64,000 nt of DNA from a virus (Duplodnaviria > Caudoviricetes), in the IMG/VR virus record IMGVR_UViG_3300032270_001157, positions 22,429 to 86,428 of that record; one strand, written 5' to 3'. The notes under the pieces were generated by a model. That model was not told the DNA's origin, searched no databases, and was given only the letters and a program-made list of their open reading frames with translations. Both the position numbers and the translations under genes were made by a program. Of the stretch, positions 1 through 64,000 are shown one piece after another. Within the stretch, counting starts at the first letter, position 1; the number at the start of each line of letters is the position of its first letter.

Positions 1-2046
1 TAAACCAGGATTAAGTTTAAGAGCTAATTTATAAGACGATCCATCTTCACAAGCAGAACAAGATACTATTGGTGTGTCAATTATTGGTCTAGGATAAGTG
101 TTTTGTAAAATAGAACAGCCGCTAAAATAAACTAGTTCTTTGAGTAAATTATCATTCAGAAAAATACCTGCCATATTTGCCGATTGTGTTTGAGTCATCA
201 CTCCGTCGCTACAGGTAGCAGCATATCTTTTTCTAGTTTTTATTTTACTTTCTATTTTTAGATTACTCAGTTCAATAGCTTGATTATATGCAAATTCTTT
301 GGGTATTTCACTATCTAGACAATCCATTGTGGACTGACAACTATCAAATCTTCTCGTATCATTAACTTTGACATTCATATCAAAACTTAGATCAATATAA
401 GCTTGACTATCAATATCGTCTAGAAACTCTAATATTGAAGTAGATCGAGGAGGACACCATAAATAAGAACCATATTTATTTCCAAGAGTATGTATCAAGT
501 CATCATTAGAAGTTATAAAATTCATATGGCTTACAGAACCAATACTACTAGTAGACATATCTTGATTTAATTGTTTTCTTTGTCTATAGGCATTGATGTG
601 CGAAGTATCTAAATCTGTGGTCTTAAATAAATCTACTGTAACAGCATCATATTGTGGTGCTGTGCTTAATAAAGCTGCTAGTTCAAATTTTTGCAGCGTT
701 GTCATTGAGTTTGGTCTGGTTTTTGAGGCTTTATCAGCACTATCTATACGATCATATATTTCTAACATTAACGGATAAATATTGGCTGAAATATGCGTAA
801 AATATGAACCAGAAGGAATAACTCCAACTACTGTATTATTTTTGATCAACTTAATACCAGAAGGACAGGTTTTAATTACTGGACCCCCATCATCTGGAGT
901 AGCCACAGTCTCAGATATTGGTTCTGGTCCATCATTTCTGGCATAAAAAACATCTCCGGGAGAGATATATAAATCTATTCCGGGAATAGGTCTTTGATCA
1001 TTAACTCTATCTTTATCATAATATCTATACCAACCAATAACACCAGAAGAATAGTTCCATCTCCAATAAGAACCTAGTTTTTCTGTTTTCACAAAAATAT
1101 TATTGTAAGTATTTTGAGCAAAACCGTAGGCTAAATTATTAAATTCTGTAGCAGAAGGGAGCAGGGTTGTTATATCTCTTGATACGGCGGATGGTGCCAG
1201 AGGATAAATAGTAGGATCTACTTCTGAATCTAGTCCCATCAACCCACTAAATATATTATTTGTAGAATAAGAAACATTGTTCTCATTTGAGGTATGAATT
1301 TTGGTTAAAATAAAATTACCACAAGTTTTACCTGTCTGTATATATTTTTGATATGCTTTATTATGATCATCTTCATTATCATATTGAGAAGTCATAGAGT
1401 CATATGGTATCTCAGCCATTCTTGGCTTAAGTTCCCAGTCTATACATAACTGAGGGGTAGAAGAAGCATTGGTAAAACTATTTAAAGCTCCAAGACCATC
1501 ATTAGAAAACTTAATAAATTGAAAAAATCCGAGTCCGGAACCAATAGCAGGAAACTGTTGCATATGCTTGAAATCATAAAACTTATTCAAATATTTTTGG
1601 TTCAAGACAGGAATTTTTGGTAAATAATCATCCTTGTCCATTCTGACATCGCAAGCTCCATTGCAACAATTAGAGACAAGAGCAGATGACTCATTATTCT
1701 GTGTGTCTTTTAATTTCCAAGATATACTATGATTAGTATTATTCGATACAGAAGAACAGTAAGAACAACGAAAAGAATCATTAGCTTCTATTTCGTCATA
1801 AGAAGCAATTGTTGGAGAACATGAACAAGGATTAAAAGACGAATTAAGAGTAGAGTCGGGTTGTCTTAGAGGATCTCCATACGCAATTGTAGAACGACTA
1901 TCCTGAATAACTATAGGTTTCCACAAACCACTATTAGGAGCATCAAATGAACCAATTAAAGATTTTAATCTACTAATTTCTATCTGTGCAGTATCTAAAT
2001 TAGCATCAGCTAAAAAAGACTTATTGTATATAGAACAACAGCTCAT
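1..2046 (-). CDS. Hypothetical Cys-rich tail-tip/virion protein, partial (runs off the left edge)
   Basis: Absent from the ORF track because it has no stop in the window. Manual translation from ATG at 2046 (MSCCSIYNKSFLADANLDTAQIEISRLKSLIGSFDAPNSGLWKP...) is open for 682 codons to position 1. It starts 9 nt after the stop of the 1816-aa gene. Confidence 0.8.
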   Translation of the reverse strand, partial: MSCCSIYNKSFLADANLDTAQIEISRLKSLIGSFDAPNSGLWKPIVIQDSRSTIAYGDPLRQPDSTLNSSFNPCSCSPTIASYDEIEANDSFRCSYCSSVSNNTNHSISWKLKDTQNNESSALVSNCCNGACDVRMDKDDYLPKIPVLNQKYLNKFYDFKHMQQFPAIGSGLGFFQFIKFSNDGLGALNSFTNASSTPQLCIDWELKPRMAEIPYDSMTSQYDNEDDHNKAYQKYIQTGKTCGNFILTKIHTSNENNVSYSTNNIFSGLMGLDSEVDPTIYPLAPSAVSRDITTLLPSATEFNNLAYGFAQNTYNNIFVKTEKLGSYWRWNYSSGVIGWYRYYDKDRVNDQRPIPGIDLYISPGDVFYARNDGPEPISETVATPDDGGPVIKTCPSGIKLIKNNTVVGVIPSGSYFTHISANIYPLMLEIYDRIDSADKASKTRPNSMTTLQKFELAALLSTAPQYDAVTVDLFKTTDLDTSHINAYRQRKQLNQDMSTSSIGSVSHMNFITSNDDLIHTLGNKYGSYLWCPPRSTSILEFLDDIDSQAYIDLSFDMNVKVNDTRRFDSCQSTMDCLDSEIPKEFAYNQAIELSNLKIESKIKTRKRYAATCSDGVMTQTQSANMAGIFLNDNLLKELVYFSGCSILQNTYPRPIIDTPIVSCSACEDGSSYKLALKLNPGL

Positions 2047-2054
2047 TTGATTTC

Positions 2055-5000
2055 CTAGCAATTAACTGATTGTAATATCCAAGACCCATTAATAAAATTA
2101 AACATTCCTAAGTCTCCATTTGATACACTGAATCCCATGGGATTACCAAAAGTAGTTAAATATGAAATATCAATTGTATTATTTGGGTCTTGATAAATAT
2201 TATAAATAGATACTGAAGTATTTCCTTGAATAGTACCTGATGTAGTATAGGTTTTATTATAAACTGGTTCATAGAAGCCATTTTGTCCATTATATTTACA
2301 GTATACTGGTGCTTTTCTTGGTGCTGGATTTATTCCAAGATTATCTTGTACAAATACTAATTTTCTTAAGCCTTCTGGTAATGGGTCATTAGTATATGAA
2401 TCTTCTATAATAGCTCCCCTAGAAGGTTGTCTATTTACTAAATCAGTTTCAAGAACCACCCATACTGGTTTATAATTAGCTCCTACTGTCCAAACACCAG
2501 CATTAGCATCCCATCTTAAATCAACAGGACCAACAGGCCATGTGCTAGGTAGTTGTCCCCAGCCTTTATAAAACTGATGCTCCTTATAAGGCTCTGTCCA
2601 TGTTCCATCAGGTTTTTGAGTTTGATTTTTGTATATAATTTTCCCGGTGACTCTATCTTTAACTATTTCTCCATTAACAACTTTTGGCTCACCTGAAGCA
2701 TTAGGTACTGGATAGCCCTCTAAATCATAACCCCATCCGTGAACCATCAACGGACCACGCAAACCAAAGTATCTCATGTTATTGGCAGGAACAGTAGCAG
2801 GATTCATTCCTCTAAGACGAGTAAAATCCATGTAGTTTTGATCATAATCTAAAAAGCTACGTTCTATATTCTTAGAATATGCGGGCTTTAAGCCATTATC
2901 TCCTTCTGGTGCGGTTAAGCCCTGACCAATCAAATCTATACTATGACCAGTTAAATCATTTAATTGCCTATTAGGATAACTACTAAATTCTCCCACAGAC
3001 ATTAATACTGGATTTAATGTACCATAATTAATAATGGGGTTTCCACTTAATCCACTCACGGTGCCCAAATTATTTTTACCAATTAAAGTCAAATCATCTC
3101 CACTAGCAAGAATATACGGAGGATTAGTTTCTTTGGGAGAAGCAGAGACTAGCTGCTTTTTAGTTTTATCTTCTATAGTTTCGCAAAATGGACAATCTAC
3201 TGTTTTAGAGGTAATTGAATTTGTTATAGTATTAATATTTATATTAGAAGATGTAATAGAAGCATCAGGATCTATGAAATTATATGAATATTTTGCAGTT
3301 CCTTTGCAGAAAGGACATCCGGGCCTTGGATATTTGGTAATACTAAACGTAGCTCCGTGTGGAGTAGGATAAAATGAAATAGGAGATAACAAACCATCCA
3401 AACTCATCATGGATTTATTTGCGTAGCCATGTTTTAATTCCCTAGGAAGTTCTTGAACGTCTTGCAAAGAAACATTGGTTGATTCTCTAATCATATTCTT
3501 AGGGTCATATGATATATTATTCGCCACAAAAGGCATCTTTGACCAACCGGGAGAATAATTCAAGTCTCTATATATGTCTCCTATAGCACTATCAGGATGT
3601 ACTATGGGAGAATTGGCACCAGCCAAAATTTCAAATGGGCTCCATTGATACATCTTAGGTTGTTGAGTATGATTTAATATAGCATCAAAAATATTGCCAG
3701 GACCAGAATTTATCGATGAACCATACCGTGGACCATTATTTAGAGTGCCAAGAACATTTAATAAGCTGGTACTAAGTTCTTTTCTTCTCTTCAGTGATTC
3801 TGCTCCAATAGCTTTGATTCGGTCAGCATTTTCTTTATTATAAAACCCTAATTTTCTAGTATAGGTTCTCATATTATAGTTGGTGGTGATACCTCCCTCA
3901 CCCACCTGAACCTGAATACTACTAATAATAGGACCGCCAAAACCATCATTAGAAGAGGCTAGAGCATGTCCTAAATTAAAGGCTTTTCCAGCTAGATTCA
4001 ATAAGATTGCTCCTGGAACTTGAATAGATCCCTGCTCGGTAGTTTGCTGATAATTAACATCGTCTTTAATTTTTGCCATCACAGCAGCATCTAAAGCGTC
4101 CATTCCTCCATAATTCCAAGGAACCAATCCAGCATCATGGTTAACTTTAATTCCACCTACTAAATTATTAACATCATTAGAGGGGTTTGTTCGTCCACCA
4201 AAAATATTATTTTCTATTAAACCAGGATGATTAGTCCAAGGTCCATAGGTAGCTAAAACGCTCTCAACAGGAATAGCAGCAAAAAATGGATTTGCTGCTT
4301 TATTTAAAACAGAAGTATTCTCTGAGGATTCGTTGGTAATTTGTCCACCATTAGAACCAAAAAGAATTTCAATAGTTGAACTATCATTAAACCTATGCAT
4401 GATTAAAGATCTAGCATCCATATACACATAGTCTGGATAAGGATAGCGTCTTAGGCCACCATGAGTAGTTTGTCCAGCTGCTAGTGGATTAATCATAGGA
4501 GTTGGTATCGATGATCCTTTAACTACCTTATTCAAAGCATCTCCTTGCATTATATGAATCAAACCAACATCTTCAAAATTTCTATGATTTCCAATATAAA
4601 CTGGAGAAGATACCGATATTACTACTCTTAATTCAGCTTCTGGTTCTAAAAACACAAAATCTTGTTGACAAGAAGCCTTAGTATAAGTTTTATAAACTTT
4701 ATCTTGAGGCATTGGTTTACCGTGAGCTGTTGCATAACTAATAGAAGGAACTCCTCTATATGGTATATCTACATATTCTTCTGCTGGTAAAGAATGATGG
4801 ATAGAAGTATAATAGTTATTTCTTTCGTCTGTAGCAGAAGTAGCGTTCCTACCATTCAATAGAGCAACCCAATCGGTCATAATATGACTACCACAATCTG
4901 CGCTATTAATTAGACTAGCAGCCATAATATTTTTTTCTGCTACCCATTTTTCTCTACAATTAACTTCTGGATGAGAACTAAAGCCTAAGATTGGTGGAAT

Positions 5001-7505
5001 TTTGCCTTGGTCATCACTCATAGCGTTAACAATAGTTGATCCTACAATCAAAGTATCATCAATCCAATTTCCTGGCTCTTCCCATGCTCCATCAGCTGAT
5101 ATTTGCCATTCTGGATAAATTTTACCAGTTCCTTGTTTAGCATAAATCCCGTCTGCTATCATTACAGAACCATTATCAAATAATGATGTGTCTTGATAAT
5201 ATCTTGGACTAGGAATTTTTACCATATACGTTTTGCCATAATGCTCCATAGCAATATTAGCAAAAAATTTATGTATTGCTTGTAAATTAGAATATAAAGT
5301 TTTAGTAAAAGGTGTTAAATTTTCTAAGCCAACCTGTCCACCTCTAGCATTACCATTTTGAACAGCTACTTGTTTTGACTTATTTGCCCAATTTATTGAA
5401 CGTAAACCGCTGATAAATTCGGACTTGGATCCATAATTTCCATATGACTGTCTAAATGCTTGATAACAAATTTCAGAAATATCTGTACTAAAAAAATTAT
5501 CAAAGCAATATGTTAACCATTGATCAAAGCCTTTACCAGCAGCTCTAAGCTCATTTTCTAAAACTAAAAATTTAGGGTTAACACTAATAATACCATCAAA
5601 TATAGGAGCTGATACTAATCCTTTAAGATCGTTCATATCGAACAAAATTTGCACTTGACTAAGACCAGGATCAAAATAAACTTTACGAGCTAAACCATCA
5701 GCTCCTTGTCCAAAATATGGACAAATCATATCGGTATATAATGGATGATTTTTTAATGTAGATGAAGCTACTAAGTTAATAACAGTGGAAATACTAACTC
5801 CATCTGTATAGTTACCTCTAGAGAAAGTTCTAGAATTAGTCCAAGGATCTATTGGATTTGGACCAGTGGTAAATGCCACTTGATCATTATAATTTCCGGG
5901 TGGATTTTCAGCCACGGCCGCACCACCACTATATAAACTAGAATATCTTCGTGTACTTAAAAAACTAGGCATTCTAGCTTGATTAGTTCCTGGCTGTCCC
6001 AGATTGCCATAATTTAAAAATGATCCAACACCGCCATTGGAAAAGGGGTCAAAAACTAATGTTGTCTGATTAGATACTAAAGATGTAGTTTTAAATTGTA
6101 ATAATCTTTTTTGTGGACCACCCAAATACATTGATCTTGTAGTTTGATCAGCATATTCTTGTCCATAGCTATATGAACTAATATTTAATCCATTAGCTGC
6201 TAATGCTGATACAAAATTTTTGATGACATTTTTTTGTGGCTGTAATCTACGAGAAACAGTATTAATCTTAAAGACACCACTACAATTACTTCCTGCTGGT
6301 GCTGGTTCTAAGGAGATAAAGAAATCAAATCCGGCCCCGTCACAAATATCGCTGATAAATTGCATTAAGCTAATAACTGGACCAGTGGTATATAGAGAGG
6401 GAGGAGGAGCTGGTACAGCACTTAGATCTAACTTATAAGCACCATGAAAAACTCCGTCTACATTATTAACGCCGGGACATATTCCACAATTCTTTAAAGT
6501 AACACGTCTTCCGTCAGCGTCGGTGATCACAGCTTGATTTACATTAACAAATGTTCCATTAGTTTCTGTGAGAGTACGACCCAAGATTGCCCCATAAGGA
6601 AAGAAGGGGTTGGTATCTGTTGTTCCTGGGGCGAGCATATTGACTAAAGCATTATAGATGTTTATTGCAGGAATTCCGTTATCCGTTCTTCCAGCATTAC
6701 CAAAACCAACTTGCTCCCAGTATCCATAAATATTAAAAACATTGGGTAAATTGCCTTGTCTTAAAGTAGCATTATGAGGCAAAAAAGATGCTGATGCATC
6801 ATAATGAGAGGGAACAGAGATATTCTCTCCAGTATAATTATCTGAGGTATTAGGCATACTAGAAGATACCGTACCAGCATAAGCATCTATAATTAGTTGA
6901 CATCCTTTTAATAAAGACGATCCATTCTTCATTTCAATTTCATATGTCGGGGAGCCACCTTGTGAACCCACAGCTTTCCACGAAGTAATTAATCCACCAA
7001 AATAAATATCTTCAAACCAGAAAACTGCGGGAACACCAATAAGATCATATCCGATAGAGGAAAATTTATTAGGTAAACCCAAAAATCCGGGATCTGGACC
7101 TAACCATCTGGCTGGAATACCATCAGATCCCTTGCATATTTTTCCAGGATCCATATTCTTTGCTGCTTGCTCTTCCAGATTTAAACTAATAGGTTTTAAT
7201 AAATTTCTGGTTACGTCTGCACTAACCTCCTCTGTTGTAGCATCAAGTCTTAATGCCTCAGAAGATCTGCTATTGGGTTGATTAACAGTAGATACTCTAC
7301 CACTTAAAGGATTATATTTAGTAGAGGCGGGATGATATGCTGTATCTTCTACCAAAGTCACTGTTAAAGAGCTAGAGTCCTCGCCCCATGCTAAATTCAT
7401 ATTAAAGTTTGTTATACTGCATCCTAAAAACAATGATTGTTCAAGAGGACCGACTTCTCTATATGATCCAACTGGACAAGAACTGCTAGACTGAATATTA
7501 GTCAT
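2055..7505 (-). CDS. Putative central tail-tip / baseplate hub protein (Tal/gp27-like N-terminus), 1816 aa
   Basis: Two genes downstream of the TMP. The N-terminal strands (LFLGCSITNFNMNLAWGEDSSSLTVTLVED; FGGLITSW) and MQFISDICDGAGFDFFISL resemble gp27/VgrG-type hub domains. SD-like AGGA upstream. Function inferred from context. Confidence 0.55.
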   Translation of the reverse strand: MTNIQSSSSCPVGSYREVGPLEQSLFLGCSITNFNMNLAWGEDSSSLTVTLVEDTAYHPASTKYNPLSGRVSTVNQPNSRSSEALRLDATTEEVSADVTRNLLKPISLNLEEQAAKNMDPGKICKGSDGIPARWLGPDPGFLGLPNKFSSIGYDLIGVPAVFWFEDIYFGGLITSWKAVGSQGGSPTYEIEMKNGSSLLKGCQLIIDAYAGTVSSSMPNTSDNYTGENISVPSHYDASASFLPHNATLRQGNLPNVFNIYGYWEQVGFGNAGRTDNGIPAINIYNALVNMLAPGTTDTNPFFPYGAILGRTLTETNGTFVNVNQAVITDADGRRVTLKNCGICPGVNNVDGVFHGAYKLDLSAVPAPPPSLYTTGPVISLMQFISDICDGAGFDFFISLEPAPAGSNCSGVFKINTVSRRLQPQKNVIKNFVSALAANGLNISSYSYGQEYADQTTRSMYLGGPQKRLLQFKTTSLVSNQTTLVFDPFSNGGVGSFLNYGNLGQPGTNQARMPSFLSTRRYSSLYSGGAAVAENPPGNYNDQVAFTTGPNPIDPWTNSRTFSRGNYTDGVSISTVINLVASSTLKNHPLYTDMICPYFGQGADGLARKVYFDPGLSQVQILFDMNDLKGLVSAPIFDGIISVNPKFLVLENELRAAGKGFDQWLTYCFDNFFSTDISEICYQAFRQSYGNYGSKSEFISGLRSINWANKSKQVAVQNGNARGGQVGLENLTPFTKTLYSNLQAIHKFFANIAMEHYGKTYMVKIPSPRYYQDTSLFDNGSVMIADGIYAKQGTGKIYPEWQISADGAWEEPGNWIDDTLIVGSTIVNAMSDDQGKIPPILGFSSHPEVNCREKWVAEKNIMAASLINSADCGSHIMTDWVALLNGRNATSATDERNNYYTSIHHSLPAEEYVDIPYRGVPSISYATAHGKPMPQDKVYKTYTKASCQQDFVFLEPEAELRVVISVSSPVYIGNHRNFEDVGLIHIMQGDALNKVVKGSSIPTPMINPLAAGQTTHGGLRRYPYPDYVYMDARSLIMHRFNDSSTIEILFGSNGGQITNESSENTSVLNKAANPFFAAIPVESVLATYGPWTNHPGLIENNIFGGRTNPSNDVNNLVGGIKVNHDAGLVPWNYGGMDALDAAVMAKIKDDVNYQQTTEQGSIQVPGAILLNLAGKAFNLGHALASSNDGFGGPIISSIQVQVGEGGITTNYNMRTYTRKLGFYNKENADRIKAIGAESLKRRKELSTSLLNVLGTLNNGPRYGSSINSGPGNIFDAILNHTQQPKMYQWSPFEILAGANSPIVHPDSAIGDIYRDLNYSPGWSKMPFVANNISYDPKNMIRESTNVSLQDVQELPRELKHGYANKSMMSLDGLLSPISFYPTPHGATFSITKYPRPGCPFCKGTAKYSYNFIDPDASITSSNININTITNSITSKTVDCPFCETIEDKTKKQLVSASPKETNPPYILASGDDLTLIGKNNLGTVSGLSGNPIINYGTLNPVLMSVGEFSSYPNRQLNDLTGHSIDLIGQGLTAPEGDNGLKPAYSKNIERSFLDYDQNYMDFTRLRGMNPATVPANNMRYFGLRGPLMVHGWGYDLEGYPVPNASGEPKVVNGEIVKDRVTGKIIYKNQTQKPDGTWTEPYKEHQFYKGWGQLPSTWPVGPVDLRWDANAGVWTVGANYKPVWVVLETDLVNRQPSRGAIIEDSYTNDPLPEGLRKLVFVQDNLGINPAPRKAPVYCKYNGQNGFYEPVYNKTYTTSGTIQGNTSVSIYNIYQDPNNTIDISYLTTFGNPMGFSVSNGDLGMFNFINGSWILQSVNC

Positions 7506-7516
7506 AATTTATCCTA

Positions 7517-9193
7517 TTAAGGGTCTGTTATACACTTCACCCATTCCCATGATTTAATCTTAGTGAAACGTCCTTCGCTCACATTCCAATTAGATTGATC
7601 CGCTTTTACATAAGCTCTTACACCACGAACGTCTGGATTATTTGTTAAATTGGTTGGATTAAAACTTTCTACTATTCCTGTAATAGCTTTATAATGTTCG
7701 ATTGGAAATGTTAAATTTCTTAATCCGGTTGGTCTCGGTAATACTACTTCAAAAGTTACATTTCTATTAGAAGCACTAACTGTGCCAAGGTCTTGTAAAA
7801 TAGGGCCTAGTTTTCTTCCTAATACAAAAATAGACGCAACAAGAGGTAAAGCAAAACCATCTTCAATAGATAATGTTTCGCTAATTGAACCAGCAATAAG
7901 ATTAAGAGGTCTATTATTAAAAGACCAACTATAAGTAATAGTTCCTTCTGAGGGATTCATTCCTTCTGTGATTGTTACTGGAATTGGATTTAAATTAGCT
8001 TCATATCTTGTAACAGCAGGATTGAATGTACTAAAAGCATTAGTGAAATTAAAACCACCAGTACTAGCAGTAGTTAGTGGGGCCGGAGTAGTTGTTGTTG
8101 GAGTATTACGAACATTATATGCAAAACCAGCAGCCCTATTATACATAGCCATTTTGATACCGCTATAACCACTAACAGCATAGTAAAATTTTGTACTAGT
8201 ATTATTATTGAATTTCAGAGTGTTGTTGTTATATAGATCCGCGATAGAACCACTCAGAGACCCAGATAAATAAGGAGCATTATTAACATTGTATATATTT
8301 CCACTATTAAAAGGCTCTAATCCCTTAACTGTCCCATTAATAGTTACAGTTCTTAACATAGAAGTATCTAAAGTACTTTCTACAGTAAAGGTCTCTGTAT
8401 ATGGTTTTAGTCCAGTACCAGAAGGCACTCCCAACCAATTATCTGTAATTTTATAAGATCCCTCAGTATCACTAGAACTGATACTTCTGACAAAATTATA
8501 CAAAACTAGTCCACTAATCATTCCACTATATTTAACACTATTATTTAACTGATAATTAACCCAGTCTTTAGCATTTTTAACAGGACTATCTCCCGATACC
8601 ATGCCTCCAGTTCCAGTTGGAACAAATTTACCAACTGCTCCTAAAGTTCTAGAAATACGATAGAACGGATAATTTGAACCAACACCAAATTCTATATTGC
8701 CTCCATAGCCTAATAATGCAGCATTTAGTGGGGATTTAGCAAAAGAATTCTCTTCTAGTGTCTCTATGCTCCAATCATCTTGGGTGCTACTAACATAAAA
8801 TATTCCACTACCAGTATTCATTACTTCTGATTGTAATTCAATACTATAGTCTATGGTGGTGGTCCAATTATCATCTGTGCGACTGGCCGCATATTTATTT
8901 ATTTTAATACCAGAATATATTGTGGTGGTACTTCCGCAACCTATAGTTAAAGTCTGACCATCACTAGAAAAAGCGTTTCGTAATCCGCTTTCTAGTACCA
9001 ACAAATGATTAAAACCAGCATTACCACTACCAGTATAAATTTTACCTTCTAAAGAAATAGATACCAGAGCACCAATTGGTCTACCAGCACCATCTCTTTG
9101 TTGATCTCTAGAAATACCCACAAATGGAACAGGATATCCACTAACTCCGGAAAAACTAAAGCCCCCGTACTGTATAAATGCTGATGTTGCCAT
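7517..9193 (-). CDS. Putative distal tail / tube-like tail-tip protein, 558 aa
   Basis: Lies between the TMP region and the hub gene. Beta-rich, with repeated segments (DDWSIE..YRISRTLGAVG; ETFTVE..VTINGTVKGL; ETLSIE..). Assignment is from position only. Confidence 0.4.
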   Translation of the reverse strand: MATSAFIQYGGFSFSGVSGYPVPFVGISRDQQRDGAGRPIGALVSISLEGKIYTGSGNAGFNHLLVLESGLRNAFSSDGQTLTIGCGSTTTIYSGIKINKYAASRTDDNWTTTIDYSIELQSEVMNTGSGIFYVSSTQDDWSIETLEENSFAKSPLNAALLGYGGNIEFGVGSNYPFYRISRTLGAVGKFVPTGTGGMVSGDSPVKNAKDWVNYQLNNSVKYSGMISGLVLYNFVRSISSSDTEGSYKITDNWLGVPSGTGLKPYTETFTVESTLDTSMLRTVTINGTVKGLEPFNSGNIYNVNNAPYLSGSLSGSIADLYNNNTLKFNNNTSTKFYYAVSGYSGIKMAMYNRAAGFAYNVRNTPTTTTPAPLTTASTGGFNFTNAFSTFNPAVTRYEANLNPIPVTITEGMNPSEGTITYSWSFNNRPLNLIAGSISETLSIEDGFALPLVASIFVLGRKLGPILQDLGTVSASNRNVTFEVVLPRPTGLRNLTFPIEHYKAITGIVESFNPTNLTNNPDVRGVRAYVKADQSNWNVSEGRFTKIKSWEWVKCITDP

Positions 9194-9214
9194 AATTAGT
9201 CCTGTAATTTATTC

Positions 9215-12200
9215 CTAGTTCAAATACAATGGATCACTACCAATATGATTCAACTGATTAATTTTTGCTGTGGCTGACCAAATGGCAGTATATCCTGCTG
9301 CTCCACTAGCTACGATACTTAATCTAGGAGGATTAGAGTCAACAACTTGTGTACCAATTGACATGCCAGCAGGCATAGTGTCTCCATATGTTCTGGTAAG
9401 TTCTGTTCCCAATTTAGAAAATCTAATACCACTAGCTGTTCTAATAAGGGCACCTTCGATAAAGATTCCAGCGCCATTTCTAGTAGCATTTGGATTAACA
9501 GAACTAGAACTACCTAATTGCCATAATGCAGAGATATCTATCTTGTAAGTCCAAACTCTATCATATTCATAACTTGTAGCATCAGAGAAAGCACTTAAAT
9601 TAATGCAATTTGCTGTTGTTTCTGTGGTCACAACAGTACTACCAACTGCTGGTTTTGTCCAATCAGTTACTAGTGGTCTAACTTGTCCACCGTCTGTAGT
9701 GCGAGTTCTAAGATAATATTGAGCATATTGTGAGGAGCCGTTATACTTCTCATCAGATGCCTTAATTGATCCGCCAGCAAAAACATGGTTATGTCTAGTT
9801 TGTGTGACTTGTGGTTTATAACCAAATTCTATACCTCTTACACTATTGGGATCATTAGCTATTGTTTGATTTTGATAAACTTTTAATCCACTAGAGCTAA
9901 CCCAAGCGTCTCCTCTCCAAATTAGCATGGTGCCATCATTATTGGCTCCCATATTAGTGCCATCAGTTAACTTGCTACTAAGTCCAATATCTACTCTAAA
10001 GGAAGCATCTCCTTGTGAGGTATATGTAATATTCATTGGATATAAACCAGAAAATTGTGTTTTCAAGTCTATATCACTAAAGCGTAAATTACCAAACTGG
10101 TCGGTTCTTAAATAATAACCAGAGGCAGTGGCACCCTCTCCGATTTTTAAACTCTTGAACCATGCTTTACCATTGGCATAAAGAACAACTCCACTGCTAT
10201 TTGAATTAGCAATATCTGATGATGAAGCATTGATAGTCACGGATCCAGTTGGACTAATGTGAAAACCTATGCGATTATTTAAAGAACCAGAGTTGATGAC
10301 TGAAAATTTATTTCCAAGTCCACGATTATTAAATACTGTATCAATACTATCGGTAGAACTTAAAATGATATTGTAGAAACTATCTGGGATATTAGTAAAC
10401 AAGCTGTCATAAGATACAATTCCAGTAGCTCCTAAAGCTAAAGTTTGCTGAGAATTAATCCATCTTATACTAGTATTTCCAGTAGCCCATGAGTTTTCGT
10501 TGGCGAAAATAATGCTATTAGCTCTTGTTGCAGCCGAGTTGAGCCTACCACTATTATTAACAAATAAGAATGTTCCAGTGAGACTGGGAGGTAAATTAAC
10601 TCCACTATTAACAGTGAAATTATTAAAGGTTCCTGAGTTACCACTTACGTTATGGAAATCAATTCTTTGATGACCAAAATTGGTATCTAATAGAACTCTA
10701 GCAAATTCAACTCCGCCACTACCCCTAACTCTTAGTCTGTATGTTGACGCTTCATCATTAACAAAGACACCAGTAGAAGTAATATAAAATCCATTATTTC
10801 CACCAAGGTTGAAATTCATTTGTTTAGTGCTGGGACTATATAGTATTTCAGAAATACCACTAGCTACTTTATCATTAACTCTATACATTAACCCAGTATC
10901 TGTACCAGAGATTCTCACAGGTAGCTGCCATGTTCCAACACCATTAGTGTTAGTTGTTAATACATAAGCATCTGGAGCAGAGAATCCGACTCTAAGAGAT
11001 GAGGTCGTTGTTAATCCACTAACTGCTAGGTCAGAAGTGGGATTATCAGTATTGATACCTACTCTATTAGAATTAAGACCGATATTTAAAACACTAGTAG
11101 CATCATTGCTAGACTTAACAACAAAATTATCCTGTACGGCCCCTGAATTAAAGACCACCTTATCATTGTCTAATATCATCTTATTAGAATTATTAGTACC
11201 CATATATAGAGTATTATCAGCTAGTCCACTAATGTTATATCCTATTACAACATTACGAACGCCAGAAACATTATTATTATAACCCACAATAACGCCACTA
11301 CTATATAAGTATGTGTTATTCGTTCCAACAACTATATTATTAGAACCATAGATTGGGTTGGTTTCAGTTCCACCAGCACCACCTAATCGCTGATATGGCA
11401 TTACTAAACCACTAACTATAGTTGTGTTGGGACTATTATTATCATCAAAAGCATTATTAACAGAATAATAACCATTTGCTCTATCTATTGCTACAGGGGC
11501 TCCGATAGATATTGTGGTAGTGTTATCAATACTATTTTCTACTACATTAGAGATTTCTCTAACAAATGTATTATTAACAGATGGTGGACTTTGAACACAA
11601 AGTAAAATCTTGTCTCCCACCAAATACTTGGATGTAATTCCTAGTGTTGGTACAGTGATATTAAGACCAACACTATCTACAACACACTGATTTCTTGTGG
11701 ACCCTAAAGTATTTTCACGACCATAAACGATATTATTGATACCGTTCAATTTATTTGCTGTACCTATTATGATGCCACTAGACACCATTTGATTATAGCC
11801 TACAACAATATTACCACTACCAAATACGTCCATTTTTGTGTTTGCAGTATTAAAGACCATAGATTCTTGGCCTACTACTGCTATCTTTGATCCAACAGTT
11901 CCTATCTGATCTCCAACTAAGAAGTTTGAGTTACCGATAGCATAAGCATTAGAAGCATTCTTTAAATTATTATAGGAACCAATGGCGCTAATATTAGATC
12001 CAGATGCAACATTCTTGTTTCCTAAAATTACATTACTATTACCAGACTGTGCTAAATTGTTAATACCAACAATGATGGAATTATTTACTGTCCCAGCTGT
12101 TCTACTAGGGTTGCCGCTAATAGCGCCTACCGAGTTAATATAGACACCAGTTTGATTATTTAGTATACCTACGACTAAGTTATTATTGCTAGTTGGAGGA

Positions 12201-13558
12201 ACAGCATTGATACTACCTAATACTAAATTATTACTAACTGTACCACTTAAATTATTAGTATTGCCTACTACAAGAGAACCATTAATATCTCTAAGAACAT
12301 TAGCCTGACCAATTAATAATAGTTGGGATGGCGCACCACTAGCAAGATTATTATTAATACCTAAAAGAATACTTTGATCAAGACCAGAATTAGTAGCGTT
12401 ACCTAGTCCGATAACAATAGACTTGGTAGTATCTTGCAGATTGATATTATTACCAACAAAAATACCACTAGAAATATTAGTGAGTGTTTGATCAGAACCG
12501 ATACAGATTAGCTTGGTGCCGGTAATTACGTCTGAGCTACCATATACTTTATTAGAATTTCCACTTAGACTAACATTAGAACCTACAACACTATTATCGT
12601 TACCAAGTAAACTATTAACATTTCCAATATAAATATTATTGTTGCCAGTATTGCTGACATAAGAACCTAACACAACACCAGAAGCGCCAGAACTCACACC
12701 AACCTGAACTAGTCCAACGCTAGTAGAAGTATTCAGACTATTATTACTTCCTAAAAGAATATTATAATTGCCAGTAATACTACTAGAATTACCAACAAAA
12801 ATATTGGATAATCCACTAAGATTAACCGAATCACCCAAAGCAGTATTATTTGCACCAATTAACCTAGAGTTATTTACTAGAGCAAAAACTTTGGCTCCAT
12901 TAAAATAATTTGAACTACCGATAACGATACCAGTATTAGATATTCCTGTGTTACTTGAACCGATATTTGTTAATCCTACTCCCGTTACAGCATTACTAAC
13001 ACCTACTACTGTATATGTATAGCCGGATACGCTATTACTACCACCAAGAATTACGTTTCTTAAATTAGCACTAAATACAGGCTTATTGGTTCCTTTATCA
13101 TCAACAGTAAATAATATTTCACCACTAGTAGATCCGGTAACAGGATCAAGAATCTTGGACATGATCTGTCCATAAACAACCTCATTATAGTTAGTATCTC
13201 GACCGGCTAAATTAACAATAGCAGGATAACTACCAGAAAGTGGAGTAGTTTGTGGATTATGCACTAGTAATAGAGTTACGCCGGTAGGGCAGTTTGTGAT
13301 ACTCTCTACAATCAAACCATCTTTTGAGCATGGAGCTACAACGTGTAATACAGCATCGGGTAATCCTGTTCCAACTCCTAGTCTACCGGTAGAAGCATCA
13401 AAATATACTAATCCATTGCCGGTGCCACGAATACTAAAATCAATATCTTGTTTAAGAGCATTAAAAGAAGTACTAATACCAGAAGTTTCTGATAATATAA
13501 TTGATGGATTAACACCAGAACCAACATATAGTGTACCAGATACTGTTTGACTACTCAT
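9215..13558 (-). CDS. Tail fibre / trimeric adhesin-like protein with YadA-head-like GxxN repeats, 1447 aa
   Basis: Long runs of short (I/V)GxxN repeats (aa ~170-630), fibre motifs RLGVGTGLPDAVLHV and RVGINTDNPTSDLAVSG, and a strong RBS (AAGGAG, 8 nt spacer). Confidence 0.7.
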   Translation of the reverse strand: MSSQTVSGTLYVGSGVNPSIILSETSGISTSFNALKQDIDFSIRGTGNGLVYFDASTGRLGVGTGLPDAVLHVVAPCSKDGLIVESITNCPTGVTLLLVHNPQTTPLSGSYPAIVNLAGRDTNYNEVVYGQIMSKILDPVTGSTSGEILFTVDDKGTNKPVFSANLRNVILGGSNSVSGYTYTVVGVSNAVTGVGLTNIGSSNTGISNTGIVIGSSNYFNGAKVFALVNNSRLIGANNTALGDSVNLSGLSNIFVGNSSSITGNYNILLGSNNSLNTSTSVGLVQVGVSSGASGVVLGSYVSNTGNNNIYIGNVNSLLGNDNSVVGSNVSLSGNSNKVYGSSDVITGTKLICIGSDQTLTNISSGIFVGNNINLQDTTKSIVIGLGNATNSGLDQSILLGINNNLASGAPSQLLLIGQANVLRDINGSLVVGNTNNLSGTVSNNLVLGSINAVPPTSNNNLVVGILNNQTGVYINSVGAISGNPSRTAGTVNNSIIVGINNLAQSGNSNVILGNKNVASGSNISAIGSYNNLKNASNAYAIGNSNFLVGDQIGTVGSKIAVVGQESMVFNTANTKMDVFGSGNIVVGYNQMVSSGIIIGTANKLNGINNIVYGRENTLGSTRNQCVVDSVGLNITVPTLGITSKYLVGDKILLCVQSPPSVNNTFVREISNVVENSIDNTTTISIGAPVAIDRANGYYSVNNAFDDNNSPNTTIVSGLVMPYQRLGGAGGTETNPIYGSNNIVVGTNNTYLYSSGVIVGYNNNVSGVRNVVIGYNISGLADNTLYMGTNNSNKMILDNDKVVFNSGAVQDNFVVKSSNDATSVLNIGLNSNRVGINTDNPTSDLAVSGLTTTSSLRVGFSAPDAYVLTTNTNGVGTWQLPVRISGTDTGLMYRVNDKVASGISEILYSPSTKQMNFNLGGNNGFYITSTGVFVNDEASTYRLRVRGSGGVEFARVLLDTNFGHQRIDFHNVSGNSGTFNNFTVNSGVNLPPSLTGTFLFVNNSGRLNSAATRANSIIFANENSWATGNTSIRWINSQQTLALGATGIVSYDSLFTNIPDSFYNIILSSTDSIDTVFNNRGLGNKFSVINSGSLNNRIGFHISPTGSVTINASSSDIANSNSSGVVLYANGKAWFKSLKIGEGATASGYYLRTDQFGNLRFSDIDLKTQFSGLYPMNITYTSQGDASFRVDIGLSSKLTDGTNMGANNDGTMLIWRGDAWVSSSGLKVYQNQTIANDPNSVRGIEFGYKPQVTQTRHNHVFAGGSIKASDEKYNGSSQYAQYYLRTRTTDGGQVRPLVTDWTKPAVGSTVVTTETTANCINLSAFSDATSYEYDRVWTYKIDISALWQLGSSSSVNPNATRNGAGIFIEGALIRTASGIRFSKLGTELTRTYGDTMPAGMSIGTQVVDSNPPRLSIVASGAAGYTAIWSATAKINQLNHIGSDPLYLN

Positions 13559-13570
13559 TATAGTTACTCC

Positions 13571-16500
13571 TTATGTTCGGAGCACTCCTTCTGTTTGAAT
13601 TGCTAGTTTGTTCATGGCTACATTTACTTCACCTAAGATCATTCTCTGAATAGGCTCTTGCATATTAGCGAATGCTGCTCCTCCATTAATAACAACCTCT
13701 ACCTTGTGTGTGCCTTGAATAGTAATCTGTGGTGGTAAGTTAAGTGCTGCAAGTTGACCAATAAATTTATTGAATGTGTTAGTAAATTGGCTTAATCCAT
13801 CCATATTTGGATTATTTGAGCCAGTATTATTAGATACACTATTTGTGGTACCTGAGGATAGTTGTTTTTGGTAATCGGACAGCATGGAAACTGCTAGTTG
13901 TAGGCTATTTGTGAACTGTTTGGTAGTTTGTGATAGAGATATAAATATTTGACCTAAATTAAACATACTACCACTCCTAACTCCAGGTATTCCTCCTTCG
14001 GATAAATAAGCCATACCACCACGACTCATATGATTGACGCCACCATTTATAGATTGTAGTAATGGTAGATTTTGCTGGGTGGCTTGACGATTAACAACAA
14101 ATTCTCCCGGAGTCAACATTGCTGGGATAGTATCAGTTCCGCGAGGCTGATAGTTAACTAAAGTTCCACGGGAAGCATAAATCATACCACCAGAGCTACG
14201 AAATGCTGGGTTACCAGCTGCTACTTGTGGATATAAAAAGCCTACAGTATTATTAATATTAAAAGGAGCTAATCTAGCAGCATTATCTTCATCACTATTT
14301 TGTGGATTAATATAACCCATCTTAGTTAATTGTTTACTAATATTATTTTTTAGCATGGCTTGTTGGGCTCGGTTCATCCCTTGTCCTCTTGCAGCCATTC
14401 TATCAATACTGCTAAAATTTCTTAATAGCTTAGAAAATGTTTTTTCTTGAGCTTTTTCTAGTTTTTTACGCTCATCCATATTACCTTGAAGATAAGTATC
14501 TCCATTATTAATTCTTAAAGCTAATGCTTCAATTTGATCTGGATTCATTCTTAATATAGCAATATCTCTAGCGCTATATTTGTAATTACCACCAGATGTT
14601 TCCTGACTCATTGCTTGAATTAATGCTTCAGCTTGATCTGGAGTAAATGGATGGAATAAATCTTGTGCGGCCCCTGCTGATAATCCGTACTGAGTTAGTA
14701 GCTTTTCATCTATCTTGTTACTACCGGTTAAATTAAACTTTTTCTTGAGTTTGGATAAAGCCTGTTCTCTCCAACCCATAAAAGCTTCTGGACTAGTAAA
14801 CTTATTGGGGGCTCCCATGCCCACAGCTTGTCCAACTGCTAACTCTAATCTGAATCGTTTAGCATTAGCCCTATTTGATGCTGCAATCTGTGCTTTATTA
14901 GCGTCCTGCTCTTGCTTTTTCCCGTGCATTTTCCACTGTTGATCTCTTTCTCTCATGGGCACATCAACAGCTATCATTCTATTTAATTTAATAATTTCAG
15001 AATTAATCTGGTCTCTTTCTCTAAGCAATCTTTCTTTATCTTTTTTCTGCTCCTCTGTCATATCCGCAGGATCAACAAAAGAGTACTGTTCTAGTTCTAG
15101 TTCTTTGTCTTTTTTCTTCTTGTTTAAAGATTGAGTTTGTTTATTAGGATCAACAGTTTGACCAGACTTTAATTTAACTGGTCCCGGTGTTGCTGGTTGG
15201 TGAACCCATCTATTGGCTTCTCTCTGATTTTCTGCTTGATTTCTGATTCTATTTGCTGTATCTACTTTATTTTTACCCCTTTGAGCAGAAGCTGTGAGGC
15301 CGTAGGTGTCTCCCGGCATTGATGTATCTGTTGCTACAGTAGCAGCGTCAACATCTCTTCCGTCTATTCTAAATACTGAAGAACTAGCTCTGGCTTGAAC
15401 TCTCTGATTTTCTAGTTCTTGTTCTCTTTTTCTCTCTTGAGCAGCTTGTTCGGCTTGTTTTTTCTCTTCTATTTTAGCTATTCTAGCTTCTTCACTCGCT
15501 GCGTGTTGTCTCTCTAAATACTGTTCTTGAGCACTAACCGCTGATTGGAATACCTCATTAGTACTATGTGTATTCCGGCCTTTGACTACTTTTCGATCAC
15601 GCCCAAAAGGTACTGAAATAGTATCTTCACTATTTAAACTATCATAAATATTAGATATCTGTTGATCTATAAATGCTTGTGTCATTAAATTGCCAACAGC
15701 GTCTTTGCGAGGTTTTGCTCCCTTTTGTAATCTTCTGCTTTCTATGTTAAATTCTGCTAATCTTTCAGCATCTCTTCTGTCCATTACATTTAATTTAAAT
15801 TCAGCTAGTGGATCATCAGCACTGCTAGATATAGTACTATTTTTGAGCATTCGGTCAGTATTGTTGTTAGAAGTGTGCATCTTTTTTGCATCACCATACA
15901 ATCCAACAGTTTCTTGTGTCAGCATATTTGCAGAAGCTATTAAGCCTGCTGTTGCTGGATCCAAACCAAATCCCATGTAGTATCCTGTGGTCAAACCTAA
16001 TTGACTAAAATTCCCTAATTGTGTATCCAACATAGTTCCTTGTTGAACACCAGTAGCTCGACCAAGCAGAGAGTGAGCACCAACATCTCCCATAGTTTCC
16101 CCAGTACCTGTAACCACCCCCAGAACAGTATTTACTGCTCTATTTCTACCAGTCTTATTAGGATCAGCCATGGCTCCACTGATAGCTCCAAAAGTTGGAC
16201 CTATTAACCTACCAACATAAGGAGCAGCCATTCTTGCAGCGCCAGAGGCTTGAGTGCCTATGTATTTTAAAGCTGTTGTAGAGGCTGCTCTAGGATTTTT
16301 AATAGCAGAACTAATATTAGAACCAACACTCTTAACTCCTTGATAAAGATTATCTAAGCCATCCATAGTGCTAGTTAGCCATCCTGGAAGTTTGGGACTT
16401 TTATAATTACTAGCCATTTCCAAAGCCCCTTGACTAGAATAAGCTCCTCGTTGACTAGTAGAGTTAATCCAGTTTCGGTAGTTGTCAAGCCATGCTTTTG

Positions 16501-19500
16501 CTCTTGGGTCTGTTGGTGCCATTTCTTCAACTTTTTTAACCTTATTAGCAAAATCAGACATATAATTAGCTATGGTTGAATCCCAAGTATCGGCGAGCGG
16601 ATCCATAGTTCCACCTGATAAATAAACCACTCCACCCTTAGCATAATTACCAGCATTAATACTCTTGAGCAATGGCAGATTGCGCTGAGTAGCTTGTCTA
16701 TTAACTACAAACTCACCCGGAGTTAACATTGCAGGAACAGTATCAGTTCCTCTTGGTTCATAATTTACTAAGGTTCCACCAGCAGCATAAACTGGACCAC
16801 CTTGTGATCTTGTCATAACAGTGCCGGGTCTGGCCAATCCCAAGTTTTGATTATTAGTCTGAGCTCCATTAAAAGCATTGGTTAATTTATCTAAAGCTGA
16901 GATCAAAGCTGTATTAGCAGTATTTAATATTTGACCCTGTTTTTCTAATAATGGATTAATAGCTCTTTGAGTAGCTTCTCCCAATGCCATTTGCTGTTGT
17001 TTGTATAAATTTTCTAGAGCTTTAATTTGTGGGTCTTGTGCTGGAGCGGCCCTTAGATTAGCAAGAATTTCTTTAAGGAAAGGATTATTCTCAACATTAA
17101 GACCTTGAGCCCGAGCAGTATTTTGGATTAAGTCTGCTCTTAAAGTGTTTGCTCTTTGCTTATCTGTAGTGTCTAAACCAGAAACTTGAATCATTTCGTT
17201 GAATAGACTAAAAGAATTTTTAGCATCAGCAGCAAAGGCATCCTGAGCAGCAGCCATAGCCTCTAAATTAGTACCACCATCTTGAATAGTTTTTCTATAA
17301 GCTTGTTGAGCAGATATTGATTGGTTGATAGTGGTGATTTGACCATTTAGTGTTCTATTAAGAAGATCATAGGTGGAATTGAGATTTCTTAATTCTGTGG
17401 GGGTGCTGGTGACTAATTTTTCTCCAAAAGAAGCACCAGCTTGAGTACGACTTTCTCTTTCTTGTACTAGCTGACCAATTTTACTCAGGGTGTCTTGCAT
17501 ATCTTGCTTAATAAGATCTGGTAAACCCTCTAGCCCCTTTTCAGTAGCCTCAATTTGTCTATTTAAACTAGCAAGAGCATCTTTTTGTTTGGCTATAAGA
17601 GAGATTACGGCTGGATCTGCTAAGTTCCCTGAACTATTTAATCTTTCAATATTACCTTCTACAGAACTTCTCTGATTAATGAGCATGGTTCTTTGATTAG
17701 TCAAATTAGCAGCTGTTAAAGAACCGGGCTTAACACCAGCATTTATAGCCGCTTCTGTATATCTGCCTGCTGATCTTTCTGTAAGAGATGTTCTACGTCC
17801 TTCTCCTAAGGCTTCTCTAAGAGATACCATGCTATCTGAAAGATAACCTTGTAAACTAGCAAACTTAGCAGTAGCTTGAGTTTGAAGTTCTGCTGCTTTT
17901 TGAACAGCATTACCATATGTATCTAAAGCTTTTTCGATAAAAGCATATTGTTTCATCATAGTGTCGAAGGCTTTTTTCTGAGAATCAATTAATTGCTTAA
18001 GCCCACCAACACTATCTATTAATGATTGAGGATCTAATACTCCGTCATTTTGTTTAATATTATCTTTAACAGCACCTTTTAATTGATTACGAATAGCATC
18101 AGAGATTCTATTATCTCCAAAAGTATTTATAAGCTGCTGAGTCAAATCTCTTGTAATATTTTCGCCTAATACTTCACCACTAGCTCCGGTCTGTTGTGCT
18201 TGAACAGCAATTCTGGTTATAGTATCTTCAGCCGAAGCACCAAATGTAGATAGTCCCTCCACAAACTTTTTATCTGTACCAAACATGCCGCTGACTTGAC
18301 TAACTGCTGTTTGGCGTTCTCTTGCTGAGTAAGCATTAGGATTCTTTAATATGTCGGTAGATTGAAACTGCGTTTTGAGAGATACTTGACCACTAGCAAT
18401 ATCATCAATTCTTTGACTAGCTCTGTCTAATCCTGTTGTGGCTGAGTCTATAGCCTGATCCATATTCTCAAAAGTTTTAGCTATACTAACAGATGATAGA
18501 TTTAATACTCTGGCAGATTGTTGTAGAGCTGTAACCCGTGCTCTTTCTGCTACCGTAGCTTGTAGTGTTGCTGTTTCTTCTTTAAAGTAGGTATCTATTA
18601 ATTCTTTTTGTCTCTGTTCAATTTCTGCTCTGATTTGTGGATCTTGACCTGCTGTTTTCTTAAGAGCTTCCAATTCTTGATTTTTAGTATTAAACTGCTT
18701 ATTTGTTTGAGCGATATTAAGCTTTGCTAATCCTTGATCTCCACCAAAAGATGATAAAGCTTGCTCAATATTTAGTCCACTTTCAACTTTAGCGGCTAGT
18801 GTTTTTAGAGCTATCTCACCACCAACTTTTTGATTAGCAGTTTCTTCTTCTCCGATTTGTGCATTGGTTGGTCGTGAGGCTTTATAAAAACCAAATGAAG
18901 CAGCTTCTAATCCACGAGTAAGCATACTAGGCTGGCGTAGCTCTGCTTGTTTAGCTGATATTTTTTCTTCTTCAGCAGCAATATCCTTGAAGTTTTTAAC
19001 TATCGAGGAGGTTAGAGCAGCATCTCTTGGATTCTTATTTAGTTTTTCTAACTGACCTTCTGCTGTAGTAGCACTATTTTCTATTTTCTTTTTGCTTAAA
19101 TCAATATCTGCTTCTTTAATAGCATTACGAAAACTATCAACAGCTAGTACAGTACCAGCTATTGCTCCTGCTAATGCTCCCCATGGACCAGCTTGTGCTC
19201 CTACAGCTATAGCTCCACCAAAAGCTGTACCAGCAGCAGCAACACCACGACCTGTGCTGCCCCCGACTGCTGCTCCAGCGGCTTCTGCTGCCATAGGAGC
19301 AGCAAATGCTAATGCTAAACCAGTATTCATATATGAAGCTCTACGATTTCTTTTAGCATCATATTGTGCTCTTTGAGCATCAGACATATTACCAACTTCT
19401 TCATCTGATGGTCCCATAACTTTACTTCTTAAAGAAGAAATGCTGCTACTGATAAAACCAGTAGTTTTAGAAGCAACACTTTGAACAGCTTGGAAGATAG

Positions 19501-22500
19501 TTTGTGTTTGTCGTGATGACTGAGCAACTTGTTGCGATGACTGAGCTGCTCTTTGTAGATTTTGATCAATAATTCTAGCAGAAGCTGCTGCTATATCTGA
19601 TGTGCTATCTCTTCTGGCTCCTTGAGGAAGAGGACCTATTAAAGTAGCATTGGAACGAGCAGTATCTATCCTATTTTGAATATAGCTATCTGTAGCTACT
19701 TTTTGGCTATTCTGAGCATTTTGTCTAGCTTCTTGAAATCCCATTCCTTTAGATCTATTGAAATTTAAAGCTTGTTGGTAAATTGCGTCCCCAAACTGCT
19801 CTATTTCCATCATTACTTTTTGTATTCTAGCTTCAACATCTCCTGGATTTGCTGATCCACCTACATTAAATCTTTGTATTCCACGAACAGCACCACCAGA
19901 ACGAAAGCCTAAAGCCTTTGTTGCAGCTTCACGAATAATGAAACTACCTACTGGTAACGATACTGGTCCAATACTATCACTAGTTCCTGATCCCGGACCC
20001 TTAAAAACACCAATACCTCCAGCAGAGAACGAACTCATTCCATTACGATCTGCTTGATTCATTTCTCTTAATTTGCCATATCCTATTGCTTTTGCTGTCT
20101 CTGGTGGAACAAAAGCTTCTCCATTAGAAACCATAGCTGGAACATTTCCACCCGCTGCATATCCTCGCATTTTCTTGAAAGATTTTTGATCACTGTTAAT
20201 CTCGTAATCTCTAACAGTGCGACCATCTTTCTTTGCATAGTCTGCAATTCTATTTTGTTTATTTATTATTGCTGCTCCAACTTTTTCTTGAATAGCAGAA
20301 GGCGGAGCTTTGTATGGTTTTAAAGAAACAGGCATAGGAATTGATCCTTCACCAAATCCTCCTACTTTCCACTGCTCTCCATAACCACCGGGAACAGGAA
20401 TTTGTTCCATAAACTGAGCTTCAGTTAAACCAGCCTTAATAATATCTTCTAGACTATACTTAAATCCTCCTCTTTGAATTAATTTTGGAGTTCCTCCTTC
20501 AGCAAACCTTTGAATAGCTCCACCACTCTTATATCCTTGAGTTTTTAGATAAGTAATAATATTATCTTCTACTGTTGATGGTCCACTAATAGTTCTTTTT
20601 GCGTCTGTTGCTATATTGCCTGGAATACCAAAATATTTAGCTGCCCCTTTTAATCCCTGTGGAAAGTCCATTCCTTGACCCTTAAGCGCTCCTGGCCCAC
20701 CGAGTTTCTGAATCATTTTTTCAAACAACACACCCTGAGCCGTAGCTTCTGCATTAGAATTGCCTGAGATTTTCCTATTTCCATAACGATATGCTTGTAT
20801 GCCTTCTTTGGATCTTGCTCTTGCAGCTTTAATATTTCTAGCATCATCATCAACAAATAATGAGCCTGGACTTAATAACGCTGCTTTAAGTTTAGCTATT
20901 TGAGATCCAGATACTCCTGGTCCTCCTAGTCCCTTAAATTGGGTAAGGGGGATTGGAAGTCCCTTGCTAGACAACCATTCTTGAACTAAGTCTAGGGTTG
21001 AAGCAGGTCGTGCTGTTATGAGTTTTAGATTGCTTAATAGCTCTGGTTTTTTAGATACGAGACCAGCTAATTCTTGTCCTAATGCGCTTAATTTGGCGCC
21101 CCTTAGTGCGGCCGATACCTTGTTTCTATCTCCAAACTCAGCAAACTTGGGAGTTCTTGGGTCAGATAAAATCTTGTCGGCACCGAAGGCTAATGTTCTA
21201 TCAAAGTCTAGATTTAATTCTTTGCCAAGACCAGTTTTAGCTAGAATATCAGCAATCATAACCTTTTTAGCGGCTCTTCCTGCACTTTTATTAAGGGAAG
21301 AATTAAAGGATTCTTCTATAGAACTAGCTACCGCAGGATCCATTATGCCACTAACAATTCTAACATCAACAGGAGCTTTAAGCTGATCAGAAGTGATTTT
21401 TTTATTGATTGGAGAGAATGGAGACCCTAACATACCAGCCGCCCCGAATAATAATCCCTTAGACGTTATTCTGGTTGTTCTGGCTTGTTGCGCTCCAGAT
21501 AATCTATTTTGTTTTTTGGTGAATTCTGCTAGAATAGCTGCTTTACTTGCTGCTTGGGCTTCTGTTGGAGCGCGCTTATTTAATGTAGTATATACATCTG
21601 TTGCACTAATACCTCCAGCCTTAGCAGCTGTTTCTAGACCTAATAATTTAATGATTTCACTAGTTGTTGCTTTTTTACCAGATGTTGGGGTTACTACGCC
21701 AGCATCCGCAAATTTAGAAATTGATCCGCCACTAGCAAGATATTTTCTCATTTCTTGTGTGGTCTTTTTTCTACCAGCTACATTCTCTAATTTATAAACA
21801 CTTTTTTCTTCAAACCCCTTAATTAAATTAGTTGCATCTGCTTTACTTAAAACATTTTTAATACTTTTTGATAACAGACCGGGCATAATCTTGCTGACAT
21901 CATTAGCATCTGTATCATAAAATGTTGGATATGACGCAACAGAGTTTGCTAGTTCTTGTTGAATAGCAGGATAGTTATTGTTTAATAATTGTTGAGCTAT
22001 TGATGAGGACTGCCCTGTGAATCGATATTTTTTACCACCAGACTTTAATGTTTTAAATACATCCTTAGATCTAATATAAGAAGCAAGTTTACTACTCAAA
22101 ACTCCTTGTAAATCTGGTGCCTTAGCCCAATTGCTGTTCCATGACTGTGGTAAATCTAAACCCATATTTGAATATATGCCAGCAACGGATAATTGTTTTT
22201 TCTGTAAATACTTTTTCAGTTTAGGAGAAAAAGAGTCTGGTTCCAGTCTAGCGTCTAAATGAGTAAAATGAGTAGCTGATGATGTTGGGAGTTCTTGTTT
22301 TTTCTTTGCTGCTTTCCCTGCTCCAGCCCTGTTTAAATCATAAAGTCTGTTGAGCCCAATATTACGAACAGCCTTTTTGTTCATAACAAACTCTCCCGGC
22401 GTTAACATTGCCGGAACAACATCTCCGTCTCCATAACCCGGAACATGACCACCAGAAGCAAAGGCTCTAATTGGTCCACCTTGACTATTTCTATTGGGTC

Positions 22501-24043
22501 TCATTCCACCAATAAATCCTCTACTAAACTGACCTAGTGCAGATAATCCTCTTAATGCGAAAATAGCTCCTAAAGCTGGTAGTGCTCCTTTAGCAGCATC
22601 TGTGAGTCTAATTAAATTACTAGTTAAGTCTAAAGATAGTTTAACGAAGGATTGAAATCCAGAGCTTTGTCCAATAGATCGAACTAAACCTACAAATTCA
22701 TTTCTTACTTTTGCCATTTGAACAGCTAATGATTGTTGTGCTGTTGCGGCATCAGTAGCTAAAGAGTCTTGTCCTGTTTGAGCAACTTTTAATGCTGCTT
22801 GGGCAGTTGCGAACTGTTGAATTAATGGAATCACCTTACCAATCTGACGAAAGCCACCAAGTTCTTCTACGATTCTGGAGAACTTTAAATCTCTGGGGTC
22901 TAATTGAGATAATCCTTCGCTCAATCTTCTAACAGCCTCATATGGTCCAACGAACTTACCTTGTAAATCTGTTAATGTAACACCATATTCTTTAAGGGCA
23001 TCGATTGTATCCCCTCTTTGAATTCTGGTAAAAATTGTTCTTAAACCAGTAGCAATGGTTTCGGCGCTTTCACGAGTTGTAGCACGAACACTGGTGAACA
23101 CAGCCATGAATTCATTTAGGGCTTGAGTACCTTCACTAACTCCCTTACTAGCTGTAGCAAACACACCACCGGTACGCTGAATAGCAGTAATAATGTCACC
23201 GGCTTCAACAGCAAACTTAGCAGCTACCGCATTTACTGAACCTAATGCTCGATCTAATTCGCCAGCACTAATACCGAACTGTCTCATCAATGCGATACTA
23301 CCTTCTACGGTACTATTCAAGTTATCGAATGATGGAGCTAATGCACTAAGAGCCAAAGCTTTTAATGCCTTCTCTGTATCTCTAGCACTTAAGCCAGCCT
23401 GAGCCAATGTACTAGATACTTTAATTAATTCATTAGATGACACACCGAACTTAGTAGATAAATCAGTAATTTCGGCAACTAATCCACCAAGATTTTTAAC
23501 TGATGTATCAGTAACCTGAGATACTCTAACCAATTCTTGATTAAAAGCAATAAAGTCTGTTGTTGCAGATGTTAGGGCGTTAGATACTTTATAAATCACT
23601 CCTGTTACTGTGGCAAAGGCGGCAAATCTACGAACAGCCAATGCTGACTGCTGACCAAACTCTCTAAATGCTGAAGTAGTCCCATGAACAGCAGCAGTAG
23701 CAGCAGCATTTTGTTGAGTTACATTTTGTGTGGCATTATTTATTTGTTGTAAATTAGCTGGTAAATTACCAGCACTATTATTAACTTGTTGTATAGCAGT
23801 CCCAAGATTTCTCAGAGATATTGCTGTAGCGTTTGCTGAAGCATTAGTGGCCTGTAGAGTATTATTAAAAGCTCTAAAAGTTTGATTAAGAGCACCGATA
23901 TTGCGGGCCACACCGGGATCCAAGCGAACATTAACATTAGCATTAATAGTTCCTAGTTGTCGCCTAATATCGGCAACAATAGTCCTAATGTTAGATGGTC
24001 CTCGTAAATTTAACTCAGCTGTAAGATTAAAACCTCTAGCCAT
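13571..24043 (-). CDS. Tail tape measure protein (TP901-type core) with inserted cargo domains, 3490 aa
   Basis: Ala/Gln-rich helical N-terminus with a TP901-like core (FNQELVRVSQVT..DLSTKFGVSSNEL..LAQAGLSA), a hydrophobic Gly/Ala segment at ~19140-19330, repeated PAMLTPGEFV motifs typical of TMP C-terminal regions, and a position downstream of the tail tube and chaperone genes. Confidence 0.92.
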   Translation of the reverse strand: MARGFNLTAELNLRGPSNIRTIVADIRRQLGTINANVNVRLDPGVARNIGALNQTFRAFNNTLQATNASANATAISLRNLGTAIQQVNNSAGNLPANLQQINNATQNVTQQNAAATAAVHGTTSAFREFGQQSALAVRRFAAFATVTGVIYKVSNALTSATTDFIAFNQELVRVSQVTDTSVKNLGGLVAEITDLSTKFGVSSNELIKVSSTLAQAGLSARDTEKALKALALSALAPSFDNLNSTVEGSIALMRQFGISAGELDRALGSVNAVAAKFAVEAGDIITAIQRTGGVFATASKGVSEGTQALNEFMAVFTSVRATTRESAETIATGLRTIFTRIQRGDTIDALKEYGVTLTDLQGKFVGPYEAVRRLSEGLSQLDPRDLKFSRIVEELGGFRQIGKVIPLIQQFATAQAALKVAQTGQDSLATDAATAQQSLAVQMAKVRNEFVGLVRSIGQSSGFQSFVKLSLDLTSNLIRLTDAAKGALPALGAIFALRGLSALGQFSRGFIGGMRPNRNSQGGPIRAFASGGHVPGYGDGDVVPAMLTPGEFVMNKKAVRNIGLNRLYDLNRAGAGKAAKKKQELPTSSATHFTHLDARLEPDSFSPKLKKYLQKKQLSVAGIYSNMGLDLPQSWNSNWAKAPDLQGVLSSKLASYIRSKDVFKTLKSGGKKYRFTGQSSSIAQQLLNNNYPAIQQELANSVASYPTFYDTDANDVSKIMPGLLSKSIKNVLSKADATNLIKGFEEKSVYKLENVAGRKKTTQEMRKYLASGGSISKFADAGVVTPTSGKKATTSEIIKLLGLETAAKAGGISATDVYTTLNKRAPTEAQAASKAAILAEFTKKQNRLSGAQQARTTRITSKGLLFGAAGMLGSPFSPINKKITSDQLKAPVDVRIVSGIMDPAVASSIEESFNSSLNKSAGRAAKKVMIADILAKTGLGKELNLDFDRTLAFGADKILSDPRTPKFAEFGDRNKVSAALRGAKLSALGQELAGLVSKKPELLSNLKLITARPASTLDLVQEWLSSKGLPIPLTQFKGLGGPGVSGSQIAKLKAALLSPGSLFVDDDARNIKAARARSKEGIQAYRYGNRKISGNSNAEATAQGVLFEKMIQKLGGPGALKGQGMDFPQGLKGAAKYFGIPGNIATDAKRTISGPSTVEDNIITYLKTQGYKSGGAIQRFAEGGTPKLIQRGGFKYSLEDIIKAGLTEAQFMEQIPVPGGYGEQWKVGGFGEGSIPMPVSLKPYKAPPSAIQEKVGAAIINKQNRIADYAKKDGRTVRDYEINSDQKSFKKMRGYAAGGNVPAMVSNGEAFVPPETAKAIGYGKLREMNQADRNGMSSFSAGGIGVFKGPGSGTSDSIGPVSLPVGSFIIREAATKALGFRSGGAVRGIQRFNVGGSANPGDVEARIQKVMMEIEQFGDAIYQQALNFNRSKGMGFQEARQNAQNSQKVATDSYIQNRIDTARSNATLIGPLPQGARRDSTSDIAAASARIIDQNLQRAAQSSQQVAQSSRQTQTIFQAVQSVASKTTGFISSSISSLRSKVMGPSDEEVGNMSDAQRAQYDAKRNRRASYMNTGLALAFAAPMAAEAAGAAVGGSTGRGVAAAGTAFGGAIAVGAQAGPWGALAGAIAGTVLAVDSFRNAIKEADIDLSKKKIENSATTAEGQLEKLNKNPRDAALTSSIVKNFKDIAAEEEKISAKQAELRQPSMLTRGLEAASFGFYKASRPTNAQIGEEETANQKVGGEIALKTLAAKVESGLNIEQALSSFGGDQGLAKLNIAQTNKQFNTKNQELEALKKTAGQDPQIRAEIEQRQKELIDTYFKEETATLQATVAERARVTALQQSARVLNLSSVSIAKTFENMDQAIDSATTGLDRASQRIDDIASGQVSLKTQFQSTDILKNPNAYSARERQTAVSQVSGMFGTDKKFVEGLSTFGASAEDTITRIAVQAQQTGASGEVLGENITRDLTQQLINTFGDNRISDAIRNQLKGAVKDNIKQNDGVLDPQSLIDSVGGLKQLIDSQKKAFDTMMKQYAFIEKALDTYGNAVQKAAELQTQATAKFASLQGYLSDSMVSLREALGEGRRTSLTERSAGRYTEAAINAGVKPGSLTAANLTNQRTMLINQRSSVEGNIERLNSSGNLADPAVISLIAKQKDALASLNRQIEATEKGLEGLPDLIKQDMQDTLSKIGQLVQERESRTQAGASFGEKLVTSTPTELRNLNSTYDLLNRTLNGQITTINQSISAQQAYRKTIQDGGTNLEAMAAAQDAFAADAKNSFSLFNEMIQVSGLDTTDKQRANTLRADLIQNTARAQGLNVENNPFLKEILANLRAAPAQDPQIKALENLYKQQQMALGEATQRAINPLLEKQGQILNTANTALISALDKLTNAFNGAQTNNQNLGLARPGTVMTRSQGGPVYAAGGTLVNYEPRGTDTVPAMLTPGEFVVNRQATQRNLPLLKSINAGNYAKGGVVYLSGGTMDPLADTWDSTIANYMSDFANKVKKVEEMAPTDPRAKAWLDNYRNWINSTSQRGAYSSQGALEMASNYKSPKLPGWLTSTMDGLDNLYQGVKSVGSNISSAIKNPRAASTTALKYIGTQASGAARMAAPYVGRLIGPTFGAISGAMADPNKTGRNRAVNTVLGVVTGTGETMGDVGAHSLLGRATGVQQGTMLDTQLGNFSQLGLTTGYYMGFGLDPATAGLIASANMLTQETVGLYGDAKKMHTSNNNTDRMLKNSTISSSADDPLAEFKLNVMDRRDAERLAEFNIESRRLQKGAKPRKDAVGNLMTQAFIDQQISNIYDSLNSEDTISVPFGRDRKVVKGRNTHSTNEVFQSAVSAQEQYLERQHAASEEARIAKIEEKKQAEQAAQERKREQELENQRVQARASSSVFRIDGRDVDAATVATDTSMPGDTYGLTASAQRGKNKVDTANRIRNQAENQREANRWVHQPATPGPVKLKSGQTVDPNKQTQSLNKKKKDKELELEQYSFVDPADMTEEQKKDKERLLRERDQINSEIIKLNRMIAVDVPMRERDQQWKMHGKKQEQDANKAQIAASNRANAKRFRLELAVGQAVGMGAPNKFTSPEAFMGWREQALSKLKKKFNLTGSNKIDEKLLTQYGLSAGAAQDLFHPFTPDQAEALIQAMSQETSGGNYKYSARDIAILRMNPDQIEALALRINNGDTYLQGNMDERKKLEKAQEKTFSKLLRNFSSIDRMAARGQGMNRAQQAMLKNNISKQLTKMGYINPQNSDEDNAARLAPFNINNTVGFLYPQVAAGNPAFRSSGGMIYASRGTLVNYQPRGTDTIPAMLTPGEFVVNRQATQQNLPLLQSINGGVNHMSRGGMAYLSEGGIPGVRSGSMFNLGQIFISLSQTTKQFTNSLQLAVSMLSDYQKQLSSGTTNSVSNNTGSNNPNMDGLSQFTNTFNKFIGQLAALNLPPQITIQGTHKVEVVINGGAAFANMQEPIQRMILGEVNVAMNKLAIQTEGVLRT
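20530..20760 (-). other. Putative PD-(D/E)xK restriction-endonuclease-fold domain embedded in the TMP
   Basis: Pattern GVLFEKMI...MDFP...TDAKRT matches the E..D..(D/E)xK arrangement of REase-fold toxin domains. Confidence 0.5.
20780..21225 (-). other. HAD-superfamily phosphatase domain embedded in the TMP
   Basis: All four HAD motifs occur in order: motif I LDFDRTL (DxDxT), motif II LITARP, motif III Lys (KLK), motif IV LFVDDDARNI. Confidence 0.8.
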
Positions 24044-24059
24044 AATTTAATATGCCCTC

Positions 24060-24098
24060 AAAAAAATAACACCACACTGCTATTTGACAGTATGGTGC
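24060..24098 (-). terminator. Rho-independent terminator between the chaperone gene and the TMP
   Basis: Minus-strand RNA GCACCAUACUG-ucaaauag-CAGUGUGGUGU forms an 11-bp stem (two G-U pairs, 8-nt loop) followed by UAUUUUUUU. Confidence 0.8.
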
Positions 24099-24127
24099 TA
24101 TAGGTTAAACAAAATATAGAAAGAATA

Positions 24128-24991
24128 TCAGGTAGGAGTCTCTGGGGCTGATGGAGTTGGTGTTGTTTCATCTTGTTTAGTTTCTTCTTTATTGCTTTCT
24201 AATACAACGGGCTTTCCTTCTTCGTCCAAAAATGGCTGTGCTTCAACTACATAGTCACCTTCTAGATCTACCCTATTGCCGAACTTATCAACAAAGTTAC
24301 CCTGCTCATCAATGAAACGATTATTCTCATCGATCAACCTACCTTCTGCATCAACCAAACGACCCTGCTTATCAACAAGCCTTAGTTTATCATCAACAAA
24401 TTTATACTTCTGTAAAAACTTGTTTTCTGGTAAAGTTTTCTCAAAATTATTATCCAATCCATAAATTATGTTAGCCAATTTTTGAGCACCGAGCAAAGCT
24501 ACTGGATCATCTGCTTTGTTCAAATACTCTTCCAAACTCTTAAAATAAGGCTCATTAGTATCTTTATACACCACACAAACAGATACTAAATAATTAAACC
24601 TAGCATTATCAGCTTGACCTTCGGCACTATGATTATCTAGAGATGTACGAACACTAATTAGGTCTCTTATTTCAGCCCTAATTTCTTTCATCTTTAAAGC
24701 AAGGTCTTTAGCATCCTTTAGACCGAAACCACCCTTAGCTAATCTTTTTTCTCCGTCTAATAGTTCTTGTTGCAGGTCAGAGAACTTCTTCTGCTTTTCT
24801 CTATTCCATAATCCTTGTTCTTCTAAGAGATCATCCATCTTGGCTCTAACCACAGACTTGCTCTTAATAGCGTCTGTGAAGGCTTGGTTATAAGTCTTCT
24901 GAGCTTCTCTCTGATCATTTAAAGAGGGTGAACGAACAAGGAAATGCTTCTCTACATTATCAACAACCACACTAAAGGTATCAGTTTTCAT
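24128..24991 (-). CDS. Putative tail assembly chaperone, 287 aa
   Basis: Directly upstream of the TMP, highly charged and helical, with a C-terminal 7-aa VDxxGxx repeat tract. Confidence 0.55.
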   Translation of the reverse strand: MKTDTFSVVVDNVEKHFLVRSPSLNDQREAQKTYNQAFTDAIKSKSVVRAKMDDLLEEQGLWNREKQKKFSDLQQELLDGEKRLAKGGFGLKDAKDLALKMKEIRAEIRDLISVRTSLDNHSAEGQADNARFNYLVSVCVVYKDTNEPYFKSLEEYLNKADDPVALLGAQKLANIIYGLDNNFEKTLPENKFLQKYKFVDDKLRLVDKQGRLVDAEGRLIDENNRFIDEQGNFVDKFGNRVDLEGDYVVEAQPFLDEEGKPVVLESNKEETKQDETTPTPSAPETPT

Positions 24992-24992
24992 A

Positions 24993-25286
24993 TTAATTGT
25001 CCTTTTTAATTACCGGAAATGAATAGCTATATTGTGTCTTAAATACTCCACCGTACTTATAGAAGTCTTCTTTGATATTTCTAATCTGAGTATTGCCATG
25101 ATTTAAAATTTGATTGCGAGTATAATCCCACATATCTGCAAACTCTTCTTCTTTTTCTGTGAGATCTCCATCTTTATCGTGGCCCCACAAAAAACCAAAA
25201 TTTTCCTCCATACGAGCTAATGCTCCAATCATGGTTGTTTGAATTCTTTTTTCCATATAAAATCTAAGTCTCTCTGGATCGTACAT
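24993..25286 (-). CDS. Hypothetical protein (tail chaperone region), 97 aa
   Basis: Tightly packed ORF with a 1-nt gap to the next gene; acidic/aromatic composition. Confidence 0.7.
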   Translation of the reverse strand: MYDPERLRFYMEKRIQTTMIGALARMEENFGFLWGHDKDGDLTEKEEEFADMWDYTRNQILNHGNTQIRNIKEDFYKYGGVFKTQYSYSFPVIKKDN

Positions 25287-25290
25287 AAAA

Positions 25291-26331
25291 CTATTCCTTA
25301 TTATTTAATTGTTGCATTATCCTTTGTTTAACATCTGGCAATTGAGCATCCGGAATCCTCGTCCCTATATTTGAGTTTGTTACAAAGTCCACCTTTTGTT
25401 TAAGAGTAGACAAACCCAGTTCGTTATTAAGTCCAATTATATCGTCTGCTTGTTCTTTATTTCCTGCCATCAAAAATACTTCTGAAGCATTCTTCAATTT
25501 ACCTGTCAGTATATTTTCTACACCCTTTTCCTTTTTTTGTCTATCATTTTCTTGTTTATGAAATAACATCCAACCATCTAGAGCATCATCATCATTAATA
25601 ATATCTTGTGGAGGACATTCAGGATGTTCATATATTCTATCATACATATATGAAATATTTATCAAGCTTTTTTGTTCTTCAGACCATTCTTTAACACAAT
25701 CATCTAATATGTTACTTTTATTATTATTCCAATAATTTCTCCAGTATTCACTTCTGGCGATACTCTTAAATGTTACTACATCTATCATGTTTTGAGAGAT
25801 ATGAGAAGCTAAACTATTGAAAGTATTATAGTTAATATTAGTATTATCAAAAATTAAATTGTTTGTATCATACTCATATAAAGTATTACTAATTAAAAAT
25901 TCATTTTTAATATTATCACAATAATGTTCTAAAGTAATATAATCTAAGCAATGTTGTTTTTGTAAAAATTGATCAATTTCTTTTTTTAGATCTTTAATTT
26001 TACTTTGAATTTTCTTTTTTTTAGTATTATCGAAATACTGTTGATATAATAAAATTTTATTAGACTCTAAGCTTTTTTCTATTTTAGCTACTATTTTTTT
26101 ATAGTCCCACGGCAAGAGCTGCAAATCAAATAATAGATTTTCAATATCTTCTAGAAACCAAAAATCGCTATATAGATTATCATTATAAGCAGAAGAGTAA
26201 AGAATATCTGCTTGGAGCTTTAAAGATAAAGAAGGTTTCCTAAGCTCATAAATAACATCGTCATAAACAAAAACTTGCTTACCAGATAAAATCCTATGAA
26301 CTAGTATCTCATTTTTTCTAGATTCATTCAC
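25291..26331 (-). CDS. Hypothetical protein, possible tail assembly chaperone, 346 aa
   Basis: GTG start overlaps the upstream TGA (GTGA coupling). Lies between the tube gene and the TMP. Confidence 0.65.
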   Translation of the reverse strand: MNESRKNEILVHRILSGKQVFVYDDVIYELRKPSLSLKLQADILYSSAYNDNLYSDFWFLEDIENLLFDLQLLPWDYKKIVAKIEKSLESNKILLYQQYFDNTKKKKIQSKIKDLKKEIDQFLQKQHCLDYITLEHYCDNIKNEFLISNTLYEYDTNNLIFDNTNINYNTFNSLASHISQNMIDVVTFKSIARSEYWRNYWNNNKSNILDDCVKEWSEEQKSLINISYMYDRIYEHPECPPQDIINDDDALDGWMLFHKQENDRQKKEKGVENILTGKLKNASEVFLMAGNKEQADDIIGLNNELGLSTLKQKVDFVTNSNIGTRIPDAQLPDVKQRIMQQLNNKE

Positions 26332-26480
26332 ATTGATTGTTCTTGAGAAATAATAGAAGCTTGTAATTTAGAGATGTCTTTTTCTCTATCTTCTAATTTT
26401 TTTTGTAAATTTTCTATTATTTTTTGACTTTGCAACAAATCTAAATACAACTTACCGATTGTTGAAAAAATTTCATCCAT
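26328..26480 (-). CDS. Small coiled-coil protein, 50 aa (MDEIFSTIGKLYLDLLQSQKIIENLQKKLEDREKDISKLQASIISQEQSM)
   Basis: Below the track cutoff and translated manually. RBS GAGGA 5 nt upstream of ATG 26480; its TGA overlaps the GTG of the next gene; it fills the gap after the tube gene. Confidence 0.7.
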   Translation of the reverse strand: MDEIFSTIGKLYLDLLQSQKIIENLQKKLEDREKDISKLQASIISQEQSM

Positions 26481-26534
26481 AATAGTCCTCGAACCATGTT
26501 CTTTTGATATAAATTTACTCTAGCAACTGTGTTA

Positions 26535-27590
26535 TTAGTAGTCAGTACCAATAACTGGTAGACCAGCTTCAATAACATCTGCAAAGTTTTGGCCAATACC
26601 GCCAGTGGGTGGAGTATAGGTAAAATCACTATAAGTTTGATAGCTATAAGTGATTGTAGCATTACCACCGTCTGTACCACCACCAGCATAGCTAACTGAC
26701 TGGAGCTTGTTTTTAGTTCCAAGATCAAGTCTAGTACCATCGCATAATGCAATAAGAATCTTTTTATTACTAAGAGCCTTAGGATTACTGCAATTAGCAT
26801 TACTTGAACCTTCGACACCAACCATATCGCCAGTATTAGCAGTTACTTCAATTTCGGTTGAAATTTCAACTGGGAATTTGATATAACGATAGAAAGGTGT
26901 TCTACTACCTAGCTCACGAATTTGTTCACGACCAAGATTCATGCTAACCTTAACACTATTAATCTTAATACCGGCTGGAATTCCTCCAGAAACTGATCGA
27001 ACATTTACGTCTCCAGTAGTTCCGGTTGGAAGAACAGTAAGAGCTTGACTCCATAAACCACGACGCAAAATACCAACACCCGATGGGCTGTCGGCAACAG
27101 GAGCGCTAGCAGTTGAAGTTAGTGAAGTAGCCCATGTTTTATCATTACTAACTATTGTAACTTCTTCTGTAAAATTGCCGTCTGTTGGGAAATTATAGCT
27201 TACAGAAGATAAATAAGAAGGTGTGCATTCTACTACAGCAGCGGGAACTCCAGTAGCATTAGTATTGGTGTCAGGATATAGAAGTAATTTAACACCACAA
27301 CGATTGTTAGCTAAGTCAGCTAAATTACCACTACCCATAGCCATTTGATAGATTGTGGGAAAACCGTCTAGAACCTTATTGAGAGTAATTTCAACTTCTG
27401 GAATTTCTTCATAGTTGTCATAAAGAGATAATTGACCAAGTTGATATACTGGCTCAAGATTGAAATTAGTATTCATGCCTACACTTTGTAGACCTTGTAC
27501 GGAGTCATAATCAGGATTTTTAACGCCCTTGGTTCCTGATGGACCAGCTAATTGAACAGATTGGCAGGCATAATAAATACGATTGGCCAT
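26535..27590 (-). CDS. Major tail tube protein, 351 aa
   Basis: Tube-like beta motifs (VQGLQSVGMNTNFNLEPVYQLGQLSLYD..PEVEITLNKVLDG; LGREQIRELG), strong RBS GGAGA, and canonical position between the terminator-like gene and the chaperones/TMP. Confidence 0.75.
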   Translation of the reverse strand: MANRIYYACQSVQLAGPSGTKGVKNPDYDSVQGLQSVGMNTNFNLEPVYQLGQLSLYDNYEEIPEVEITLNKVLDGFPTIYQMAMGSGNLADLANNRCGVKLLLYPDTNTNATGVPAAVVECTPSYLSSVSYNFPTDGNFTEEVTIVSNDKTWATSLTSTASAPVADSPSGVGILRRGLWSQALTVLPTGTTGDVNVRSVSGGIPAGIKINSVKVSMNLGREQIRELGSRTPFYRYIKFPVEISTEIEVTANTGDMVGVEGSSNANCSNPKALSNKKILIALCDGTRLDLGTKNKLQSVSYAGGGTDGGNATITYSYQTYSDFTYTPPTGGIGQNFADVIEAGLPVIGTDY

Positions 27591-27612
27591 GAGGGTGTCT
27601 CCATTAATTTGG

Positions 27613-28575
27613 CTAAATGATAACTTCAGTCGTTAATCTTAAAGTACACCAATATAAATTTTTATTTCTGCTTTCCATGTCTAAAATTGATACTTCTTTC
27701 AAATAACACCTTTTCCATCTGTACGATGGATTAAGGACTAAATCGCAATAATTTTTACCATTATTATTGATAGAACCCTGGTAATTTAATGGATTTACTC
27801 CGCTGTTTATTACCTTTTGGATATCATATAGCCATAAAGTTTTTTGTTTTTGCAAGCGTATAATATCGGCTATTTTATTTTTGTCAGAAGAGTTTTCTGC
27901 AAAAACATGCAATAATATATCCTGATTAACAGCAAAATCATGAGCACCCATTTGCCAAGGTTGAGAATAACTGCTAGCAATTGGTTCAATAACTACGCAG
28001 GGCATTTGAATTCTGTGATTAGAAGATATTGCATAATCACCTTTATCCTTTTGATTAATAGCTGGTGCTGGGCTATAGGTCATACTCTGTAGTTCCACCC
28101 AATAAGGATCCGTACTACTTTTGTATGTTTGACACCACCTATAAGAATATTCAAGTTTAACAGCCGATCCAGCTGCTAAGGGTTTATCGAATACTACTTG
28201 TCCAAGAGGATAATTTATACGATAACCAATAGACCCACTACCAGTTGGAGATGGATAAAAAGTAGTACCAATACTAACTCCAGAAATGCGTGTTGGTTGA
28301 GTACCATTAAATGCAACACCTGTTTCCCAAACCCAATCCTTTTTGGGACTCTGCCATATTTGACCCTTAGCAAAGCCGGGTTGTTCTGAGATTTTTAATT
28401 CATGGAATGAGCCACCATACAAACCACTAGTTGGAATTTTTACATTAACAAAACCACCTATATTTAGAAAGCCCCAGTCTAAAAATCCTTTTAAGTTTTC
28501 TTCTAGTTCGTTTAATAAGGTATTACCACCCAATGAGGTAATTGTATTAAATTTTGTATAGTCTTCACAACTCAT
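27613..28575 (-). CDS. Putative tail completion/terminator protein, 320 aa
   Basis: Directly upstream of the tube gene. C-terminal MPCVVIEP..QDILLHVFAENSSDKNKIADII resembles tail-terminator folds, with an inserted beta domain (INYPLGQVVFDKP). Confidence 0.5.
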   Translation of the reverse strand: MSCEDYTKFNTITSLGGNTLLNELEENLKGFLDWGFLNIGGFVNVKIPTSGLYGGSFHELKISEQPGFAKGQIWQSPKKDWVWETGVAFNGTQPTRISGVSIGTTFYPSPTGSGSIGYRINYPLGQVVFDKPLAAGSAVKLEYSYRWCQTYKSSTDPYWVELQSMTYSPAPAINQKDKGDYAISSNHRIQMPCVVIEPIASSYSQPWQMGAHDFAVNQDILLHVFAENSSDKNKIADIIRLQKQKTLWLYDIQKVINSGVNPLNYQGSINNNGKNYCDLVLNPSYRWKRCYLKEVSILDMESRNKNLYWCTLRLTTEVII

Positions 28576-29219
28576 ATATTTTTCTCAATTTCTGTTTGTA
28601 TCATAGTTGGTATTTTATTATCGTCTAATTTATCTAGAGCTCTAGTTACCCAGTTATTATTTTGTGTACCAGCAAATTCAGGAGGAACTCTCCAGTTTTC
28701 TTTTGATGGTTTCATGATAGCTAATCCAGTTCTAGAATATGGATTAGGACCAACCTGTACAGTATAGTTTTTTACAATAATTTTATTACCGTATAACAAT
28801 AGCCACTCTAGCCATGGTAGTACAGCTTTACTTAAGCCGTCAAATACTAGAGCACTATCGCTAGTTAAAACATCCTCATAATTAGATTGAATCATTCCAA
28901 TATTGAATCCACCCTTTAATCCAGATCCACTCAGTGTAATTGGGGTTACATTTACTATTACATTATTAGTCCATATATTTACTATCTCATTTACCTTTTG
29001 GGCAGCTTCGGGAATTCCAAATTCATATCTGAGCTTGCCAGTTAATAAAGACTGATATTCTGGTTCAGAGACTATGGCTTTGTAAATTTCAGCTGGTATA
29101 GTTTTGGCTAGAACCATACGAGCTTTATAAAAAGCGGTCTGTAGGTGGTCTTTAATGCTATCTAGGACCATTTGTTTGATTGCTGACTCAGATTCTAATA
29201 GTCTTAATGAGAATTGCAT
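28572..29219 (-). CDS. Putative neck / HK97-gp10-like tail-completion protein, ~215 aa
   Basis: Sits between the head-closure-like and terminator-like genes and has a PWLEWLLLYG / NWVTRAL pattern. ATG at 29219 is preferred because it lies 2 nt after the upstream stop. Confidence 0.45.
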   Translation of the reverse strand: MQFSLRLLESESAIKQMVLDSIKDHLQTAFYKARMVLAKTIPAEIYKAIVSEPEYQSLLTGKLRYEFGIPEAAQKVNEIVNIWTNNVIVNVTPITLSGSGLKGGFNIGMIQSNYEDVLTSDSALVFDGLSKAVLPWLEWLLLYGNKIIVKNYTVQVGPNPYSRTGLAIMKPSKENWRVPPEFAGTQNNNWVTRALDKLDDNKIPTMIQTEIEKNI

Positions 29220-29221
29220 TG

Positions 29222-29755
29222 TTATGCCCTTGACCACATGGTAACAATATATCTATTATCTCCAAAACCACAAGGTTGGGGGTCTCCAGCAGTCACATAT
29301 GTATAACCACCATAATTAGCTATGTTTTTATCTATAGTGATATATTGAGCATTTTTAATTTTGGGAAGAAGAGAGATTGAGCAGATAGTCTGAACCATAC
29401 CATCGGCTATATTAACAGCATCTGATTTAGTTGACCAATTAAACCAATATTTACTATCAAAAAGAACTGCCATGTATATGGTTTCGTTATTAGCTTTATC
29501 AACTAGTCCATATCCATTACAAACTGGACAAATAGTGTCTGTGGTGAAAGATACGGGTCCGGTACCATTGTATTTATTAGCGGATCTGATAGAGATAGGA
29601 TCAAATATGCAATTATTACATGGATTATTATTGGAAGATCCATAAGAGATAACGCACGGAACAGTTAATCCTGTTGTGGATAATAATGAATCTATGGCTT
29701 GGTTATATATGTTTTTATATTCAGCCGATATTAAAGCTTCAAAAGGATTAGCCAT
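29222..29755 (-). CDS. Putative head-closure / head-tail joining protein with CxxC...CxxC, ~177 aa
   Basis: Start at ATG 29755 (MANPFEAL) with GAGGA upstream. Contains CNNC and CPVC motifs. C-terminus ends in YVTAGDPQPCGFGDNRYIVTMWSRA. Function from context. Confidence 0.5.
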   Translation of the reverse strand: MANPFEALISAEYKNIYNQAIDSLLSTTGLTVPCVISYGSSNNNPCNNCIFDPISIRSANKYNGTGPVSFTTDTICPVCNGYGLVDKANNETIYMAVLFDSKYWFNWSTKSDAVNIADGMVQTICSISLLPKIKNAQYITIDKNIANYGGYTYVTAGDPQPCGFGDNRYIVTMWSRA

Positions 29756-29799
29756 TTTAATTATCCTCAAAGTAAAAATACTAATGTAAAATACACATT

Positions 29800-30744
29800 T
29801 TACCAACTACTATGAGCAGAACGTCTCCAGAGATTGTTTGCTATACAAATATATAAGTATGATGAATCCCATACTATATCTCCTGGATTTCCAGAAGAGG
29901 ATGAGGACGCTATCATTCTATATGGTATATTAGTAGTGGATCTAGAAAAATCTATAATATCAGATAAATAATGTTGGTGTCCACTAATAGCATAATTACC
30001 AACAGGCTGTGGAATGTAATTTAAAGCCCCGCTAATATCTGTAAAAGATAAATTCACAACACCAGATCTAGAATTAAATGATGTAACACCACTGTTTCCT
30101 AAGGAATCAATAGTGATAGTATTAGAGCCATTATCGTAGTAAATATTAGTATATCCACTACCAACAATATTTAATCTATCTACGGTAGAATAATTTATAA
30201 CAGACGATGAGCCGTTACCAATTGTAAGATTGTGTGTATGTCCGCTAGCAGCATATAGTCCTGTTGGTTGTTTATTATCTAGAGCTAGTTGCAAGCCGCT
30301 CACTTGGTCAATAGAATGAGTATGATTAACCAGACTATAATTACCAGAAATCTGTGGAACATATCCTAATCTATTAATAATATTGGGGGCAGTTAAGAAG
30401 CCAGAACCAGAGCGACTCTCAATAATTAATCCCTTTGAGGCACTATTGTAAGAAATAGTTGTATCCCCGGAACCCAAAACATTTAAATATTCTCCACTGG
30501 ATAAATTTACAGCAATTCTCGGATCAGCACCATCTGCTATAGATAAATAAATTTGCGGAAAATTAATTGTTACTGGTGGATTATCAATGTAGGATAGTCC
30601 AGACCATCTAGTGACTCCATCTCCAACCTTTATATATCTGGTCTCTGTTTCATATCCGGGTTCTCCTAGTCCTAGAATTGGATTAGCAGACATCCATTCT
30701 CCACTCGGCGCTCTTCTTAATCTTATTCTACGAAAATCGCTCAT
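29800..30744 (-). CDS. Fibre protein with N-terminal Mtd-N (major tropism determinant N-terminal-like) domain and phage tail repeats, ~314 aa
   Basis: IRLRRAPSGEWMSANPILGLGEPGYETETRYIKVGDGVTRWSGL is the Mtd-N signature. HTHSIDQVSGLQLALD is a phage-tail-repeat-like motif. ATG overlaps the upstream TGA (ATGA). Confidence 0.75.
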   Translation of the reverse strand: MSDFRRIRLRRAPSGEWMSANPILGLGEPGYETETRYIKVGDGVTRWSGLSYIDNPPVTINFPQIYLSIADGADPRIAVNLSSGEYLNVLGSGDTTISYNSASKGLIIESRSGSGFLTAPNIINRLGYVPQISGNYSLVNHTHSIDQVSGLQLALDNKQPTGLYAASGHTHNLTIGNGSSSVINYSTVDRLNIVGSGYTNIYYDNGSNTITIDSLGNSGVTSFNSRSGVVNLSFTDISGALNYIPQPVGNYAISGHQHYLSDIIDFSRSTTNIPYRMIASSSSSGNPGDIVWDSSYLYICIANNLWRRSAHSSW

Positions 30745-33200
30745 AGTTTTTTGACTCCAAAAATTATTCCTGAAACTTCTGAAACTAACCAATTTTGTTG
30801 TGTTACTGGATTTTTATTCATGTAATATTGATAGGTTTTATAAGTGGTTTTATTTACAGAATGTTCTGGGCCTATTTCTACATAGTCATCTATTTTAGTT
30901 TTAAAAGGCTCGGTCGATGGAGTAAAGCTATCAGTATAACGAGCTACTCCGGAGGTTATTCTAAATTCATCAATATATCCTCCTTTACCAATAGCAGCTA
31001 AGTTTGCAACAACCTGATTATATCCATCACTAAAAAATTCAGAATAAATATTAGAAGAATTATTAAGATTCGGTGAGTATGTGGTACTGAATGTGCCTGT
31101 TGTTTCAAGAGTACTTACGAAATTAGACATATTTCCACTATTAGCTAAATAGTAAGAATTACCTGGTTCCCCATTCAGATAACAAATAATCTTATTAGCA
31201 CTATTCCTTGTAATAGCAACATGATGCCAAGTTCCTGTAGTTGCTGTGCTTGGAAAGAATAATTGTCTCTTTACCATAGCCTCTGGTGAGCTTATATTCT
31301 GAAGTGGGACACCACCATCGTCACCAACATATCCAAAAGTAGATAGGTATTGTATACCACTAATATTAGCAGCAAACGAGTAGGTTCTAAAGGAATAAAG
31401 AGGAGTATTGTGTAGTGGGATTTTGTCAAATAATGAAATATTGGTTGTATTATTAGGAAAATATATCCAAGATTCTATTGTAAAAGGAGAAGTAGATAGG
31501 TCTGGATAGTTATTTAGATATAAATAAGAACTTTGATTTCCAAAACTAATACTTCTAGTTCCTATTTTACTGGGAGTAGTAGTAGATGTTACATTACCCG
31601 TATAACTAATTGGTCTTAAATATGTAGAACTATCCACAATGGGACTAGATTCTCCACGCAATAATAATGTTACATTAGCTTCATAAATGTCACTAGTCCC
31701 AGAGTACATTACATTAATGAATTTGGTATCCAGATATTTTTTTCTAGCGCTATTATAAATTTTCATACCACCAATAGTATCATTCAAGTTTCCTCTCCAT
31801 GCTGAATTCGAGTCAAAACGATTGAAAGTGTTATATTGTAAATAGTTAGGTTGGCTCATTTTAATTGCGTCTATATTTCCACTAGCAATAGTTTCTATAC
31901 TATTTCCATCTGCGTCTGGTATTAATAATGCTCTTCTATGACTACTAAAGTCTGTAAAAGAAGATGAATTATCATTAGATATTATTCTTGGGGCTCCAAG
32001 AGACCATTTTAATAATCCATCGGAACATGTTCCATTATCTACTAAGTTACCTCCACAACCAGGAAATATAGACATAACTTTTGCAGAACTACCTAGCCAG
32101 AAGGAGGGTGGAGGATCGGTATTATCTATTAAAATTAAATCATCTAGCAGCCATGTTCTACCTTGCATATAATACCAAGAATCTTTCCAGCCTCCCTGTC
32201 CTGGGTCTGATTCTGTTATGCCATTCATTACAGAACTAGAATATGTACGATTATAAAAACGTAAATTATTAAAATTAAATCCACTTATAGGTAAACTTAA
32301 ATCCCATGATGATTTGAGTATGTTAGAATCTGGATTAACAACTGGTAAATTAATATCTTCAAGATTGATATATAAAAGAGGGGGACTAGAAGACTGGTCT
32401 ACAGAAAATTCTAAATGGGCCCATCGACTAATCATAGCGCTAAAACCAGGACCAGAGTTGGTGTCTGTTATAGTTAATATTTTATTATTGGTAGTATTAA
32501 AAACAGAACTAATTTGATAACGATTAATTAAGCCAGAAATATTTAGATCGAAGTAACCTAGAGTTTGATTATTTTGTTGTATTTCTAAAGCTAGAGTAGT
32601 TTTTACATTATTAATAGGTGTTAAATTATTTCCAGTAATTTTTACAACATTAACTGTTAAAGCAGGTAAGTCTCCACTATTATAGCTAAATAAAGTATGT
32701 CTGTATGGATATGTAGAATAATCACTATTCTTAGATTCTAATCCCAGACATCTCATAGATAAGTAAGAAATATTTCCTGACGGAAGAGGAAATCCACTAG
32801 CTTGTAAATATGTTGGGGTTTCTAAATTATTACTATTTTCTATATCTATATTTGTAAAAGCTAAAAAACCAAGAGGACTTCCAAAACCAGGATAACTATT
32901 TTTAGTAAAAAAATATGTATAATAATATGAAAAATATGCTCTATCATCCACATATCTGCCGCTAGGTACTAATCCATTAATTCCTTCTGGAGTACTATAG
33001 TTATAAACAAAAGAAAGTTTAACAGGATCGGAATCGTTCCCGACATAGAAGGCTGGATCGGCTCTATTATCTAATGAGATAGGAGTATAACCGCCAAAAG
33101 CATATTTAGGAAAAGCTTTATATTGAGTAGACCAGTATGTGGAATCTAGCTCATTTAGAACTACTCCTTTATCAAAACCTTCAAAAAATAAAGTAGACAT
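30741..33200 (-). CDS. Virion structural protein with an inserted LamG/ConA-like domain, 819 aa
   Basis: N-terminus MSTLFFEGFD, C-terminus NKNPVTQQNW..FGVKKL, and a LamG block FTIESWIY..WHHVAITR..YIDEFRITSGVARY at 30903-31691. Confidence 0.7.
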   Translation of the reverse strand: MSTLFFEGFDKGVVLNELDSTYWSTQYKAFPKYAFGGYTPISLDNRADPAFYVGNDSDPVKLSFVYNYSTPEGINGLVPSGRYVDDRAYFSYYYTYFFTKNSYPGFGSPLGFLAFTNIDIENSNNLETPTYLQASGFPLPSGNISYLSMRCLGLESKNSDYSTYPYRHTLFSYNSGDLPALTVNVVKITGNNLTPINNVKTTLALEIQQNNQTLGYFDLNISGLINRYQISSVFNTTNNKILTITDTNSGPGFSAMISRWAHLEFSVDQSSSPPLLYINLEDINLPVVNPDSNILKSSWDLSLPISGFNFNNLRFYNRTYSSSVMNGITESDPGQGGWKDSWYYMQGRTWLLDDLILIDNTDPPPSFWLGSSAKVMSIFPGCGGNLVDNGTCSDGLLKWSLGAPRIISNDNSSSFTDFSSHRRALLIPDADGNSIETIASGNIDAIKMSQPNYLQYNTFNRFDSNSAWRGNLNDTIGGMKIYNSARKKYLDTKFINVMYSGTSDIYEANVTLLLRGESSPIVDSSTYLRPISYTGNVTSTTTPSKIGTRSISFGNQSSYLYLNNYPDLSTSPFTIESWIYFPNNTTNISLFDKIPLHNTPLYSFRTYSFAANISGIQYLSTFGYVGDDGGVPLQNISSPEAMVKRQLFFPSTATTGTWHHVAITRNSANKIICYLNGEPGNSYYLANSGNMSNFVSTLETTGTFSTTYSPNLNNSSNIYSEFFSDGYNQVVANLAAIGKGGYIDEFRITSGVARYTDSFTPSTEPFKTKIDDYVEIGPEHSVNKTTYKTYQYYMNKNPVTQQNWLVSEVSGIIFGVKKL

Positions 33201-33255
33201 TATATCTCCTAGAGCAGATTATATGGTAAAAAATATGGCTAATAGTCCTATGCTT

Positions 33256-33265
33256 TTAATACACC
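33256..33265 (-). promoter_or_regulatory. GGTGTATTAA motif upstream of the 819-aa gene
   Basis: Identical 10-mer in the 68-nt intergenic gap. Confidence 0.6.
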
Positions 33266-33268
33266 GGT

Positions 33269-33577
33269 TTAAATTATTGAAATCTGTAAGTCGCAAGAAG
33301 GAGAATTAAATGATAAAACATCAATTGAAAGGTATGATAATAGAGCAGGATTGGTGGGCCGTTGGTAGTTTAAGATATCATGAGATAAATAAGACATTAG
33401 TAATATTTTAGATTTTGCTGTATAGGTTAATATATCGTGCGATAAATATGATATTGATGCTGTTTGTGTTGGGAGTCTAAAGGTAAAGCAATCATTAGAT
33501 AAATATGAGCAATATAACCTATAAATTTCTCTGTCTTGATATGATAGAGGATATCCAAAAAATGGAGGTAAAATCAT
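33269..33577 (-). CDS. Small hypothetical protein with four SYLSxDxL repeats, 102 aa
   Basis: Fills the gap between fibre genes, has GGA upstream, and shows internal periodic repeats. Confidence 0.6.
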   Translation of the reverse strand: MILPPFFGYPLSYQDREIYRLYCSYLSNDCFTFRLPTQTASISYLSHDILTYTAKSKILLMSYLSHDILNYQRPTNPALLSYLSIDVLSFNSPSCDLQISII

Positions 33578-33588
33578 TAAATTTTTCC

Positions 33589-34743
33589 TTATTCTGGTCC
33601 GCCATTTGCATCTGTGGTGTCTCCAGATAATATCATAATATTTTCTCCAACCTTCACCAATGTAGCAACAGAGAATTGTCCAACTAATTTAGAGTGGCCT
33701 AGTCTATTTGCTAATCCAGCACTGGTAAATCTTACTTGTCCGGAACCAAGTTGGGAAACCAAGCAATTAAATCCTAAAGATAAATTATTATTGAATTGAA
33801 CATTAATTGAGCGAACGTTATTGGTAAAAGTTAAAACTTTTCCATTATCTGCTTGAGATATTGTGTAACCAGAACCAGATATACTTTGTAGAGAGGCTGA
33901 GAATCTTGTTAGTTGTCCATCTCCTAAAGATTGTGTTCCAGTAAAACTATTTCCCCCACTTAGTTTAGCAAAAAGACCAGACGATAGTGTGGCTATATCT
34001 CCCAATCCCAAGGTGTCTCTTTGAGCAGAGGCTGACGCATCGTTGATTAATATCTTTCCGGCATCTGTTATAGATATTGTTCCATATTTATCAACTCCGG
34101 TTCCACAAATCAGCTTATTTTGAGTCATAGACAAATTACTAAGCTCATTCAGTCTATTACTATAGGCTTGTACATTTGTTCCAATAGTTAATCCTGTAAC
34201 TGATATAGTTAAAGCATTAAGGTCTTGATCTGCATAACTTAGTTGAAGATAATTACCCGGCTGTAGTAAATTCGCTACTCTATCATCTACCGATTCATTA
34301 AAATTATCAATATCGCTGGGATTGTGATGATGTCCTATTGGAGAATATTGTGAACTCAAACTATCAGATGAAATATTGATAGTTTTAGTATTGGGAACAA
34401 ATGAAACAACAGTGCCTCCAGCTCCAACAATATTCAAAGTATCATTTTCTTGAATAGTAATATTACCAACATTTAATTTGGTTAATCCGGTCCCCGGTGG
34501 ACCCTGCAAGCCTGATGGTCCGATTGGGCCGCTTGGTCCTGCTGGACCAACTTCTCCACGCAAACCGCTTGGACCTGTTAATCCAGTTAAACCTCTCTCA
34601 ACATAAACAACACCAACAGTATTATCAAAACCATCTACTATATTAAGGTTTGTAGTAATAACACCGGTACTATCAGAACCATCTATGGATTGATTAATAA
34701 CTAAAATTTTAGGAGATGATGGTGTGATATTAACAGTAGCCAT
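33589..34743 (-). CDS. Collagen-repeat fibre protein, 384 aa
   Basis: Twelve Gly-X-Y triplets (GLTGLTGPSGLRGEVGPAGPSGPIGPSGLQGPPGTG), tail repeat HHHNPSDIDNFNESVDDRV, ASAQRDTLGLG, and a C-terminal fibre-tip motif (YTISQADNGKVL..LGFNCLVSQLGSGQV). Confidence 0.75.
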   Translation of the reverse strand: MATVNITPSSPKILVINQSIDGSDSTGVITTNLNIVDGFDNTVGVVYVERGLTGLTGPSGLRGEVGPAGPSGPIGPSGLQGPPGTGLTKLNVGNITIQENDTLNIVGAGGTVVSFVPNTKTINISSDSLSSQYSPIGHHHNPSDIDNFNESVDDRVANLLQPGNYLQLSYADQDLNALTISVTGLTIGTNVQAYSNRLNELSNLSMTQNKLICGTGVDKYGTISITDAGKILINDASASAQRDTLGLGDIATLSSGLFAKLSGGNSFTGTQSLGDGQLTRFSASLQSISGSGYTISQADNGKVLTFTNNVRSINVQFNNNLSLGFNCLVSQLGSGQVRFTSAGLANRLGHSKLVGQFSVATLVKVGENIMILSGDTTDANGGPE

Positions 34744-34759
34744 AATTTAATTTTTATCC

Positions 34760-37700
34760 TTATGGTTGATTTAAAGTTACTGTTGTGGTAGACAAGCCAG
34801 TATCATCGTAAGCTTTAATAGTAAAGCTAGTTGCATTTCTCCAATCATATCCTACAGAATTATTACTAGATAAACTAATTGTTAATCTATCGGTAACACT
34901 ATTGTAAGAGTCATTCATATTTTGAACATTTAAAGTTCTAGTAAAATTACACATACTGTTATTAATTAATATCTCTGGAATATTTTTATCAATAGGTCTA
35001 ACTCCACCATCTATTTCAAAACTAAGGCTCCATGAACCATTATTATTCGTAATACCAGAAGAAATCACAGACGGAGGTAGAATAATTTGTATAGGCTTAT
35101 TGATAAATAGTGGGTATTCTGTTACGTATTTTTTAGGCACTAAAGTAGTTCCAGAAAAAGCTGGGAGACCAGTATTCTCTAAGGAAATCATCTTATAAGT
35201 ATAGTCTTTATATAGTCCTGTGGGAGTTCCGCTCAATCCAAATCTCCATTCTCCATCTTTAATTTGAGTAATGTTATTGATATTAATTTGATCATAATAA
35301 TTTTTTCTAAGATCATAAAAGCCAGATATACTCAACCCACTAGAGAATGGATAATTAGTAGGACCACTGAAAGAAGCTACCAGAGTTCTGTTGTCTCCAG
35401 AAACTATTGATAGCCTATAGTTAAAAGGTAAAAGATTGTTGTTCTCGGTAGAGACAGAAGAACTATCCAATATGTCTATGTAGTTTCCAGTAACATAAGA
35501 TAGATTATTATGTTTAATTGTTATTAAACTATTATCGATAGATTGTATGAAGCATTTATCTTGTGCGGTTACTGAGCCAGAGATTGCTAATCCATTTCTT
35601 TGGAAAGGTAGACTGATATTAGTAGAATAATTACTTTCTAAAATTATACCTGTGGTAAAAGACAGATCTCCACTGAAAGTTAAAGTAATAGAATCATTAG
35701 GATTAAATCCTGTTGGTAAAACAATATTAAGATTTTGCCCATTAACTCCACCAAGGAAACCAGAATGTAGGTATGTGCCAACCAAGATTTTTTTATTGAG
35801 TTTTTCTTGTATCATGCCAGTAAACGATGGGAGATAGTCTATTAAACTCCAAACGCTGTTATCTTGTAATTGATAAAATGGAATTTTTTGACTACCACCA
35901 CTAAATGGAATATATCCACCAATTGCTCTAATAGAGTATCCTGATATGGGCTGTCCACTCATGCAACTAATGCTATTTTTGATACCAGTAATGATAACTG
36001 GGGGGAAGCTCGATTGGATTGGATTATCATCTCTATTTCCTCCCTTATGAATCCAAAAATATTCATTTTCCGCATAGGGTAGAGCGTTATATTTGTAAGT
36101 TGGAAATGTGTCGGATGGCTTATCGATGAACAAAGATAAAACAGCACCAGAATTAAAAATATAATTGAATTGAATTGGTGTGCCGCCAGCAGCACCAGCA
36201 GGAGAGGTGGATGCAGAACCACTATTGATAGGGATGCCTGAAGCGCAATGTTTAATCAGATAATTAATAGATACTGGTCTAAAGTTTTCAGCTAGTACTT
36301 TTTCATATTCAGAATTACCATAAGCACATTTACTTAAGAGAGAATATGCCTGATTATTATATGAGAATGGAACACTGTCTCCTCCTTGTGCTGGTGGAGG
36401 AGCGAATAATTCTACAGATGGCTTTGGAACACTAATTCCACTGATTCTAATATATCCTGTTTCCCAGCAATTAGAAGTTTTGATAGTATAAACAGTTGGG
36501 TCAGCACTATATTCTGGAATAGGAGTTACATTTAATCCTGAGAATGAAATGTCATTATTATTAAAGCTACCAGATAACGGTATAGCAGCGATAAACGATG
36601 GCTTCATTCTGCCAAATAAACCATAAGATGGTGGTCCGCCAACACTGGGCTTAAGCTTGAAAGTACCACAACCCATAATACCAACAGTTGTATTTGAGTC
36701 TAGTGTACCATTAAACTTTTGCATATTAGTTGTATCATATAGCCTAAATGTGGATTTAACCAATCTACCAGTACCAGTGGTAAATGTATGTCCTGGTACT
36801 ACTATATAGCCAGAATTACCTATGGTTTGTGCTCTATATCCTCTATTAAATTGGTGAGAAGGATTATTATCAAACTCAAAATAAGTATCAGAAGAATTAT
36901 TCGAGCCGATGTCTATTCTTGTGTTAGAGATATATACTTTAGTATCACCTGCTTCGTAGTTTCCACCGCTATAGCTAAAAGTAGAAGTTTGGCAATTAGA
37001 GTGTGGTAGAATACTGGTGCATAATAATGAAACTGGGTCTGATGGTGGCCAATATGTATTAAAAGATAAATCAGATAGAGCCATAGTTCCTGATGGTTGT
37101 TCTACATTATTTATCTTTAATGCTCTTGGAGTATAAGCAGGTTTGTTATTTTCAAAATAAACAGTAACATTGATTGGAGATGCAGGATTTGCAGTAGAAG
37201 TATCTGTGAAAGTAAACTGTTTATTTGCAGACTTATTTCTGGCGTCAAACACAGTTAAAGTTAATTTTTCATTATACAAACCACCACTAGCAAAAGTTGA
37301 TGGAACACCGTATATTCTTAAAGTGCCGCTAGATATATTATTCCATGGGGCAGAGGGCGCTCCTCCTGGGAAGGTGATACTATAATTTAGACCGGGAGGC
37401 AATGATCCACTAACTATCCACCCAGTAATACCTGTGGGGATTGGACAGCTTCCTCTATTTCTGATACCAAACCTATAAGACCTATCAATAGAAACATCTC
37501 CGCAAAGAGGATATAATTCAATAGGATTCTGAGCCTGCTGAGATGGAGCCTCTATAATTTGTGGCGATGGATGTGTTATGCCAGCAGCATCTAAAGAAGT
37601 ATATAGTATAGAAGAAAAAACTGTATCAGAATCTAAGTACCGATTTTGGTTTGTGTCTGTGTCTATTGCGGTAATACTAAAAGGCTTTAAGCCACTAATA

Positions 37701-40700
37701 TTACATAAAGGCATACCGTTGAAAACGAAATCCCATTTTTTATTAGTATTATCCCAAGCTCTACTAGTGAAACAGGAGTTTTGTAACTCTATAGTAGCTT
37801 TAGGGTCATATCCACTACAGGGAGAGGGTAATCCAGAAAATAGTATTGTTGGAGGATAATTTGGATTAGCTAAACCTCCGCTAGTACTAAATTCAACATT
37901 CCATGCAGAACCTTCTGTTGCAATATAGTATGGTTCATCAATATTAATAATTTTTAAACGATCAGAAGTTGAAGATAGGGATGCGATAGTATTACTATCT
38001 AATTCTATTAAATTTAATTTAGCTATACCATATAATTTATCTGTTGAAATACCTTTACAGCTTAAAACCATAGAAGATGTTGTTGAGTCTGCAAGAGGAG
38101 AATTAATATTAGTAATAGCTAAATTGACATCCCATCTATCGTATATAGGACTACCAGAATAGGCATATTCCCATAATCCTAAATTAGCATCATACTTATA
38201 ATGTGATCTAGTAAGCGTAACCGTTGTTTCTTTTAATGCATCTGGGATCTTTATTATAGGAGGATCATTTGGGTTGGGACTAGACGCCTTAATATCTATA
38301 GTTGAAAAATATGGTTTATTAGGTGTAGTATAAATCAAATTTTTAATATTGTCTACATAAGGAGATCTGGTAAATAAAACGTTAACAGTATTATAGCTGG
38401 TAGAATAATCATCCTCGACATAAATCTTAATAAGATATTCACCTGTCGTTTTGCGATATTTGCCAAAAGAATCTTTTTTAGCAAAGGCAACAAAGTTCCA
38501 TCTATTATCTGTCTCGTGTGAGGATATTAATAAATATTCCAAGGGCTGTCCGCTGTACGATCCTATTGTTGGCAAATTAGAAAGTCTAACTCTAGGAGGT
38601 AAATCAGAACGATAAGCCCCTATTCCGTGATCCACCTTAAATTGAATGGCCCATGGTTCTTCTATATCAAAAGTTAATGGTTCTATTAGTTGTGTTTTAT
38701 TAATCTCTAGATTTTTGTATAGAATTAGATTTATATTTTTAGTATAGTTATATCTTACCCAAGTAACCTCATCATTTGCTCCGTAGACTGGTTGAGAAAT
38801 AGCAATATTGATACTTTGGCCTTGATAATAACCAGCTGAACCATTTACTGTGGCCGTAACCCGATATCTTTTAGCACTAGTACTGTATTCTGTGGTTGGT
38901 GTTATAGTATATCCTGTATTTTGTCCAAACGTTACTACTAAATTAGTATTACTTACATTAGTGTCTGATGGAATATAAAAAACAAAAGACTGTGTATTAT
39001 TTGTGGTAATATTTAAGTATATACTATCGTCTAAATTTTGTGGCTGGATAGAGTACGTGGGAGCAGGAGCGTTGAGAGGAAGGATATTAATGGTTCCGGT
39101 TTGTGAGGAAAGTATCTCACCACTTACAAAATCTCTAATAGTAAGAACAGGATTAAAAACTCCTGTAGTGGAACCTGCTGAACCAATTAAAATTTTACTA
39201 TTAGAAGTAGGAGATAATCCATCATCAGAAATAGAGTATGTACTGCCAGGATAGTTGGTAGCAGTGATAGTGATTGGTGTGCTAGGAAGATCTTTAATGT
39301 CGTATGGAATTACCCACTGCTCTACGCTGTTCTGATAGCTATAAACACTAACTGGAGATTTGATTACTGGAATAATTTTAGAAGTTAAGAATATCTTTGT
39401 GGATACTGATCCACTTTCGTCTGTGGCTGTAAGTGTGATCTCTTTATTGGTTACTAATTGAGTAAGATTTTCTATAATCGCTACAATAGACCATTTTTTA
39501 GTAGTAGTATCATAACTAATATTAGTAGTGTCTATATTATATGTTCCTACTCCGTAAATATTAATTCTTGGAGCGGTGAGTGTAAGATTGTTATTCCATT
39601 TACCTGCTCCGTCAGCGATGGTAAATCTCAAATAAACAACTGACTTATTAGAAGGAAGCAATAAGGTGTCATTACTATCAATACTATCATAGGATATGCC
39701 ACTATCTAAAGAATACTCTATTTGAGAAATTTTAATAATTTCTGGAGACAAAGATATTAGTTGAGCCTGACTGGATTCATTGAATATAGCATTATATCCC
39801 CCAAATGTATTTATCTCTTTATTAAAATGTACTAAATGTTTCCATCTCTTAGATCCTGTATTATATGAATTAATATAGGAATCTACGACCCCGTTAGCTC
39901 CTAAAGAGACTCTGCCACTAGAAACTACAAAAGAATTATCTAAATTTGGAAGTCTATTGGATTTTATATTAAAATCACTATCTACCAAATAAACCAAACC
40001 ACTCCTATTGAAATAGTTTTCATTATATGGAATATTAATAGTAATTATTGATGGATTTAATTTATCTACAACATAATATAAACCATTAATTTCTGGACAA
40101 TCATCTGAAAAATCAAAATATAATTTCTTATTAACTCCCCAAGGTCTGACATATCCAGATATGTTGTTGTTTTGCAATAGATTTGGCTGAGAGCCGAAAC
40201 TGGATCTGTCTGTAGTATCTGAAACATTATTAAAAATAGTATTAGTAAAGCCCGTAATTCTGACACATAAAGAACCTGAAGAGCAGCCAATATTATTAGT
40301 GCCTATAGAATATACTCCAGTAACCGGAGCAGGAACGACAACTCCAGAAGGATCCATAGGCCACGAAGCAGTAGTTCCTCCGTATGTGTGGTAGTAAATA
40401 TTATTACTAAAAGGAATATTACAATATCCAGAGACAGAACCCACAAAAGAAAGAGTACCTGTGGTAGATAAATATTCTGTTAAACTATGACCTAAAGGAT
40501 TAGTGAAACCAATTTTCTTGTTAAATGTCGAATTATTTAATATCACACTATCATTACCATTAATAATTACTCCAGTAAAAGCTGTATTTCTAGCATTTGA
40601 GTCAGTAACCCTGAGACTTCTGCTCACTCCAGAACTAAAACTAGAATTATTATTGTAATGTAAAACAGTTAGTTGATCTCCGACATTTAAATAGCTTCTT

Positions 40701-43700
40701 GGAGTAGACAAATTATCTATATAAATAGTATCGCCATTATAAAAATAACTATTAATATACTTAAGTCCATAATAACTATTTATACAGGCGATGTCTTTGG
40801 TGAATATTTTAGGTAATCCACTCGTTGTAATTGCATATGTTTTAGCTGCATTTTCATTATATAAATCAGGAATAGCATTATCTAAAATTAAAGAATTATC
40901 TGGGGTTATACCTGTAGTATAGATGTTATATAGATCAAAAAAGCAATATATTGGATATATGTCTGTGTTATAGGCTATTTGGTTACTAATATTAAGATAT
41001 GGAGTAACATGAGTAATAGAACCAGATATAGCTTTAATTTCTATAACATCTCTAGGATATACAGAAGTATTGATAGTTATTGGAATTTTCATAGCCAGAG
41101 AGTACGGTCTGGTATGATCATTAGATAACGGATATGGGAATGGACTACCAGAAGCTTGGGCACTAGCAGAGTTAATTAAATTAGCAGGTAGAATAGTACT
41201 AGTATTAAATAATGTGTTTGTACTAGAAGATGTTCCATTAATATACTTAATAGTACCTTGACTAGGATTAATAGATAGTGTTTCAGAAGCAGATCTTGAT
41301 GGACCACCAACATATTCTGGAGCGAAAGTATATGTTTGAGGATAGCCTCCTATTCCACTAACAGTATAAAAGTAACAATATCCAGACAGGCTAATAGAAC
41401 CAGGAGTGCAGCCTCTAACTATATAGTTTTTTGTATAATCTAGTCCAGTATTAGGAGTAGAAGAAGCAGAAAAATTATAAGATAGGGCTGGAGAATCTAT
41501 AGTGTTTTTGTCCAAAGCAATAGATTCTAGAGTATGCGTATTAACTATATGATTAGCTATAGTGATTCCGTTACTGTTAATTAAAGCATTATTAGCATAT
41601 AAATTAACACCAGAAAATAACTGAGTATTCCATAAAGAAGATCCACAATATCTTAAAACATTAGATCCTGGAGTAACTGTAACGTCCAGAAGAAAACTAT
41701 CGTCTATTCTTTCTATAGAAATGGGCAGAGTATAATCAACAACATAAGGAGAGGCATTAGAGATTATATTATTTCTTTTTAACAATGAAGCAATATTATT
41801 TTTATTAATATTGAAAATACGATTAGAATTATGAAATGCAGTGCCAGAAAAATCGAATCCATTAGTTCTATATTTGGCATTAATGCCTTGTTCAAAGTAT
41901 TGAGCGCTATTATTTTCAGTTAATAAGTAGTTTTGAGAATCTTGTATTACTATTTTATTTCCAGTAATAGCTATGATATCAAACAAATTATTTTTAGGAG
42001 TTTTATTAGCATTGCTAAGTATTGCATTAGTAAATTGAACGGGGATTTGGTTTAGAATTTTGGAATCTAAAATTTTAAATCCATGATTTCTATCTATGTT
42101 TAGTAATACTACTCCAGTTGAACTGGGAGCTGTATCAGGATAAAAATGAGTATTATGCACAATGAATCCGCCACCATTTAATCCACTAATACTAGAGTAT
42201 GTATCGTCTAGTGGAACAATACCAGTATTACTATTAACAAAATTTAAAAATGCACTAGATTCTGCACTATCTAGATATAGATTTTCTGTTAAGTTTACAG
42301 AAATTTCGCTTCTGCCTGTGTTAGTATAGAAATAAACCACACCAGTTAGATAGTATCCAGAAGTTGATAGATATTGATCTGTTTGTGTCTCAAAGCCATC
42401 CACATGCGACTGACTAACAGTAGTAGGACAACGACCAGAACTAATAGTAGAAGAAAAATATTGAAAACCAGAAGGATAATAATTACTGCTATTTGGTTTA
42501 TTCCCACTATAAGTAATCAGAGTATTAACGATACCACTACCAGAAAATGCGTTATTAAGAATAAAACTTCTGCCCAGAGTATTTACTGATATAGCCACTG
42601 GATTTGGTTGTGTACCAGTGAAGGGCAAATTTAAAGTAATAGAGTTTGAAGTAAGATTTTCCACACGAGCTTCAGGATTCCATCCAGAAAGAGAAGAGTA
42701 TAGCTTCATACCAGAAAACATGGAACCAATTGGAGAAGGAGAACAACCACTAATAATATATGACCCATTAGCAGTCAAGCCATTGATATTAATAGAGTCT
42801 ACTATGCCTGATATAGTGGTGGAAGGTAGACCTGGGTGTGAGGTTGAAATAGTTAAACCAGTTACCAGAGCATATGGATTACCTACAAGCGTAGTTGTGG
42901 GATATATACGAGAATAAGTAAGACATTCACTTATAACATTGCTTCCACTGACTAAAACGCCATTAAAACTATTGGAAGCTGTAGAGAAATCTAAATAAGG
43001 AGAATATCCTCCAATAGTTGAAAGCTTACCAACAGTGGTTCCGCTAGGTAAATTTTCAGCTATTGTATTATTGGAAAGTAATATATTCGTTAAGTTAAAA
43101 GAATAATTTGAAGAATTTAAATGATCTTCGATTGCAGCACTAGCAACATCTCCGATATTAACAATCAACGGTTTTTCTGTTGTCCTACCAGACATGTCTG
43201 TACTTTTGATTCTAATTTGATAACTAGATTTAGTTTCATAATCAAAAGATTGTCTAGTTAATAGTGTGCTATCTTGAATACTGAAAGAACCATTATCAGT
43301 ACTTCCTTCTCCACAGACCAAAGAATATGAAAATGGAGCCGATGGGAATTCGATGGGCTCGATATTCTTATTAAAGACCGTTATTTTACTTGTGCCATTA
43401 ACTGCTTGATATTGGGTATATATGCCTTCATATCTATTAAAGCTTGTCTGGGACCTATTATAGGTAGCATTATAATTTCTTTTTGGAATCAAAGTGAGCG
43501 TGCCAGAATTAAAACTTGTAGGAGTTACTGATACTGGAGTGCCGCTAAAATTAGCGGTTAAACCACTTAAGTATATTCCTATAGTAGGAATTCCACAATA
43601 AACAGTATCAATTATACCACTAATGTTTTGTACAGACTGATATCCGTATGTTCCTAGGTCTACTTGGACTGTTTTAGTAGTATCGAATATTTGTCTACTA

Positions 43701-46700
43701 TATTTTTCTAGTTTGCAAAAACCTACATTGCTAATAGAAGATCCTTCATAAATCCCAGTAAAGCTAGGAGAAAATGTAATAATATCATTGGTAACAGAAG
43801 TAATTATTCCTGTTTGTATTAAGCTTGAAGGATATTTTTCTTCGTCTGGACCAAAAGAAATAAACATTCCTGAAGCAAATGAGCCTATGACATTGGTGAA
43901 TGTATTAGTTAAAGTATTGCCTCCAGTATAGATGTTACCGGAAATTTTAATAGTATTTAATGCTTCGGTTACTTGAATGTCAGTAGGATCAAAGGCTAAC
44001 AAATTATTATTAACCATATATCCTTTCCATGAATGTTCAGCCACTGTAAAATTATGTTGATCTATAATATCAATAGTTTTATATAATTTAGAGAGTGGTT
44101 TACGAGCATAGCCAGAGGACATAATTAAACTTACTAAACAACCAGAAACTAATCCATGATTATAAGATTTAATAATAATTTCAGAATCACCGGAATTCTG
44201 AGTAAACCAACCGTTAGAATATGGTTTGTTTAAGTTTAATATTACTTTACCATCATTAGTTTTTTGATATGATCCTCCTAAGGTTAAATACTCAGGAGTA
44301 TATTTGTATAAATTTTCGGTATTTTGTGGAGCAAGGCTTAGTGTTGGTAGCGGAGTACGAGATACTTCTACGTTTTGTATAGTATCTACATCGTCTAGTT
44401 GATAATGATAATAATGTCTTCTATATTGAGAATCGTTGTATATTTCTTGTTTATTAGCACCTCTCAATATTTGAGTTGTGTTTTGAATATTGTTTACGTT
44501 GTTAGGATCTCTAAATGTAGTATTTTTAATAATACCACTATTAAAAACAAATAAAGCTGCTCCTGTTCCTGCTGCCTTATTTAATAATACTTCTATGTTA
44601 TATGCTAAAGTTTTATTTTTAGGAATACTAACGCTTGGTGTCATTGAAACCCAAGATCCATTCGCTTCAGAACCAGGAAGACCAAGAGCTATTGTTGAAT
44701 ATTGACCTTGAGCCAAGATGTTATTGCCATCTAACTCAGCAAAAGATCCGAAGCTTAATTGATTATTGGCCCAGGTATATCCATAATTACCAGCTGCTAT
44801 AGACTTAGCTTTTAGAGTTTTAGAGCCATAATTTAAAGCAACACTATTGTCTCCGGATACAATATTATTAGTACCAACAGCCAAGCTAGAGTCTTGATAA
44901 AGAGTATTGTTGGATCCAGCGAGTATAGAGTTATTAGATAAAAATGATCCACTATTAGAGCTTCCAACATATAAGTTAGCATTATTATCTATGATAACTG
45001 CTGTAGTATCTGCTTTTTGTCTGATAATTGAATTACTAATAGTACGACTGGGGTTAGATGTTCGATTATCAAATCGTGGTATATAATCTGCTGTCCCATC
45101 TAAATTATCAAACTGGACTTTGTTATAATTGAAAAGCCCAGTCATGTTGGAGGCATCTGTGTAGTAGGTACCGTGATTACCATCCAATAAATCTGTATTA
45201 AAATTATATACTAGTCCAGTATTACTTCCGACATATAGAGGAGGAGCAGTTTGTCCGAAGGATGGTAGAATAGAAATATATTCATTGACCGTCATTCTTT
45301 GTGCGAAAGTTTTCACACCACTAACTATTTGATTATCTATCCTGCTAATATAAGCATTATCAGCAACGTTACGCAAAAGTACAACACTGGTGTCTCCAGT
45401 TATATTGCCCATTAAAAAAATAGCATTAGCATTTCCACCGTCTATATCATCTCTAAATCCATTAGAAGCATCTCCACCATTTATATTACCTGTATCACTA
45501 GTTATATCAGTAATTAATCTTAGTTCTCTATTTGATGGATAGTATGCTAAGATACCTGTTCTTAGAGTAGCGCCACCATAAAGAAAACTAAAACCTCTAG
45601 GTTCACTTGGTAAAATAATTTCAGAGTTTGTTCCTATCAAAGGAAGATTATCTTTAATTAATAATTCATCTGTATTTAAGTTAACTTTGCCATTAACTTG
45701 TAAAGATCCTGTAATAACATCTCCAGTAGTACTTACTGGACGATAACCTAAAGCATTAACGATATCAAAATAATTATTATCTAATCCATTTACAACGATA
45801 CCTTTATTATTTACTGTGACTTTAGTAAAGGTACCCGGAGTAGTTTGTATTGGTAAAGAATCTGCGTTAAGTGTTCCTGTCTGATTTCCAAGATCAAAAA
45901 AAGCAGAAGCATGTAAACCGTCTAAAAGATCTGCGTCTAACCCAGAGCCGGCACCATCATTTCCTGGGTGCCAAGGAGTATATCCTAAAATACTTAATAG
46001 ATCAGATGAGCTTAAACTACTTCCCGATATCACTCTTCCTTTATCATCAGTAGTAATTTTACTATAAGTGCCGGGTACTCCGGTAGTAGATAAAGATATA
46101 GATGTATTTTCTACTAAAATATCCTGAGAGCTTCCAATATTAAGAACAATAGACCCTGTGGGTATACTTAACGAACCTCCCCCAGTTAATCCTGATCCAG
46201 CGATAATATCTATCCTAGTTCCACTTAGTACCAAACTTCCTGTATTTAGTGGAAAAGAAGATATTTTTGTTCCATCAAAGTATAATAATCTATTGCTGGT
46301 AAAGGTTTGATTATTTGTTCCTCCCTTAGCAATGGGAACAACGCCGCTAATGCTACCCAAATCAAGTTCTACTTTACGGACTATGGTATCATCAATAATA
46401 ATTTGATTAGTCTCGTTAATAGAGAGCCCGTCGCCTATATTAACTCCTAGATTGACGGTATTTCCTTGAGTGATTTTATATAAGCCAGATCCATTAATCA
46501 CCCCAGTAATAGCAGAGCTACTATTTATAGTATTAAGCAGAGCGTCTATGGAGTAAGGGGAGCTGGACAATTTGGCTCCGTCAAAATAAATAATATTTCC
46601 ACTATTAAAAGTGGTATTATTAGTACCTCCACTATTGATGGGTAATAAACTAAAAACCACACCATCTTTTCCTGCTGGTCCTTGTGGACCAATAGCTCCG

Positions 46701-46864
46701 GCTTCACCCTGTAAGCCCTTCTCGATAGAGATCAAATTGAGTTTATTTAATCTATTATCTGATATTACCACATTAGTAGTAATAACACTGTCTGGATCTT
46801 TTTCCTGGGTGATAACCAAATATTTTAATGGTTGTATATCTTCTTCTATTCTAACTATGCTCAT
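34760..46864 (-). CDS. Giant modular fibre/adhesin protein, 4034 aa
   Basis: Short collagen stretch, PIxxGGT repeats, GT(Y/F)xKxTxxxKG fibre repeats, WHPGNDGAGSGLDADLLDG, cadherin-like segments (FDYETKSSYQIRI; ENLPSGTTVG) and a putative Ig segment (SGSLPPGL). One 12.1-kb open frame. Confidence 0.8.
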   Translation of the reverse strand: MSIVRIEEDIQPLKYLVITQEKDPDSVITTNVVISDNRLNKLNLISIEKGLQGEAGAIGPQGPAGKDGVVFSLLPINSGGTNNTTFNSGNIIYFDGAKLSSSPYSIDALLNTINSSSAITGVINGSGLYKITQGNTVNLGVNIGDGLSINETNQIIIDDTIVRKVELDLGSISGVVPIAKGGTNNQTFTSNRLLYFDGTKISSFPLNTGSLVLSGTRIDIIAGSGLTGGGSLSIPTGSIVLNIGSSQDILVENTSISLSTTGVPGTYSKITTDDKGRVISGSSLSSSDLLSILGYTPWHPGNDGAGSGLDADLLDGLHASAFFDLGNQTGTLNADSLPIQTTPGTFTKVTVNNKGIVVNGLDNNYFDIVNALGYRPVSTTGDVITGSLQVNGKVNLNTDELLIKDNLPLIGTNSEIILPSEPRGFSFLYGGATLRTGILAYYPSNRELRLITDITSDTGNINGGDASNGFRDDIDGGNANAIFLMGNITGDTSVVLLRNVADNAYISRIDNQIVSGVKTFAQRMTVNEYISILPSFGQTAPPLYVGSNTGLVYNFNTDLLDGNHGTYYTDASNMTGLFNYNKVQFDNLDGTADYIPRFDNRTSNPSRTISNSIIRQKADTTAVIIDNNANLYVGSSNSGSFLSNNSILAGSNNTLYQDSSLAVGTNNIVSGDNSVALNYGSKTLKAKSIAAGNYGYTWANNQLSFGSFAELDGNNILAQGQYSTIALGLPGSEANGSWVSMTPSVSIPKNKTLAYNIEVLLNKAAGTGAALFVFNSGIIKNTTFRDPNNVNNIQNTTQILRGANKQEIYNDSQYRRHYYHYQLDDVDTIQNVEVSRTPLPTLSLAPQNTENLYKYTPEYLTLGGSYQKTNDGKVILNLNKPYSNGWFTQNSGDSEIIIKSYNHGLVSGCLVSLIMSSGYARKPLSKLYKTIDIIDQHNFTVAEHSWKGYMVNNNLLAFDPTDIQVTEALNTIKISGNIYTGGNTLTNTFTNVIGSFASGMFISFGPDEEKYPSSLIQTGIITSVTNDIITFSPSFTGIYEGSSISNVGFCKLEKYSRQIFDTTKTVQVDLGTYGYQSVQNISGIIDTVYCGIPTIGIYLSGLTANFSGTPVSVTPTSFNSGTLTLIPKRNYNATYNRSQTSFNRYEGIYTQYQAVNGTSKITVFNKNIEPIEFPSAPFSYSLVCGEGSTDNGSFSIQDSTLLTRQSFDYETKSSYQIRIKSTDMSGRTTEKPLIVNIGDVASAAIEDHLNSSNYSFNLTNILLSNNTIAENLPSGTTVGKLSTIGGYSPYLDFSTASNSFNGVLVSGSNVISECLTYSRIYPTTTLVGNPYALVTGLTISTSHPGLPSTTISGIVDSININGLTANGSYIISGCSPSPIGSMFSGMKLYSSLSGWNPEARVENLTSNSITLNLPFTGTQPNPVAISVNTLGRSFILNNAFSGSGIVNTLITYSGNKPNSSNYYPSGFQYFSSTISSGRCPTTVSQSHVDGFETQTDQYLSTSGYYLTGVVYFYTNTGRSEISVNLTENLYLDSAESSAFLNFVNSNTGIVPLDDTYSSISGLNGGGFIVHNTHFYPDTAPSSTGVVLLNIDRNHGFKILDSKILNQIPVQFTNAILSNANKTPKNNLFDIIAITGNKIVIQDSQNYLLTENNSAQYFEQGINAKYRTNGFDFSGTAFHNSNRIFNINKNNIASLLKRNNIISNASPYVVDYTLPISIERIDDSFLLDVTVTPGSNVLRYCGSSLWNTQLFSGVNLYANNALINSNGITIANHIVNTHTLESIALDKNTIDSPALSYNFSASSTPNTGLDYTKNYIVRGCTPGSISLSGYCYFYTVSGIGGYPQTYTFAPEYVGGPSRSASETLSINPSQGTIKYINGTSSSTNTLFNTSTILPANLINSASAQASGSPFPYPLSNDHTRPYSLAMKIPITINTSVYPRDVIEIKAISGSITHVTPYLNISNQIAYNTDIYPIYCFFDLYNIYTTGITPDNSLILDNAIPDLYNENAAKTYAITTSGLPKIFTKDIACINSYYGLKYINSYFYNGDTIYIDNLSTPRSYLNVGDQLTVLHYNNNSSFSSGVSRSLRVTDSNARNTAFTGVIINGNDSVILNNSTFNKKIGFTNPLGHSLTEYLSTTGTLSFVGSVSGYCNIPFSNNIYYHTYGGTTASWPMDPSGVVVPAPVTGVYSIGTNNIGCSSGSLCVRITGFTNTIFNNVSDTTDRSSFGSQPNLLQNNNISGYVRPWGVNKKLYFDFSDDCPEINGLYYVVDKLNPSIITINIPYNENYFNRSGLVYLVDSDFNIKSNRLPNLDNSFVVSSGRVSLGANGVVDSYINSYNTGSKRWKHLVHFNKEINTFGGYNAIFNESSQAQLISLSPEIIKISQIEYSLDSGISYDSIDSNDTLLLPSNKSVVYLRFTIADGAGKWNNNLTLTAPRINIYGVGTYNIDTTNISYDTTTKKWSIVAIIENLTQLVTNKEITLTATDESGSVSTKIFLTSKIIPVIKSPVSVYSYQNSVEQWVIPYDIKDLPSTPITITATNYPGSTYSISDDGLSPTSNSKILIGSAGSTTGVFNPVLTIRDFVSGEILSSQTGTINILPLNAPAPTYSIQPQNLDDSIYLNITTNNTQSFVFYIPSDTNVSNTNLVVTFGQNTGYTITPTTEYSTSAKRYRVTATVNGSAGYYQGQSINIAISQPVYGANDEVTWVRYNYTKNINLILYKNLEINKTQLIEPLTFDIEEPWAIQFKVDHGIGAYRSDLPPRVRLSNLPTIGSYSGQPLEYLLISSHETDNRWNFVAFAKKDSFGKYRKTTGEYLIKIYVEDDYSTSYNTVNVLFTRSPYVDNIKNLIYTTPNKPYFSTIDIKASSPNPNDPPIIKIPDALKETTVTLTRSHYKYDANLGLWEYAYSGSPIYDRWDVNLAITNINSPLADSTTSSMVLSCKGISTDKLYGIAKLNLIELDSNTIASLSSTSDRLKIINIDEPYYIATEGSAWNVEFSTSGGLANPNYPPTILFSGLPSPCSGYDPKATIELQNSCFTSRAWDNTNKKWDFVFNGMPLCNISGLKPFSITAIDTDTNQNRYLDSDTVFSSILYTSLDAAGITHPSPQIIEAPSQQAQNPIELYPLCGDVSIDRSYRFGIRNRGSCPIPTGITGWIVSGSLPPGLNYSITFPGGAPSAPWNNISSGTLRIYGVPSTFASGGLYNEKLTLTVFDARNKSANKQFTFTDTSTANPASPINVTVYFENNKPAYTPRALKINNVEQPSGTMALSDLSFNTYWPPSDPVSLLCTSILPHSNCQTSTFSYSGGNYEAGDTKVYISNTRIDIGSNNSSDTYFEFDNNPSHQFNRGYRAQTIGNSGYIVVPGHTFTTGTGRLVKSTFRLYDTTNMQKFNGTLDSNTTVGIMGCGTFKLKPSVGGPPSYGLFGRMKPSFIAAIPLSGSFNNNDISFSGLNVTPIPEYSADPTVYTIKTSNCWETGYIRISGISVPKPSVELFAPPPAQGGDSVPFSYNNQAYSLLSKCAYGNSEYEKVLAENFRPVSINYLIKHCASGIPINSGSASTSPAGAAGGTPIQFNYIFNSGAVLSLFIDKPSDTFPTYKYNALPYAENEYFWIHKGGNRDDNPIQSSFPPVIITGIKNSISCMSGQPISGYSIRAIGGYIPFSGGSQKIPFYQLQDNSVWSLIDYLPSFTGMIQEKLNKKILVGTYLHSGFLGGVNGQNLNIVLPTGFNPNDSITLTFSGDLSFTTGIILESNYSTNISLPFQRNGLAISGSVTAQDKCFIQSIDNSLITIKHNNLSYVTGNYIDILDSSSVSTENNNLLPFNYRLSIVSGDNRTLVASFSGPTNYPFSSGLSISGFYDLRKNYYDQININNITQIKDGEWRFGLSGTPTGLYKDYTYKMISLENTGLPAFSGTTLVPKKYVTEYPLFINKPIQIILPPSVISSGITNNNGSWSLSFEIDGGVRPIDKNIPEILINNSMCNFTRTLNVQNMNDSYNSVTDRLTISLSSNNSVGYDWRNATSFTIKAYDDTGLSTTTVTLNQP

Positions 46865-47304
46865 TGGTTACAAGTTCCACAATCATTTTGTGTATTAGTG
46901 TTACAGCTAAAGACATCATTGCCGGGAACATTCCTGGGAACCAATGATATACTACCCTGTAAAATACGAAATATCTTTTTTCCGCCGCCAGTATATAAAT
47001 CATTAGGCTCTTGTAGTTCAAAATCATATCTAGCAGAACCGAAAGAGTATTGAGCTGTTTCAGAAGCTGGTATCTTTAATATAATTTTACCTAATGATGG
47101 ATCCAATGTAAATTCATATTCATTATTTCTGGTGTTTGTCACAAATGTTCTAATAGTAGGACTATCTGCTTGGTCTTCTACCCACCGTATGCGAGCACAC
47201 CAGTTGGCAATATTGATAGGAATATTAGCGTCGTCTCTATATTCAAAAGCTATAACAAACGCAGTTCCTTTTTCTATACTGAAATTGTAGTCTGCTGCTG
47301 GCAT
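46861..47304 (-). CDS. Small virion structural protein (BppU-N-like beta-sandwich), 147 aa
   Basis: YNFSIEKGTAF...RYDFELQEP..KIFRILQGSISL pattern. Its stop overlaps the start of the 4034-aa gene. Confidence 0.55.
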   Translation of the reverse strand: MPAADYNFSIEKGTAFVIAFEYRDDANIPINIANWCARIRWVEDQADSPTIRTFVTNTRNNEYEFTLDPSLGKIILKIPASETAQYSFGSARYDFELQEPNDLYTGGGKKIFRILQGSISLVPRNVPGNDVFSCNTNTQNDCGTCNQ

Positions 47305-47319
47305 AATAATCTACCCCTA

Positions 47320-47835
47320 TCATGAATAAAAATATCTTGAACGATAAGTATTGCCCTGTAAGTATCTTGGATTGAACTTATTACCAACGAACGGACCAAG
47401 TATGGCCGCTACAGCAGCAGCATCCTTAACATCCCAATGGTCTGTAAGTTCTTGATAAAGAGCACATGGGCCCTTTTCCAAAATAGTCTTCCATCCAGCA
47501 AGACTACCTCCTACACTTAAACTAGCTGGTCCTAATGCGGCACGGATGCCTTCAGTAACAGCTTTACTCCTAAAAGTACTTTGATCAATAATACATGCTG
47601 CTTTCAAAGATACCAAAGAGATAAAAATCTCATCCCTATCGTCTGTAGGGTCTGGGGTAATAGTTGAATTAGCAACATCAACTAAATATTGATGGTCTAA
47701 TACCACATCAAATTGAACATATTTTGCAGCTACACTAACGGTCTGTATAATCCTTTCATCACTATAAACTGGCTGATCTCCCAAATCGTTGGTGAGTGTG
47801 CGTACTATAATAGGTATTTCTATTTGCCAACTCAT
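47320..47835 (-). CDS. Putative head-tail adaptor (gp6/gp15-like), 171 aa
   Basis: IVRTLTNDL..YSDERI..AAKYV helical pattern and a C-terminal ASLSVGG beta-hairpin. Preceded by the conserved GGTGTATTAA motif. Confidence 0.5.
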   Translation of the reverse strand: MSWQIEIPIIVRTLTNDLGDQPVYSDERIIQTVSVAAKYVQFDVVLDHQYLVDVANSTITPDPTDDRDEIFISLVSLKAACIIDQSTFRSKAVTEGIRAALGPASLSVGGSLAGWKTILEKGPCALYQELTDHWDVKDAAAVAAILGPFVGNKFNPRYLQGNTYRSRYFYS

Positions 47836-47870
47836 ATTTGATCCTTTTACTAGTGTATTAGAGATATGGT

Positions 47871-47880
47871 TTAATACACC
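47871..47880 (-). promoter_or_regulatory. Conserved intergenic motif GGTGTATTAA (candidate phage late promoter), copy upstream of the adaptor gene
   Basis: The exact 10-mer recurs in three intergenic gaps (33256-33265, 47871-47880, 57762-57771), each about 35-55 nt upstream of a minus-strand start. Confidence 0.6.
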
Positions 47881-47943
47881 TTATGGTGAAGGGTCTAAGG
47901 TTTTAAATTAAGTGGCTAATAATAAATTTCTTGTTAACAACTA

Positions 47944-47972
47944 TAGACATACCATTGTGTTTTCTCTATAAT
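47944..47972 (+). promoter_or_regulatory. Near-consensus sigma70 promoter for the inverted methyltransferase
   Basis: TAGACA (47944-47949), 17-nt spacer, TATAAT (47967-47972), followed by AAAGGT and ATG at 48005. Confidence 0.8.
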
Positions 47973-48004
47973 AGCTCGTGGTCCAATATTTCAAAGGTAA
48001 TACT

Positions 48005-48541
48005 ATGTCAAGACTAAGGCTAAAAGAAATTTGCTCAATCTACGCAACAGATAAGAATTGCCTTCATTGTTATGTGGATGAGGTTTATGAGGAATTATTT
48101 AAAGAGTTTAGATGCTCTGCCAATAAGGTTTTAGAAATAGGGGCTTATAATGGTGCTAGTATAATGATGTGGAAAGACTATTTTACTAAGGCCGAAATTT
48201 TTACCATAGACAATGTACAGTGTCCTCAAATAACTGGACGAGAACGAATTCACTCTTTGCTTGGAGATGCCTATAGTTATGAAACTCTCAAAGAATTACC
48301 CAATGATTTTGATATTATAATTGAGGACGGTTCTCATAAAATTGAAGATATGAGTTTTGCGGTTGTTGAGTATGTTCAAAAGCTCAAGCCAAATGGGATA
48401 TTAATAGTAGAAGATATTCCAGATTTTAACTGGACCAATATTTTAAAGAATCTTATACCAGATCATTATACTGTTGAGGTAAAAGATCTTAGAAGAGTTC
48501 GTGGTCGTTATGATGATATATTGATGATTATTAGGTCTTAG
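48005..48541 (+). CDS. Class I SAM-dependent methyltransferase (resembles sugar O-methyltransferases), ~178 aa
   Basis: HCY..VYEELF..KVLEIGAYNGASIMMWKDYF..FDIIIEDGSH..LKPNGILIVEDI. It is the only convincing plus-strand gene. Start moved from the track's GTG at 47978 to ATG 48005 on promoter/RBS grounds. Confidence 0.8.
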   Translation: MSRLRLKEICSIYATDKNCLHCYVDEVYEELFKEFRCSANKVLEIGAYNGASIMMWKDYFTKAEIFTIDNVQCPQITGRERIHSLLGDAYSYETLKELPNDFDIIIEDGSHKIEDMSFAVVEYVQKLKPNGILIVEDIPDFNWTNILKNLIPDHYTVEVKDLRRVRGRYDDILMIIRS

Positions 48542-48974
48542 GATATTTAGCTTTAACTGAGGCTATCTTATCTTGCATATCTAAAAAAGCCTGGGAAGTT
48601 ACACCTTTCCACATCGCATCTAGTTGATCTCCTAATGACGGATATTCACTTCTTCGTAAGGCATAATAATCTGGAATGGATGGCTTTACGATCTCATCCT
48701 TACTAATGGGAGTCTCAATGGATTCTCCCGAAATCGGGTCAGGAAAACTTCTTGTTTTTGGTTCTAATTCTGTCCAAGCTAATTCTTTAAGGTCGATGTC
48801 ATTCAGGATCGACTGTTGGGCAGATTGAAGGAATTGGTCGATATTTTCTACATTAGGTGGAATAAAAATTTGCCAATTATAAGTATTATCGTTGTGTTGA
48901 ACTTCGATATAGGCCAGGGCCCTATTTTCATCTTGTAAATTAGATGCTAATCCTACTAAATTAATACTAGACAT
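48531..48974 (-). CDS. Putative tail-fibre assembly chaperone-like protein, 147 aa
   Basis: C-terminal Y..LRRSEYPSLGDQLDAMW...IASVKAKYPK motif is typical of small proteins encoded next to phage fibre genes. Confidence 0.6.
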   Translation of the reverse strand: MSSINLVGLASNLQDENRALAYIEVQHNDNTYNWQIFIPPNVENIDQFLQSAQQSILNDIDLKELAWTELEPKTRSFPDPISGESIETPISKDEIVKPSIPDYYALRRSEYPSLGDQLDAMWKGVTSQAFLDMQDKIASVKAKYPKT

Positions 48975-49800
48975 TTTCTGTCTCCTTATGGTTTGAACCC
49001 TTTGGTAGTCTTTCGTGCCATCTCTTGTCCAAATATGAACGGTCAGCTTCTGTTAATACTCCATTTACAGGAATGTTGGTGTGATAGTTTGTAAGATTAA
49101 CATCTGGATGGGCAGTATATTTTCCACTAGCTAAGTCGATATGTAAACACTGAACATTTGTATCTACTAGTATTGGAGTTCCCCTCCTATGAATTCGATG
49201 TATAAAGAAATTATCTTCTCCTATAAAAGGAATATCTTCAGCAACACCATTAGCAATACAGCAGAATGGTAGTTCTGGTTCTTCCTCTTTCATCTTCTTC
49301 AAGATCTCTACAGGAATAAGCATAGCATCCATACCACACATATGAGCTTTTAATAGCTGTCCCGGATCAACATTTGGGACTACTATCCAATTTTTTTCTT
49401 TAGTCATGATCATGGCATCGCCAAGCTTGATATAATAAACTCCAACAACTATACTACCAGGATTTTCTTCGGCAGTTTTATGAAGTGTTTTAAAGGCATG
49501 ATATGGAACAACAGTGTCTTCTCCAATAAAAAACATATATTTAGCATTACTCTCTAATACTTGTTCAATTAAATAGTTTCGAGCAACGTCCACCTTTTCT
49601 CCGTAAATATCACAAAATCCATGAGAAAATCCATGAAGATCAACGTGTTCTTCTCCTAGTCCTTGACGACCATTGAATTTTTGAGCTGGTTCTTCATTCT
49701 CACATCGTCGTGGTTGAGCAATTACAACATAAGGAGCAATATCTTTAGAGGTTTCTACAATATCTCTAAGAGTTTCCATTATTTTATCTTTACTATACAT
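48967..49800 (-). CDS. GT-A fold glycosyltransferase (GT2-like), 277 aa
   Basis: VDVARNYLIEQVL..KYMFFIGEDTVVP (GED in place of DxD), CGMDAMLIPVEIL, GEDNFF, VDTNVQCLH. Confidence 0.7.
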   Translation of the reverse strand: MYSKDKIMETLRDIVETSKDIAPYVVIAQPRRCENEEPAQKFNGRQGLGEEHVDLHGFSHGFCDIYGEKVDVARNYLIEQVLESNAKYMFFIGEDTVVPYHAFKTLHKTAEENPGSIVVGVYYIKLGDAMIMTKEKNWIVVPNVDPGQLLKAHMCGMDAMLIPVEILKKMKEEEPELPFCCIANGVAEDIPFIGEDNFFIHRIHRRGTPILVDTNVQCLHIDLASGKYTAHPDVNLTNYHTNIPVNGVLTEADRSYLDKRWHERLPKGSNHKETENV

Positions 49801-49817
49801 AATCTTATTTATACCTA

Positions 49818-50228
49818 TTATAATTTATTGAAAAATGAACTTAGTGCCATATTTTTAAAATCAAATCCACATAATGTACTAATTTCTTGTCCTCTATTTG
49901 CTGAACATGGAATGAAATTAATGTCTCCAGTAGAAGTTAACACTCCTCCATAATAAGCTCCAGTCGAGCTACTGTATAGTAAGGAGTATGTGCTAACTGT
50001 GCCAGCGATATTTATTTTTTGTCCAACAGCAGCAGCATATGGAATAAAATGCAAGTCCCCATTTGGAGCCAAAACTCCACCCTGATAGGCGCCACTACTA
50101 TTAGTATATACTAAACTATATGTACTTATTATTCCACTAATATTTATTTTTTGACCAACAGCTGCTGCCGAAGGAATAAAATGAGTATCCCCATTGCTTG
50201 CTAAAACTCCACCAGTATAAAGACCCAT
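49818..50228 (-). CDS. C-terminal half (blades 5-7) of a split beta-propeller protein, 136 aa
   Basis: Three GGVLxxNGDxHFIP repeats plus the family C-terminus SSFFNKL. It has its own RBS (AAGGAGA, 7 nt spacer). Confidence 0.8.
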   Translation of the reverse strand: MGLYTGGVLASNGDTHFIPSAAAVGQKINISGIISTYSLVYTNSSGAYQGGVLAPNGDLHFIPYAAAVGQKINIAGTVSTYSLLYSSSTGAYYGGVLTSTGDINFIPCSANRGQEISTLCGFDFKNMALSSFFNKL

Positions 50229-50240
50229 TATATAGTCTCC

Positions 50241-50726
50241 TTATTTTTGTAAACTTTCCCAAACAGCAATATCTTCAGCATAAATTTGTCTAACTATAGC
50301 TTCTTGCTCTAGTGTTAAAGTTGGCTTATTTGACTCTGTTGATGAGTCTATGTGAGGAAGAGATATCTGAATTCCCAGCCAATATGCACATTCTTGTAGT
50401 TGACTTTCAAACAAAAAATATTTAAAATCTCCTTTTGGAAGAGGCCCATAGACTGGTCGATCCAAATGTTCCAGAATAGTTCTTCCTGGCTTGTGGGCAC
50501 ACATGCTACGAAATCTTTCAATCGGGTTGCGCACTATGATAGCAGTATTTTCACAAGTTCCATTCCAATGTTCTTGAATAGGTAAATAACCGGCTGGATG
50601 TCCTTCCTCTCCAATAATGATTTCTGGCCAAAAAAAACGTAAGGCAGCAGTCGCTATTGAATGGCTTCCTGTTCTTGGCGTTAAAATTAGAGCATTTCCA
50701 TTTGGAACTCGTAAAATATTACCCAT
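50241..50726 (-). CDS. Sulfotransferase-family-2-like protein, 161 aa
   Basis: 5'-PSB-like ILTPRTGSHS, 3'-PB-like IVRNPIERFRS, and C-terminal LPHIDSS..VRQIYAEDI. Confidence 0.65.
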   Translation of the reverse strand: MGNILRVPNGNALILTPRTGSHSIATAALRFFWPEIIIGEEGHPAGYLPIQEHWNGTCENTAIIVRNPIERFRSMCAHKPGRTILEHLDRPVYGPLPKGDFKYFLFESQLQECAYWLGIQISLPHIDSSTESNKPTLTLEQEAIVRQIYAEDIAVWESLQK

Positions 50727-50738
50727 TAATTTTTCCTT

Positions 50739-52511
50739 TTATGTAAAGTATAATACCACTGCTCCTGCTCCAGCCAACCCATAACCATAGCCCTGATAAT
50801 TTACGGAACCTCCACCCAATCCAGCATTATGAGATAGAACATATTTTCCAACACCTGCACCCGCACCAAAAGCAGCAACAGTAGTACTAGAACAAGTCGC
50901 TGTTGTGCTTGATCCCGCTAAAGCTAGAGCAGCAAACAATCCGGATATGTCAGAAGCAGGGCGACGATTACAAGCCAATGTAGAAGCAGCGTTACCCCCA
51001 ACAGCCCCTCCATTAAAATTACTATAGCCTCCATCAATCGTTCCAGCTCCTCCGTTTGATCCTCCATCCCCGCCAGAAAAAGTACCTCCAGAACCAGCAT
51101 TAGCACCACCGCCAGACACTTGTCCTCCTGAGCCAGTGATGGTTACTCCTCCATATGTTACTGTTGTATTTCCTCCGGATGCTGGCGTGTTACTGCCAGC
51201 AGCACCTATGGAATAGGTTACGCTAGACCCACCAGTAACGGAATAGGTTCTATAAGAACATCCTCCAGCACCTCCAGCAAGACTCGCAGTACCATTTGCT
51301 CCACCGCCTCCACCAACAGCCCAAGCTTTCATACTAGTAGCTCCAACAGGAACCGTATATGAAGATCCACTGGTTAATAGTGTTGCCATCGGAGTAAATG
51401 CTGCTGATTCCCACCAAATATTGAGTGCTGATCCCCAGCTAATATAATCAGTACCACCGGCAGTTCCAAGTCTAATAGTATCATTTGCATTCACAGAAAT
51501 AGTAGCATTTACAACACCCAACTGAAATCCATTTCCTCCACTATTATCCGTATATGTTACTGCTGCTACTCCATTTTTGTAAATTACAAAATCGATATCG
51601 CAGCTAAGGTTGCTACAAGTTATTCTAACAGTTCCTGTTGATGTTACCGTCGCTTGCGCTCCATCTGCTGCTGGATTATTAGTAAAGGTTGCCTTCGTAT
51701 AAGGACTAGCAGATGTTCCACTACCTGTAAATCCGATTGCATTCCACGCACTGTTGAAGCTAGTAAATGTTGCTCCTCCACCAGCACTAACAGTATAAAC
51801 CAGACTATAAGTACTTACTATTCCAGCGCTACTAATTTTTTGTCCAACAGTAGCATCAAATGGAATAAAAACGATGTCTCCATTGGGAGATAGCACTCCA
51901 CCAGCATAGGCTCCAGAAGTTGTATATACTAAACTATAAGTACTAACAACACCAGCAGTACTGATTTTCTGACCTCTGTTAGCATTGTATGGTATAAAAT
52001 GAGTTTCTCCACTAGTTGATAAGACTCCACCCTGATATGCCAATGAAGTAGTATAAACCAAACTATACGTACTCACCACACTAGAACTATTTAATTTTTG
52101 ACCAACAGCCGCACTAGATGGAATAAAATTAATGTCACCATTTGGAGCTAAAACTCCACCAGCATAAGCTGCCGATACAGTAGAATAAACCAAACTGTAT
52201 GTACTCACAGTTCCAGCAGAGCTTATTCTTTGACCTCTATTAGCGTTGAATGGTATAAAATGTATGTCTCCGTTTGCATTCAATACTCCACCGATATAAG
52301 CCGAAGATGTTGTGTAGACCAGACTATATGTGCTTATAATAGCGTTTGTGAAAACAGAGGAACCAGTTGTGGATTCATCTAATATGGTTTTTAATTTATT
52401 CCATGCCACAAGACCAGTATCAATAGAACTATTGTTGCTAGATGGGACTGTTCCATTAACAAGATTTTGAACTTCGCTAATAAATTGTGGTGAATTTAAT
52501 CTTGTGCTCAT
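50739..52511 (-). CDS. Chimeric protein: propeller N-domain + 4 blades fused to a beta-sandwich module and a glycine-rich domain, 590 aa
   Basis: Four complete ~43-aa repeats, then an abrupt switch at ~51785 to FTGSGT..IWW, then TSGSSYTVPVGATSMKAWAVGGGGG (a Gly-rich phage domain). Confidence 0.8.
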   Translation of the reverse strand: MSTRLNSPQFISEVQNLVNGTVPSSNNSSIDTGLVAWNKLKTILDESTTGSSVFTNAIISTYSLVYTTSSAYIGGVLNANGDIHFIPFNANRGQRISSAGTVSTYSLVYSTVSAAYAGGVLAPNGDINFIPSSAAVGQKLNSSSVVSTYSLVYTTSLAYQGGVLSTSGETHFIPYNANRGQKISTAGVVSTYSLVYTTSGAYAGGVLSPNGDIVFIPFDATVGQKISSAGIVSTYSLVYTVSAGGGATFTSFNSAWNAIGFTGSGTSASPYTKATFTNNPAADGAQATVTSTGTVRITCSNLSCDIDFVIYKNGVAAVTYTDNSGGNGFQLGVVNATISVNANDTIRLGTAGGTDYISWGSALNIWWESAAFTPMATLLTSGSSYTVPVGATSMKAWAVGGGGGANGTASLAGGAGGCSYRTYSVTGGSSVTYSIGAAGSNTPASGGNTTVTYGGVTITGSGGQVSGGGANAGSGGTFSGGDGGSNGGAGTIDGGYSNFNGGAVGGNAASTLACNRRPASDISGLFAALALAGSSTTATCSSTTVAAFGAGAGVGKYVLSHNAGLGGGSVNYQGYGYGLAGAGAVVLYFT

Positions 52512-52512
52512 A

Positions 52513-53622
52513 TTAGAACTTATTTAAAAAAGGAGAATAACATAATCCAAAATTGAACGGTTTTGCTGGTAGAGTGGATATTTTTTGTCCAACTGTAGCT
52601 GAGCTAGGTATTAAATGTATATCTCCATTAGAAGTTAAGACACCTCCAAAATAACTGCCCGATGTATTATTTACACTATATGTACTTACTACTCCAGCAT
52701 TACTAATTTTTTGACCAATAGAGCGTACTGGTACAAAATATATATCACCATTAGGACTTAAAACTCCACCAACATAAGCTCCGCTAGAATTAGTATAAAT
52801 AAGACTATATGTACTGATCACCCCATTAATATTTATTTTTTGACCGACACTAGCGAAGTAAGGAACAAAATGAATATCTCCATTACTAGATAAAACCCCT
52901 CCACAATACCCTTCGTTTATACTATAAACTAAACCATAGGTACTTACAATTCCAGAGCTGTTAATCTTTTGTCCAACAGCAGCAGCATATGGCACAAAAT
53001 GAATATCCCCATTCGGTGCTAAAACTCCTCCGAAATATCCTCCTACAACAATCAAACTATATGTGCTAATAACACCAGTGCTATTTATTTTTTGTCCTAC
53101 TCTAGCTGCTCTGGGTATAAAATGAATATCCCCATTAGGAGCTAAAACCCCACCATAATAACTACTAGATGTAGCAGTATATATTAAACTATAGGTGCTA
53201 ACTACTCCATTGACATCTACTTTTTGCCCCACAGCAGCTGTAGCTGGTACAAAATGTATATCTCCATTTGGAGCTAGCACGCCACCGCTGTAAATATTAG
53301 AAGAATATACTAAACTATAGGTACTAACTGCTCCACTAGGTGTTATTTTTTGTCCTCTGGGGGTGCCATTTGGAATAAAGTGCACATCACCATTCTGCAT
53401 AAGAATACCACCAGAATAGCCTCCACTAATGATACTATATGTACTTACTATTCCTTGACTAAAAGCCGTTCCATTATTAGCTGACTTCTCTAATAGTGTC
53501 TTGATTTTATTCCAAGCAACTAGATCACTACCTATGCTACTATTATCACAAGTCGGGATAGCTCCCCTTGCTTTGTTTTGAACTTCCGTTCTCCATGTTG
53601 GTGATATGTCGTATATTGGCAT
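52513..53622 (-). CDS. Seven-repeat beta-propeller protein, 369 aa
   Basis: Seven STYSLxY..YxGGVLAPNGDIHFxP...GQKI repeats, with the conserved N-domain and SPFLNKF end. Confidence 0.8.
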   Translation of the reverse strand: MPIYDISPTWRTEVQNKARGAIPTCDNSSIGSDLVAWNKIKTLLEKSANNGTAFSQGIVSTYSIISGGYSGGILMQNGDVHFIPNGTPRGQKITPSGAVSTYSLVYSSNIYSGGVLAPNGDIHFVPATAAVGQKVDVNGVVSTYSLIYTATSSSYYGGVLAPNGDIHFIPRAARVGQKINSTGVISTYSLIVVGGYFGGVLAPNGDIHFVPYAAAVGQKINSSGIVSTYGLVYSINEGYCGGVLSSNGDIHFVPYFASVGQKININGVISTYSLIYTNSSGAYVGGVLSPNGDIYFVPVRSIGQKISNAGVVSTYSVNNTSGSYFGGVLTSNGDIHLIPSSATVGQKISTLPAKPFNFGLCYSPFLNKF

Positions 53623-53625
53623 AGT

Positions 53626-54780
53626 TTAAAATTTGTTTAAGAAGGATGAACAACAAGTTCCAATATCAAAAGGAAGGGCTGCTGTGGTGGATATTTTTTG
53701 TCCTATAGTAGCTGAATATTGAATAAGATATATATCTCCATTTGGAGTCAATATTCCTCCAATATAGCCTAGTCCGGTCGTATAGAATAAGCTATAAGTG
53801 CTCACAACGCCTGAGCTATTAATTTTTTGTCCTCTATTGGCAGAAGATGGTACGAAATGTATATCTCCATTCGGAGATAATACTCCTCCCATATAGCTAT
53901 TAGTTGTTGTGTATACTAGACTGTATGTACTAACAACTCCGCTACTATTTATTTTTTGTCCCCTATTAGCACTTCTAGGCACAAAATGAATGTCTCCATT
54001 TGGAGCCAAAACTCCTCCTTGATAAGCTGCTCCGGTGGTATAGATTAAAGAATAAGTACTAACCACACCAGAAGAGCTTATTTTTTGTCCTCTATTTGCA
54101 TTATAAGGAACAAAATGTATGTCTCCGTTCGGAGCCAATATTCCTCCTATATAAGCAACACTATTAGTCGAAGTTATTGAGTAGACTAAACTATATGTAC
54201 TAACAACACCAGAGATACTAACTTTCTGACCTACTGGAGTTGAACCCGGAATAAAATGTATGTCTCCATTGGGACCCAGTATTCCTCCACAATACGCTGA
54301 TGCTGCATTGGTGTAAACCAAACTATATGTGCTTACAACTCCATTAATATTTATCTTTTGTCCTCTATTACAATTAGCGTTAGGAATGAAATGTATATCT
54401 CCATTAGCAGCCAATACCCCCTGACTATATGCTCCAGAATTATTGGTGTAAATCAAACTATAAGTACTAACTATTCCACTAAATATGTTTACTTTTTGCC
54501 CACGATTAGCAAAAGATGGCACAAAATGAATATCTCCGTTTGGAGCCAAAACTCCTCCTTGATATGCTTGGACTACTGTATTGACCAAACTATAAGTACT
54601 AGTTATAGGATTACTAAAAATGCTCCCAGCAGTAACGCTCTTATTCAAAAGACTCTTGAAATCTCTCCAAGCCACCAAGAAAGAATCAATGCTACTATTG
54701 TCGCCAGCTGGCAAAACTCCATTGGCTGCATCTTGAACATTTTCTGCCCATTTTGGAGATATAAGATTGATGTCTGGCAT
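53626..54780 (-). CDS. Seven-repeat beta-propeller protein (paralog), 384 aa
   Basis: Seven repeats of the same unit; ends SSFLNKF. Confidence 0.8.
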   Translation of the reverse strand: MPDINLISPKWAENVQDAANGVLPAGDNSSIDSFLVAWRDFKSLLNKSVTAGSIFSNPITSTYSLVNTVVQAYQGGVLAPNGDIHFVPSFANRGQKVNIFSGIVSTYSLIYTNNSGAYSQGVLAANGDIHFIPNANCNRGQKININGVVSTYSLVYTNAASAYCGGILGPNGDIHFIPGSTPVGQKVSISGVVSTYSLVYSITSTNSVAYIGGILAPNGDIHFVPYNANRGQKISSSGVVSTYSLIYTTGAAYQGGVLAPNGDIHFVPRSANRGQKINSSGVVSTYSLVYTTTNSYMGGVLSPNGDIHFVPSSANRGQKINSSGVVSTYSLFYTTGLGYIGGILTPNGDIYLIQYSATIGQKISTTAALPFDIGTCCSSFLNKF

Positions 54781-54781
54781 A

Positions 54782-55705
54782 CTAGAATCCTATAATTGAT
54801 ACTCTATACTGATTACTTGTTGGAGCACTAGCAAACTCTATTAATACAGAATTACTATCTACATATTTAACATCAGGATAAACATAGTAGTTAGTTGCTG
54901 TCTCTCTTACAGAAACATGAACGTCATTGGTAGCTCCAAGATTATGGGTAACTGTAAAAGATGTTGCTGATCCGTTTCCTATTAGTACAGAATAAGTATC
55001 TAGATTAATGGTAAAAGAACCTGTGCTGGAAGAAATAATCATTCCTGTTCCAGCCACGATATTAGTTACTGGTAATAATCCGCTTACTGAAGAGTTAAAA
55101 TCTGTAATATTCGAAGCTGTATGATTATGGCCACTAATACTAACATTAACACTATTAACTTGCAGTGAATTAGTAAAATTACCACTAGTAGCACTAATAC
55201 CACCCACAACATCAAGCTTAGTTGTTGGTGTCGTGGTGCCAATTCCTACATTTCCCGAAGATGTTATTCGTAATCGTTCTGAATTACCAACATTAAAACT
55301 TGTGAAAGCAGCGGAGTTTGTTTCACTGTTGTTGATAGAAAATTGACCATTTTTGTATTTAATAATATCTGCTGAAACATTACTCGTACCAGAAACATTA
55401 GAAGTAATAAGTCTTAAAATACTACCAGCATTTGAGCCAGGGTTAATATTATTAATATCTAAATATCTTAAGCTATCTATATTTTCTCCACCAACAAAAA
55501 CATCTCCTTTATAATCAATCTTAAATCTATCAACTCCAGAACTAGCAATACTTATGGTACCACCACTAGGGAAAATAATACCGGTAGTAGTAATACCATT
55601 AATAAAATTACCACTAGAGGATGTTAATAAACCACTAACGATAGTATTAGTGCCGCTGATGCTTATGTTTCTTGCTAGTAGTGAATTATCGTATGCTTTT
55701 GTCAT
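54782..55705 (-). CDS. Tail-fibre-like protein, 307 aa
   Basis: ERLRITSSGNVGIGTTTPTTKLDVVG fibre motif, HNHTASNITDF tail repeat, and C-terminal IGNGSATSFTVTHNLG..FASAPTSNQYRVSI domain. Confidence 0.75.
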   Translation of the reverse strand: MTKAYDNSLLARNISISGTNTIVSGLLTSSSGNFINGITTTGIIFPSGGTISIASSGVDRFKIDYKGDVFVGGENIDSLRYLDINNINPGSNAGSILRLITSNVSGTSNVSADIIKYKNGQFSINNSETNSAAFTSFNVGNSERLRITSSGNVGIGTTTPTTKLDVVGGISATSGNFTNSLQVNSVNVSISGHNHTASNITDFNSSVSGLLPVTNIVAGTGMIISSSTGSFTINLDTYSVLIGNGSATSFTVTHNLGATNDVHVSVRETATNYYVYPDVKYVDSNSVLIEFASAPTSNQYRVSIIGF

Positions 55706-55717
55706 TTTATTTATTCA

Positions 55718-57709
55718 TTATGGATTAGGAAATGCCTCTGTGCTTGGAGTAAATGCAGACGAATACCTAGCCGACTTCGTGATCCGCAACTCATCAATCC
55801 GGCCGTTCCAATACCCTGCGTATGTGTCGTTACCGGAAACCTTGTATAGCCATGTCCCGACAATAAGAGGCTGATCAGATGCGGTGGTGCTGTTCAGTCC
55901 AGAGATCGTACCGACCAGCACTCCGTTGGCAAAAATCTTACCGCTCGTCCCGCTGCGAACCATGGCAAGGTGCGTCCAAGTATTAGCTGGAAAAAACGTC
56001 TGCGAAACATCAACGGATTGTTCTCCCTGATCGGTAGAATTCAAATTTGCGTAGAAATAGAACCGCAAGAAAGAGCCAAGTGAACGAATCGACGCAGTGA
56101 GACTGCCCCATGTCGTTGACTGTTCTCCATTACCGGATGCGTAGTAAAGCCCACGGTGGACAATTCCGCCAGTAAGGTCGGAACTATTCGGGTATACCCA
56201 GCATTCAATAGTGTAGTTGTCACCGAGGTCAAGGATTACTGCTGATGGTGTAGTGAGGTAGTCGCCGTCGCCGTCAAATGCCAGCGAGTTGCTACCAAAC
56301 TTTGCATCACCATTGGTATTGGCATTTCCTACAGCAGTCATTGTGCGACCATAGCTGGACGAGTCCGCAAGAGATCCATCTGCGTGCATTAGCAAGACAA
56401 CACTTGAGCCTAGCGGATCATAGTTCCAAGTAGAAATTGGGCTACGACTCCATAAATTTGTAGCAGTGCAAATATAAAAATATGAGCCATCATATGCAAT
56501 TTGTCCAGCAGTTCCTGTAGAAGTTCCGGAAGATGGGACGGATGACCATGAGAGTCCAGAATTACTCCCACTAGAACCTGAAACTGTTACGGGAAGAGTA
56601 AGGGATGAAGCATCAGCAAAAACAGATATTGGAGGACTAAACGCAGAAGTATAGCGCGCTACTCCCTTGGTTATTCTTATCTCATCAAAATATGAACTAC
56701 CTCCAGGACCAGGAGAGAAGGTTACGCTTGTTGATGGAGTCGAAATGCCGCCGACACCAGTACTACCAAGAAGTGTTCCATTAAAAAATAGATATAATGT
56801 ATTTGATGATCGGGTATATGCAACATGATGCCACTGATTCAGGCTTACGGACTGCGATGATGTAATGACGTGGGATACAGACTCATTGACAATTGAAAAC
56901 GTCCAGCTTTGATTGCCGTACGCTAAATTCAAAAATTGATTAGCCGGGCCTCCGAAATTTACCAAACGTGCTTCTGATGTCGGGAGAGTAGTTACATACC
57001 ACCAAAATTCCACCGTAAAATCACCAGTGCCGAATTCAAAGTCAGATGATGATGGAGTAGCAATGGTTGAGGAGCTGGGTAGATAGATCGATGAACTACC
57101 AAACTTGCTCTGCGCTGTGCTAATTTGAGCACCGCCCGTGATAGTTATTGTTTTAGGACTGTTGCTGTTATCTGTAATCGTTGTGCTGCTGTTTGAGCCC
57201 TCTCCATGTAACAAAAGAGAAACGCTAGAGTAGGATGGATCACCGAGATTGGGTATAGTAACACTACCGGATAAAGAACCTCCTCCAGCAGATACCCCAG
57301 AAGCCATAGTCAAATATTCTAAAACTGTTCCTGATGGAACACTGTTACTGAGAGTAACATTAGAGCCGTCTGTTGCAGAAAAGTCGAGGCTTGATACTAG
57401 CTTAACTCCGTCTTGGAACAAATCTAAATATCCAACGGGGTATCCTCCTGACACGGCAAAACTGGACAAATTCCCTGTTGTACTAATCACTCCTCTAACT
57501 CCAACAAAAGAAGACGAAGAAGAGGAACCATTACTTACTGAAGTTGACCCAATTCCACTTAAAGAGCCCCAGTTTGAAACTCCGTCTCCTATCTTAAGAA
57601 CACCATTAGTCAAGTCATATCCCGGCTCTCCGCTGGCTAAAACGGGATTGACCGTATTCCATTGTGATGATGTTCCTTTTCTGAATTGTATGAGATCGTT
57701 TACGGCCAT
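55718..57709 (-). CDS. Fibre/receptor-binding protein: Mtd-N plus two LamG/ConA-like domains, 663 aa
   Basis: IQFRKGTSSQWNTVNPVLASGEPGYD..KIGDGVSNW; LamG-1 at 56612-57241; LamG-2 at 55721-56419. Confidence 0.8.
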   Translation of the reverse strand: MAVNDLIQFRKGTSSQWNTVNPVLASGEPGYDLTNGVLKIGDGVSNWGSLSGIGSTSVSNGSSSSSSFVGVRGVISTTGNLSSFAVSGGYPVGYLDLFQDGVKLVSSLDFSATDGSNVTLSNSVPSGTVLEYLTMASGVSAGGGSLSGSVTIPNLGDPSYSSVSLLLHGEGSNSSTTITDNSNSPKTITITGGAQISTAQSKFGSSSIYLPSSSTIATPSSSDFEFGTGDFTVEFWWYVTTLPTSEARLVNFGGPANQFLNLAYGNQSWTFSIVNESVSHVITSSQSVSLNQWHHVAYTRSSNTLYLFFNGTLLGSTGVGGISTPSTSVTFSPGPGGSSYFDEIRITKGVARYTSAFSPPISVFADASSLTLPVTVSGSSGSNSGLSWSSVPSSGTSTGTAGQIAYDGSYFYICTATNLWSRSPISTWNYDPLGSSVVLLMHADGSLADSSSYGRTMTAVGNANTNGDAKFGSNSLAFDGDGDYLTTPSAVILDLGDNYTIECWVYPNSSDLTGGIVHRGLYYASGNGEQSTTWGSLTASIRSLGSFLRFYFYANLNSTDQGEQSVDVSQTFFPANTWTHLAMVRSGTSGKIFANGVLVGTISGLNSTTASDQPLIVGTWLYKVSGNDTYAGYWNGRIDELRITKSARYSSAFTPSTEAFPNP

Positions 57710-57761
57710 TGATCTTTTGGTCCTATAAAAATATGTAAACTCTTTAAAAGAATAATAATGG

Positions 57762-57771
57762 TTAATACACC
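57762..57771 (-). promoter_or_regulatory. GGTGTATTAA motif upstream of the 663-aa gene
   Basis: Identical 10-mer in the 75-nt intergenic gap. Confidence 0.6.
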
Positions 57772-57784
57772 CACAGGCAATATG

Positions 57785-58645
57785 TTAGCTATTAAGGGTT
57801 TTATTTTTAGCTTTTTCCAAAATATTATCTAAGCTATCTTGAGAAATACGGCCTTTAAAATGATTATAAGTATCAACTATCATATGATGATTGGGATCTT
57901 GTGTAATTTCTAGCCATCCAACAAAATAATTCCATATTCTATCTTCTAGGATCAAGGGATATTTAACTCCATTTGGTCGTCCAAATCTATGAACCCACTT
58001 TAATTGGGGAATACAAATATTTTTGCCCCCATTTCTTCTAAATTTTTCCGCTATATATCCTTCTTCTCCACCGAACCCTTTAAAATATGAACAAATGCCC
58101 GGCCAATTCTTTTTTTCAAATGAACATAATCCCATGCCCTGCATCTTAATTTCAAAAGGATCTCCTTTAGATAAGGCTTCTGGATTATTCCACCAGATAC
58201 CATACATATCTCCTCTCCACTCGTCCTTGAACTCTGTAGAACAATTTTTTAAATCATCATAGAGTAATGGCCCCTGAACTAAATCTCTGCAATTAGGACG
58301 TTCTGAATAATACTGTAATAAAGCATCTATACTATTATTAACTAATAATACATGACAATCTAATATTAGTATATATTGTCCAGTAGCATAGTCTACTATT
58401 TTATATTTATTAAATGATGAAGGTTTATCTTTAATGGGAATATATTTAGCAACATCTAGAACCCAACTATTAATAAATTTTGAGGTTTCTTGACCATGAG
58501 CACTATCTGAATTATTATCTAATACTATTATTTCTATATTGTCTTTTAGTTGTTGATGCATTCTAAGAGATTGAATAGTAAAATATACTCCATCAAAATC
58601 ATCATATGTCGCTATTCCTATAGTTAAAAGTTTATTATGTTGCAT
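57785..58645 (-). CDS. Glycosyltransferase family 2-like protein, 286 aa
   Basis: LTIGIATYDDF, EIIVLDN, YILILDCHVLL (DxH), MQGMGLCS, FKGFGGEEGY, WVHRFGRP. Its start overlaps the stop of the Thr-rich gene. Confidence 0.8.
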   Translation of the reverse strand: MQHNKLLTIGIATYDDFDGVYFTIQSLRMHQQLKDNIEIIVLDNNSDSAHGQETSKFINSWVLDVAKYIPIKDKPSSFNKYKIVDYATGQYILILDCHVLLVNNSIDALLQYYSERPNCRDLVQGPLLYDDLKNCSTEFKDEWRGDMYGIWWNNPEALSKGDPFEIKMQGMGLCSFEKKNWPGICSYFKGFGGEEGYIAEKFRRNGGKNICIPQLKWVHRFGRPNGVKYPLILEDRIWNYFVGWLEITQDPNHHMIVDTYNHFKGRISQDSLDNILEKAKNKTLNS

Positions 58646-60164
58646 AAATACTCACAAAACCGAATGAATCTTGAATTGGAATGTCCGCTACAAACTCAAA
58701 AATATCTCCAGAGAGCATAGTTGTAGTACCATATGTTCCATCTATTCCAGATGTACCACCAATACTTCTAGATCCCGAACCTGAATAAGAAGCTATTGTT
58801 GTGGTGCTTCCTCCTCTAGTTCTTTTAACATAAAAAGTATCACCATTATCATCATCTTCCGCAGAAGCTTTCCAATAGAATATTCCGTCAGAAGTTGCAG
58901 TAAATCGATAATACCATAATTGATTATCTACATCAAAATTATAAAAAGTAGTACGTGAATATGGAGTAGAAGAAGTTCCATTACCACTAAAACTACTAGT
59001 ATCAGTGCTTGTATTAGCCCCTGTAACTAATCTAGAAATAGTAAGTTTATTCATTGGGGCTACTGTAGTGGTTGTTGTAGTTGTTGTTGTGGTAGTCGTA
59101 GTCGGAGCCGTAGTGGTTGTTGTGGGAGTTGCAAGATCAGTTACTGTAAATAGTGTTCCAGCACCATCGCTGGTTGCATATGTGCCAGTTATTATATCGT
59201 CTGTACATGTTCCACTTCCACCTCCGGGAAAACCGCAAGACTGAAATGCTATCGGACTGCCAGAAATACCACCTTCAATTGTTCCGGGAAGTAACATCCA
59301 TCCAGTGCCTCCTCCTTGGTACTCCAGAATGTAATTCTTTGTGGCGTGTTGCCATGAGGGGAAAATATTTCCGGGGGATGTGCCGCTGATCGTGTAGTTA
59401 CCAGCGTAATCATTATCACCCCTAGTAATGCTACCAATATTATAACCAGATAATGTTGGTGCGGCAGTTGTGGTTGTAGTTGTTGTGGTTGTTGTGGCAG
59501 CAATACTCAGAGTTGCGGTGATGCGGTCGTTGTTTGCGGCCTCGCCGCTGTCCTTGGTGTACCGCAGGACGAGATATTGCCCCGCCGTGACGGCTACGGT
59601 GCCAGTGGATGATGAGGTGCCGGCAACTATTCCGGAGACTACAGTCAGCCCGACAGGATGATTGCTGTAACCGCTATCGGCAAACGAGTGGCTGGATGGA
59701 GACGCCGAGGTGAGATACAAGGCACCACCGTCATACCCATCCTCGCTGCTTGCCGTGACCGTGTAGGAGAGCGTGCCGTTAGTCCCGATGAGCAGCCAGA
59801 GGCGAGTGTCGTTATTATCAACGCTGGTCACGGTTGCCGTAATAGTACTAGTACCAGCTATGCTATAAGAGCCTGGACCATACTTATTCGCAAAAGAGAT
59901 ATCGTTCGCTGGAGCGCTAGTAGTGGTTGTTGTTGGTGTAACCGTTGTAGTCGTTGTAGTAGTTCCATTCAAAGTAACAACACAAGTCTTGTTATAGGCA
60001 GTAAAATTCAATTCATAACTTCCATAAACATCATCACCACTTCTAGAATAAGGAAGTGTTTGTGGGCCTAAATTAACGGGCGTATTTGGGGCGCTCACAG
60101 AATAAAAAGTTACCTGTGCTGTTTGACCGTTATAGTTAGTTGATGTTATCTGGATTGTTGCAAT
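58635..60164 (-). CDS. Modular Thr-rich fibre/surface protein (~509 aa from ATT 60164; 487 aa from GTG 60098)
   Basis: Three poly-Thr/Pro linkers separate beta-rich modules. The frame is open upstream of the GTG to the TAA at 60168, and AGGTG lies 6 nt before ATT. Confidence 0.75.
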   Translation of the reverse strand: MATIQITSTNYNGQTAQVTFYSVSAPNTPVNLGPQTLPYSRSGDDVYGSYELNFTAYNKTCVVTLNGTTTTTTTVTPTTTTTSAPANDISFANKYGPGSYSIAGTSTITATVTSVDNNDTRLWLLIGTNGTLSYTVTASSEDGYDGGALYLTSASPSSHSFADSGYSNHPVGLTVVSGIVAGTSSSTGTVAVTAGQYLVLRYTKDSGEAANNDRITATLSIAATTTTTTTTTTAAPTLSGYNIGSITRGDNDYAGNYTISGTSPGNIFPSWQHATKNYILEYQGGGTGWMLLPGTIEGGISGSPIAFQSCGFPGGGSGTCTDDIITGTYATSDGAGTLFTVTDLATPTTTTTAPTTTTTTTTTTTTTVAPMNKLTISRLVTGANTSTDTSSFSGNGTSSTPYSRTTFYNFDVDNQLWYYRFTATSDGIFYWKASAEDDDNGDTFYVKRTRGGSTTTIASYSGSGSRSIGGTSGIDGTYGTTTMLSGDIFEFVADIPIQDSFGFVSIYAT

Positions 60165-60167
60165 GAT

Positions 60168-60431
60168 TTACACCTGCATAACTAATGATTGTAGTTTGTC
60201 TTGTGGGTTATCTCCCAATAATTCTAGTATTCTTGCTTCTACTTGAGCTTGAGTATAGTCACCAGCATTATCATAATCGTCACCACGCCATAAAATGAGT
60301 GGCATAAAAGCTGGACCCAATCTAGCCAAAGCTATTTTTTTAGATTCATGATCCATGATTAGAACGTCTAGGCTTGATACTTCGATTTGTTCGTTGTTTA
60401 TTGTCAATGTTAGTGGAGTATTTAATGTCAT
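60168..60431 (-). CDS. Small hypothetical protein (fibre-associated), 87 aa
   Basis: RBS AAGGA upstream and tight packing. LWRGDDYD..GDYTQAQVEARILELL motif. Confidence 0.7.
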   Translation of the reverse strand: MTLNTPLTLTINNEQIEVSSLDVLIMDHESKKIALARLGPAFMPLILWRGDDYDNAGDYTQAQVEARILELLGDNPQDKLQSLVMQV

Positions 60432-60445
60432 GTTTTATTCCTTGT

Positions 60446-63400
60446 TTATGGCCATGTAACTTGTACTACATCATACGCATAACGCGGCCAAGTATATGGC
60501 GTTGCGTATGTAGCGGATTGTGTGCTGTTGTTGACCGTGTAGGGCCATTTATGAACGACGATGGCACGGTAATATTTTGTGCCTGTGGATGGCATAATTA
60601 CATGACCATAGAAGTATAAATACTGTCGTTGGTCAACTGTGTACAAATCAGTCCAGTCAGCACTGTCTGTATGTCCAGTGGTAGCAACTTGTACTTTAAT
60701 GGTTGTGTCATTGCCTGTGTACCAAGATACGTCTGGACTTGACATTCCGTAATCAGACAAGTTGAGTATCAGATTTTCTCCGCTAGCAGGAGCAAATGTC
60801 TGTGGTTGTCCATAATTGGGATAATTGCCCTGACTGCCCTCCCAATACATTGATGGAGAGTGAAGAATATCCAACTGAAGGAAGCGTACAATATCTGTGT
60901 ATGTTGGCGAGCCACCGCTAGCTGGAGAAATAGCGCAACGAAGTTTTGCACTTCCGGTATAATAGAAATCGTAACTAAGCAAATAGGAACCAGACATCGT
61001 GTTTCCGTTGGTCGTATACGAGGACGATGTAGCATCTGGAATGTTACGCCAAATGTAGTCATAATCGCCAATGTCGTAATTTGGTCCAAAATACTGCCAT
61101 TGATATAACAAGCTTCCACCGCCACCAGACGCTGTAACACTGAGGGTTACATTCTGACTACCAGTTGTACCATAATCGTTCTTTGGCTGTGTTGTAATAG
61201 TCACTGGCTCATTTGGCACAGCATCAACTGGAGATGTATATTGACCAGTTCCGGCAGAATTAATTGCTGCTACCCTGAACTTGTAAGCTGTAGCATTTGT
61301 TAATCCAGTAACTATGGCTGAAGTACTTGCACTGGTTCCATCGTTAAATGTCGTCCATGTGCTACCACCATCACTTGAGTACTGAACTGCATAATCTGTG
61401 ATACTAGCTCCACCATTTCTAAATGGAGCAGTCCAAGATAAAGAAACTTGCTGATTTCCACCAGTTGGAGTCAAAGCAGTTGGTTTAAGAGGAGTAGTGA
61501 CGGGCCCAGTGTCTGGATATGCAGATGCTGGAGCAGTAAAGGACGTGGAGTATCTTCCAAGTCCTACAGTATATCTTATATCATCTACTAGTCCGTTTGC
61601 TTTATCCCATCTCCATCCGAATAAAGAGGCTCCAATGTTATTATATTCCGAATTAGTAAATGGGAAATCCCATACACATGTGTCTAGTGCTGAAGTTGCA
61701 GTAGTCTGCCACGGCCCAGCGCCGCCGTTGTTATAATCATCACTTATACCCAAAGTAGCTTGTTGCCCATTAATAAATACTTTAGTGTATCCATTGGATC
61801 TACTTATAGCATAATGTGTCCACTGACCCATTTGTGAGATCACATCAACGGTCCAAAGTCTACGCGGTGAATACGGATACTCTAATTGAGCATATCTGCA
61901 TGATAGGGTCATGTAGTATGTGCTATTTACACCAATACGACCGAATTCAATAATTGCTTTACCGGGATCGTTATGCGTTTGAGTCATGATAATTCCAATC
62001 CCAACGCTTACGTTTGGATCAGTACTACCATTGTGTTTACCCCACCACTCAAAGGTAAAGTCTCCGGTGCCAGCATTTAAGCCTAATCCAACCGGAAGCA
62101 GAGGAAATGGTGGACTACCATCATACGCAGAAGATGTGCTTAATTGGAGAGAGCTACCACCAACTGGGCTTTGTGCTGAAATATCTGAGTTTATCGTTGG
62201 TCCGCCTCTAAATACTCTTCTATTATGTGGAGAACTATCTACTAAATATCCATCGCCATTAAGATTATCACAATGTAATAATAATTCTACTAAATTATAG
62301 TATGGATCTCCCGGAGAAGCTGTAGTTGTGGTTGTTGTGGTAGTTGTTGTCGGAGCAGCTGTTGTGGTGGTTGTGGTCGGAGCAGAGGTTGTAGTGGTAG
62401 TAGGAGCAGCAGTTGTTGTGGTGGTTGTAGATGTTGTAGTAGTTGTGGTGGTAGGTGCAACTGTCGTAGTTGTAGCAAGTGTTGCTGACCACCAAATTTT
62501 TAGATTATTCAGTGTTGCTGTGGAGTCTGGATTGATAATTAATTGTTGACCTGAAGTAATTGGTATGTTTCCGGAAGTAGCAGAATTGCACTGATAACTA
62601 ATCAAACCAGAATTTCCGGTTCTTGTAATTTCAAAATAATCATTACCACAATCTGTTAAACTCATACTATCCCAGGCCCAATTTATATAACCATTTGTAT
62701 TTACTGTTATTGATGTATTGAGTTGAGATATTGTTGTTGCAATAAATGGATTAGCTAGTGTTCCACTTCCTGTAAATCCAGCACTAATCCAGTTGGAGTT
62801 TGCTGTGCCCCAAGGATTAGAGTCATCTAATGGTGTTACAGAGCTACTAGGGTTGCTATAATTGGATGTTCCTGCACTATTTACCGATGCTACTCTAAAA
62901 GTATAATTATTAGATGGACTAAGATTATTAATAGTTAAAGTACGAGTTGTAGATACGTCATCAGGAAATACAATAATAGTATTAGCAGAAGTGTTCCATG
63001 TTGAACCATTATCAGAACTATATTGTATAATATAATTATTAATAATTGATCCATTATTATTAGGAACATCCCAAGATACTGTTGCACTATTGGGTCCAGC
63101 AACCCCAGAAACTCCAGTAACCACATCTGGAACAGATGGAATCGGAGTAAAGGGAGAACTAGTTGTCGAATAATCTCCAATTCCAGAAACTCCAATAGCA
63201 GCAATACTGAATACATAAGGAGTATTATTAACTAATCCATTAACAGACAATGAATTACCAGTAGTCGAAAGATGCTGAAATGTTGTCCATGAATTTCCAC
63301 TATCAGAACTAAACTTGATATCATAATCAAAAATATCTGTAGTATCACTCATACTCCAACTAAGATCGATTTGACTGTTTCCAGCAGTTCCGCTAATATT

Positions 63401-64000
63401 GGTTGGAACAGAATATTCTGAGATATCATTGGATGGAACAATATGAAAATCACTAAAACTAGTAGATCTTCCACATATTGTACGAGTACTATAATTAGGA
63501 GCATTAGCTCCTGATGTTATAGTAATATTGGTGGTGACCCCACTAACATTGGTATGAAATATTTTTGTCTTGTTAAAAGTAGAGAGACTAATACTACTAG
63601 GTAAAGTAAAGCACAAATCAATATTGCCAGATCTTGCTGATGTTGTACTAATATTATATTTAGCTAAATTATTACTCAAACTAAAATTAACAGGAAGTTT
63701 CGGATCATTTTGAGTTACTGGTGTGATTTTGGTGACTCCACTACTAGTAACTTGAGCATAAGTCAAAGCTATTGTGGTATTATAGATTGTATCGCTAACT
63801 CCAGTAATACTAACATTAGAGCCAACGCTACTAATAGGTCTTATGCTAACATTTTTAACAGTACCTCCTCCTATCAAGCTTGCAGCAGCAGGAGTAGGAA
63901 CATTATTATTTTGGGTAGCAAAATTCCAATATCCAGCATTAGAACTTCCCCCTTTATAGTAAGCAGCTTTATACCATTCGTTTTCTGTTGGAATATAATA
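60446..64000 (-). CDS. Large modular fibre/adhesin, partial (runs off the right edge): FGE-sulfatase-like remnant, beta domain, FN3 x3, poly-Thr linker, LamG, Ig-like
   Basis: The frame is open from 64000 (YYIPTENEWYKAAYYKGGSSNAGYWNFATQ...) through the track ORF. FN3 motifs (SLSWTAP..ITDYAVQYSSDGGSTW..YKFRVAAINSAGTG), LamG at 61512-62308, and Ig-like ITTQP..TLSVTASG..YQWQ. Confidence 0.85.
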   Translation of the reverse strand, partial: YYIPTENEWYKAAYYKGGSSNAGYWNFATQNNNVPTPAAASLIGGGTVKNVSIRPISSVGSNVSITGVSDTIYNTTIALTYAQVTSSGVTKITPVTQNDPKLPVNFSLSNNLAKYNISTTSARSGNIDLCFTLPSSISLSTFNKTKIFHTNVSGVTTNITITSGANAPNYSTRTICGRSTSFSDFHIVPSNDISEYSVPTNISGTAGNSQIDLSWSMSDTTDIFDYDIKFSSDSGNSWTTFQHLSTTGNSLSVNGLVNNTPYVFSIAAIGVSGIGDYSTTSSPFTPIPSVPDVVTGVSGVAGPNSATVSWDVPNNNGSIINNYIIQYSSDNGSTWNTSANTIIVFPDDVSTTRTLTINNLSPSNNYTFRVASVNSAGTSNYSNPSSSVTPLDDSNPWGTANSNWISAGFTGSGTLANPFIATTISQLNTSITVNTNGYINWAWDSMSLTDCGNDYFEITRTGNSGLISYQCNSATSGNIPITSGQQLIINPDSTATLNNLKIWWSATLATTTTVAPTTTTTTTSTTTTTTAAPTTTTTSAPTTTTTTAAPTTTTTTTTTTASPGDPYYNLVELLLHCDNLNGDGYLVDSSPHNRRVFRGGPTINSDISAQSPVGGSSLQLSTSSAYDGSPPFPLLPVGLGLNAGTGDFTFEWWGKHNGSTDPNVSVGIGIIMTQTHNDPGKAIIEFGRIGVNSTYYMTLSCRYAQLEYPYSPRRLWTVDVISQMGQWTHYAISRSNGYTKVFINGQQATLGISDDYNNGGAGPWQTTATSALDTCVWDFPFTNSEYNNIGASLFGWRWDKANGLVDDIRYTVGLGRYSTSFTAPASAYPDTGPVTTPLKPTALTPTGGNQQVSLSWTAPFRNGGASITDYAVQYSSDGGSTWTTFNDGTSASTSAIVTGLTNATAYKFRVAAINSAGTGQYTSPVDAVPNEPVTITTQPKNDYGTTGSQNVTLSVTASGGGGSLLYQWQYFGPNYDIGDYDYIWRNIPDATSSSYTTNGNTMSGSYLLSYDFYYTGSAKLRCAISPASGGSPTYTDIVRFLQLDILHSPSMYWEGSQGNYPNYGQPQTFAPASGENLILNLSDYGMSSPDVSWYTGNDTTIKVQVATTGHTDSADWTDLYTVDQRQYLYFYGHVIMPSTGTKYYRAIVVHKWPYTVNNSTQSATYATPYTWPRYAYDVVQVTWP

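Follow-up and report, generated by a model that had tools for sequence, protein, structure and literature searches.

Tape measure proteins (TMPs) are usually regarded as rulers and channel formers, at times with a cell-wall hydrolase. Enzyme motifs inside the TMP are established for mycobacteriophages, in which the known activities are those of cell-wall hydrolases. TMPs of the TM4 type contain motifs of peptidoglycan hydrolases (Piuri and Hatfull 2006, as relayed in PMC13277306). The TMP of lambda, gpH, is cut in a Gly-rich region at about residues 690–730 to yield gpH* and gpHC (PMC12617516), and its residues 818–849, like residues 1658–1699 of Douge gp16, occupy the lumen of the tail tip or hub (PMC10721106, PMC13033339). 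It has already been proposed that repeats within a TMP facilitate the gain and loss of segments (PMC5099701).

The longest ORF of the window, i.e., the complete 64,000-nucleotide stretch of viral DNA analyzed here, encodes P0001, a TP901-type TMP of 3,490 residues. It matches PF10145 (E 1.2e-24; 87.7 bits, cut-off 33.2), TIGR01760 (E 5.5e-23; 81.5 bits, cut-off 28.8), and phrog_28 (tail length tape measure), and the Pfam match bears out the TP901 core that had been named from the sequence alone. The same sequence-only reading had counted three to four copies of the unit PAMLTPGEFV, and this is correct: exact copies begin at aa 544, 2437, and 3307, and a variant, PAMVSNGEAF, is found at aa 1302 (module c2a). 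A fifth, degenerate copy, c2b (GPGSGTSDSI...GSFII core, classical subtype), was also detected by an independent profile made from ordinary phage TMPs. Each copy is part of a module of 65–75 aa with flanking aromatic-x-x-GG motifs (50–80 aa by fragment self-BLAST, with 82% identity between c3 and c4 across 49 aa). The signature, P-A-x-L-x-x-G-E-F-V between an aromatic-A-x-GG and an aromatic-x-x-GG motif, is present in five copies, and the layout is aromatic-A-x-GG, a short linker, PAMLTPGEFV as a predicted beta-hairpin, a short helix with N at its end, and aromatic-x-x-GG. About ten copies of GG-x(3-6)-[FY]-x-x-GG had also been reported; the strict pattern occurs at only two sites (aa 522 and 1174), but the looser [FY]xxGG does occur at ten, where 1.4 ± 1.2 were expected (at most 7 in 1,000 shuffles), and GG-x(2-8)-[FY]-x(2-3)-GG occurs at six, as opposed to 0.14 in shuffles. 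Short GG motifs border all full modules, and solitary ones open and close block C (Table 1).

The residues G-E, L, N, and G are invariant in 38 module copies. The DNA of the copies is only 76–81% identical, and at the identical residues of c3 and c4, 22 codons are shared where 19 are expected from codon usage. By this codon comparison, the copies are shown to be old and to be maintained through selection on the protein, not through homogenization of DNA; because codon sharing among them does not exceed the level predicted from codon usage, the module appears to be kept for a role at the protein level. In the AlphaFold monomer, the module has a pLDDT below 40, and it is unresolved in the cryo-EM models of lambda and Douge (PMC10721106, PMC13033339).

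The module is without an entry in Pfam or NCBIfam, but it is very widespread, being found in 25,595 protein-cluster representatives at E ≤ 1e-3 (1,234 at E ≤ 1e-30); proteins of 7,800 aa contain as many as 10 module stretches. A module search returned 1,687 proteins, many with 2–4 copies. It is present in 233 isolated phage records, nearly always within annotated TMP genes, the commonest carriers being TMPs of Gordonia and Mycobacterium phages; ordinary TMPs have a single copy 60–70 aa upstream of the C-terminus. A profile from five proteobacterial phage TMPs matches c1, c2a, c2b, c3, and c4 (E values with the ordinary-TMP profile were 1.4e-10 for c1, 4e-4 for c2a, 1e-5 for c2b, and 3e-15 for c3). 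When profile A4 was compared with 177,635 PDB sequences, it matched Douge gp16 (E 1.7e-11, two copies), the 8rk3 TMP (E 0.0055), and lambda gpH residues 733–793 (E 0.0066). The Douge copies (PDB 8ZDO, PMC13033339) span residues 953–1035 and 1412–1461. The single gpH copy (PDB 8IYK), FATGG ... RGEFVF ... YATGG, is in the Gly-rich C-terminal region, within the C-terminal fragment released on cutting, and lies about 70 aa before the C-terminus that plugs the tail tip (PMC10721106), a layout like that of c4 and the tail of P0001. Judged by these profile matches, the module is a unit that siphophage TMPs almost universally carry near the C-terminus; it is multiplied in P0001 and is not peculiar to this window; by analogy, we infer a function common to the gpH module and the P0001 copies, which are called joints below.

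We think it probable that the repeat is a conserved near-C-terminal joint of siphophage TMPs, multiplied in an uncultured lineage with giant TMPs, and that slots are exchanged between joints. P0001 would then consist, in order, of the TP901 core, joint J1, slot 1 (block B, the HAD phosphatase-like block C, and block D), joints J2a/J2b, a membrane-active stretch with about 1,000 aa of tape, joint J3, slot 2 (block G, about 800 aa and predicted helical), joint J4, and a plug. Core, tape, joints, and plug would be retained across relatives, while slots would be filled, emptied, and reshuffled. The joint may be a flexible connector that serves within the tail lumen as a hinge or as a point of docking or registration, and possibly as a maturation cut site, as in lambda; if it is self-contained, any segment between two joints would be tolerated.

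Table 1. Segments of the P0001 gene, with positions in the window.
Feature	Position	Strand	Basis or remark
TMP gene P0001	13571..24043	-	ORF; PF10145, TIGR01760, phrog_28
TP901-type PhageMin_Tail core (aa 191-384), within N-terminal block aa 1-514	22892..23473	-	Pfam
Joint module c1 (aa 515-585), early subtype	22289..22501	-	FASGG ... PAMLTPGEFV ... helix
Variable block B (aa 586-767), formerly labeled His domain	21743..22288	-	limited to closest relatives
Solitary paired-GG linker YLASGGSISKFADAG (aa 768-786), opens block C	21686..21742	-	GG motif pattern
HAD phosphatase-like domain (aa ~940-1075), within block C (aa 787-1170)	20819..21226	-	predicted fold and motifs
Paired-GG linker YKSGGAIQRFAEGG (aa 1171-1184), closes block C	20492..20533	-	GG motif pattern
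Variable block D (aa 1185-1287)	20183..20491	-	missing in P0124
Tandem joint modules c2a (aa 1290-1343) and c2b (aa 1339-1397)	19853..20176	-	profile matches
Conserved central segment (aa 1398-2407)	16823..19852	-	composition; alignment to relatives
Joint module c3 (aa 2408-2480), late subtype	16604..16822	-	motif and profile
Variable block G (aa 2481-3277), formerly labeled C-terminal cargo	14213..16603	-	~12 relatives
Joint module c4 (aa 3278-3352)	13988..14212	-	junction ~14170/14171 (between YAS and RGT)
C-terminal tail (aa 3353-3490)	13574..13987	-	kept in nearly all relatives

The homology blocks that P0001 shares with 119 giant relatives were mapped by their ends. The N-terminal block, to about aa 580, is conserved at 50–92% in nearly all of them, and block ends cluster at aa 500–600, 750–790, 1175–1200 (31 ends), 1275–1300, 2475–2500 (77 ends), and 3275–3360. 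Joints span 13.5% of the length but hold 61% of all block ends, and 94% of those of blocks with at least 60% identity, the relatives not being independent samples. The repeats thus do sit at segment borders, as had been suggested, and the segments between them are not invariant: entire inter-module segments are replaced, lost, or gained among relatives, with breakpoints within modules or GG motifs. The clean breakpoints come from close relatives only; in the distant ones, joints may be conserved islands in fast-evolving sequence.

Were such islands the whole explanation, there would have been no cassette exchange, and the flanks of slowly evolving joints would simply have diverged past recognition. 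Most of the 119 relatives are indeed distant (24–40% in the tape), and alignments stop where conservation stops, but four observations make this reading very improbable. The first is that P0123 and P0125 are 92% identical to P0001 up to aa 575 and 581, respectively, within c1, where identity abruptly becomes undetectable; P0125 is unrelated over aa 582–1295 and homologous again from aa 1296, in c2a. Secondly, the block D loss in P0124 is precise, running exactly between two GYxSGG motifs, so that the one closing block C is fused straight to c2a. Thirdly, the same slot differs by hundreds to 1,700 aa: the pre-terminal slot is 383–1,734 aa long in four close relatives and is built from shuffled sub-blocks. 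Finally, c4 is chimeric at the DNA level, with 83–97% identity on either side of its junction to different modules of the closest relative, L001: module 3 upstream and module 5 downstream. In L001, these two modules are separated by about 1,064 additional residues, among them one further module. Block B is replaced in P0123, P0124, and P0125. The YLASGGSISKFADAG linker also opens block C in P0123, P0130, and P0151, elsewhere in their proteins, and P0123 and P0151 diverge immediately past the YKSGGAIQRFAEGG linker.

Because homology blocks end at joints and c4 is a crossover product, these alignments support the view that joints are the sites where in-frame recombination products survive. The repeat had been put forward as a recombination anchor; segment exchange with breakpoints in the modules, seen by direct comparison, supports this, but the modules are retained at the protein level, and recombination there is probably a by-product of that retention. 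It had also been suggested that the repeat may be a signal for processing or unfolding, for which the support is the analogy with lambda.

The contents of the two slots differ. A model supports the presence, in one slot, of a conserved HAD phosphatase-like domain, which is the only confident part of AlphaFold model 1 (pLDDT 55–86; built from a seven-sequence alignment). Its best VIA match is the T4 Pnkp 3'-phosphatase (Z 7.3, thus below 8; rmsd 3.6 Å, 103 aligned residues), followed among the top matches by Pnkp1 (Z 7.1), class C acid phosphatases, and many HADs, and the top Foldseek rows for the block C model are all HAD phosphatases, but at E ≥ 0.07. HAD sequence models in Pfam or NCBIfam gave no match to P0001 at E ≤ 1, and the nearest Atlas cluster to block C, DUF2608 (0.76), is a lead only. 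All four HAD catalytic motifs (DxDxT; T/S; K; DD) are present as D946-x-D948-x-T950, T1010, K1053, and D1065-D1066, and these seven residues, with T or S at 1010, are conserved without exception in 49/49 relatives, which have 27–93% overall identity. The earlier HAD label is therefore supported by predicted fold and invariant motifs, with a middling fold match. Its companions, "His" and "REase", were not supported, with no Pfam match in P0001; aa 586–767 and 1076–1170 have pLDDT values below 50 and 40, respectively, and no PD-(D/E)xK or HNH rows are among the VIA matches for model 1. The HAD-like domain may be carried, at most partly folded, in the tail tube, and because TMPs leave the tail before the DNA, it would be delivered to the host envelope or cytoplasm.

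Block G, found in only about 12 relatives, had been called C-terminal cargo, a label that is not upheld: AlphaFold model 2 consists almost solely of long helices, parts of which reach a pLDDT of ~80, and there is no match in Pfam, PDB, or Atlas. Of the multi-effector cassette proposed earlier, one slot with a conserved HAD-like enzyme domain remains, but the other large slot resembles helical tape. The central segment, which aligns at 24–37% in most relatives and invariably ends at c3, has a hydrophobic Gly/Ala-rich stretch at about aa 1560–1640, including the only strong hydrophobic window in P0001 (aa 1575–1594), and then a long stretch rich in helix formers and low in Gly and Pro that is, from its composition, the probable length-setting tape. 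By analogy with lambda and Douge, the C-terminal tail, which nearly all relatives retain at their extreme C-terminus, is a probable tail-tip plug.

The helices predicted for block G would also be expected if joints were only assembly punctuation, i.e., recurring sites of binding to, or registration with, the tail assembly chaperone, tube, or hub, by which a very long oligomeric ruler is held in register; all inter-joint segments would then be ruler, and the HAD-like region a relic or structural spacer. The single copy in ordinary TMPs directly precedes the hub-inserted C-terminus (PMC13033339), and close relatives tolerate TMPs of 3,490 to 5,383 aa, as expected if tail length varies freely. 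A spacer, however, would need no invariant catalytic residues; block C shifts its position among relatives and yet keeps its GG linkers, and some relatives have Pfam-recognized non-structural domains, such as the ADP-ribosyltransferase PF03496. We consider punctuation without cargo to be improbable.

It is unlikely, if slightly less so, that P0001 is a true polyprotein whose joints are proteolytic or self-cleaving sites, the TMP being cut at maturation or after ejection into ruler, free enzymes, and plug. The module is homologous to gpH residues 733–793, directly C-terminal to the estimated cut region, and T5 pb2 likewise undergoes cleavage close to its C-terminus (PMC12617516); in AlphaFold models, the Gly-Gly flanks form flexible, exposed stretches, and strong conservation of the module at the protein level fits a recognition site. 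However, a cut beside the module is known only from lambda, and there the site is unmapped and possibly upstream of it; a search of the 86-kb record (~58% complete) turned up no JAB or NlpC/P60 peptidase, and the module shows no conserved catalytic-looking triad. Furthermore, a ruler cut internally before tube polymerization cannot measure length, and cutting would have to be late. The most far-reaching version is speculative and improbable: cleavage of the joints, either late in assembly or upon ejection, would free a Pnkp-like HAD 3'-phosphatase that enters the host before the DNA, and in relatives it would free ADP-ribosyltransferases and other enzymes in the same way. If this were true, the siphophage tail lumen would be a programmable multi-effector delivery device, with its payload swapped by recombination at a universal joint.

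On the preferred reading of exchangeable slots between conserved joints, a unit uncatalogued in domain libraries marks the sites that permit TMP extension, with at least one conserved, non-lytic enzyme-like domain predicted to be inserted at a joint. Searching between joints would be a rule for locating tail-carried phage enzymes, and the arrangement suggests a natural design principle for building payloads into phage tails or tailocins. The joint is also a concrete, mappable candidate for the long-unmapped maturation region of gpH. A question raised is how tail length is set when the TMPs of close relatives are over 1,000 residues apart in length.

No description of a link between joints and insert borders was found in the literature searched. 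Known mycobacteriophage TMPs carry hydrolase motifs, whereas the P0001 insert is HAD phosphatase-like and joints occur up to ten times in its relatives. The TP901-1 TMP has an N-terminal core of the same Pfam family as P0001, but its aromatic repeats of 11/18 aa (PMC5099701) are short, tandem, helical, and length-setting inside the ruler, whereas the P0001 module is 65–75 aa, non-helical, and dispersed between unrelated blocks. Thermus phage P23-45 gp96 (NC_009803), the 5,002-aa TMP of a cultured siphophage with an annotated metallopeptidase domain, is giant and enzyme-bearing like P0001; three module profiles gave no domain-level match to it (best whole-sequence score marginal, E 0.014), and it appears from these searches to be built differently. 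The polyvalent proteins of phages and conjugative elements (PMC5512222, in which tape measure proteins are mentioned 0 times) and the TMP-related CIS effectors Sle1/Tme (PMC13277306) share the idea of a multidomain protein, borne by the virion or tail, whose functional modules can be exchanged and which is delivered with the DNA or before it, but effectors of the Sle1 type carry a single variable domain, at the C-terminus, and lack the repeated joint of P0001. Lambda gpH has a single copy in 853 aa and no enzyme insert, whereas P0001 has five copies and solitary GG linkers in its 3,490 aa.

The 3,490-aa tape measure protein (TMP) of the window, P0001, contains the decapeptide PAMLTPGEFV exactly at aa 544, 2437, and 3307 and as the variant PAMVSNGEAF at aa 1302; the three to four copies counted in an earlier sequence-only reading are thus three exact and one altered. 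The repeat unit is a module of 50-80 aa, referred to here as a joint, with copies c3 and c4 being 82% identical across 49 aa; self-BLAST of the whole protein gave the identity match alone, and the repeats surfaced only when fragments were searched against the whole. A fifth, degenerate copy, c2b (aa 1339-1397), has the GPGSGTSDSI form characteristic of ordinary TMPs. Copies c2a and c2b form a direct tandem of two different subtypes: c2b retains GPGxGxSDSI, as in ordinary TMPs, both proteobacterial and actinobacterial, whereas the other copies have lost it or have LVNYxPRGTDT in its place. About ten copies of a strict GG pattern had also been claimed, but only two matches were found in P0001; the looser [FY]xxGG has 10 matches versus 1.4 expected, and motifs of this type flank every module and also occur away from any module, at aa 768-786 and 1171-1184. 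In model 2 (aa 2390-3490), each module is predicted, with low confidence, to form a beta-hairpin (AMLT / EFVV) followed by a short helix. Isolated modules matched no family in Pfam, NCBIfam, or PHROGs apart from phrog_35029, of unknown function.

The query aa 560-3490 retrieved giant TP901-type TMPs, at least 176 of them, with lengths of 2,700-6,100 aa and three to eight strong modules each. When P0001 was compared by BLAST with 119 of these proteins, the ends of homology blocks clustered at module edges: joints make up 13.5% of its length yet take 61% of all block ends, and 94% of the ends of blocks with at least 60% identity, although the relatives are non-independent samples and conserved islands may contribute to these percentages among distant ones. 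It is the close relatives that settle that modules delimit segments. P0125 shares 92% identity with P0001 across aa 1-581, has nothing in common with it across 582-1295, and regains homology at 1296 (YAAGG, the start of c2a); P0123 is 92% identical up to aa 575 and then has a different, longer insert; and P0124 lacks aa 1185-1287, the gap being bounded exactly by two GYxSGG motifs. The pre-terminal slot spans 383-1,734 aa in four close relatives and consists of shuffled sub-blocks. In single-linkage clustering, the 635 inter-module segments chained together into one large cluster; the 109 clusters, 79 of them singletons, for 396 internal segments show high diversity and nothing beyond. A search of IMG/VR for related loci returned two when slot 1 was the query, whereas block G (aa 2481-3277) had none.

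The closest relative, P0122, is encoded on a syntenic 90-kb contig, L001. Its alignments to P0001 are collinear up to aa 3351 and restart at aa 3282, and therefore overlap inside c4. In the c4 DNA, the part upstream of the codons for YAS resembles L001 module 3, whereas from RGT onward it resembles L001 module 5; between these two modules, in the pre-terminal slot, L001 has ~1,064 extra residues, including one further module. Together with P0125, P0123, and P0124, P0122 is decisive for the delimitation of segments, and at the level of sequence comparison recombination at joints is shown. The TMPs of L001 (10001-23908) and the window (13571-24043) are ~86% identical and 4,635 versus 3,490 aa long, a difference of 1,145 residues, and the two phages have flanking tail genes in common (1,447 and 1,816 aa; 558 versus 560 aa). 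Either the tail lengths of these close relatives differ by more than 100 nm, or the extra segments count nothing toward length.

The module had been proposed as a recombination anchor. The block ends and the c4 chimera bear out recombination at joints, but a codon comparison speaks against anchoring as its purpose. The mutual DNA identity of c1, c3, and c4 is just 76-81%, and their identical residues share codons about as often as codon usage predicts (22 observed vs. 19.0 expected, 7 vs. 5.8, and 6 vs. 5.4); the copies are thus old and kept by selection at the peptide level. Recombination at joints looks like a consequence, not the purpose, of the module: short runs of forced identity, together with a flexible, self-contained peptide, would allow viable in-frame products there.

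The module is widespread. A single-module query matched 1,687 proteins, many with two to four copies, and a profile built from 38 copies matched 25,595 cluster representatives at E <= 1e-3 (1,234 at E <= 1e-30), with up to 10 module stretches per protein and proteins reaching 7,800 aa. By tblastn, it was found in 233 isolated phage records, nearly always within the annotated TMP gene, the hosts including Gordonia, Mycobacterium, cyanobacteria, and Proteobacteria. Five ordinary TMPs (~930-1,020 aa) have a single module 60-70 aa ahead of the C-terminus. Against PDB sequences at E < 0.01, the 38-copy profile matched TMPs exclusively: gp16 of mycobacteriophage Douge (E 1.7e-11), 8rk3 (E 0.0055), and residues 733-793 of lambda gpH (E 0.0066), the last of which earlier profiles had matched only at E 0.97 (four sequences) and E 0.38 (a narrow subfamily HMM). 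The gpH structure covers 818-849 only, leaving the module region unmodelled (PMC10721106), and gpH is matured to gpH* and gpHC by a cut within a Gly-rich region at residue ~690-730 (PMC12617516). That joints are likewise cleaved is a rival reading of rather low probability. Douge gp16 (PDB 8ZDO chain S) has two module copies, at residues 953-1035 and 1412-1461, both outside the modelled part, 1658-1699 (PMC13033339); this cultured, structurally studied phage is a ready experimental system for questions of cleavage or docking.

Model 1 (aa 500-1400) was poor overall (mean pLDDT 39), except for aa ~939-1050 (pLDDT 55-86), a HAD-like region. Its top VIA match was the T4 Pnkp 3'-phosphatase (Z 7.3, rmsd 3.6 A, 103 residues aligned), followed by Pnkp1, class C acid phosphatases, and many further HADs; HAD phosphatases also filled all top Foldseek rows, weakly (E >= 0.07). 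No Pfam HAD model matches the region, but the invariance of the four HAD motifs in 49/49 homologous TMP segments argues for a working enzyme. Because TMPs are established to exit ahead of the DNA, the HAD-like enzyme would be delivered to the host. With a tube lumen of ~4 nm, there would be no room for three to six folded copies of a 135-aa domain, which would thus have to be at most partly folded in transit. The position of block C (aa 787-1170) varies among relatives, its GG linkers being retained, and block G is predicted as long helices (model 2). Regions previously read as "His" and "REase" yielded neither a confident fold nor a family, the ESM Atlas gave nothing >= 0.9 for blocks C and G, and phmmer searches of P0001, P0122, and P0123 against the PDB gave nothing at E <= 1. 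Pfam-recognised inserts (ADP-ribosyltransferase PF03496, EF-hands, PF28597, PF16581) occur in a few relatives, all >5,000 aa: P0196, P0183, P0193, P0158, and P0128, which also have the PF10145 core, and P0152, with EF-hands only and no PF10145.

P0001 matched no Pfam or NCBIfam family besides those in the table, and the neighbouring tail genes mostly lack an assigned family. Neither Pfam nor PHROGs matched any of the three large genes directly downstream, which means that sequence alone does not reveal the hub and distal tail proteins of this lineage. The fibre gene set upstream is unusually large for an 86-kb fragment. The PHROG matches of the 663-aa protein, which are very strong, are repeat domains of giant virion structural and "baseplate wedge" proteins, and its gene is distant from the tail-tip genes. 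Searches for a JAB or an NlpC/P60 peptidase found neither in the record, a linear 86-kb IMG/VR viral contig and thus a partial genome (estimated completeness 58%).

Coordinates of the TMP gene and other features in the window
Feature	Position	Strand	Matches or remarks
TMP gene, P0001, 3,490 aa	13571-24043	minus	TP901-type; PF10145 E 1.2e-24, TIGR01760 E 5.5e-23, phrog_28
Copies c2a + c2b	19853-20176	minus	within TMP gene
1,447-aa gene	9215-13558	minus	directly downstream of TMP
558-aa gene	7517-9193	minus	directly downstream of TMP
1,816-aa gene	2055-7505	minus	directly downstream of TMP
4,034-aa ORF	34760-46864	minus	structural module, upstream
Collagen-repeat protein	33589-34743		beside 4,034-aa ORF
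Laminin_G_3 protein	30741-33200		beside 4,034-aa ORF
Mtd_N protein	29800-30792		beside 4,034-aa ORF
663-aa protein	55718-57709	minus	PHROG E 2.5e-72, E 4.1e-70

Mosaicism of TMPs is already known, and Piuri and Hatfull reportedly described, in 2006, cell-wall hydrolases embedded in them. Repeats have been proposed to ease the gain and loss of TMP segments (PMC5099701), a survey of polyvalent proteins did not cover TMPs (PMC5512222), and no earlier description of a joint-and-slot architecture was found in the literature searched. The 5,002-aa TMP of Thermus phage P23-45 (gp96) has no domain-level match to the module. The conserved parts of the proteins studied here are the N-terminal core with the first joint, J1; a central, putatively membrane-active and tape segment that terminates in J3; and the final joint together with the putative C-terminal plug. 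These parts correspond to the three-module layout of TMPs of 1,800-2,000 aa, and giant TMPs probably originate through segments added between joints. The joint is probably a protein-level connector tolerant of inserts.

Follow-up and report, generated by a model that had tools for sequence, protein, structure and literature searches.

A predicted HAD-fold phosphatase cassette in a phage tail tape measure protein

Described phosphatases and tail-borne enzymes

Phage T5 encodes Dmp, a deoxynucleoside-5′-monophosphatase that is the product of a pre-early first-step-transfer gene. The HAD domain studied here, which lies within a tape measure protein encoded in a 64,000-nt window of DNA from an uncultured phage (the whole stretch that we analyzed), resembles T5 Dmp in its T-A-R motif II, its adjacent pair of aspartates and its motif I–II spacing (64 aa, compared with 63 aa in Dmp), and both would be present at the very start of infection, which for the tape measure domain is a proposal. 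Dmp differs in being a 244-aa protein with a C-terminal extension that the tape measure HAD lacks, and in being a full-length member of phrog_415, which the window's copy does not match at E ≤ 1; it is also translated from the first-entering DNA, whereas the tape measure HAD would come as protein. The class B (AphA) and class C (e(P4)-type) enzymes are non-specific acid phosphatases with a motif I–II spacing similar to that of our domain, but they are secreted or periplasmic bacterial enzymes for which no sequence link to the window's copy was found. Motif IV of that copy, like that of the phage enzymes, has two adjacent aspartates. Enzymatic domains carried by tape measures form another group of counterparts: muralytic domains occur in those of mycobacteriophage TM4, T5 (Pb2) and TP901-1/SPβ-type phages, and these share with our case a tape measure scaffold bearing a functional domain that can be exchanged and that exits the tail upon ejection. 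To our knowledge, however, those described so far in phages are cell-wall hydrolases, and we came across no paper reporting a tape measure with a HAD phosphatase.

T4 Pnkp (PseT) has a C-terminal 3′-phosphatase (5uj0, 1ltq; phrog_505, phrog_415) that has the DxDxT acylphosphatase fold in common with the tape measure HAD, and the pattern D-x-D-x-T-L-A / [ST]-[GA]-R / K / h-h-D-D is equal in both: motif I reads D165-V-D167-G-T in T4 Pnkp and D946-F-D948-R-T950 in our domain, and motif II reads S-G-R and T-A-R, respectively. Catalytic roles have been assigned to D165 and D167, and the phage enzyme, which acts on nucleic-acid phosphomonoesters, strips 2′,3′-cyclic, 3′- and 2′-phosphates from RNA (PMC3592404). 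It differs from the tape measure HAD in being a soluble early enzyme rather than a domain embedded in a tail protein, in having a fused 5′-kinase and a ligase partner, neither of which was found with the tape measure HAD, in its motif I–II spacing (46 aa, compared with 64 aa), and in a sequence similarity to our domain that is too weak for HMMER. Outside phages, the Sle1 family of modular, tape-measure-derived effectors of contractile injection systems carries swappable functional domains on a tape-measure-like platform (PMC13277306); Sle1 belongs to a bacterial injection system. The polyvalent proteins of phages and conjugative elements (Iyer, Burroughs, Anand, de Souza, Aravind 2017; PMC5512222) are likewise giant, multidomain and virion-associated, with several 'early-phase' enzymes and delimiter or processing themes, but their scaffolds are packaged in the head (MuF, portal-associated, N4 vRNAP) instead of forming the tail ruler, and that survey mentions neither a phosphatase nor a tape measure.

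The tape measure gene and its HAD motifs

Judged by its sequence, the 3,490-aa ORF that contains the domain (Table 1) is a TP901/PF10145-type tail tape measure protein. Its PF10145 core scores 87.7 bits (E 1.2e-24) against a cut-off of 33.2, and the ORF matches phrog_28, 'tail length tape measure protein' (E 9e-24), as well as phrog_167, likewise a tape measure family. The N-terminal core is distantly similar to annotated tape measures of cultured phages, one SPβ-type match bearing the annotation 'lytic transglycosylase', and the protein has 1,972 giant relatives, several of which JGI names 'TP901 family phage tail tape measure protein'. The N-terminal 520–580 aa are 62–97% identical in the 120 best relatives, and gene order is conserved in relatives, with genes of 346 aa, ~100 aa and ~290 aa preceding the tape measure; none of 10 flanking proteins matches any PHROG. 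Among 50,697 GenBank phages, tblastn and megablast gave no match for the HAD domain or the tape measure gene, and no prophage copies turned up when GTDB genomes were scanned.

Table 1. Positions in the window of the tape measure gene and of the features discussed in the text
Feature	Position	Strand	Basis or remark
Tape measure protein ORF	13571-24043	minus	3,490 aa, intact ORF
PhageMin_Tail (PF10145) core, aa 191-384	22892..23473	minus	Pfam match
Upstream module U, aa ~754-939	21227..21784	minus	Begins just past GG..F..GG delimiter; local HMM
Opening delimiter SGG, aa 771	21725-21733	minus	Counterpart of closing SGG
Predicted HAD phosphatase insert, aa 940-1100	20744..21226	minus	BLAST boundaries vs HAD-less P0090; AF2 model; Foldseek and VIA-align
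HAD motif I, D946-F-D948-R-T950	21194..21208	minus	Predicted nucleophile and acid/base Asp; DxDxT pattern as in T4 Pnkp
HAD motif II, T1010-A-R1012	21008..21016	minus	Conserved column set
HAD motif III, K1053	20885..20887	minus	Invariant, 83/83
HAD motif IV, D1065-D1066-D-A-R-N1070	20834..20851	minus	Adjacent DD
Downstream module C, aa ~1097-1170	20534..20755	minus	E1108 .. D1126 .. D1147-x-K1149, nuclease-like signature
SGG of closing 'YKSGG..RFAEGG' delimiter, aa 1173-1175	20519..20527	minus	Ends U-HAD-C cassette

The original prediction had placed all four HAD motifs in frame within the tape measure, in an interval (20780–21225) that corresponds to aa 940–1088, and we found them there in order (D946/D948/T950, T1010, K1053, D1065/D1066), with LDFDRTL beginning at aa 945 (21191–21211), ITAR at aa 1009 (21008–21019) and FVDDDARNI at aa 1063 (20831–20857). 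The order over aa 940–1100 is that of the HAD superfamily (I, DxDx[TV]; II, S/T; III, K; IV, acidic pair). By itself, this four-motif string is unusual only to a moderate degree: a loose regular expression for it was found in 27 of 2,000 residue shuffles of the same protein, and about 0.8 occurrences of DxDx[TV] are expected by chance in the tape measure. It is because of its conservation and fold that the motif set stands beyond chance.

Conservation was counted over 83 clusters of giant tape measures that are 28–89% identical to the window's domain. The catalytic aspartates of the domain, which had been described as intact, proved to be conserved among homologues (D946 and D948 in 81 of the 83 clusters, D1065 in 82 and D1066 in all 83), as were the remaining motif positions: F (80/83) and T950 (81/83) of motif I, T/S1010 (82/83), A (82/83) and R1012 (83/83) of motif II, K1053 in every cluster, and N1070 of motif IV in 70 clusters, with Thr in 12. 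Catalytic residues were thus 97–100% conserved, compared with a mean column identity of 42–50%. Catalytic activity of the HAD domain is very probable, and aa 940–1100 would form a catalytically intact, Mg-dependent DxDxT phosphomonoesterase.

Fold, family and candidate substrates

An AF2 model of the domain, built from a 31-sequence homologue alignment, had a mean pLDDT of 78.5, with values above 90 in the HAD core (model residues 20–167); a single-sequence AlphaFold model (pLDDT 46, all-helical) was set aside. In a Foldseek search of the PDB, the matches among the ranks to 50 were HAD-fold proteins, including AphA (E 7.6e-5), Lem4 (E 2.2e-4) and the T4 Pnkp phosphatase (5uj0, TM 0.62), the best E-values going to class B/C phosphatases, and many of the BFVD matches were viral PNKP-phosphatase-domain proteins. 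VIA-align placed the T4 Pnkp phosphatase first (Z 11.1, rmsd 3.1, 125 of 142 residues), followed by AphA of class B (Z 10.6), class C acid phosphatases (10.4) and Pnkp1 (9.9). With a confidently modeled core and top matches in both searches that are all HAD enzymes, structure prediction upholds the HAD assignment that had been made from motifs, and in the model aa 940–1100 is a genuine HAD fold with a Rossmannoid α/β core. The class B and class C enzymes align over ~149 residues that include the cap region (Z 10.3–10.6), a tie with T4 Pnkp; because no more than 1 Z unit separates T4 Pnkp from AphA and class C, the structure does not single out a HAD branch.

Direct sequence searches with aa 901–1120 against Pfam, NCBIfam, PHROG and PDB gave no meaningful match (PDB returned haemoglobins at E ~1), and the window's copy had no PHROG or Pfam match at E ≤ 1. 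Curated HAD models (Pfam clan, NCBIfam) matched neither this copy nor 27 of 28 tape measure copies, and when the family alignment was used as a profile against the PDB, only sub-threshold HADs came back (7ef6, E 0.077; 3cnh, E 0.13), with motifs I and IV aligned. A profile made from tape measure domains only (A5) nevertheless aligned to a profile of stand-alone phage HADs of ~165 aa (A4) with 98% hhalign probability (E 1.7e-13). These stand-alone proteins match PF00702 in 19 of 21 cases, and some match Acid_PPase, Acid_phosphat_B or HAD_PNKP, Acid_PPase (MDP-1-like) being matched by 15 of the 21; some carry the JGI label 'acid phosphatase class B'. They are located among small early-type ORFs on T4-like cyanophage-type contigs, a gene context consistent with an early intracellular role. 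Matches to phrog_415 were obtained for T5 Dmp (3.6e-57), the T4 Pnkp phosphatase (8e-25) and the stand-alone protein P0085 (3.1e-12), while the tape measure HADs of relatives reach this family weakly (3.4e-5, 0.012 and 0.37), and the HAD of another relative matches phrog_2643, '5′-3′ deoxyribonucleotidase' (8.4e-5).

Comparison by hhalign with single sequences was weak, both for T4 Pnkp (21% probability, with motif I alone aligned) and for T5 Dmp (1.3% for A5 and 4.1% for A4), and T4 Pnkp-type sequence membership (phrog_505, phrog_415, PF25109) was not found for the window's copy. The original prediction had likened the domain to the T4 Pnkp 3′-phosphatase/nucleotidase branch of HADs; this stands insofar as T4 Pnkp gives the top VIA-align score and relatives reach phrog_415, but the tie with class B and class C keeps the branch from being fixed. 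We lean toward regarding the tape measure HAD as a member of a previously unmodelled subfamily related to the T4 Pnkp 3′-phosphatase/T5 Dmp group.

Since no structure matches better than the T4 Pnkp 3′-phosphatase (Z 11.1), the RNA-repair phosphatase Pnkp1 is also among the neighbors (Z 9.9), and the DxDxT / [ST]-x-R / K / DD pattern is common to T4 Pnkp, the domain could be read as an injected 3′-phosphatase that heals RNAs cleaved by anticodon nucleases, tRNA among them, for re-ligation. A 3′-phosphatase alone, however, leaves 3′-OH/5′-OH ends that are sealable by neither ligase type, and it would remove the 3′-phosphate required by host RtcB. The tape measure contains no Walker A P-loop kinase motif, and AAA_33 kinase (PF13671), RNA_ligase (PF09414) and RtcB (PF01139) were not found in this record and four relatives, a set of five records in which two related ones are complete at 230 kb and for which the PF09511 search had no working positive control. 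With no kinase or RNA ligase partner found in these records, T4-style tRNA repair becomes very unlikely, and the healing of nuclease-cut RNA ends, which had been offered as an example of what the phosphatase might do, is weakened for PrrC-type tRNA cuts.

Another neighbor, Lem4, is a protein tyrosine phosphatase. This Legionella HAD, an effector protein according to its PDB title, is among the top Foldseek matches, and together with the Acid_PPase matches of the stand-alone relatives and a small cap that, from the secondary structure of the model, would leave the active site accessible to macromolecules, it speaks for dephosphorylation of host proteins, for instance blunting kinase-based abortive-infection signalling. 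We consider such a role quite unlikely: both T4 Pnkp and AphA rank above Lem4, which does not appear among the first 50 VIA-align rows, the PHROG links lead to enzymes that act on nucleotides and polynucleotides, and the signature of the adjoining module (see below) is nuclease-like and not protein-binding.

The tie for first structural neighbor also raises the possibility that the HAD, like muralytic domains, acts while the phage penetrates the cell, in the cell wall or the periplasm, on substrates such as phosphorylated envelope components or periplasmic nucleotides. Periplasmic AphA and the class C enzymes are part of that tie, JGI's 'acid phosphatase class B' label points the same way, and the documented enzymatic domains of tape measures act on the cell wall. 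The adjacent DD of motif IV and the T-A-R of motif II are, however, as in cytoplasmic T4 Pnkp and T5 Dmp, the sequence links lead to phrog_415 and a deoxyribonucleotidase PHROG, and the stand-alone relatives are small phage proteins amid early-type genes; moreover, HADs are monoesterases, for which the envelope offers no obvious barrier to cleave, and we judge an envelope role unlikely. A nucleotide or nucleic-acid substrate is favored at somewhat better than even chances, and the likeliest substrates would be dNMP/NMP, as for T5 Dmp, or nucleic-acid 3′-phosphate ends, as for T4 Pnkp.

An optional cassette and its proposed delivery

A survey of homologous tape measures for the domain, as had been suggested at the outset, found it in 27 of the 120 closest (about a quarter), and its distribution on a tree of the N-terminal region requires at least 14 gains or losses. 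In P0087, which is 92% identical over aa 1–581 (95% over the 520-aa search region), aa 582–1295 are replaced by unrelated sequence. BLAST comparison with the HAD-less P0090 places window aa 939 and 1101 at P0090 aa 931 and 933, and upstream module U aligns to P0090 aa 737–931; in a HAD-less relative, U and C together align to aa 737–1063. The gap from module U to downstream module C measures 150–169 aa in the tabulated HAD-bearing tape measures, compared with 15–34 aa in six HAD-less ones. The HAD is thus an optional in-frame cassette nested between modules U and C, which are contiguous where it is absent. Hundreds of tape measures, of 2,000–7,800 aa, have the HAD swapped in and out, and hundreds of giant tape measures keep cassettes in frame; no DNA direct repeats flanking the HAD insert were found in the window. 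The optional and nested nature of the cassette is a point absent from the original prediction.

An optional domain might be a non-catalytic spacer or pseudo-enzyme that merely adds length or a folding unit, the more so as catalytic activity is itself a prediction; against this, catalytic positions are almost invariant among domains of widely differing overall identity while their surroundings vary, and we regard a spacer role as extremely improbable.

Module U was found by a local HMM in 94 of 100 HAD-bearing tape measures and had no match in the PDB profile search. Module C is present in 140 of the 193 tape measures examined, 44 of those 140 having no HAD, and its signature is conserved at E1108 (132/140), D1126 (140/140), D/E1147 (134/140) and K1149 (117/140), which is the residue order E .. 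D .. (D/E)xK of the PD-(D/E)xK type. The module C part of the AF2 model, folded without the U half, reaches a pLDDT of just 40–65; a search of the ESM Atlas gave values of at most 0.81 and no family, and the PDB profile search gave nothing. We call module C nuclease-like from these residues, a putative assignment.

As part of the tape measure, the HAD would sit in the tail and leave it before the DNA does, reaching the envelope or the cytoplasm of the host. The phage thus probably brings a preformed phosphatase with it, one that would be in the host prior to any phage gene expression, possibly cooperating with the adjacent nuclease-like module C. By our estimate, three folded ~160-aa domains abreast are too large for the ~4-nm lumen of a tail tube, and the HAD would therefore have to travel unfolded or staggered. 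The recurring GG..F..GG delimiters that bracket the U-HAD-C block, which spans aa ~754–1185, could be processing sites, and they suggest a different fate, in which the tape measure is made as a polyprotein and its cassettes are severed at these delimiters as the tail assembles. The phosphatase would then have a late role, whether in assembly or in the cell that makes the phage, or be discarded. In lambda and T5 the tape measure undergoes proteolytic processing, and globular folded domains are a poor fit for the tail tube, both of which would suit such a fate. We consider it unlikely, given that the cassette lies in the middle of the tape measure, where excision would split the ruler, that cassettes are kept in frame in so many giant tape measures, and that no protease or cleavage evidence was obtained. 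Retention of the HAD in the virion and its delivery appear slightly favored, and, taking the reading as a whole, we modestly prefer an active, tail-borne phosphatase with a nucleotide or nucleic-acid substrate.

A broader and more doubtful reading, which we offer tentatively, would make the giant tape measures of this uncultured phage lineage programmable injection scaffolds and the U-HAD-C block a 'cut and dephosphorylate' unit. A dNMP/3′-phosphatase nested in a PD-(D/E)xK-type nuclease would then be expelled ahead of the genome, host or competitor nucleic acid would be degraded, and the products would be made unusable; such a unit would be a protein-borne counterpart of the T5 pre-early A1 and Dmp programme, exchanged as an in-frame cassette.

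The tape measure HAD would define a subfamily that the present Pfam, NCBIfam and PHROG models miss. If active and delivered, it would add intracellular-type enzymes, arriving before phage gene expression, to what the tail ruler is known to deliver; this, if true, would open a new way of taking over the host or countering its defences, and the cassette would offer a natural system for learning how folded cargo passes the tail tube.

Catalytic motifs and predicted fold

The original prediction placed an intact HAD phosphatase domain in the tape measure protein, and its four motifs lie where it had put them (LDFDRTL at aa 945, ITAR at 1009, K1053 and FVDDDARNI at 1063), its interval of 20780-21225 corresponding to aa 940-1088. 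By itself the motif string is no more than moderately rare: 27 of 2,000 shuffles of the tape measure protein contain a loose version of the four motifs, and curated sequence models recognized nothing in the window's own copy; the more-than-chance case rests on phmmer homologue clusters, catalytic-residue conservation and the AlphaFold core. An exhaustive phmmer search found the segment in 83 clusters at the 50% identity level, nearly all of them proteins of 1,900-7,900 aa. Across their alignment, where overall identity drops to ~30%, motif I (D946, D948 and T950, each in 81/83), motif II (T/S1010 in 82/83, R1012 in 83/83) and motifs III/IV (K1053 and D1066 in 83/83, D1065 in 82/83) are kept. 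All DxDxT phosphatase catalytic residues are thus present and, judged by this alignment, under strong purifying selection. The domain is very probably an active Mg-dependent phosphomonoesterase, the alternative being a purely structural role.

With a 31-sequence alignment, AlphaFold gave a confident Rossmann-like core (pLDDT >90 at model residues 20-167), and the Foldseek PDB matches, among those listed, were HAD-fold proteins. VIA-align ranked the T4 Pnkp (polynucleotide kinase-phosphatase) 3'-phosphatase first (5uj0_B; Z 11.1, rmsd 3.1, 125/142 residues), followed by the class B acid phosphatase AphA (Z 10.6) and class C acid phosphatases (10.4), both within one Z unit of T4 Pnkp, and by RNA-repair Pnkp1 (9.9). 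The AphA and class C neighbours would suit a rival role in the periplasm or envelope, and matches to Lem4 and MDP-1-like proteins a protein phosphatase. Viral structure matches were mostly proteins with PNKP phosphatase domains.

P0085, a stand-alone 187-aa ORF from a different viral contig, is a relative with 28% identity and belongs to a family of >340 proteins of ~165 aa. PF00702 (Pfam) was matched by 19 of 21 tested members, and Acid_PPase, Acid_phosphat_B or HAD_PNKP by several; against this family, a profile built only from tape measure HADs scored an hhalign probability of 98% (E 1.7e-13), the alignment covering each of the four motifs. The contigs bearing stand-alone relatives reach 187 kb, and the surroundings of these genes resemble early regions in T4-like cyanophage-type viruses. 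The T5 deoxynucleoside-5'-monophosphatase Dmp is a member of phrog_415 (3.6e-57). This family also recognizes the phosphatase domain of T4 Pnkp (8e-25), P0085 (3.1e-12) and, in some relatives, the tape measure HAD (3.4e-5, 0.012, 0.37). A PHROG named "5'-3' deoxyribonucleotidase" is matched by another relative (8.4e-5); no such match was obtained with the window's own copy. In T4 Pnkp, roles are established for Asp165 (nucleophile), Asp167 (acid-base), Ser211, Lys258 and Asp278 (Mg) (PMC3592404). The signatures of T4 Pnkp (DVDGT / SGR / K / DD), T5 Dmp (DLDGT / TAR / K / DD) and the window HAD (DFDRT / TAR / K / DD) follow the same pattern, with a motif I-II spacing of 63 aa in T5 Dmp and 64 aa here. 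The Pnkp/nucleotidase branch originally proposed thus holds as the best-supported neighbourhood, although membership in either named family is not demonstrable for the window copy.

The tape measure protein and its surroundings

The 3,490-aa ORF matches PF10145 (Pfam; aa 191-384, E 1.2e-24) and PHROGs 28 and 167 (both "tail length tape measure protein"), and its N-terminal core shares 21-27% identity with tape measures annotated in cultured phages of Rhodococcus, Enterocloster and Bacillus; upstream gene order is kept in relatives. By these matches it is a tape measure protein. Three stretches of it match phrog_35029 (function unknown), and a PAMLTPGEFV-containing unit occurs at aa 544, 2437 and 3307.

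The source record is an 86-kb viral contig (35% G+C, CheckV completeness 58%) from a very poorly charted phage lineage. None of the 10 proteins flanking the tape measure matched a PHROG, and no tRNA genes were found within the window. The second giant ORF probably encodes a fibre or an adhesin. Diversity-generating retroelements typically act on proteins of the Mtd type.

Features of the window and of contigs with stand-alone HAD relatives
Feature	Position	Strand	Remarks
Tape measure ORF	13571-24043	minus	Longest minus-strand ORF in window
PAMLTPGEFV copies	22385-22414, 16706-16735, 14096-14125	minus
Hypervariable "cargo" region	20156-22297		aa 583-1296; P0087 comparison
Modules C + U	20534-20755 + 21227-21784	minus	Flanks of HAD; one unit
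Ten flanking proteins	2055-13558, 24128-29806	minus
Fibre-like protein	30741-33200	minus	Laminin_G_3
Second giant ORF, 4,034 aa	34760-46864	minus	Structural region; sub-threshold Cadherin and YadA-head matches only
Two adjoining paralogous ORFs	52513-53622 + 53626-54780	minus	Sub-threshold Vgb_lyase (beta-propeller) matches
Fibre-like protein	55718-57709	minus	Mtd_N (major tropism determinant N-terminal domain), E 2e-13; Laminin_G_3
Family-2 glycosyltransferase	57785-58645	minus	Amid structural genes
Stand-alone HAD relatives	L045:6001-6501, L003:1917-2477		Amid many small ORFs near PhoH and Kyano_Gp96-type genes

An optional cassette and its flanking modules

Sequence comparisons indicate that the HAD domain is nested in the tape measure as an optional cassette. 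Over the N-terminal 520 aa, 1,972 giant relatives were found; only 27 of the 120 closest tape measures (62-97% identical over this region) carry the HAD, and its presence requires at least 14 changes on the N-terminal-region tree, versus 21-26 with shuffled labels. The relative P0087 is 92% identical over aa 1-581, then has ~770 unrelated residues in place of window aa 582-1295 and realigns from aa 1296, which marks this stretch as a variable cargo region. Since both flanks align to HAD-less P0090 (window aa 758-939 to its aa 737-931, and 1101-1212 to 933-1063), the HAD (aa 940-1100) is a clean insertion. Measured with flank HMMs, the distance between the flanking modules U and C is 150-169 aa in the tabulated HAD-bearing tape measures versus 15-34 aa in six without it. 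Recurrent GG..F..GG delimiters stand at both ends of the U-HAD-C block, and the HAD might instead be cut away by processing there. Such delimiters recur in pairs along the tape measure.

The unit formed by U and C has a wider distribution than the HAD: of the 193 tape measures examined, 140 contain C, 44 of these without HAD. The strongly conserved pattern E1108 .. D1126 .. D/E1147-x-K1149 of C (kept in 132, 140, 134 and 117 of the 140, respectively) is the residue order of PD-(D/E)xK nucleases, making C a candidate nuclease-like module. Modelled without U, C reached pLDDT 40-65, and neither PDB profile nor Atlas searches yielded a lead on its fold.

Proposed substrate and delivery

The nearest characterized relatives act on nucleotides (T5 Dmp) and nucleic-acid ends (T4 Pnkp). 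This kinship, the nuclease-like neighbour module and the stand-alone kin amid early-type ORFs tip the balance slightly towards a nucleotide or nucleic-acid substrate. Healing of tRNA, the example originally offered, is disfavoured, because the window's tape measure has no kinase motif, searches of the source record and four relatives, two of them complete, turned up no gene for AAA_33, RNA_ligase or RtcB (the PF09511 search ran without a positive control), and a lone 3'-phosphatase would yield unligatable ends.

Tape measures occupy the lumen of the tail and are ejected when infection begins, so the HAD enzyme would reach the host ahead of phage transcription; any delivery model would have to explain how folded domains fit sterically within the tail tube. 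In full-text literature searches, no account of a HAD or any other phosphatase within a tape measure came up, and a survey of polyvalent proteins (PMC5512222) mentions neither phosphatase nor tape measure. Conceptually nearest are the muralytic domains of tape measures and Sle1, a tape-measure-derived modular effector of actinobacterial injection systems (PMC13277306). As a class, the window's case would join two known themes, the enzyme-bearing tape measure and the virion-delivered early effector.

What the first reader, a model, noticed from the sequence alone, without database searches (positions are those of the whole stretch)
20530..20760. Probable PD-(D/E)xK nuclease-fold domain directly after the HAD domain in the TMP
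Seen: GVLFEKMI..MDFP..TDAKRT, closed by the SGGAIQRFAEGG delimiter. This matches the E/D/(D/E)xK order of REase-fold toxin domains. The segment at ~21230-21700 upstream of the HAD may be the first half of the same domain, with the HAD nested inside. Inference: an injected nuclease or a catalytically altered nucleic-acid-binding effector, like the polyvalent proteins described for phages and conjugative elements.
Basis: partly seen in the sequence, partly recalled or inferred. Interest (0 to 1): 0.72.

Follow-up and report, generated by a model that had tools for sequence, protein, structure and literature searches.

The report
Orphan nuclease-like domain in tape measure
A giant phage tail "ruler" protein carries a conserved, undescribed two-part domain, split by a phosphatase cassette, whose invariant acidic and basic residues look like a restriction-nuclease active site; no profile or structure search could confirm that it is a nuclease.

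Summary
The letters are at the stated coordinates: aa 1095-1172 of a 3490-aa tape measure protein (TMP) in an uncultured phage contig of 86 kb, about 58% complete.

The bare E..D..(D/E)xK pattern is at chance level in this protein. What is significant is its conservation. In 87 copies from 85 protein clusters, nearly all giant TMPs, D1126, an acidic residue at 1147 and K1149 are invariant. R1150, T1151 and G1104 are nearly invariant. E1108 is E in 77 copies and Q in 10.

A confident AlphaFold model (pLDDT 87.6) puts E1108 on a helix, D1126 beside a beta bridge and D1147-x-K1149 on a strand.

An N half (aa 784-938) and this C half are the constant unit. The T4-Pnkp-like HAD phosphatase lies between them, is missing, or follows C in different relatives.

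Membership in the PD-(D/E)xK superfamily is not shown:
- Pfam, NCBIfam, PADLOC and PDB sequence searches gave no hit, and PHROGs gave only chance-level ones.
- hhalign against five member families stayed at background level, while three of those families recognised each other.
- HAD hits filled the fold-search lists, so the N-C fold was never compared.

First readers flagged the same motif family on other DNA. Verdict: a real, undescribed cargo domain; its nuclease function is plausible but unproven.

The parts
13571..24043 (-). 3490-aa tape measure protein (P0001) that carries the module
   Evidence: ORF list and translation. PF10145 PhageMin_Tail at aa 191-384 with E 1.2e-24, and phrog_28 tail length tape measure.
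21695..21742 (-). Upstream Gly-Gly delimiter (aa 768-783, YLASGG..FADAG) that opens the module
   Evidence: Read from the translation.
21230..21694 (-). N half of the host domain (aa 784-938): three short helices, a long helix, three beta strands and a long helix. It has no invariant charged residue; G870 is nearly invariant.
   Evidence: AF2 model with pLDDT about 80-93 here. It aligns in all 37 relatives, including those where the HMM did not detect it. It sits directly next to C in HAD-less relatives.
20771..21229 (-). Nested HAD phosphatase cassette (aa 939-1091). All four motifs are present: DFDRT, TAR, Lys, DDD.
20528..20770 (-). C half (aa 1092-1172), the finding itself: helix with E1108, loop with D1126-F-P-x-G-L, short helix, strand with T-D1147-A-K1149-R-T, then a final helix with a conserved Tyr
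   Evidence: Alignment of 87 copies and per-column counts. AF2 secondary structure with pLDDT 85-93.
20720..20722 (-). Codon of E1108 (helix Glu; E in 77 and Q in 10 of 87 copies)
20666..20668 (-). Codon of D1126 (invariant, 87/87)
20591..20605 (-). Codons of D1147-A-K1149-R1150-T1151. The acidic residue and the Lys are invariant; Arg is 80/87 and Thr 83/87.
20492..20527 (-). Closing delimiter SGG..FAEGG (aa 1173-1184)
   Evidence: A GG is conserved at this place in the relatives.

Best explanation
Residues 1092-1172 are the C-terminal half of a conserved two-part globular domain (N, aa 784-938, plus C). This domain is a cargo module of giant tape measure proteins. A T4-Pnkp-like HAD 3'-phosphatase cassette has been inserted into it. 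The C half carries an invariant cluster: helix Glu/Gln, Asp, Asp/Glu-x-Lys-Arg-Thr. I read this cluster as a divalent-metal and phosphate-binding active site of the restriction-endonuclease (PD-(D/E)xK) type. The most likely function is a nucleic-acid phosphodiesterase or end-processing enzyme. It would leave the tail with the TMP at infection and work beside the phosphatase on host or phage nucleic acid. Shown: the domain family exists, its site is conserved, the architecture is split, and the HAD fold is real. Inferred: metal-dependent catalysis, a nucleic-acid substrate, and delivery into the host.
For: 1. Conservation. The 87 copies come from 85 clusters formed at 50% identity. They keep D1126, an acidic 1147 and K1149 without exception, and R1150, T1151 and G1104 almost always.
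2. Structure. The AF2 model (mean pLDDT 87.6; 85-93 across C) puts the Glu on a helix, the Asp next to a beta bridge and DxK in an 8-residue strand. That is the order and type of elements of the REase motif.
3. Modularity. C is a mobile unit found as N-HAD-C, N-C, N-C-HAD and as extra diverged copies, so it has a role of its own. It is nonetheless linked to HAD in most proteins and in two different orders.
5. Charge. The module is basic, pI about 10.
6. Precedent. The 5002-aa TMP of Thermus phage P23-45 carries a working virion RNA polymerase (PMC10770324).
Against: No sequence or profile method links C to any nuclease family.
- Pfam, NCBIfam and PADLOC scans of 42 members gave nothing, PHROGs gave only chance-level matches, and a PDB profile search gave one chance-level hit.
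- hhalign probabilities were 1.3% (Mrr_cat), 0.28% (YraN), 0.25% (NucS_C), 0.15% (VRR_NUC) and 0.13% (the phages' own PDDEXK_1). Unrelated pairs such as HAD against Mrr_cat score about the same.
- Mrr_cat, YraN and NucS_C recognise each other at 84-93%.
- In the model the strand at the Asp is reduced to a single bridge residue followed by Pro, and a short helix separates it from the DxK strand. That is not the canonical beta2-beta3 hairpin.
- If the three N strands are the meander of the sheet, DxK would sit on the fourth strand rather than the third.
- The helix Glu is Gln in 10 of 87 copies.
Confidence: 0.35

Rival explanations
1. N-C is an enzyme or ligand-binding domain with a fold of its own, not PD-(D/E)xK. 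Its acidic/Lys-Arg-Thr cluster would bind a phosphate-bearing substrate: a nucleic-acid end, a nucleotide or a signalling nucleotide. It would present that substrate to the inserted HAD phosphatase or act on it, without cutting phosphodiester bonds as a restriction-type nuclease does.
For: No member family is recognised by any profile method, while classic members recognise one another. The D-to-DxK segment and the beta-beta-beta-alpha...beta order of N-C differ from the canonical core. HAD is tied to N-C in most relatives and in two different orders. A Lys-Arg-Thr run is typical of phosphate binding (general knowledge). Another agent's note on a 240-residue TMP domain reports a confident fold matching nothing solved (e1-5697229, unchecked; same family not shown).
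Against: N-C survives repeated loss of the HAD with its site intact, so it is not just an accessory of the phosphatase. Three invariant acidic or basic positions in E/D/(D/E)xK order remain the simplest match to a known catalytic site.
Confidence: 0.3
2. N-C is a non-catalytic structural or assembly module of the TMP. It might contact the tail tube, the chaperone, the leading DNA end, or the host membrane or wall during ejection. The conserved charged residues would then form salt bridges or a binding surface.
For: The family is found only inside giant TMP-like proteins. No free-standing homologue of 53-244 aa was found, and the C-motif DNA pattern has no hit in 185,579 species genomes. It occupies a fixed slot between Gly-Gly delimiters. 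The N half has no invariant polar residue.
Against: Absolute invariance of one Asp, one acidic residue and one Lys at 25-35% overall identity is more typical of catalysis or ligand binding than of packing. Many TMPs of this group lack the module or carry two diverged copies, which argues against an essential structural role.
Confidence: 0.2
3. The motif is a chance arrangement in a low-constraint linker of the TMP.
For: The bare pattern is as frequent in shuffled sequence as in the real protein: 8 against 8.3.
Against: There are 87 homologous copies with invariant motif residues, and the fold is predicted confidently.
Confidence: 0.02

Closest known systems
PD-(D/E)xK (restriction-endonuclease-like) superfamily, minimal members such as Mrr_cat (PF04471), NucS_C (PF01939) and YraN/UPF0102 (PF02021)
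   Same: The motif order is the same: helix Glu, Asp, (D/E)xK followed by Arg/Thr, then a helix with a conserved aromatic residue. The secondary-structure elements that carry them are of the same type. The best hhalign paths to Mrr_cat and NucS_C line up Glu with Glu and DxKR with Q/ExKR.
   Different: The scores are at background: 0.25-1.3% probability, no better than HAD against Mrr_cat. These three families find each other at 84-93%. C has no strand between helix 1 and the Asp. A Pro-x-Gly-Leu-Gly turn and a short helix lie between Asp and DxK. The fourth and fifth strands that follow in Mrr are missing, and three strands come from the N half instead.
T4 polynucleotide kinase-phosphatase (Pnkp) and Pnkp1 of the Pnkp1/Rnl/Hen1 RNA-repair complex
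   Different: The partner here is not a P-loop kinase, since no Walker motif is present. The phosphatase is inserted inside the partner domain rather than appended. The whole unit lies inside a virion tape measure protein.
Thermus phage P23-45 gp96, a 5002-residue TMP with an N-terminal virion RNA polymerase (PMC10770324)
   Same: It is a giant tape measure protein that carries a working enzyme delivered at infection. This is the experimental precedent for TMP-borne cargo.
   Different: The enzyme is different, it sits at the N-terminus, and there is no Gly-Gly-delimited cassette array. No homology to this module was seen.
Polyvalent proteins of phages and conjugative elements (Iyer et al. 2017, PMC5512222) and TMP-related CIS effectors Sle1 (PMC13277306)
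   Same: These are large delivered proteins built from swappable effector modules.
   Different: The 2017 survey mentions neither tape measure proteins, nor HAD phosphatases, nor this domain. Sle1 belongs to contractile injection systems of Actinobacteria.

Membership tests
PD-(D/E)xK nuclease superfamily | Conserved acidic/acidic/(D/E)xK residues in the order helix - strand - strand | tested here: met
   D1126, acidic 1147 and K1149 are invariant in 87 copies; E1108 is 77 E plus 10 Q. They lie on a helix, next to a beta bridge and on a strand in the AF2 model.
PD-(D/E)xK nuclease superfamily | alpha-beta-beta-beta-alpha-beta core, with Asp at the start of strand 2 and (D/E)xK on strand 3 of the same hairpin | tested here: inconclusive
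   Only the secondary structure could be read. C alone has one bridge residue and one long strand, and three more strands come from N. Fold searches of the whole model listed only HAD matches covering residues 144-308.
PD-(D/E)xK nuclease superfamily | Detectable profile similarity to at least one member family | tested here: inconclusive
   Pfam scans of 42 members gave no clan member. hhalign gave 1.3% to Mrr_cat, 0.28% to YraN, 0.25% to NucS_C, 0.15% to VRR_NUC and 0.13% to PDDEXK_1. Controls: Mrr_cat/YraN/NucS_C reach 84-93% among themselves. The true members PDDEXK_1 and VRR_NUC reach only 0.15-5% against them, so the test lacks power for divergent members. Only 5 of more than 100 clan families were tried.
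PD-(D/E)xK nuclease superfamily | Metal-dependent cleavage of DNA or RNA | not testable with these tools
   This needs a biochemical assay.
Mrr_cat (PF04471) | A match to the family profile at or near its cut-off | tested here: not met
   No hit in hmmscan at E up to 10, nor in a six-frame search of the contig. hhalign to a 26-sequence Mrr_cat alignment scored 15.1. That is within the range of unrelated pairs, although only 2 of 200 column shuffles reach it.
HAD phosphatase superfamily (the nested cassette) | Motifs I-IV (DxDxT, T/S, K, DD) on a Rossmann-like fold | tested here: met
Phage tape measure protein | PhageMin_Tail/TP901-type core in a long ORF within the tail module | tested here: met
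   PF10145 at E 1.2e-24 and phrog_28. Homologues carry PF10145, and a source names one a TP901 family tape measure protein.
Polyvalent proteins (Iyer et al. 2017) | Several unrelated effector domains in one polypeptide that is delivered with the DNA | tested here: inconclusive
   Several delimiter-bounded modules are present, but only the HAD is identified as an enzyme. Delivery cannot be tested here.

The most novel reading that the evidence does not exclude
N-C is a nucleic-acid enzyme with a new or strongly permuted fold. Together with the Pnkp-like 3'-phosphatase nested inside it, it would form a ready-made end-processing or repair kit that giant-tailed phages inject through the tape measure protein. 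The kit could clean or cut RNA or DNA ends produced by host defence nucleases, or prepare the entering genome end, before any phage gene is expressed.
Probability: 0.15. Interest if true: 0.8.

Novelty: new variant of a known kind. Interest (0 to 1): 0.5.

Why it matters
Tape measure proteins were long seen as passive rulers. The P23-45 case showed that they can carry a working enzyme into the cell. This study defines a domain family that is absent from Pfam, NCBIfam, PADLOC and the PDB and has no annotated PHROG match. It occurs in at least 85 protein clusters from uncultured phages whose contigs run up to about 240 kb. It has an enzyme-like invariant site and a polynucleotide-phosphatase cassette nested inside it. 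If it is active, these phages deliver a two-enzyme unit acting on nucleic acid at the very first moment of infection. That would bear on how phages escape RNA- or DNA-targeting defences. It would also add a new catalytic scaffold, or a very divergent REase. If it is inactive, it is still a clear example of domain-in-domain insertion and cassette exchange in virion proteins.

Tried and rejected
- Single-sequence Pfam and PDB searches of the module and of C found nothing.
- Single-sequence AF2 of aa 784-1184 was useless, pLDDT 42.
- tblastn of the module against 50,697 phage records found no match.
- A single-protein scan of viral contigs found none. Only the alignment-based scan worked.
- PHROGs, NCBIfam and PADLOC scans of 42 C members gave only chance-level or no hits.
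- A PDB profile search with C gave one chance hit, a formate dehydrogenase at E 0.9.
- ESM Atlas found nothing usable. Its own model of fragment P0082 has pLDDT 0.47.
- Foldseek PDB, VIA-align wide and BFVD searches of the good model returned only HAD matches. They say nothing about N-C.
- I looked for free-standing small homologues and found none of 53-244 aa.
A DNA pattern for [ND]-I-P-T-[DE]-V-K-R-T-L found no match in 185,579 species genomes. The window's own sequence does not fit that sub-pattern, so this only weakly suggests that there are no prophage copies.
- hhalign against E. coli Mrr as a single sequence, and against a low-diversity Mrr set, gave nothing.
- I suspected a helix-hairpin-helix motif in the first three helices of N (LG-x-x-GV-K-x-x-LGIGDR in many relatives). 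Pfam scans of 37 members gave no HhH hit, so this stays unverified.
- I rejected several alternative classes because their defining motifs are absent: lytic transglycosylase, polymerase-beta nucleotidyltransferase, 2H phosphoesterase, P-loop kinase and RNase-H-like DEDD. This rests on reading the alignment, not on a formal test.
- Genomes flagged as unpublished (G040, G057, G087, G127) were left out of every alignment.

Full report
**Where it lies.** The window is part of an 86-kb IMG/VR viral contig estimated to be 58% complete. The finding lies on the minus strand inside one ORF, 13571-24043, of 3490 aa. This ORF is a tape measure protein (TMP): PF10145 matches aa 191-384 at E 1.2e-24, and phrog_28 and phrog_167 also match. 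Residue r begins at window nt 24043-3(r-1). The stated range 20530-20760 is therefore aa 1095-1172.

**Is it more than chance?** The bare pattern E-x(10-30)-D-x(10-30)-[DE]xK is not. It occurs 8 times in this TMP and 8.3 +/- 2.7 times in shuffles. The signal comes from homologues. An exhaustive phmmer search with aa 784-1184 against 1.84 billion cluster representatives found 85 proteins. Nearly all of them are 1,900-7,900 aa long. Local jackhmmer split the query into three parts: N (784-925), HAD (926-1091) and C (1092-1184). It located 87 C copies. Their conservation is as follows:
- D1126 is invariant, 87/87.
- Position 1147 is D in 53 copies and E in 34.
- K1149 is invariant, 87/87.
- R1150 is 80/87, T1151 83/87 and G1104 86/87.
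- G1130, L1131 and F1138 are above 90%.
- E1108 is E in 77 copies and Q in 10.

The consensus is G-x3-E ... h-D-[FY]-P-x-G-L-G-x-A-A-x2-F ... P-T-[DE]-x-K-R-T ...

**Structure.** A single-sequence fold failed, with pLDDT 42. I fetched DNA loci for relatives and built a 37-sequence alignment, A2. The second fold was confident: mean pLDDT 87.6, and 85-93 over C. In model numbering, where protein residue = model + 783:

| Part | Elements |
|---|---|
| N | three short helices, helix 45-78, strands 82-90, 96-100 and 109-117, helix 120-155 |
| HAD | about 156-308 |
| C | helix 313-330 (E1108), isolated bridge at 344 (next to D1126), short helix 349-354, strand 362-369 (D1147-x-K1149), helix 373-388 |

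The motif residues thus sit on the kinds of element expected for a PD-(D/E)xK site. C alone, however, has only one real strand. An eight-residue strand predicted this confidently must pair with other strands.

**Is the HAD nested in a split domain?** The evidence supports this.
- The N region aligns in all 37 relatives, including those where the HMM had not detected it.
- Seven representatives have N directly followed by C with no HAD. So do viral loci L028 and L045 and L046 and L048.
- In L044 the order is N-C-HAD.
- On a maximum-likelihood tree of the C domains, the HAD-less forms lie inside a well-supported clade (99/94) together with HAD-bearing forms. Supported branches force at least two changes, and all outgroups carry the HAD. 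The cassette was therefore lost repeatedly while N-C stayed intact.
- The short extra C copies in P0005, P0065 and P0073 have no detectable N. They do keep about 95 residues between the delimiter and C.

**Is it a PD-(D/E)xK domain?** Every profile test was negative or at background.
- Pfam on 42 C members and on 37 whole modules gave no nuclease family.
- NCBIfam and PADLOC gave nothing, and PHROGs gave only chance-level matches. A PDB profile search gave one chance hit.
- I built alignments of five bona fide member families and compared profiles with hhalign. The five were the related phages' own PDDEXK_1 exonuclease (present in 25 of 34 related contigs), Mrr_cat, YraN, VRR_NUC and NucS_C.
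- C scored 1.3% to Mrr_cat, 0.28% to YraN, 0.25% to NucS_C, 0.15% to VRR_NUC and 0.13% to PDDEXK_1.
- The alignment paths to Mrr_cat and NucS_C do pair Glu with Glu and DxKR with QxKR or ExKR, and only 2 of 200 column shuffles reach the Mrr_cat score. Unrelated pairs score the same, though: HAD against Mrr_cat 15.0 and HAD against YraN 15.8, compared with C against Mrr_cat 15.1. I do not count this as support.
- The controls cut both ways. Mrr_cat, YraN and NucS_C find each other at 84-93%. The true members PDDEXK_1 and VRR_NUC reach only 0.15-5% against them. A negative result therefore cannot exclude a divergent member.

**Distribution.**
- The profile search found no free-standing protein of 53-244 aa with this domain.
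- A DNA pattern for the commonest form of the KRT motif has no match in 185,579 species genomes.
- 41 loci were found in viral contigs of 17 to 238 kb. Several are complete, and two have terminal repeats.
- No phage record in GenBank/INPHARED matches the module.

The family thus seems confined to giant TMPs of uncultured phages.

**Mechanism.** The best reading, at about 0.35, is that N-C is a nucleic-acid phosphodiesterase or end-processing domain with a REase-type metal site. It would be delivered with the TMP and work beside a polynucleotide-type 3'-phosphatase. Close behind, at 0.3, is a non-REase phosphate- or nucleotide-binding or catalytic domain with its own fold. A purely structural role is given 0.2. 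A TMP carrying a working virion enzyme has a precedent in P23-45 gp96 (PMC10770324). The polyvalent-protein survey of 2017 does not cover TMPs, HAD or this domain.

**Earlier notes of this scan.** First readers flagged the same motif family in other genomes (e1-5852059, e1-5703111, e1-5632550). One of these shares 142 of 166 words with locus L046. Follow-up agents on other TMP "nuclease-like" domains reached the same open verdict (e1-5697229, e1-5737458, e1-5653186). I could not check whether those are the same family. These notes are leads, not evidence.

Noticed in passing
window 21575-21670 (aa 792-823) and the same columns of alignment A2: The first three short helices of the N half carry a pattern like a helix-hairpin-helix DNA-binding motif. 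Many relatives read L-G-x-x-G-V-K-x-x-L-G-I-G-D-R-T; the window reads LGLETAAKAGGISATD. Pfam scans of 37 members gave no HhH hit.
   Followed up: partly
L044:1399-2200 (IMGVR_UViG_3300033061_001635): In this 175-kb phage the order is N-C, then a short Gly-rich linker, then HAD. The phosphatase follows C instead of lying between N and C.
   Followed up: partly
L051-L075 (related viral contigs): 25 of 34 related phage contigs, and all 9 that are at least 90% complete, encode a separate canonical PDDEXK_1 (RecB/Cas4-like) protein of about 355 aa. These phages therefore already have an ordinary PD-(D/E)xK nuclease elsewhere in the genome.
   Followed up: partly
P0041 (7122 aa), P0005, P0043, P0065, P0073: Some giant TMPs carry two HAD cassettes (P0041 at 2278-2432 and 3482-3637). 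Others carry a second, strongly diverged C-type copy in an earlier slot.
   Followed up: no
window 21743-22291 (aa 585-767): The module just upstream, between the PAMLTPGEFV unit and the YLASGG delimiter, has no Pfam hit above chance. It was not studied further.
   Followed up: no
window 34760-46864 and 2055-7505, minus strand: The window holds two further very long ORFs, of 4034 aa and 1816 aa. Neither was examined.
   Followed up: no
window 9215-13558, 7517-9193 and 24128-28575: Seven neighbouring tail-region ORFs gave no Pfam family above the curated cut-offs. This phage group is poorly covered by current family libraries.
   Followed up: no

Follow-up and report, generated by a model that had tools for sequence, protein, structure and literature searches.

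A seven-bladed propeller gene of a freshwater phage split by a portable tail-fibre tip module

The locus discussed here raises the question of how a seven-bladed propeller gene came to be interrupted by an insertion and whether its two parts still build one ring. Natural proteins that are split into two genes and yet build one fold are, to our knowledge, rare, and most of the cases that we know of come without an intact ancestral allele and several descendants. The gene, P3, lies in a 64,000-nt stretch of phage DNA (“the window”; positions 22,429–86,428 of IMGVR_UViG_3300032270_001157) and is the third of three tandem paralogous seven-bladed propeller genes of the virginiamycin-B-lyase (Vgb)/NHL type, which this large freshwater phage carries in its fibre module. 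The two intact paralogs, P1 and P2, are each composed of an N-domain of ~55 aa, seven repeats of ~43 aa and an FLNKF tail. The open reading frames of the split gene and of both paralogs were found as the initial annotation had described them, and the features of the cluster are as follows.

53626–54780, minus strand: P1, intact paralog of 384 aa with seven blades (ORF list)
52513–53622, minus strand: P2, intact paralog of 369 aa with seven blades (ORF list)
50739–52511, minus strand: P3N, the 590-aa ORF, with the N-domain, a putative closing strand, blades 1–4 and then insert-derived domains
52347–52511, minus strand: P3N residues 1–55, N-terminal domain common to all three paralogs (alignments)
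51792–52346, minus strand: P3N residues 56–240, first strand and blades 1–4 (alignment, strand pattern of the intact-ortholog model, dN/dS)
51402–51791, minus strand: P3N residues 241–370, linker and extra domain of ~125 aa, present only in the fusion of the window
50742–51401, minus strand: P3N residues 371–590, C-terminal Gly_rich_2 (PF21722) domain, fused in frame
50241–50726, minus strand: gene for a 161-aa protein with a predicted sulfotransferase fold, constant partner of the Gly_rich_2 domain
50237–50242, minus strand: AAGGAG Shine–Dalgarno site, 8 nt upstream of the ATG of the 136-aa ORF
49818–50228, minus strand: P3C, 136 aa, with blades 5 and 6, three inner strands of blade 7 and a P3-specific tail

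The propeller part of P3N stops at ...VSTYSLVYT (residue 240, nt 51792); this strand opens repeat 5 and in blade numbering is probably the outer strand of blade 4. P3C begins with MGLYTGGVL, the remainder of the same repeat, continues with repeats 6–7 and closes with the P3-specific tail GFDFKN.ALSSFFNKL, thus ending in SSFFNKL. The strong ribosome-binding site noticed earlier ahead of P3C is indeed present, and its AAGGAG shares nucleotides with the stop codon of the sulfotransferase-fold gene. Promoter and terminator scans, in which the number of sites was not above that in shuffled sequence, are uninformative on a separate P3C promoter.

That the gene was naturally split by an insertion, as had been proposed together with a search of relatives for the uninterrupted allele, is borne out by that allele itself. 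An intact P3 of 376 aa with a P3-type tail occupies the same position in L008 and L011 (L-numbers denote contigs of other phages), being 73% identical to the N-half and 68% identical to the C-half of the window, and three intact paralogs are likewise found at that position in L025, L029, L038, L040 and L051. Three tandem paralogs are present in every relative whose cluster could be read through entirely. Nucleotide alignment to the L008 allele places the insert at 50215–51785 of the window (1,571 nt); of the span originally given, 50229–51785, the end at 51785 stands, while the other has to be moved to 50215. In a phage collection, neither the region (megablast) nor the 161-aa ORF (tblastn) had a match, the 590-aa protein matched only Cylindrospermopsis phages (33% identity), and PHROGs held no match for P3N, P3C or the 161-aa ORF.

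The fold was modelled on the intact ortholog L008 P3 rather than on the split protein. The AlphaFold2 (AF2) model (pLDDT 81) is a seven-bladed ring of 28 strands, i.e., seven four-stranded blades, and matches the Vgb lyase 2qc5 (Foldseek E 3e-23, TM 0.89 by target); Pizza/NHL designer propellers, with a parallel strand pattern, are also among its Foldseek matches. The Pfam cut-off for PF24684 (Vgb_lyase; 50 bits) is not reached by the intact paralogs of the window (45.5 and 36.6 bits) nor by the split fusions of relatives (20–33 bits); many database homologs carry a precomputed match to this family. The N-domain, helical and of low pLDDT in the model, has a mean pairwise identity of 87% among the four split alleles described below, and a docking role is presumed for it. 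In the model, the loop between the VSTYS and GGVL strands comprises 10–11 residues as compared with 4–5 in the other loops, which supports placing a blade boundary there. The cut in P3 would, according to this model, fall in the loop that leads from the outer strand of blade 4 to the inner strand of blade 5. Loop lengths and analogy further suggest that P3N, with its first strand, supplies the outer (“velcro”) strand to blade 7.

The split is old, having arisen before at least four phages diverged, and it has been maintained. Identical breakpoints are found in four diverged assemblies (the window, L007, L024 and L036), whose C-halves form one clade (SH-aLRT 99) with the intact L008 P3 as nearest neighbour, and P3N and P3C always occur together (4/4 contigs, plus the fragment P0002). 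At dS values of 0.6–1.5, dN/dS is 0.07–0.16 for P3C and 0.08–0.12 for P3N, below the 0.16–0.21 of the intact P1 and P2, with Fisher p below 1e-11 for every pair, and conservation is even across all blades of both halves (0.80–0.90). The ribosome site of P3C is kept as AAGGAG in L007 and L024 and as AAGGA in L036, where it is retained even though a reverse-strand gene and a 95-nt spacer precede the C-half. Judged from these substitution patterns, P3N and P3C are genuine, conserved genes on which purifying selection has acted strongly ever since the split. Such selection shows that each half is functional; that the two are partners does not follow from it. Some of this constraint could be older than the split if short-tract recombination had moved the split into intact alleles; however, the split alleles group as a clade along their full length, and all close matches (at least 79% identity) found in the scans are split alleles. 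A search for longer proteins that are nearer to P3C than 71% found no intact allele within the split clade, which is only weak evidence, as the ranking by total score favours multi-propeller proteins.

These data bear directly on two alternatives. The initial annotation had itself considered that relatives might reveal the 136-aa ORF as an independently decaying remnant, its product absent or dispensable, and P3C is, after all, the 3′ leftover of an interrupted gene. The shared breakpoints, the single clade, the low dN/dS and the conserved ATG and Shine–Dalgarno site lead us to reject this reading as very improbable, the more so since P3C is better conserved than both intact paralogs and since the absence of stops and frameshifts observed in the window holds in all four diverged copies. 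Introns and inteins do occur in phage genes—L061 has an intein-bearing portal—and the halves might be rejoined at the RNA or protein level (by an intron, an intein or translational bypass); yet the insert runs in frame into a conserved domain with a stop codon and contains a separate conserved gene, no Rfam family, intron families included, is found in 49500–52800 at E up to 1, and Pfam detects no intein domain in the 590-aa protein. An assembly artefact, for its part, is countered by the identical architecture in four independent, diverged assemblies, so that we give rejoining and artefact together hardly any weight.

The inserted DNA represents a portable tail-fibre tip module, comprising the Gly_rich_2 domain and its partner gene. 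That it adds a glycine-rich domain, as had been noticed, is supported by Pfam when the domain is scanned alone (24.5 bits, E 3e-5, against a PF21722 cut-off of 24.3), whereas the entire 590-aa protein scores 20.3 bits, under the cut-off; 10 of 13 homologous domains match the family (best E 1.5e-10). A profile search of PDB sequences with the glycine-rich domain gave chance-level rows only. Gly_rich_2 forms the C-terminus of diverse fibre proteins in L012–L023 and is likely a receptor-binding tip. The module stands at the end of unrelated fibre genes in no fewer than 14 further contigs: domain and sulfotransferase-fold gene are seen together in L012–L014, L016–L023, L057 and L059, and in L015, where the contig ends, the domain alone is visible. 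The proteins that carry the tip are 237–1,224 aa long and contain fn3, LamG and collagen-like parts.

Cargo at the split site has been exchanged after the split, as comparison of the cassettes indicates, by recombination with those of other fibre genes. The stretch 51399–50243 of the window is 85% identical at the nucleotide level to a cassette in L057 and 80% to one in L059; that of L057 ends a 927-aa LamG/fn3 fibre, to whose end the Gly_rich_2 domain of the window is 85% identical in amino acids, whereas the cassettes of the other split phages share only 50–64% amino acid identity with the stretch from the window. The extra domain (residues 241–370), a putative β-sandwich according to the initial annotation, is missing from L007, L024 and L036; its homologs are small stand-alone fibre-tip proteins, whose C-terminal domain shares 65% (L055/L054) and 42% (L056) identity with it. 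L036 carries an alginate lyase gene at the split site.

The second component of the module had been called a sulfotransferase gene from its letters, and structure prediction agrees: the 161-aa protein is predicted to have a sulfotransferase fold (AF2 model, pLDDT 89.6). The best 16 of 48,161 chains in a VIA-align comparison are all sulfotransferases (heparan sulfate (HS) 6-O-sulfotransferase, Z 8.3 over 150 of 161 residues; HS 2-O-sulfotransferase, Z 7.9), as are the best Foldseek rows, which are weak (E 0.08–1), and its ESM Atlas neighbours are viral Sulfotransfer_2 clusters with PF03567 in 59–91% of members. At the level of families, no Pfam entry was matched by six members at E up to 10, and a family profile search against PDB sequences gave nothing above chance-level rows. 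The protein is short (~160 aa versus at least 240 aa in typical sulfotransferases). Among 11 diverse members, PR[ST][GA]SHS and RNPxERFxS are invariant or nearly so; we take these to be candidate PAPS-binding motifs (5′-PSB loop and 3′-PB RxPxxRxxS). The combination of a Gly_rich_2 tip with a small sulfotransferase-fold partner is widespread (at least 384 homologs), and no description of it was found in the literature searched. This pairing suggests either that sulfation is tied to a receptor-binding protein of the phage or that the partner is a fibre-tip helper of a new type.

The explanation that we favour, with some reserve, is that an old P3 was split by a tip module, that its halves re-form the ring in trans and that the cargo has been exchanged. 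Within repeat 5 of P3, an ancestor shared by at least four phages acquired the interruption, which separates the VSTYSLVYT strand from the GGVL strand; the upstream fragment is joined in frame to a tip domain, and the downstream fragment has its own ATG and Shine–Dalgarno site. Both fragments were then retained under strong purifying selection while recombination swapped the cargo between them. P3N and P3C would reassemble non-covalently into a seven-bladed ring (4 + 3), with the velcro strand on P3N bridging to the three inner strands of blade 7 on P3C. Since the cut lies at a presumed blade boundary and the putative closing strand resides on the other fragment, the halves most likely reassemble; selection has kept both pieces, equally conserved, in four or more phages, so that a single ring is probably still built from them. 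The glycine-rich adhesin would jut from the rim at the junction of blades 4 and 5, so that the phage retains its P3 propeller while gaining a swappable receptor-binding tip, and the sulfotransferase-fold protein may act on or assist the glycine-rich domain, as an enzyme or a chaperone.

A rather unlikely alternative, though more probable than those above, is that the halves are functional but separate, with P3N serving as a stalk or adaptor for the glycine-rich tip or pairing with itself, and P3C forming a homo-oligomer (e.g., 2 × 3 blades) or having another partner. Selection by itself is no proof of partnership, and propeller fragments of identical blades can fold as homo-oligomers (10.1101/723619; Pizza2, PMC7337062). 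However, P3C is without the N-domain and, presumably, without the outer strand of its last blade, which P3N would carry; the equal slow rate of the two halves and their constant co-occurrence also speak against independence. Short members with an N-domain and 2 or 3 repeats, called in T4-like contigs (P0006, P0075, P0095), might seem to support it as natural incomplete propellers; we reject them as such, given that the repeat number of orthologs changes between sibling short-read assemblies (2, 3 or 6 near-identical copies), making repeat collapse the more likely origin. Likewise rejected as a second split is a pair of 350 and 85 aa in L032, where a frameshift directly follows a repeated GGVLA-coding stretch. 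This repeated stretch resembles a short tandem duplication.

Returning to the favoured reading of a ring re-formed in trans, one may tentatively go further and regard the blade 4/5 junction as a maintained “cargo bay”, at which the conserved ring re-forms around the break and the rim displays interchangeable adhesin or enzyme modules, be it glycine-rich tips of different lineages, the extra tip domain or the nearby alginate lyase gene. If this were true, receptor-binding tips could be swapped without loss of the propeller's own function. As P3 can be followed in an uninterrupted allele, in four diverged split alleles and in several donor cassettes, the evolutionary path is readable, from insertion at a blade boundary via a new start codon and ribosome site to long-term retention with cargo exchange. 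Should the halves reassemble, they would constitute a natural precedent for split-propeller display scaffolds, and phages could add or swap host-recognition tips inside a structural gene, beyond its end.

Several known systems resemble parts of this arrangement. Like Vgb (PDB 2qc5, 2z2n), the intact ortholog is modelled with seven four-stranded blades (TM 0.89–0.90), and the repeat pattern of the phage paralogs is similar to that of NHL/“Pizza”-type propellers; however, identity to Vgb is ~20%, the window paralogs remain under the Pfam cut-off, and the phage propeller lies in a fibre module and has a conserved N-domain and C-tail. This setting, together with the two appendages, makes a binding role more likely than lyase activity. 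Rings built from two polypeptides are represented by Sec13 and Seh1, whose propellers are completed by a blade from Nup145C and Nup85, respectively. In phage A1002, the nozzle propeller is completed in trans by a second protein, its ancestor having been a single chain (PMC13730344). For these examples structures have been solved, whereas for P3 the assembly is inferred; P3 also differs in being divided into 4 + 3 whole blades by a cargo insertion that is fused to one half and has since been exchanged. With regard to the cargo, the glycine-rich tail-fibre tip gp24 of Pam3 with its chaperone gp25 (PMC9608196) and gp38 of S16 likewise have a glycine-rich distal C-terminal domain and a small partner gene directly after, and here, as in tip modules of that kind, the pair moves as a unit between fibre genes. 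In contrast to these, the domain of the window, Gly_rich_2 in Pfam, has no sequence match to solved structures, the partner has a predicted sulfotransferase fold instead of a known fibre-chaperone fold, and the module has landed in the interior of a propeller gene, not at a fibre end. That fragments made of whole blades can restore a closed ring in this fold class is illustrated by Pizza2, which self-assembles into a complete propeller as a trimer (PMC7337062), and by oligomeric propellers from identical-blade fragments (10.1101/723619); those are designed homo-oligomers, whereas P3 would be a hetero-dimer of two different natural fragments with four and three blades. Propellers completed in trans and the shuffling of fibre tips are thus known already, and the P3 split is a variant of these kinds.

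The window comes from an 86-kb IMG/VR viral contig, and its relatives are phage contigs of 160–238 kb. All genes around the split third propeller paralog (P3) lie on the minus strand, in the following order:

First in gene order, minus strand: 663-aa LamG-type fibre protein
Second in gene order, minus strand: 307-aa fibre protein with a conserved C-terminal domain
53626-54780, minus strand: P1, intact paralog, 384 aa
52513-53622, minus strand: P2, intact paralog, 369 aa
50739-52511, minus strand: 590-aa ORF, the N-terminal part of P3 (N-half) plus fused domains
50241-50726, minus strand: 161-aa ORF
49818-50228, minus strand: 136-aa ORF, the C-terminal part of P3 (C-half)
48967-49800, minus strand: 277-aa glycosyltransferase-like gene, downstream of the 136-aa ORF

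P1 and P2 each begin with a ~55-aa N-domain and end in an FLNKF tail, with seven ~43-aa repeats of the pattern VSTYSLVYT ... GGVLAPNGDIHF[IV]P ... GQKI between them. The 590-aa ORF follows this plan from the N-domain through repeat 4 and the opening strand of repeat 5, and then diverges; the 136-aa ORF starts with what is left of repeat 5, continues with repeats 6-7, ends in an FFNKL tail of its own, and has AAGGAG 8 nt upstream of its ATG. ORF content and AAGGAG site bear out every element of the layout described in the initial annotation, i.e., a propeller gene split four plus three by an insertion. Three tandem propeller paralogs are present in every relative read across the whole cluster, and the trio directly follows a fibre gene whose product combines collagen-like repeats with a conserved C-terminal domain (window; related contigs L008, L025, L029, L038, L040, L044, and L051). 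With three paralogs, each chain of a trimeric fibre tip may carry one propeller protein, and the shared N-domain would fit docking on that tip. The 277-aa glycosyltransferase-like protein is 97–98% identical among the phages (neighbouring genes, 65–89%), with a dN/dS of about 0.02 at dS 0.7–0.9, a constraint far above that on the surrounding genes.

The uninterrupted allele is found in the phage contigs L008 and L011 as gene three of the cluster: it encodes 376 aa, shares 73% identity with the N-half and 68% with the 136-aa ORF, has the same P3-type tail (STLSGFDFKN-ALS-FFNK), and directly precedes a glycosyltransferase 98% identical to that of the window. Three intact tandem paralogs also occur in L025/L026, L029, L037-L040, L042, L044, and L051. 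Nucleotide alignment to L008 sets the insert at 50215-51785 of the window, with no protein-level loss at the break: the N-half ends in ...VYT plus 2–3 residues, and the C-half starts with MG-[LI]-Y-x-GGVL. A candidate second cargo split (L032:5990-6140) was rejected; in this contig, a frameshift directly behind a repeated GGVLA-coding stretch divides the second paralog into ORFs of 350 and 85 aa, which looks like a short tandem duplication, by mutation or assembly error.

P1 and P2 give sub-threshold Vgb_lyase Pfam matches. A structure model of the uninterrupted L008 P3, built from a 25-sequence alignment (pLDDT 81), has a helical N-domain, poorly modelled, followed by 28 strands; its best Foldseek match is virginiamycin B lyase 2qc5 (E 3e-23, TM 0.89 by target), followed by designed Pizza (6-blade, NHL-type) and WRAP-T (7-blade) propellers. 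On the basis of this model and these matches, the family is a seven-bladed propeller. Within each repeat of the model, the loop from VSTYS to GGVL comprises 10–11 residues and the other three loops 4–5. Because passage from one blade's outer strand to the inner strand of its neighbour is expected to use a long loop, a blade would consist of GGVL / HF[IV]P / GQKI / VSTYS, with the protein's initial strand closing the last blade (velcro), and the cut in P3 would sit within an inter-blade loop. Orthologous propeller genes with 2, 3 or 6 near-identical repeats (L035:6001-6612, L060:3005-4489, L061:4001-5407) occur on T4-like contigs of one sequencing project; this variation looks like an effect of short-read assembly, in which repeats collapsed, not like genuinely short proteins, and repeat counts in the family are, therefore, to be treated with caution. 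The T4-type portal gene of L061 (1-2475) has Pfam intein-splicing domain matches at two places.

The split dates far back, and selection has kept both halves. Identical architecture and breakpoints are present in L007 (230-kb contig), L024 (238 kb), and L036 (metagenome contig), and the fragment P0002 is a fifth case. The C-halves of all four phages group in a single clade (SH-aLRT 99), with the intact L008 P3 as nearest neighbour, and dS among the four split phages is 0.6–1.5. That the 136-aa ORF is a decaying remnant of the insertion is rejected and deserves very little credence, given dN/dS values of 0.07–0.16 for the C-half and 0.08–0.12 for the N-half versus 0.16–0.21 for P1 and P2, a non-synonymous deficit in the C-half in each pair (Fisher p < 1e-11), and conservation of 0.80–0.90, even over all blades in both halves. 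The Shine-Dalgarno site of the C-half is likewise retained among split phages: in L007, the ORF overlaps the stop of the upstream gene (TAATG), and in L036, AAGGA is still present although the ORF is preceded by a 95-nt spacer and, before that, by a gene on the reverse strand. In two collection scans, matches with at least 79% identity to the C-half were all split alleles, and the intact genes found reached at most 68%.

We lean towards reassembly of the two halves into one ring, which fits their equally slow evolution and strict co-occurrence. Blades 1-4 and the outer strand of blade 7 would come from the N-fragment, the inner three strands of blade 7 together with blades 5-6 from the C-fragment, and neither could complete the ring without the other; a domain attached behind blade 4's outer strand would exit from the rim, leaving the 4/5 interface unblocked. 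Fragments of this fold class rebuild rings (Pizza2, PMC7337062; 10.1101/723619). It is rather unlikely that the halves work apart, and highly improbable that the split is an artefact or that they are rejoined. Against rejoining, Rfam, introns included, gives no match to the split region, Pfam no intein domain in the 590-aa protein, and the insert contains a stop codon and a separate gene.

As to the cargo, the fusion ends in a 220-residue Gly_rich_2 domain, which scores 24.5 bits against PF21722 in a scan of the domain by itself; 10 of 13 homologs match as well. The 161-aa ORF has neither a Pfam nor a PHROG match; its model is confident (pLDDT 89.6), and all 16 best structural matches among 48,161 chains are sulfotransferases, e.g., heparan sulfate 6-O-ST (Z 8.3 over 150 residues) and 2-O-ST (Z 7.9). 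ESM Atlas neighbours are viral clusters with Sulfotransfer_2. PR[ST][GA]SHS and RNPxERFxS, (near-)invariant in 11 diverse members, resemble the PAPS-binding motifs 5'-PSB and 3'-PB. At least 384 proteins of ~160 aa belong to the family, which source annotations never take beyond "hypothetical protein"; the protein may be an enzyme or a chaperone.

Domain and gene occur as a pair in L012-L014, L016-L023, L057, and L059 (in L015, the domain stands alone at the contig end). In L012-L014 and L016-L023, phages of very different G+C, the domain terminates 237–1,224-aa fibre proteins of fn3, LamG or collagen-like parts, immediately followed by the sulfotransferase-fold gene. Domain and gene are a two-part module, found at the ends of many unrelated fibre proteins. 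The window cassette (51399-50243, exactly domain plus gene) is 85% identical in nucleotides to L057 and 80% to L059; in L057, a related phage in which no propeller genes were found in the stretch read, it terminates a 927-aa LamG/fn3 fibre. Compared with those of the other split phages, the window cassette reaches only 50–64% protein identity, against 79–89% for the flanking halves; the cargo has been exchanged since the split. An extra ~125-aa domain (residues 241-370, 51402-51791) between blade 4 and the Gly-rich domain is absent from L007, L024, and L036. L036 has a shorter Gly-rich variant and, instead of the sulfotransferase-fold gene, an alginate lyase (PF05426) on the reverse strand, spanning two ORFs between the halves (L036:3298-4621, minus strand; model positions 2-162 and 204-275). 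Since cassettes, extra domain and L036 content differ between retained halves, the P3 break behaves as a site of tip-module gain and loss at which both propeller pieces persist.

The extra domain also ends 157–168-aa stand-alone fibre-tip proteins after long fibre genes in high-G+C phages (L055:2893-3366, L056:2854-3360), and is thus another portable tip domain. The L036 Gly-rich domain lacks the segment around a conserved Cys-x-R ... D-x-SGL, and enzyme and target loop may have been lost together. The 3' two-thirds of the window's sulfotransferase-fold gene (50243-50551) are ~84% identical in nucleotides to L007, in a long collinear block running downstream, and its 5' third and the Gly-rich domain give no alignment to L007, suggesting a recombination joint inside the gene.

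Trans-completed propellers and fibre-tip module shuffling are already known. New are the whole-blade 4+3 split caused by cargo insertion, the joint availability of the ancestor allele, donor cassettes and several descendants that have been maintained, the cargo turnover at the break, and the coupling of Gly_rich_2 tips to a miniature sulfotransferase-fold protein, a combination of which no description was found in the literature searched. The cassette, a glycine-rich domain followed by a small gene, resembles Pam3 gp24/gp25 and S16 gp38, in which glycine-rich distal domains are receptor-binding tips with a downstream helper gene (PMC9608196). The nozzle propeller of phage A1002 is completed in trans by a second protein (PMC13730344) and is a recently solved structure; the P3 ring, which would likewise consist of two proteins, is one that we infer.
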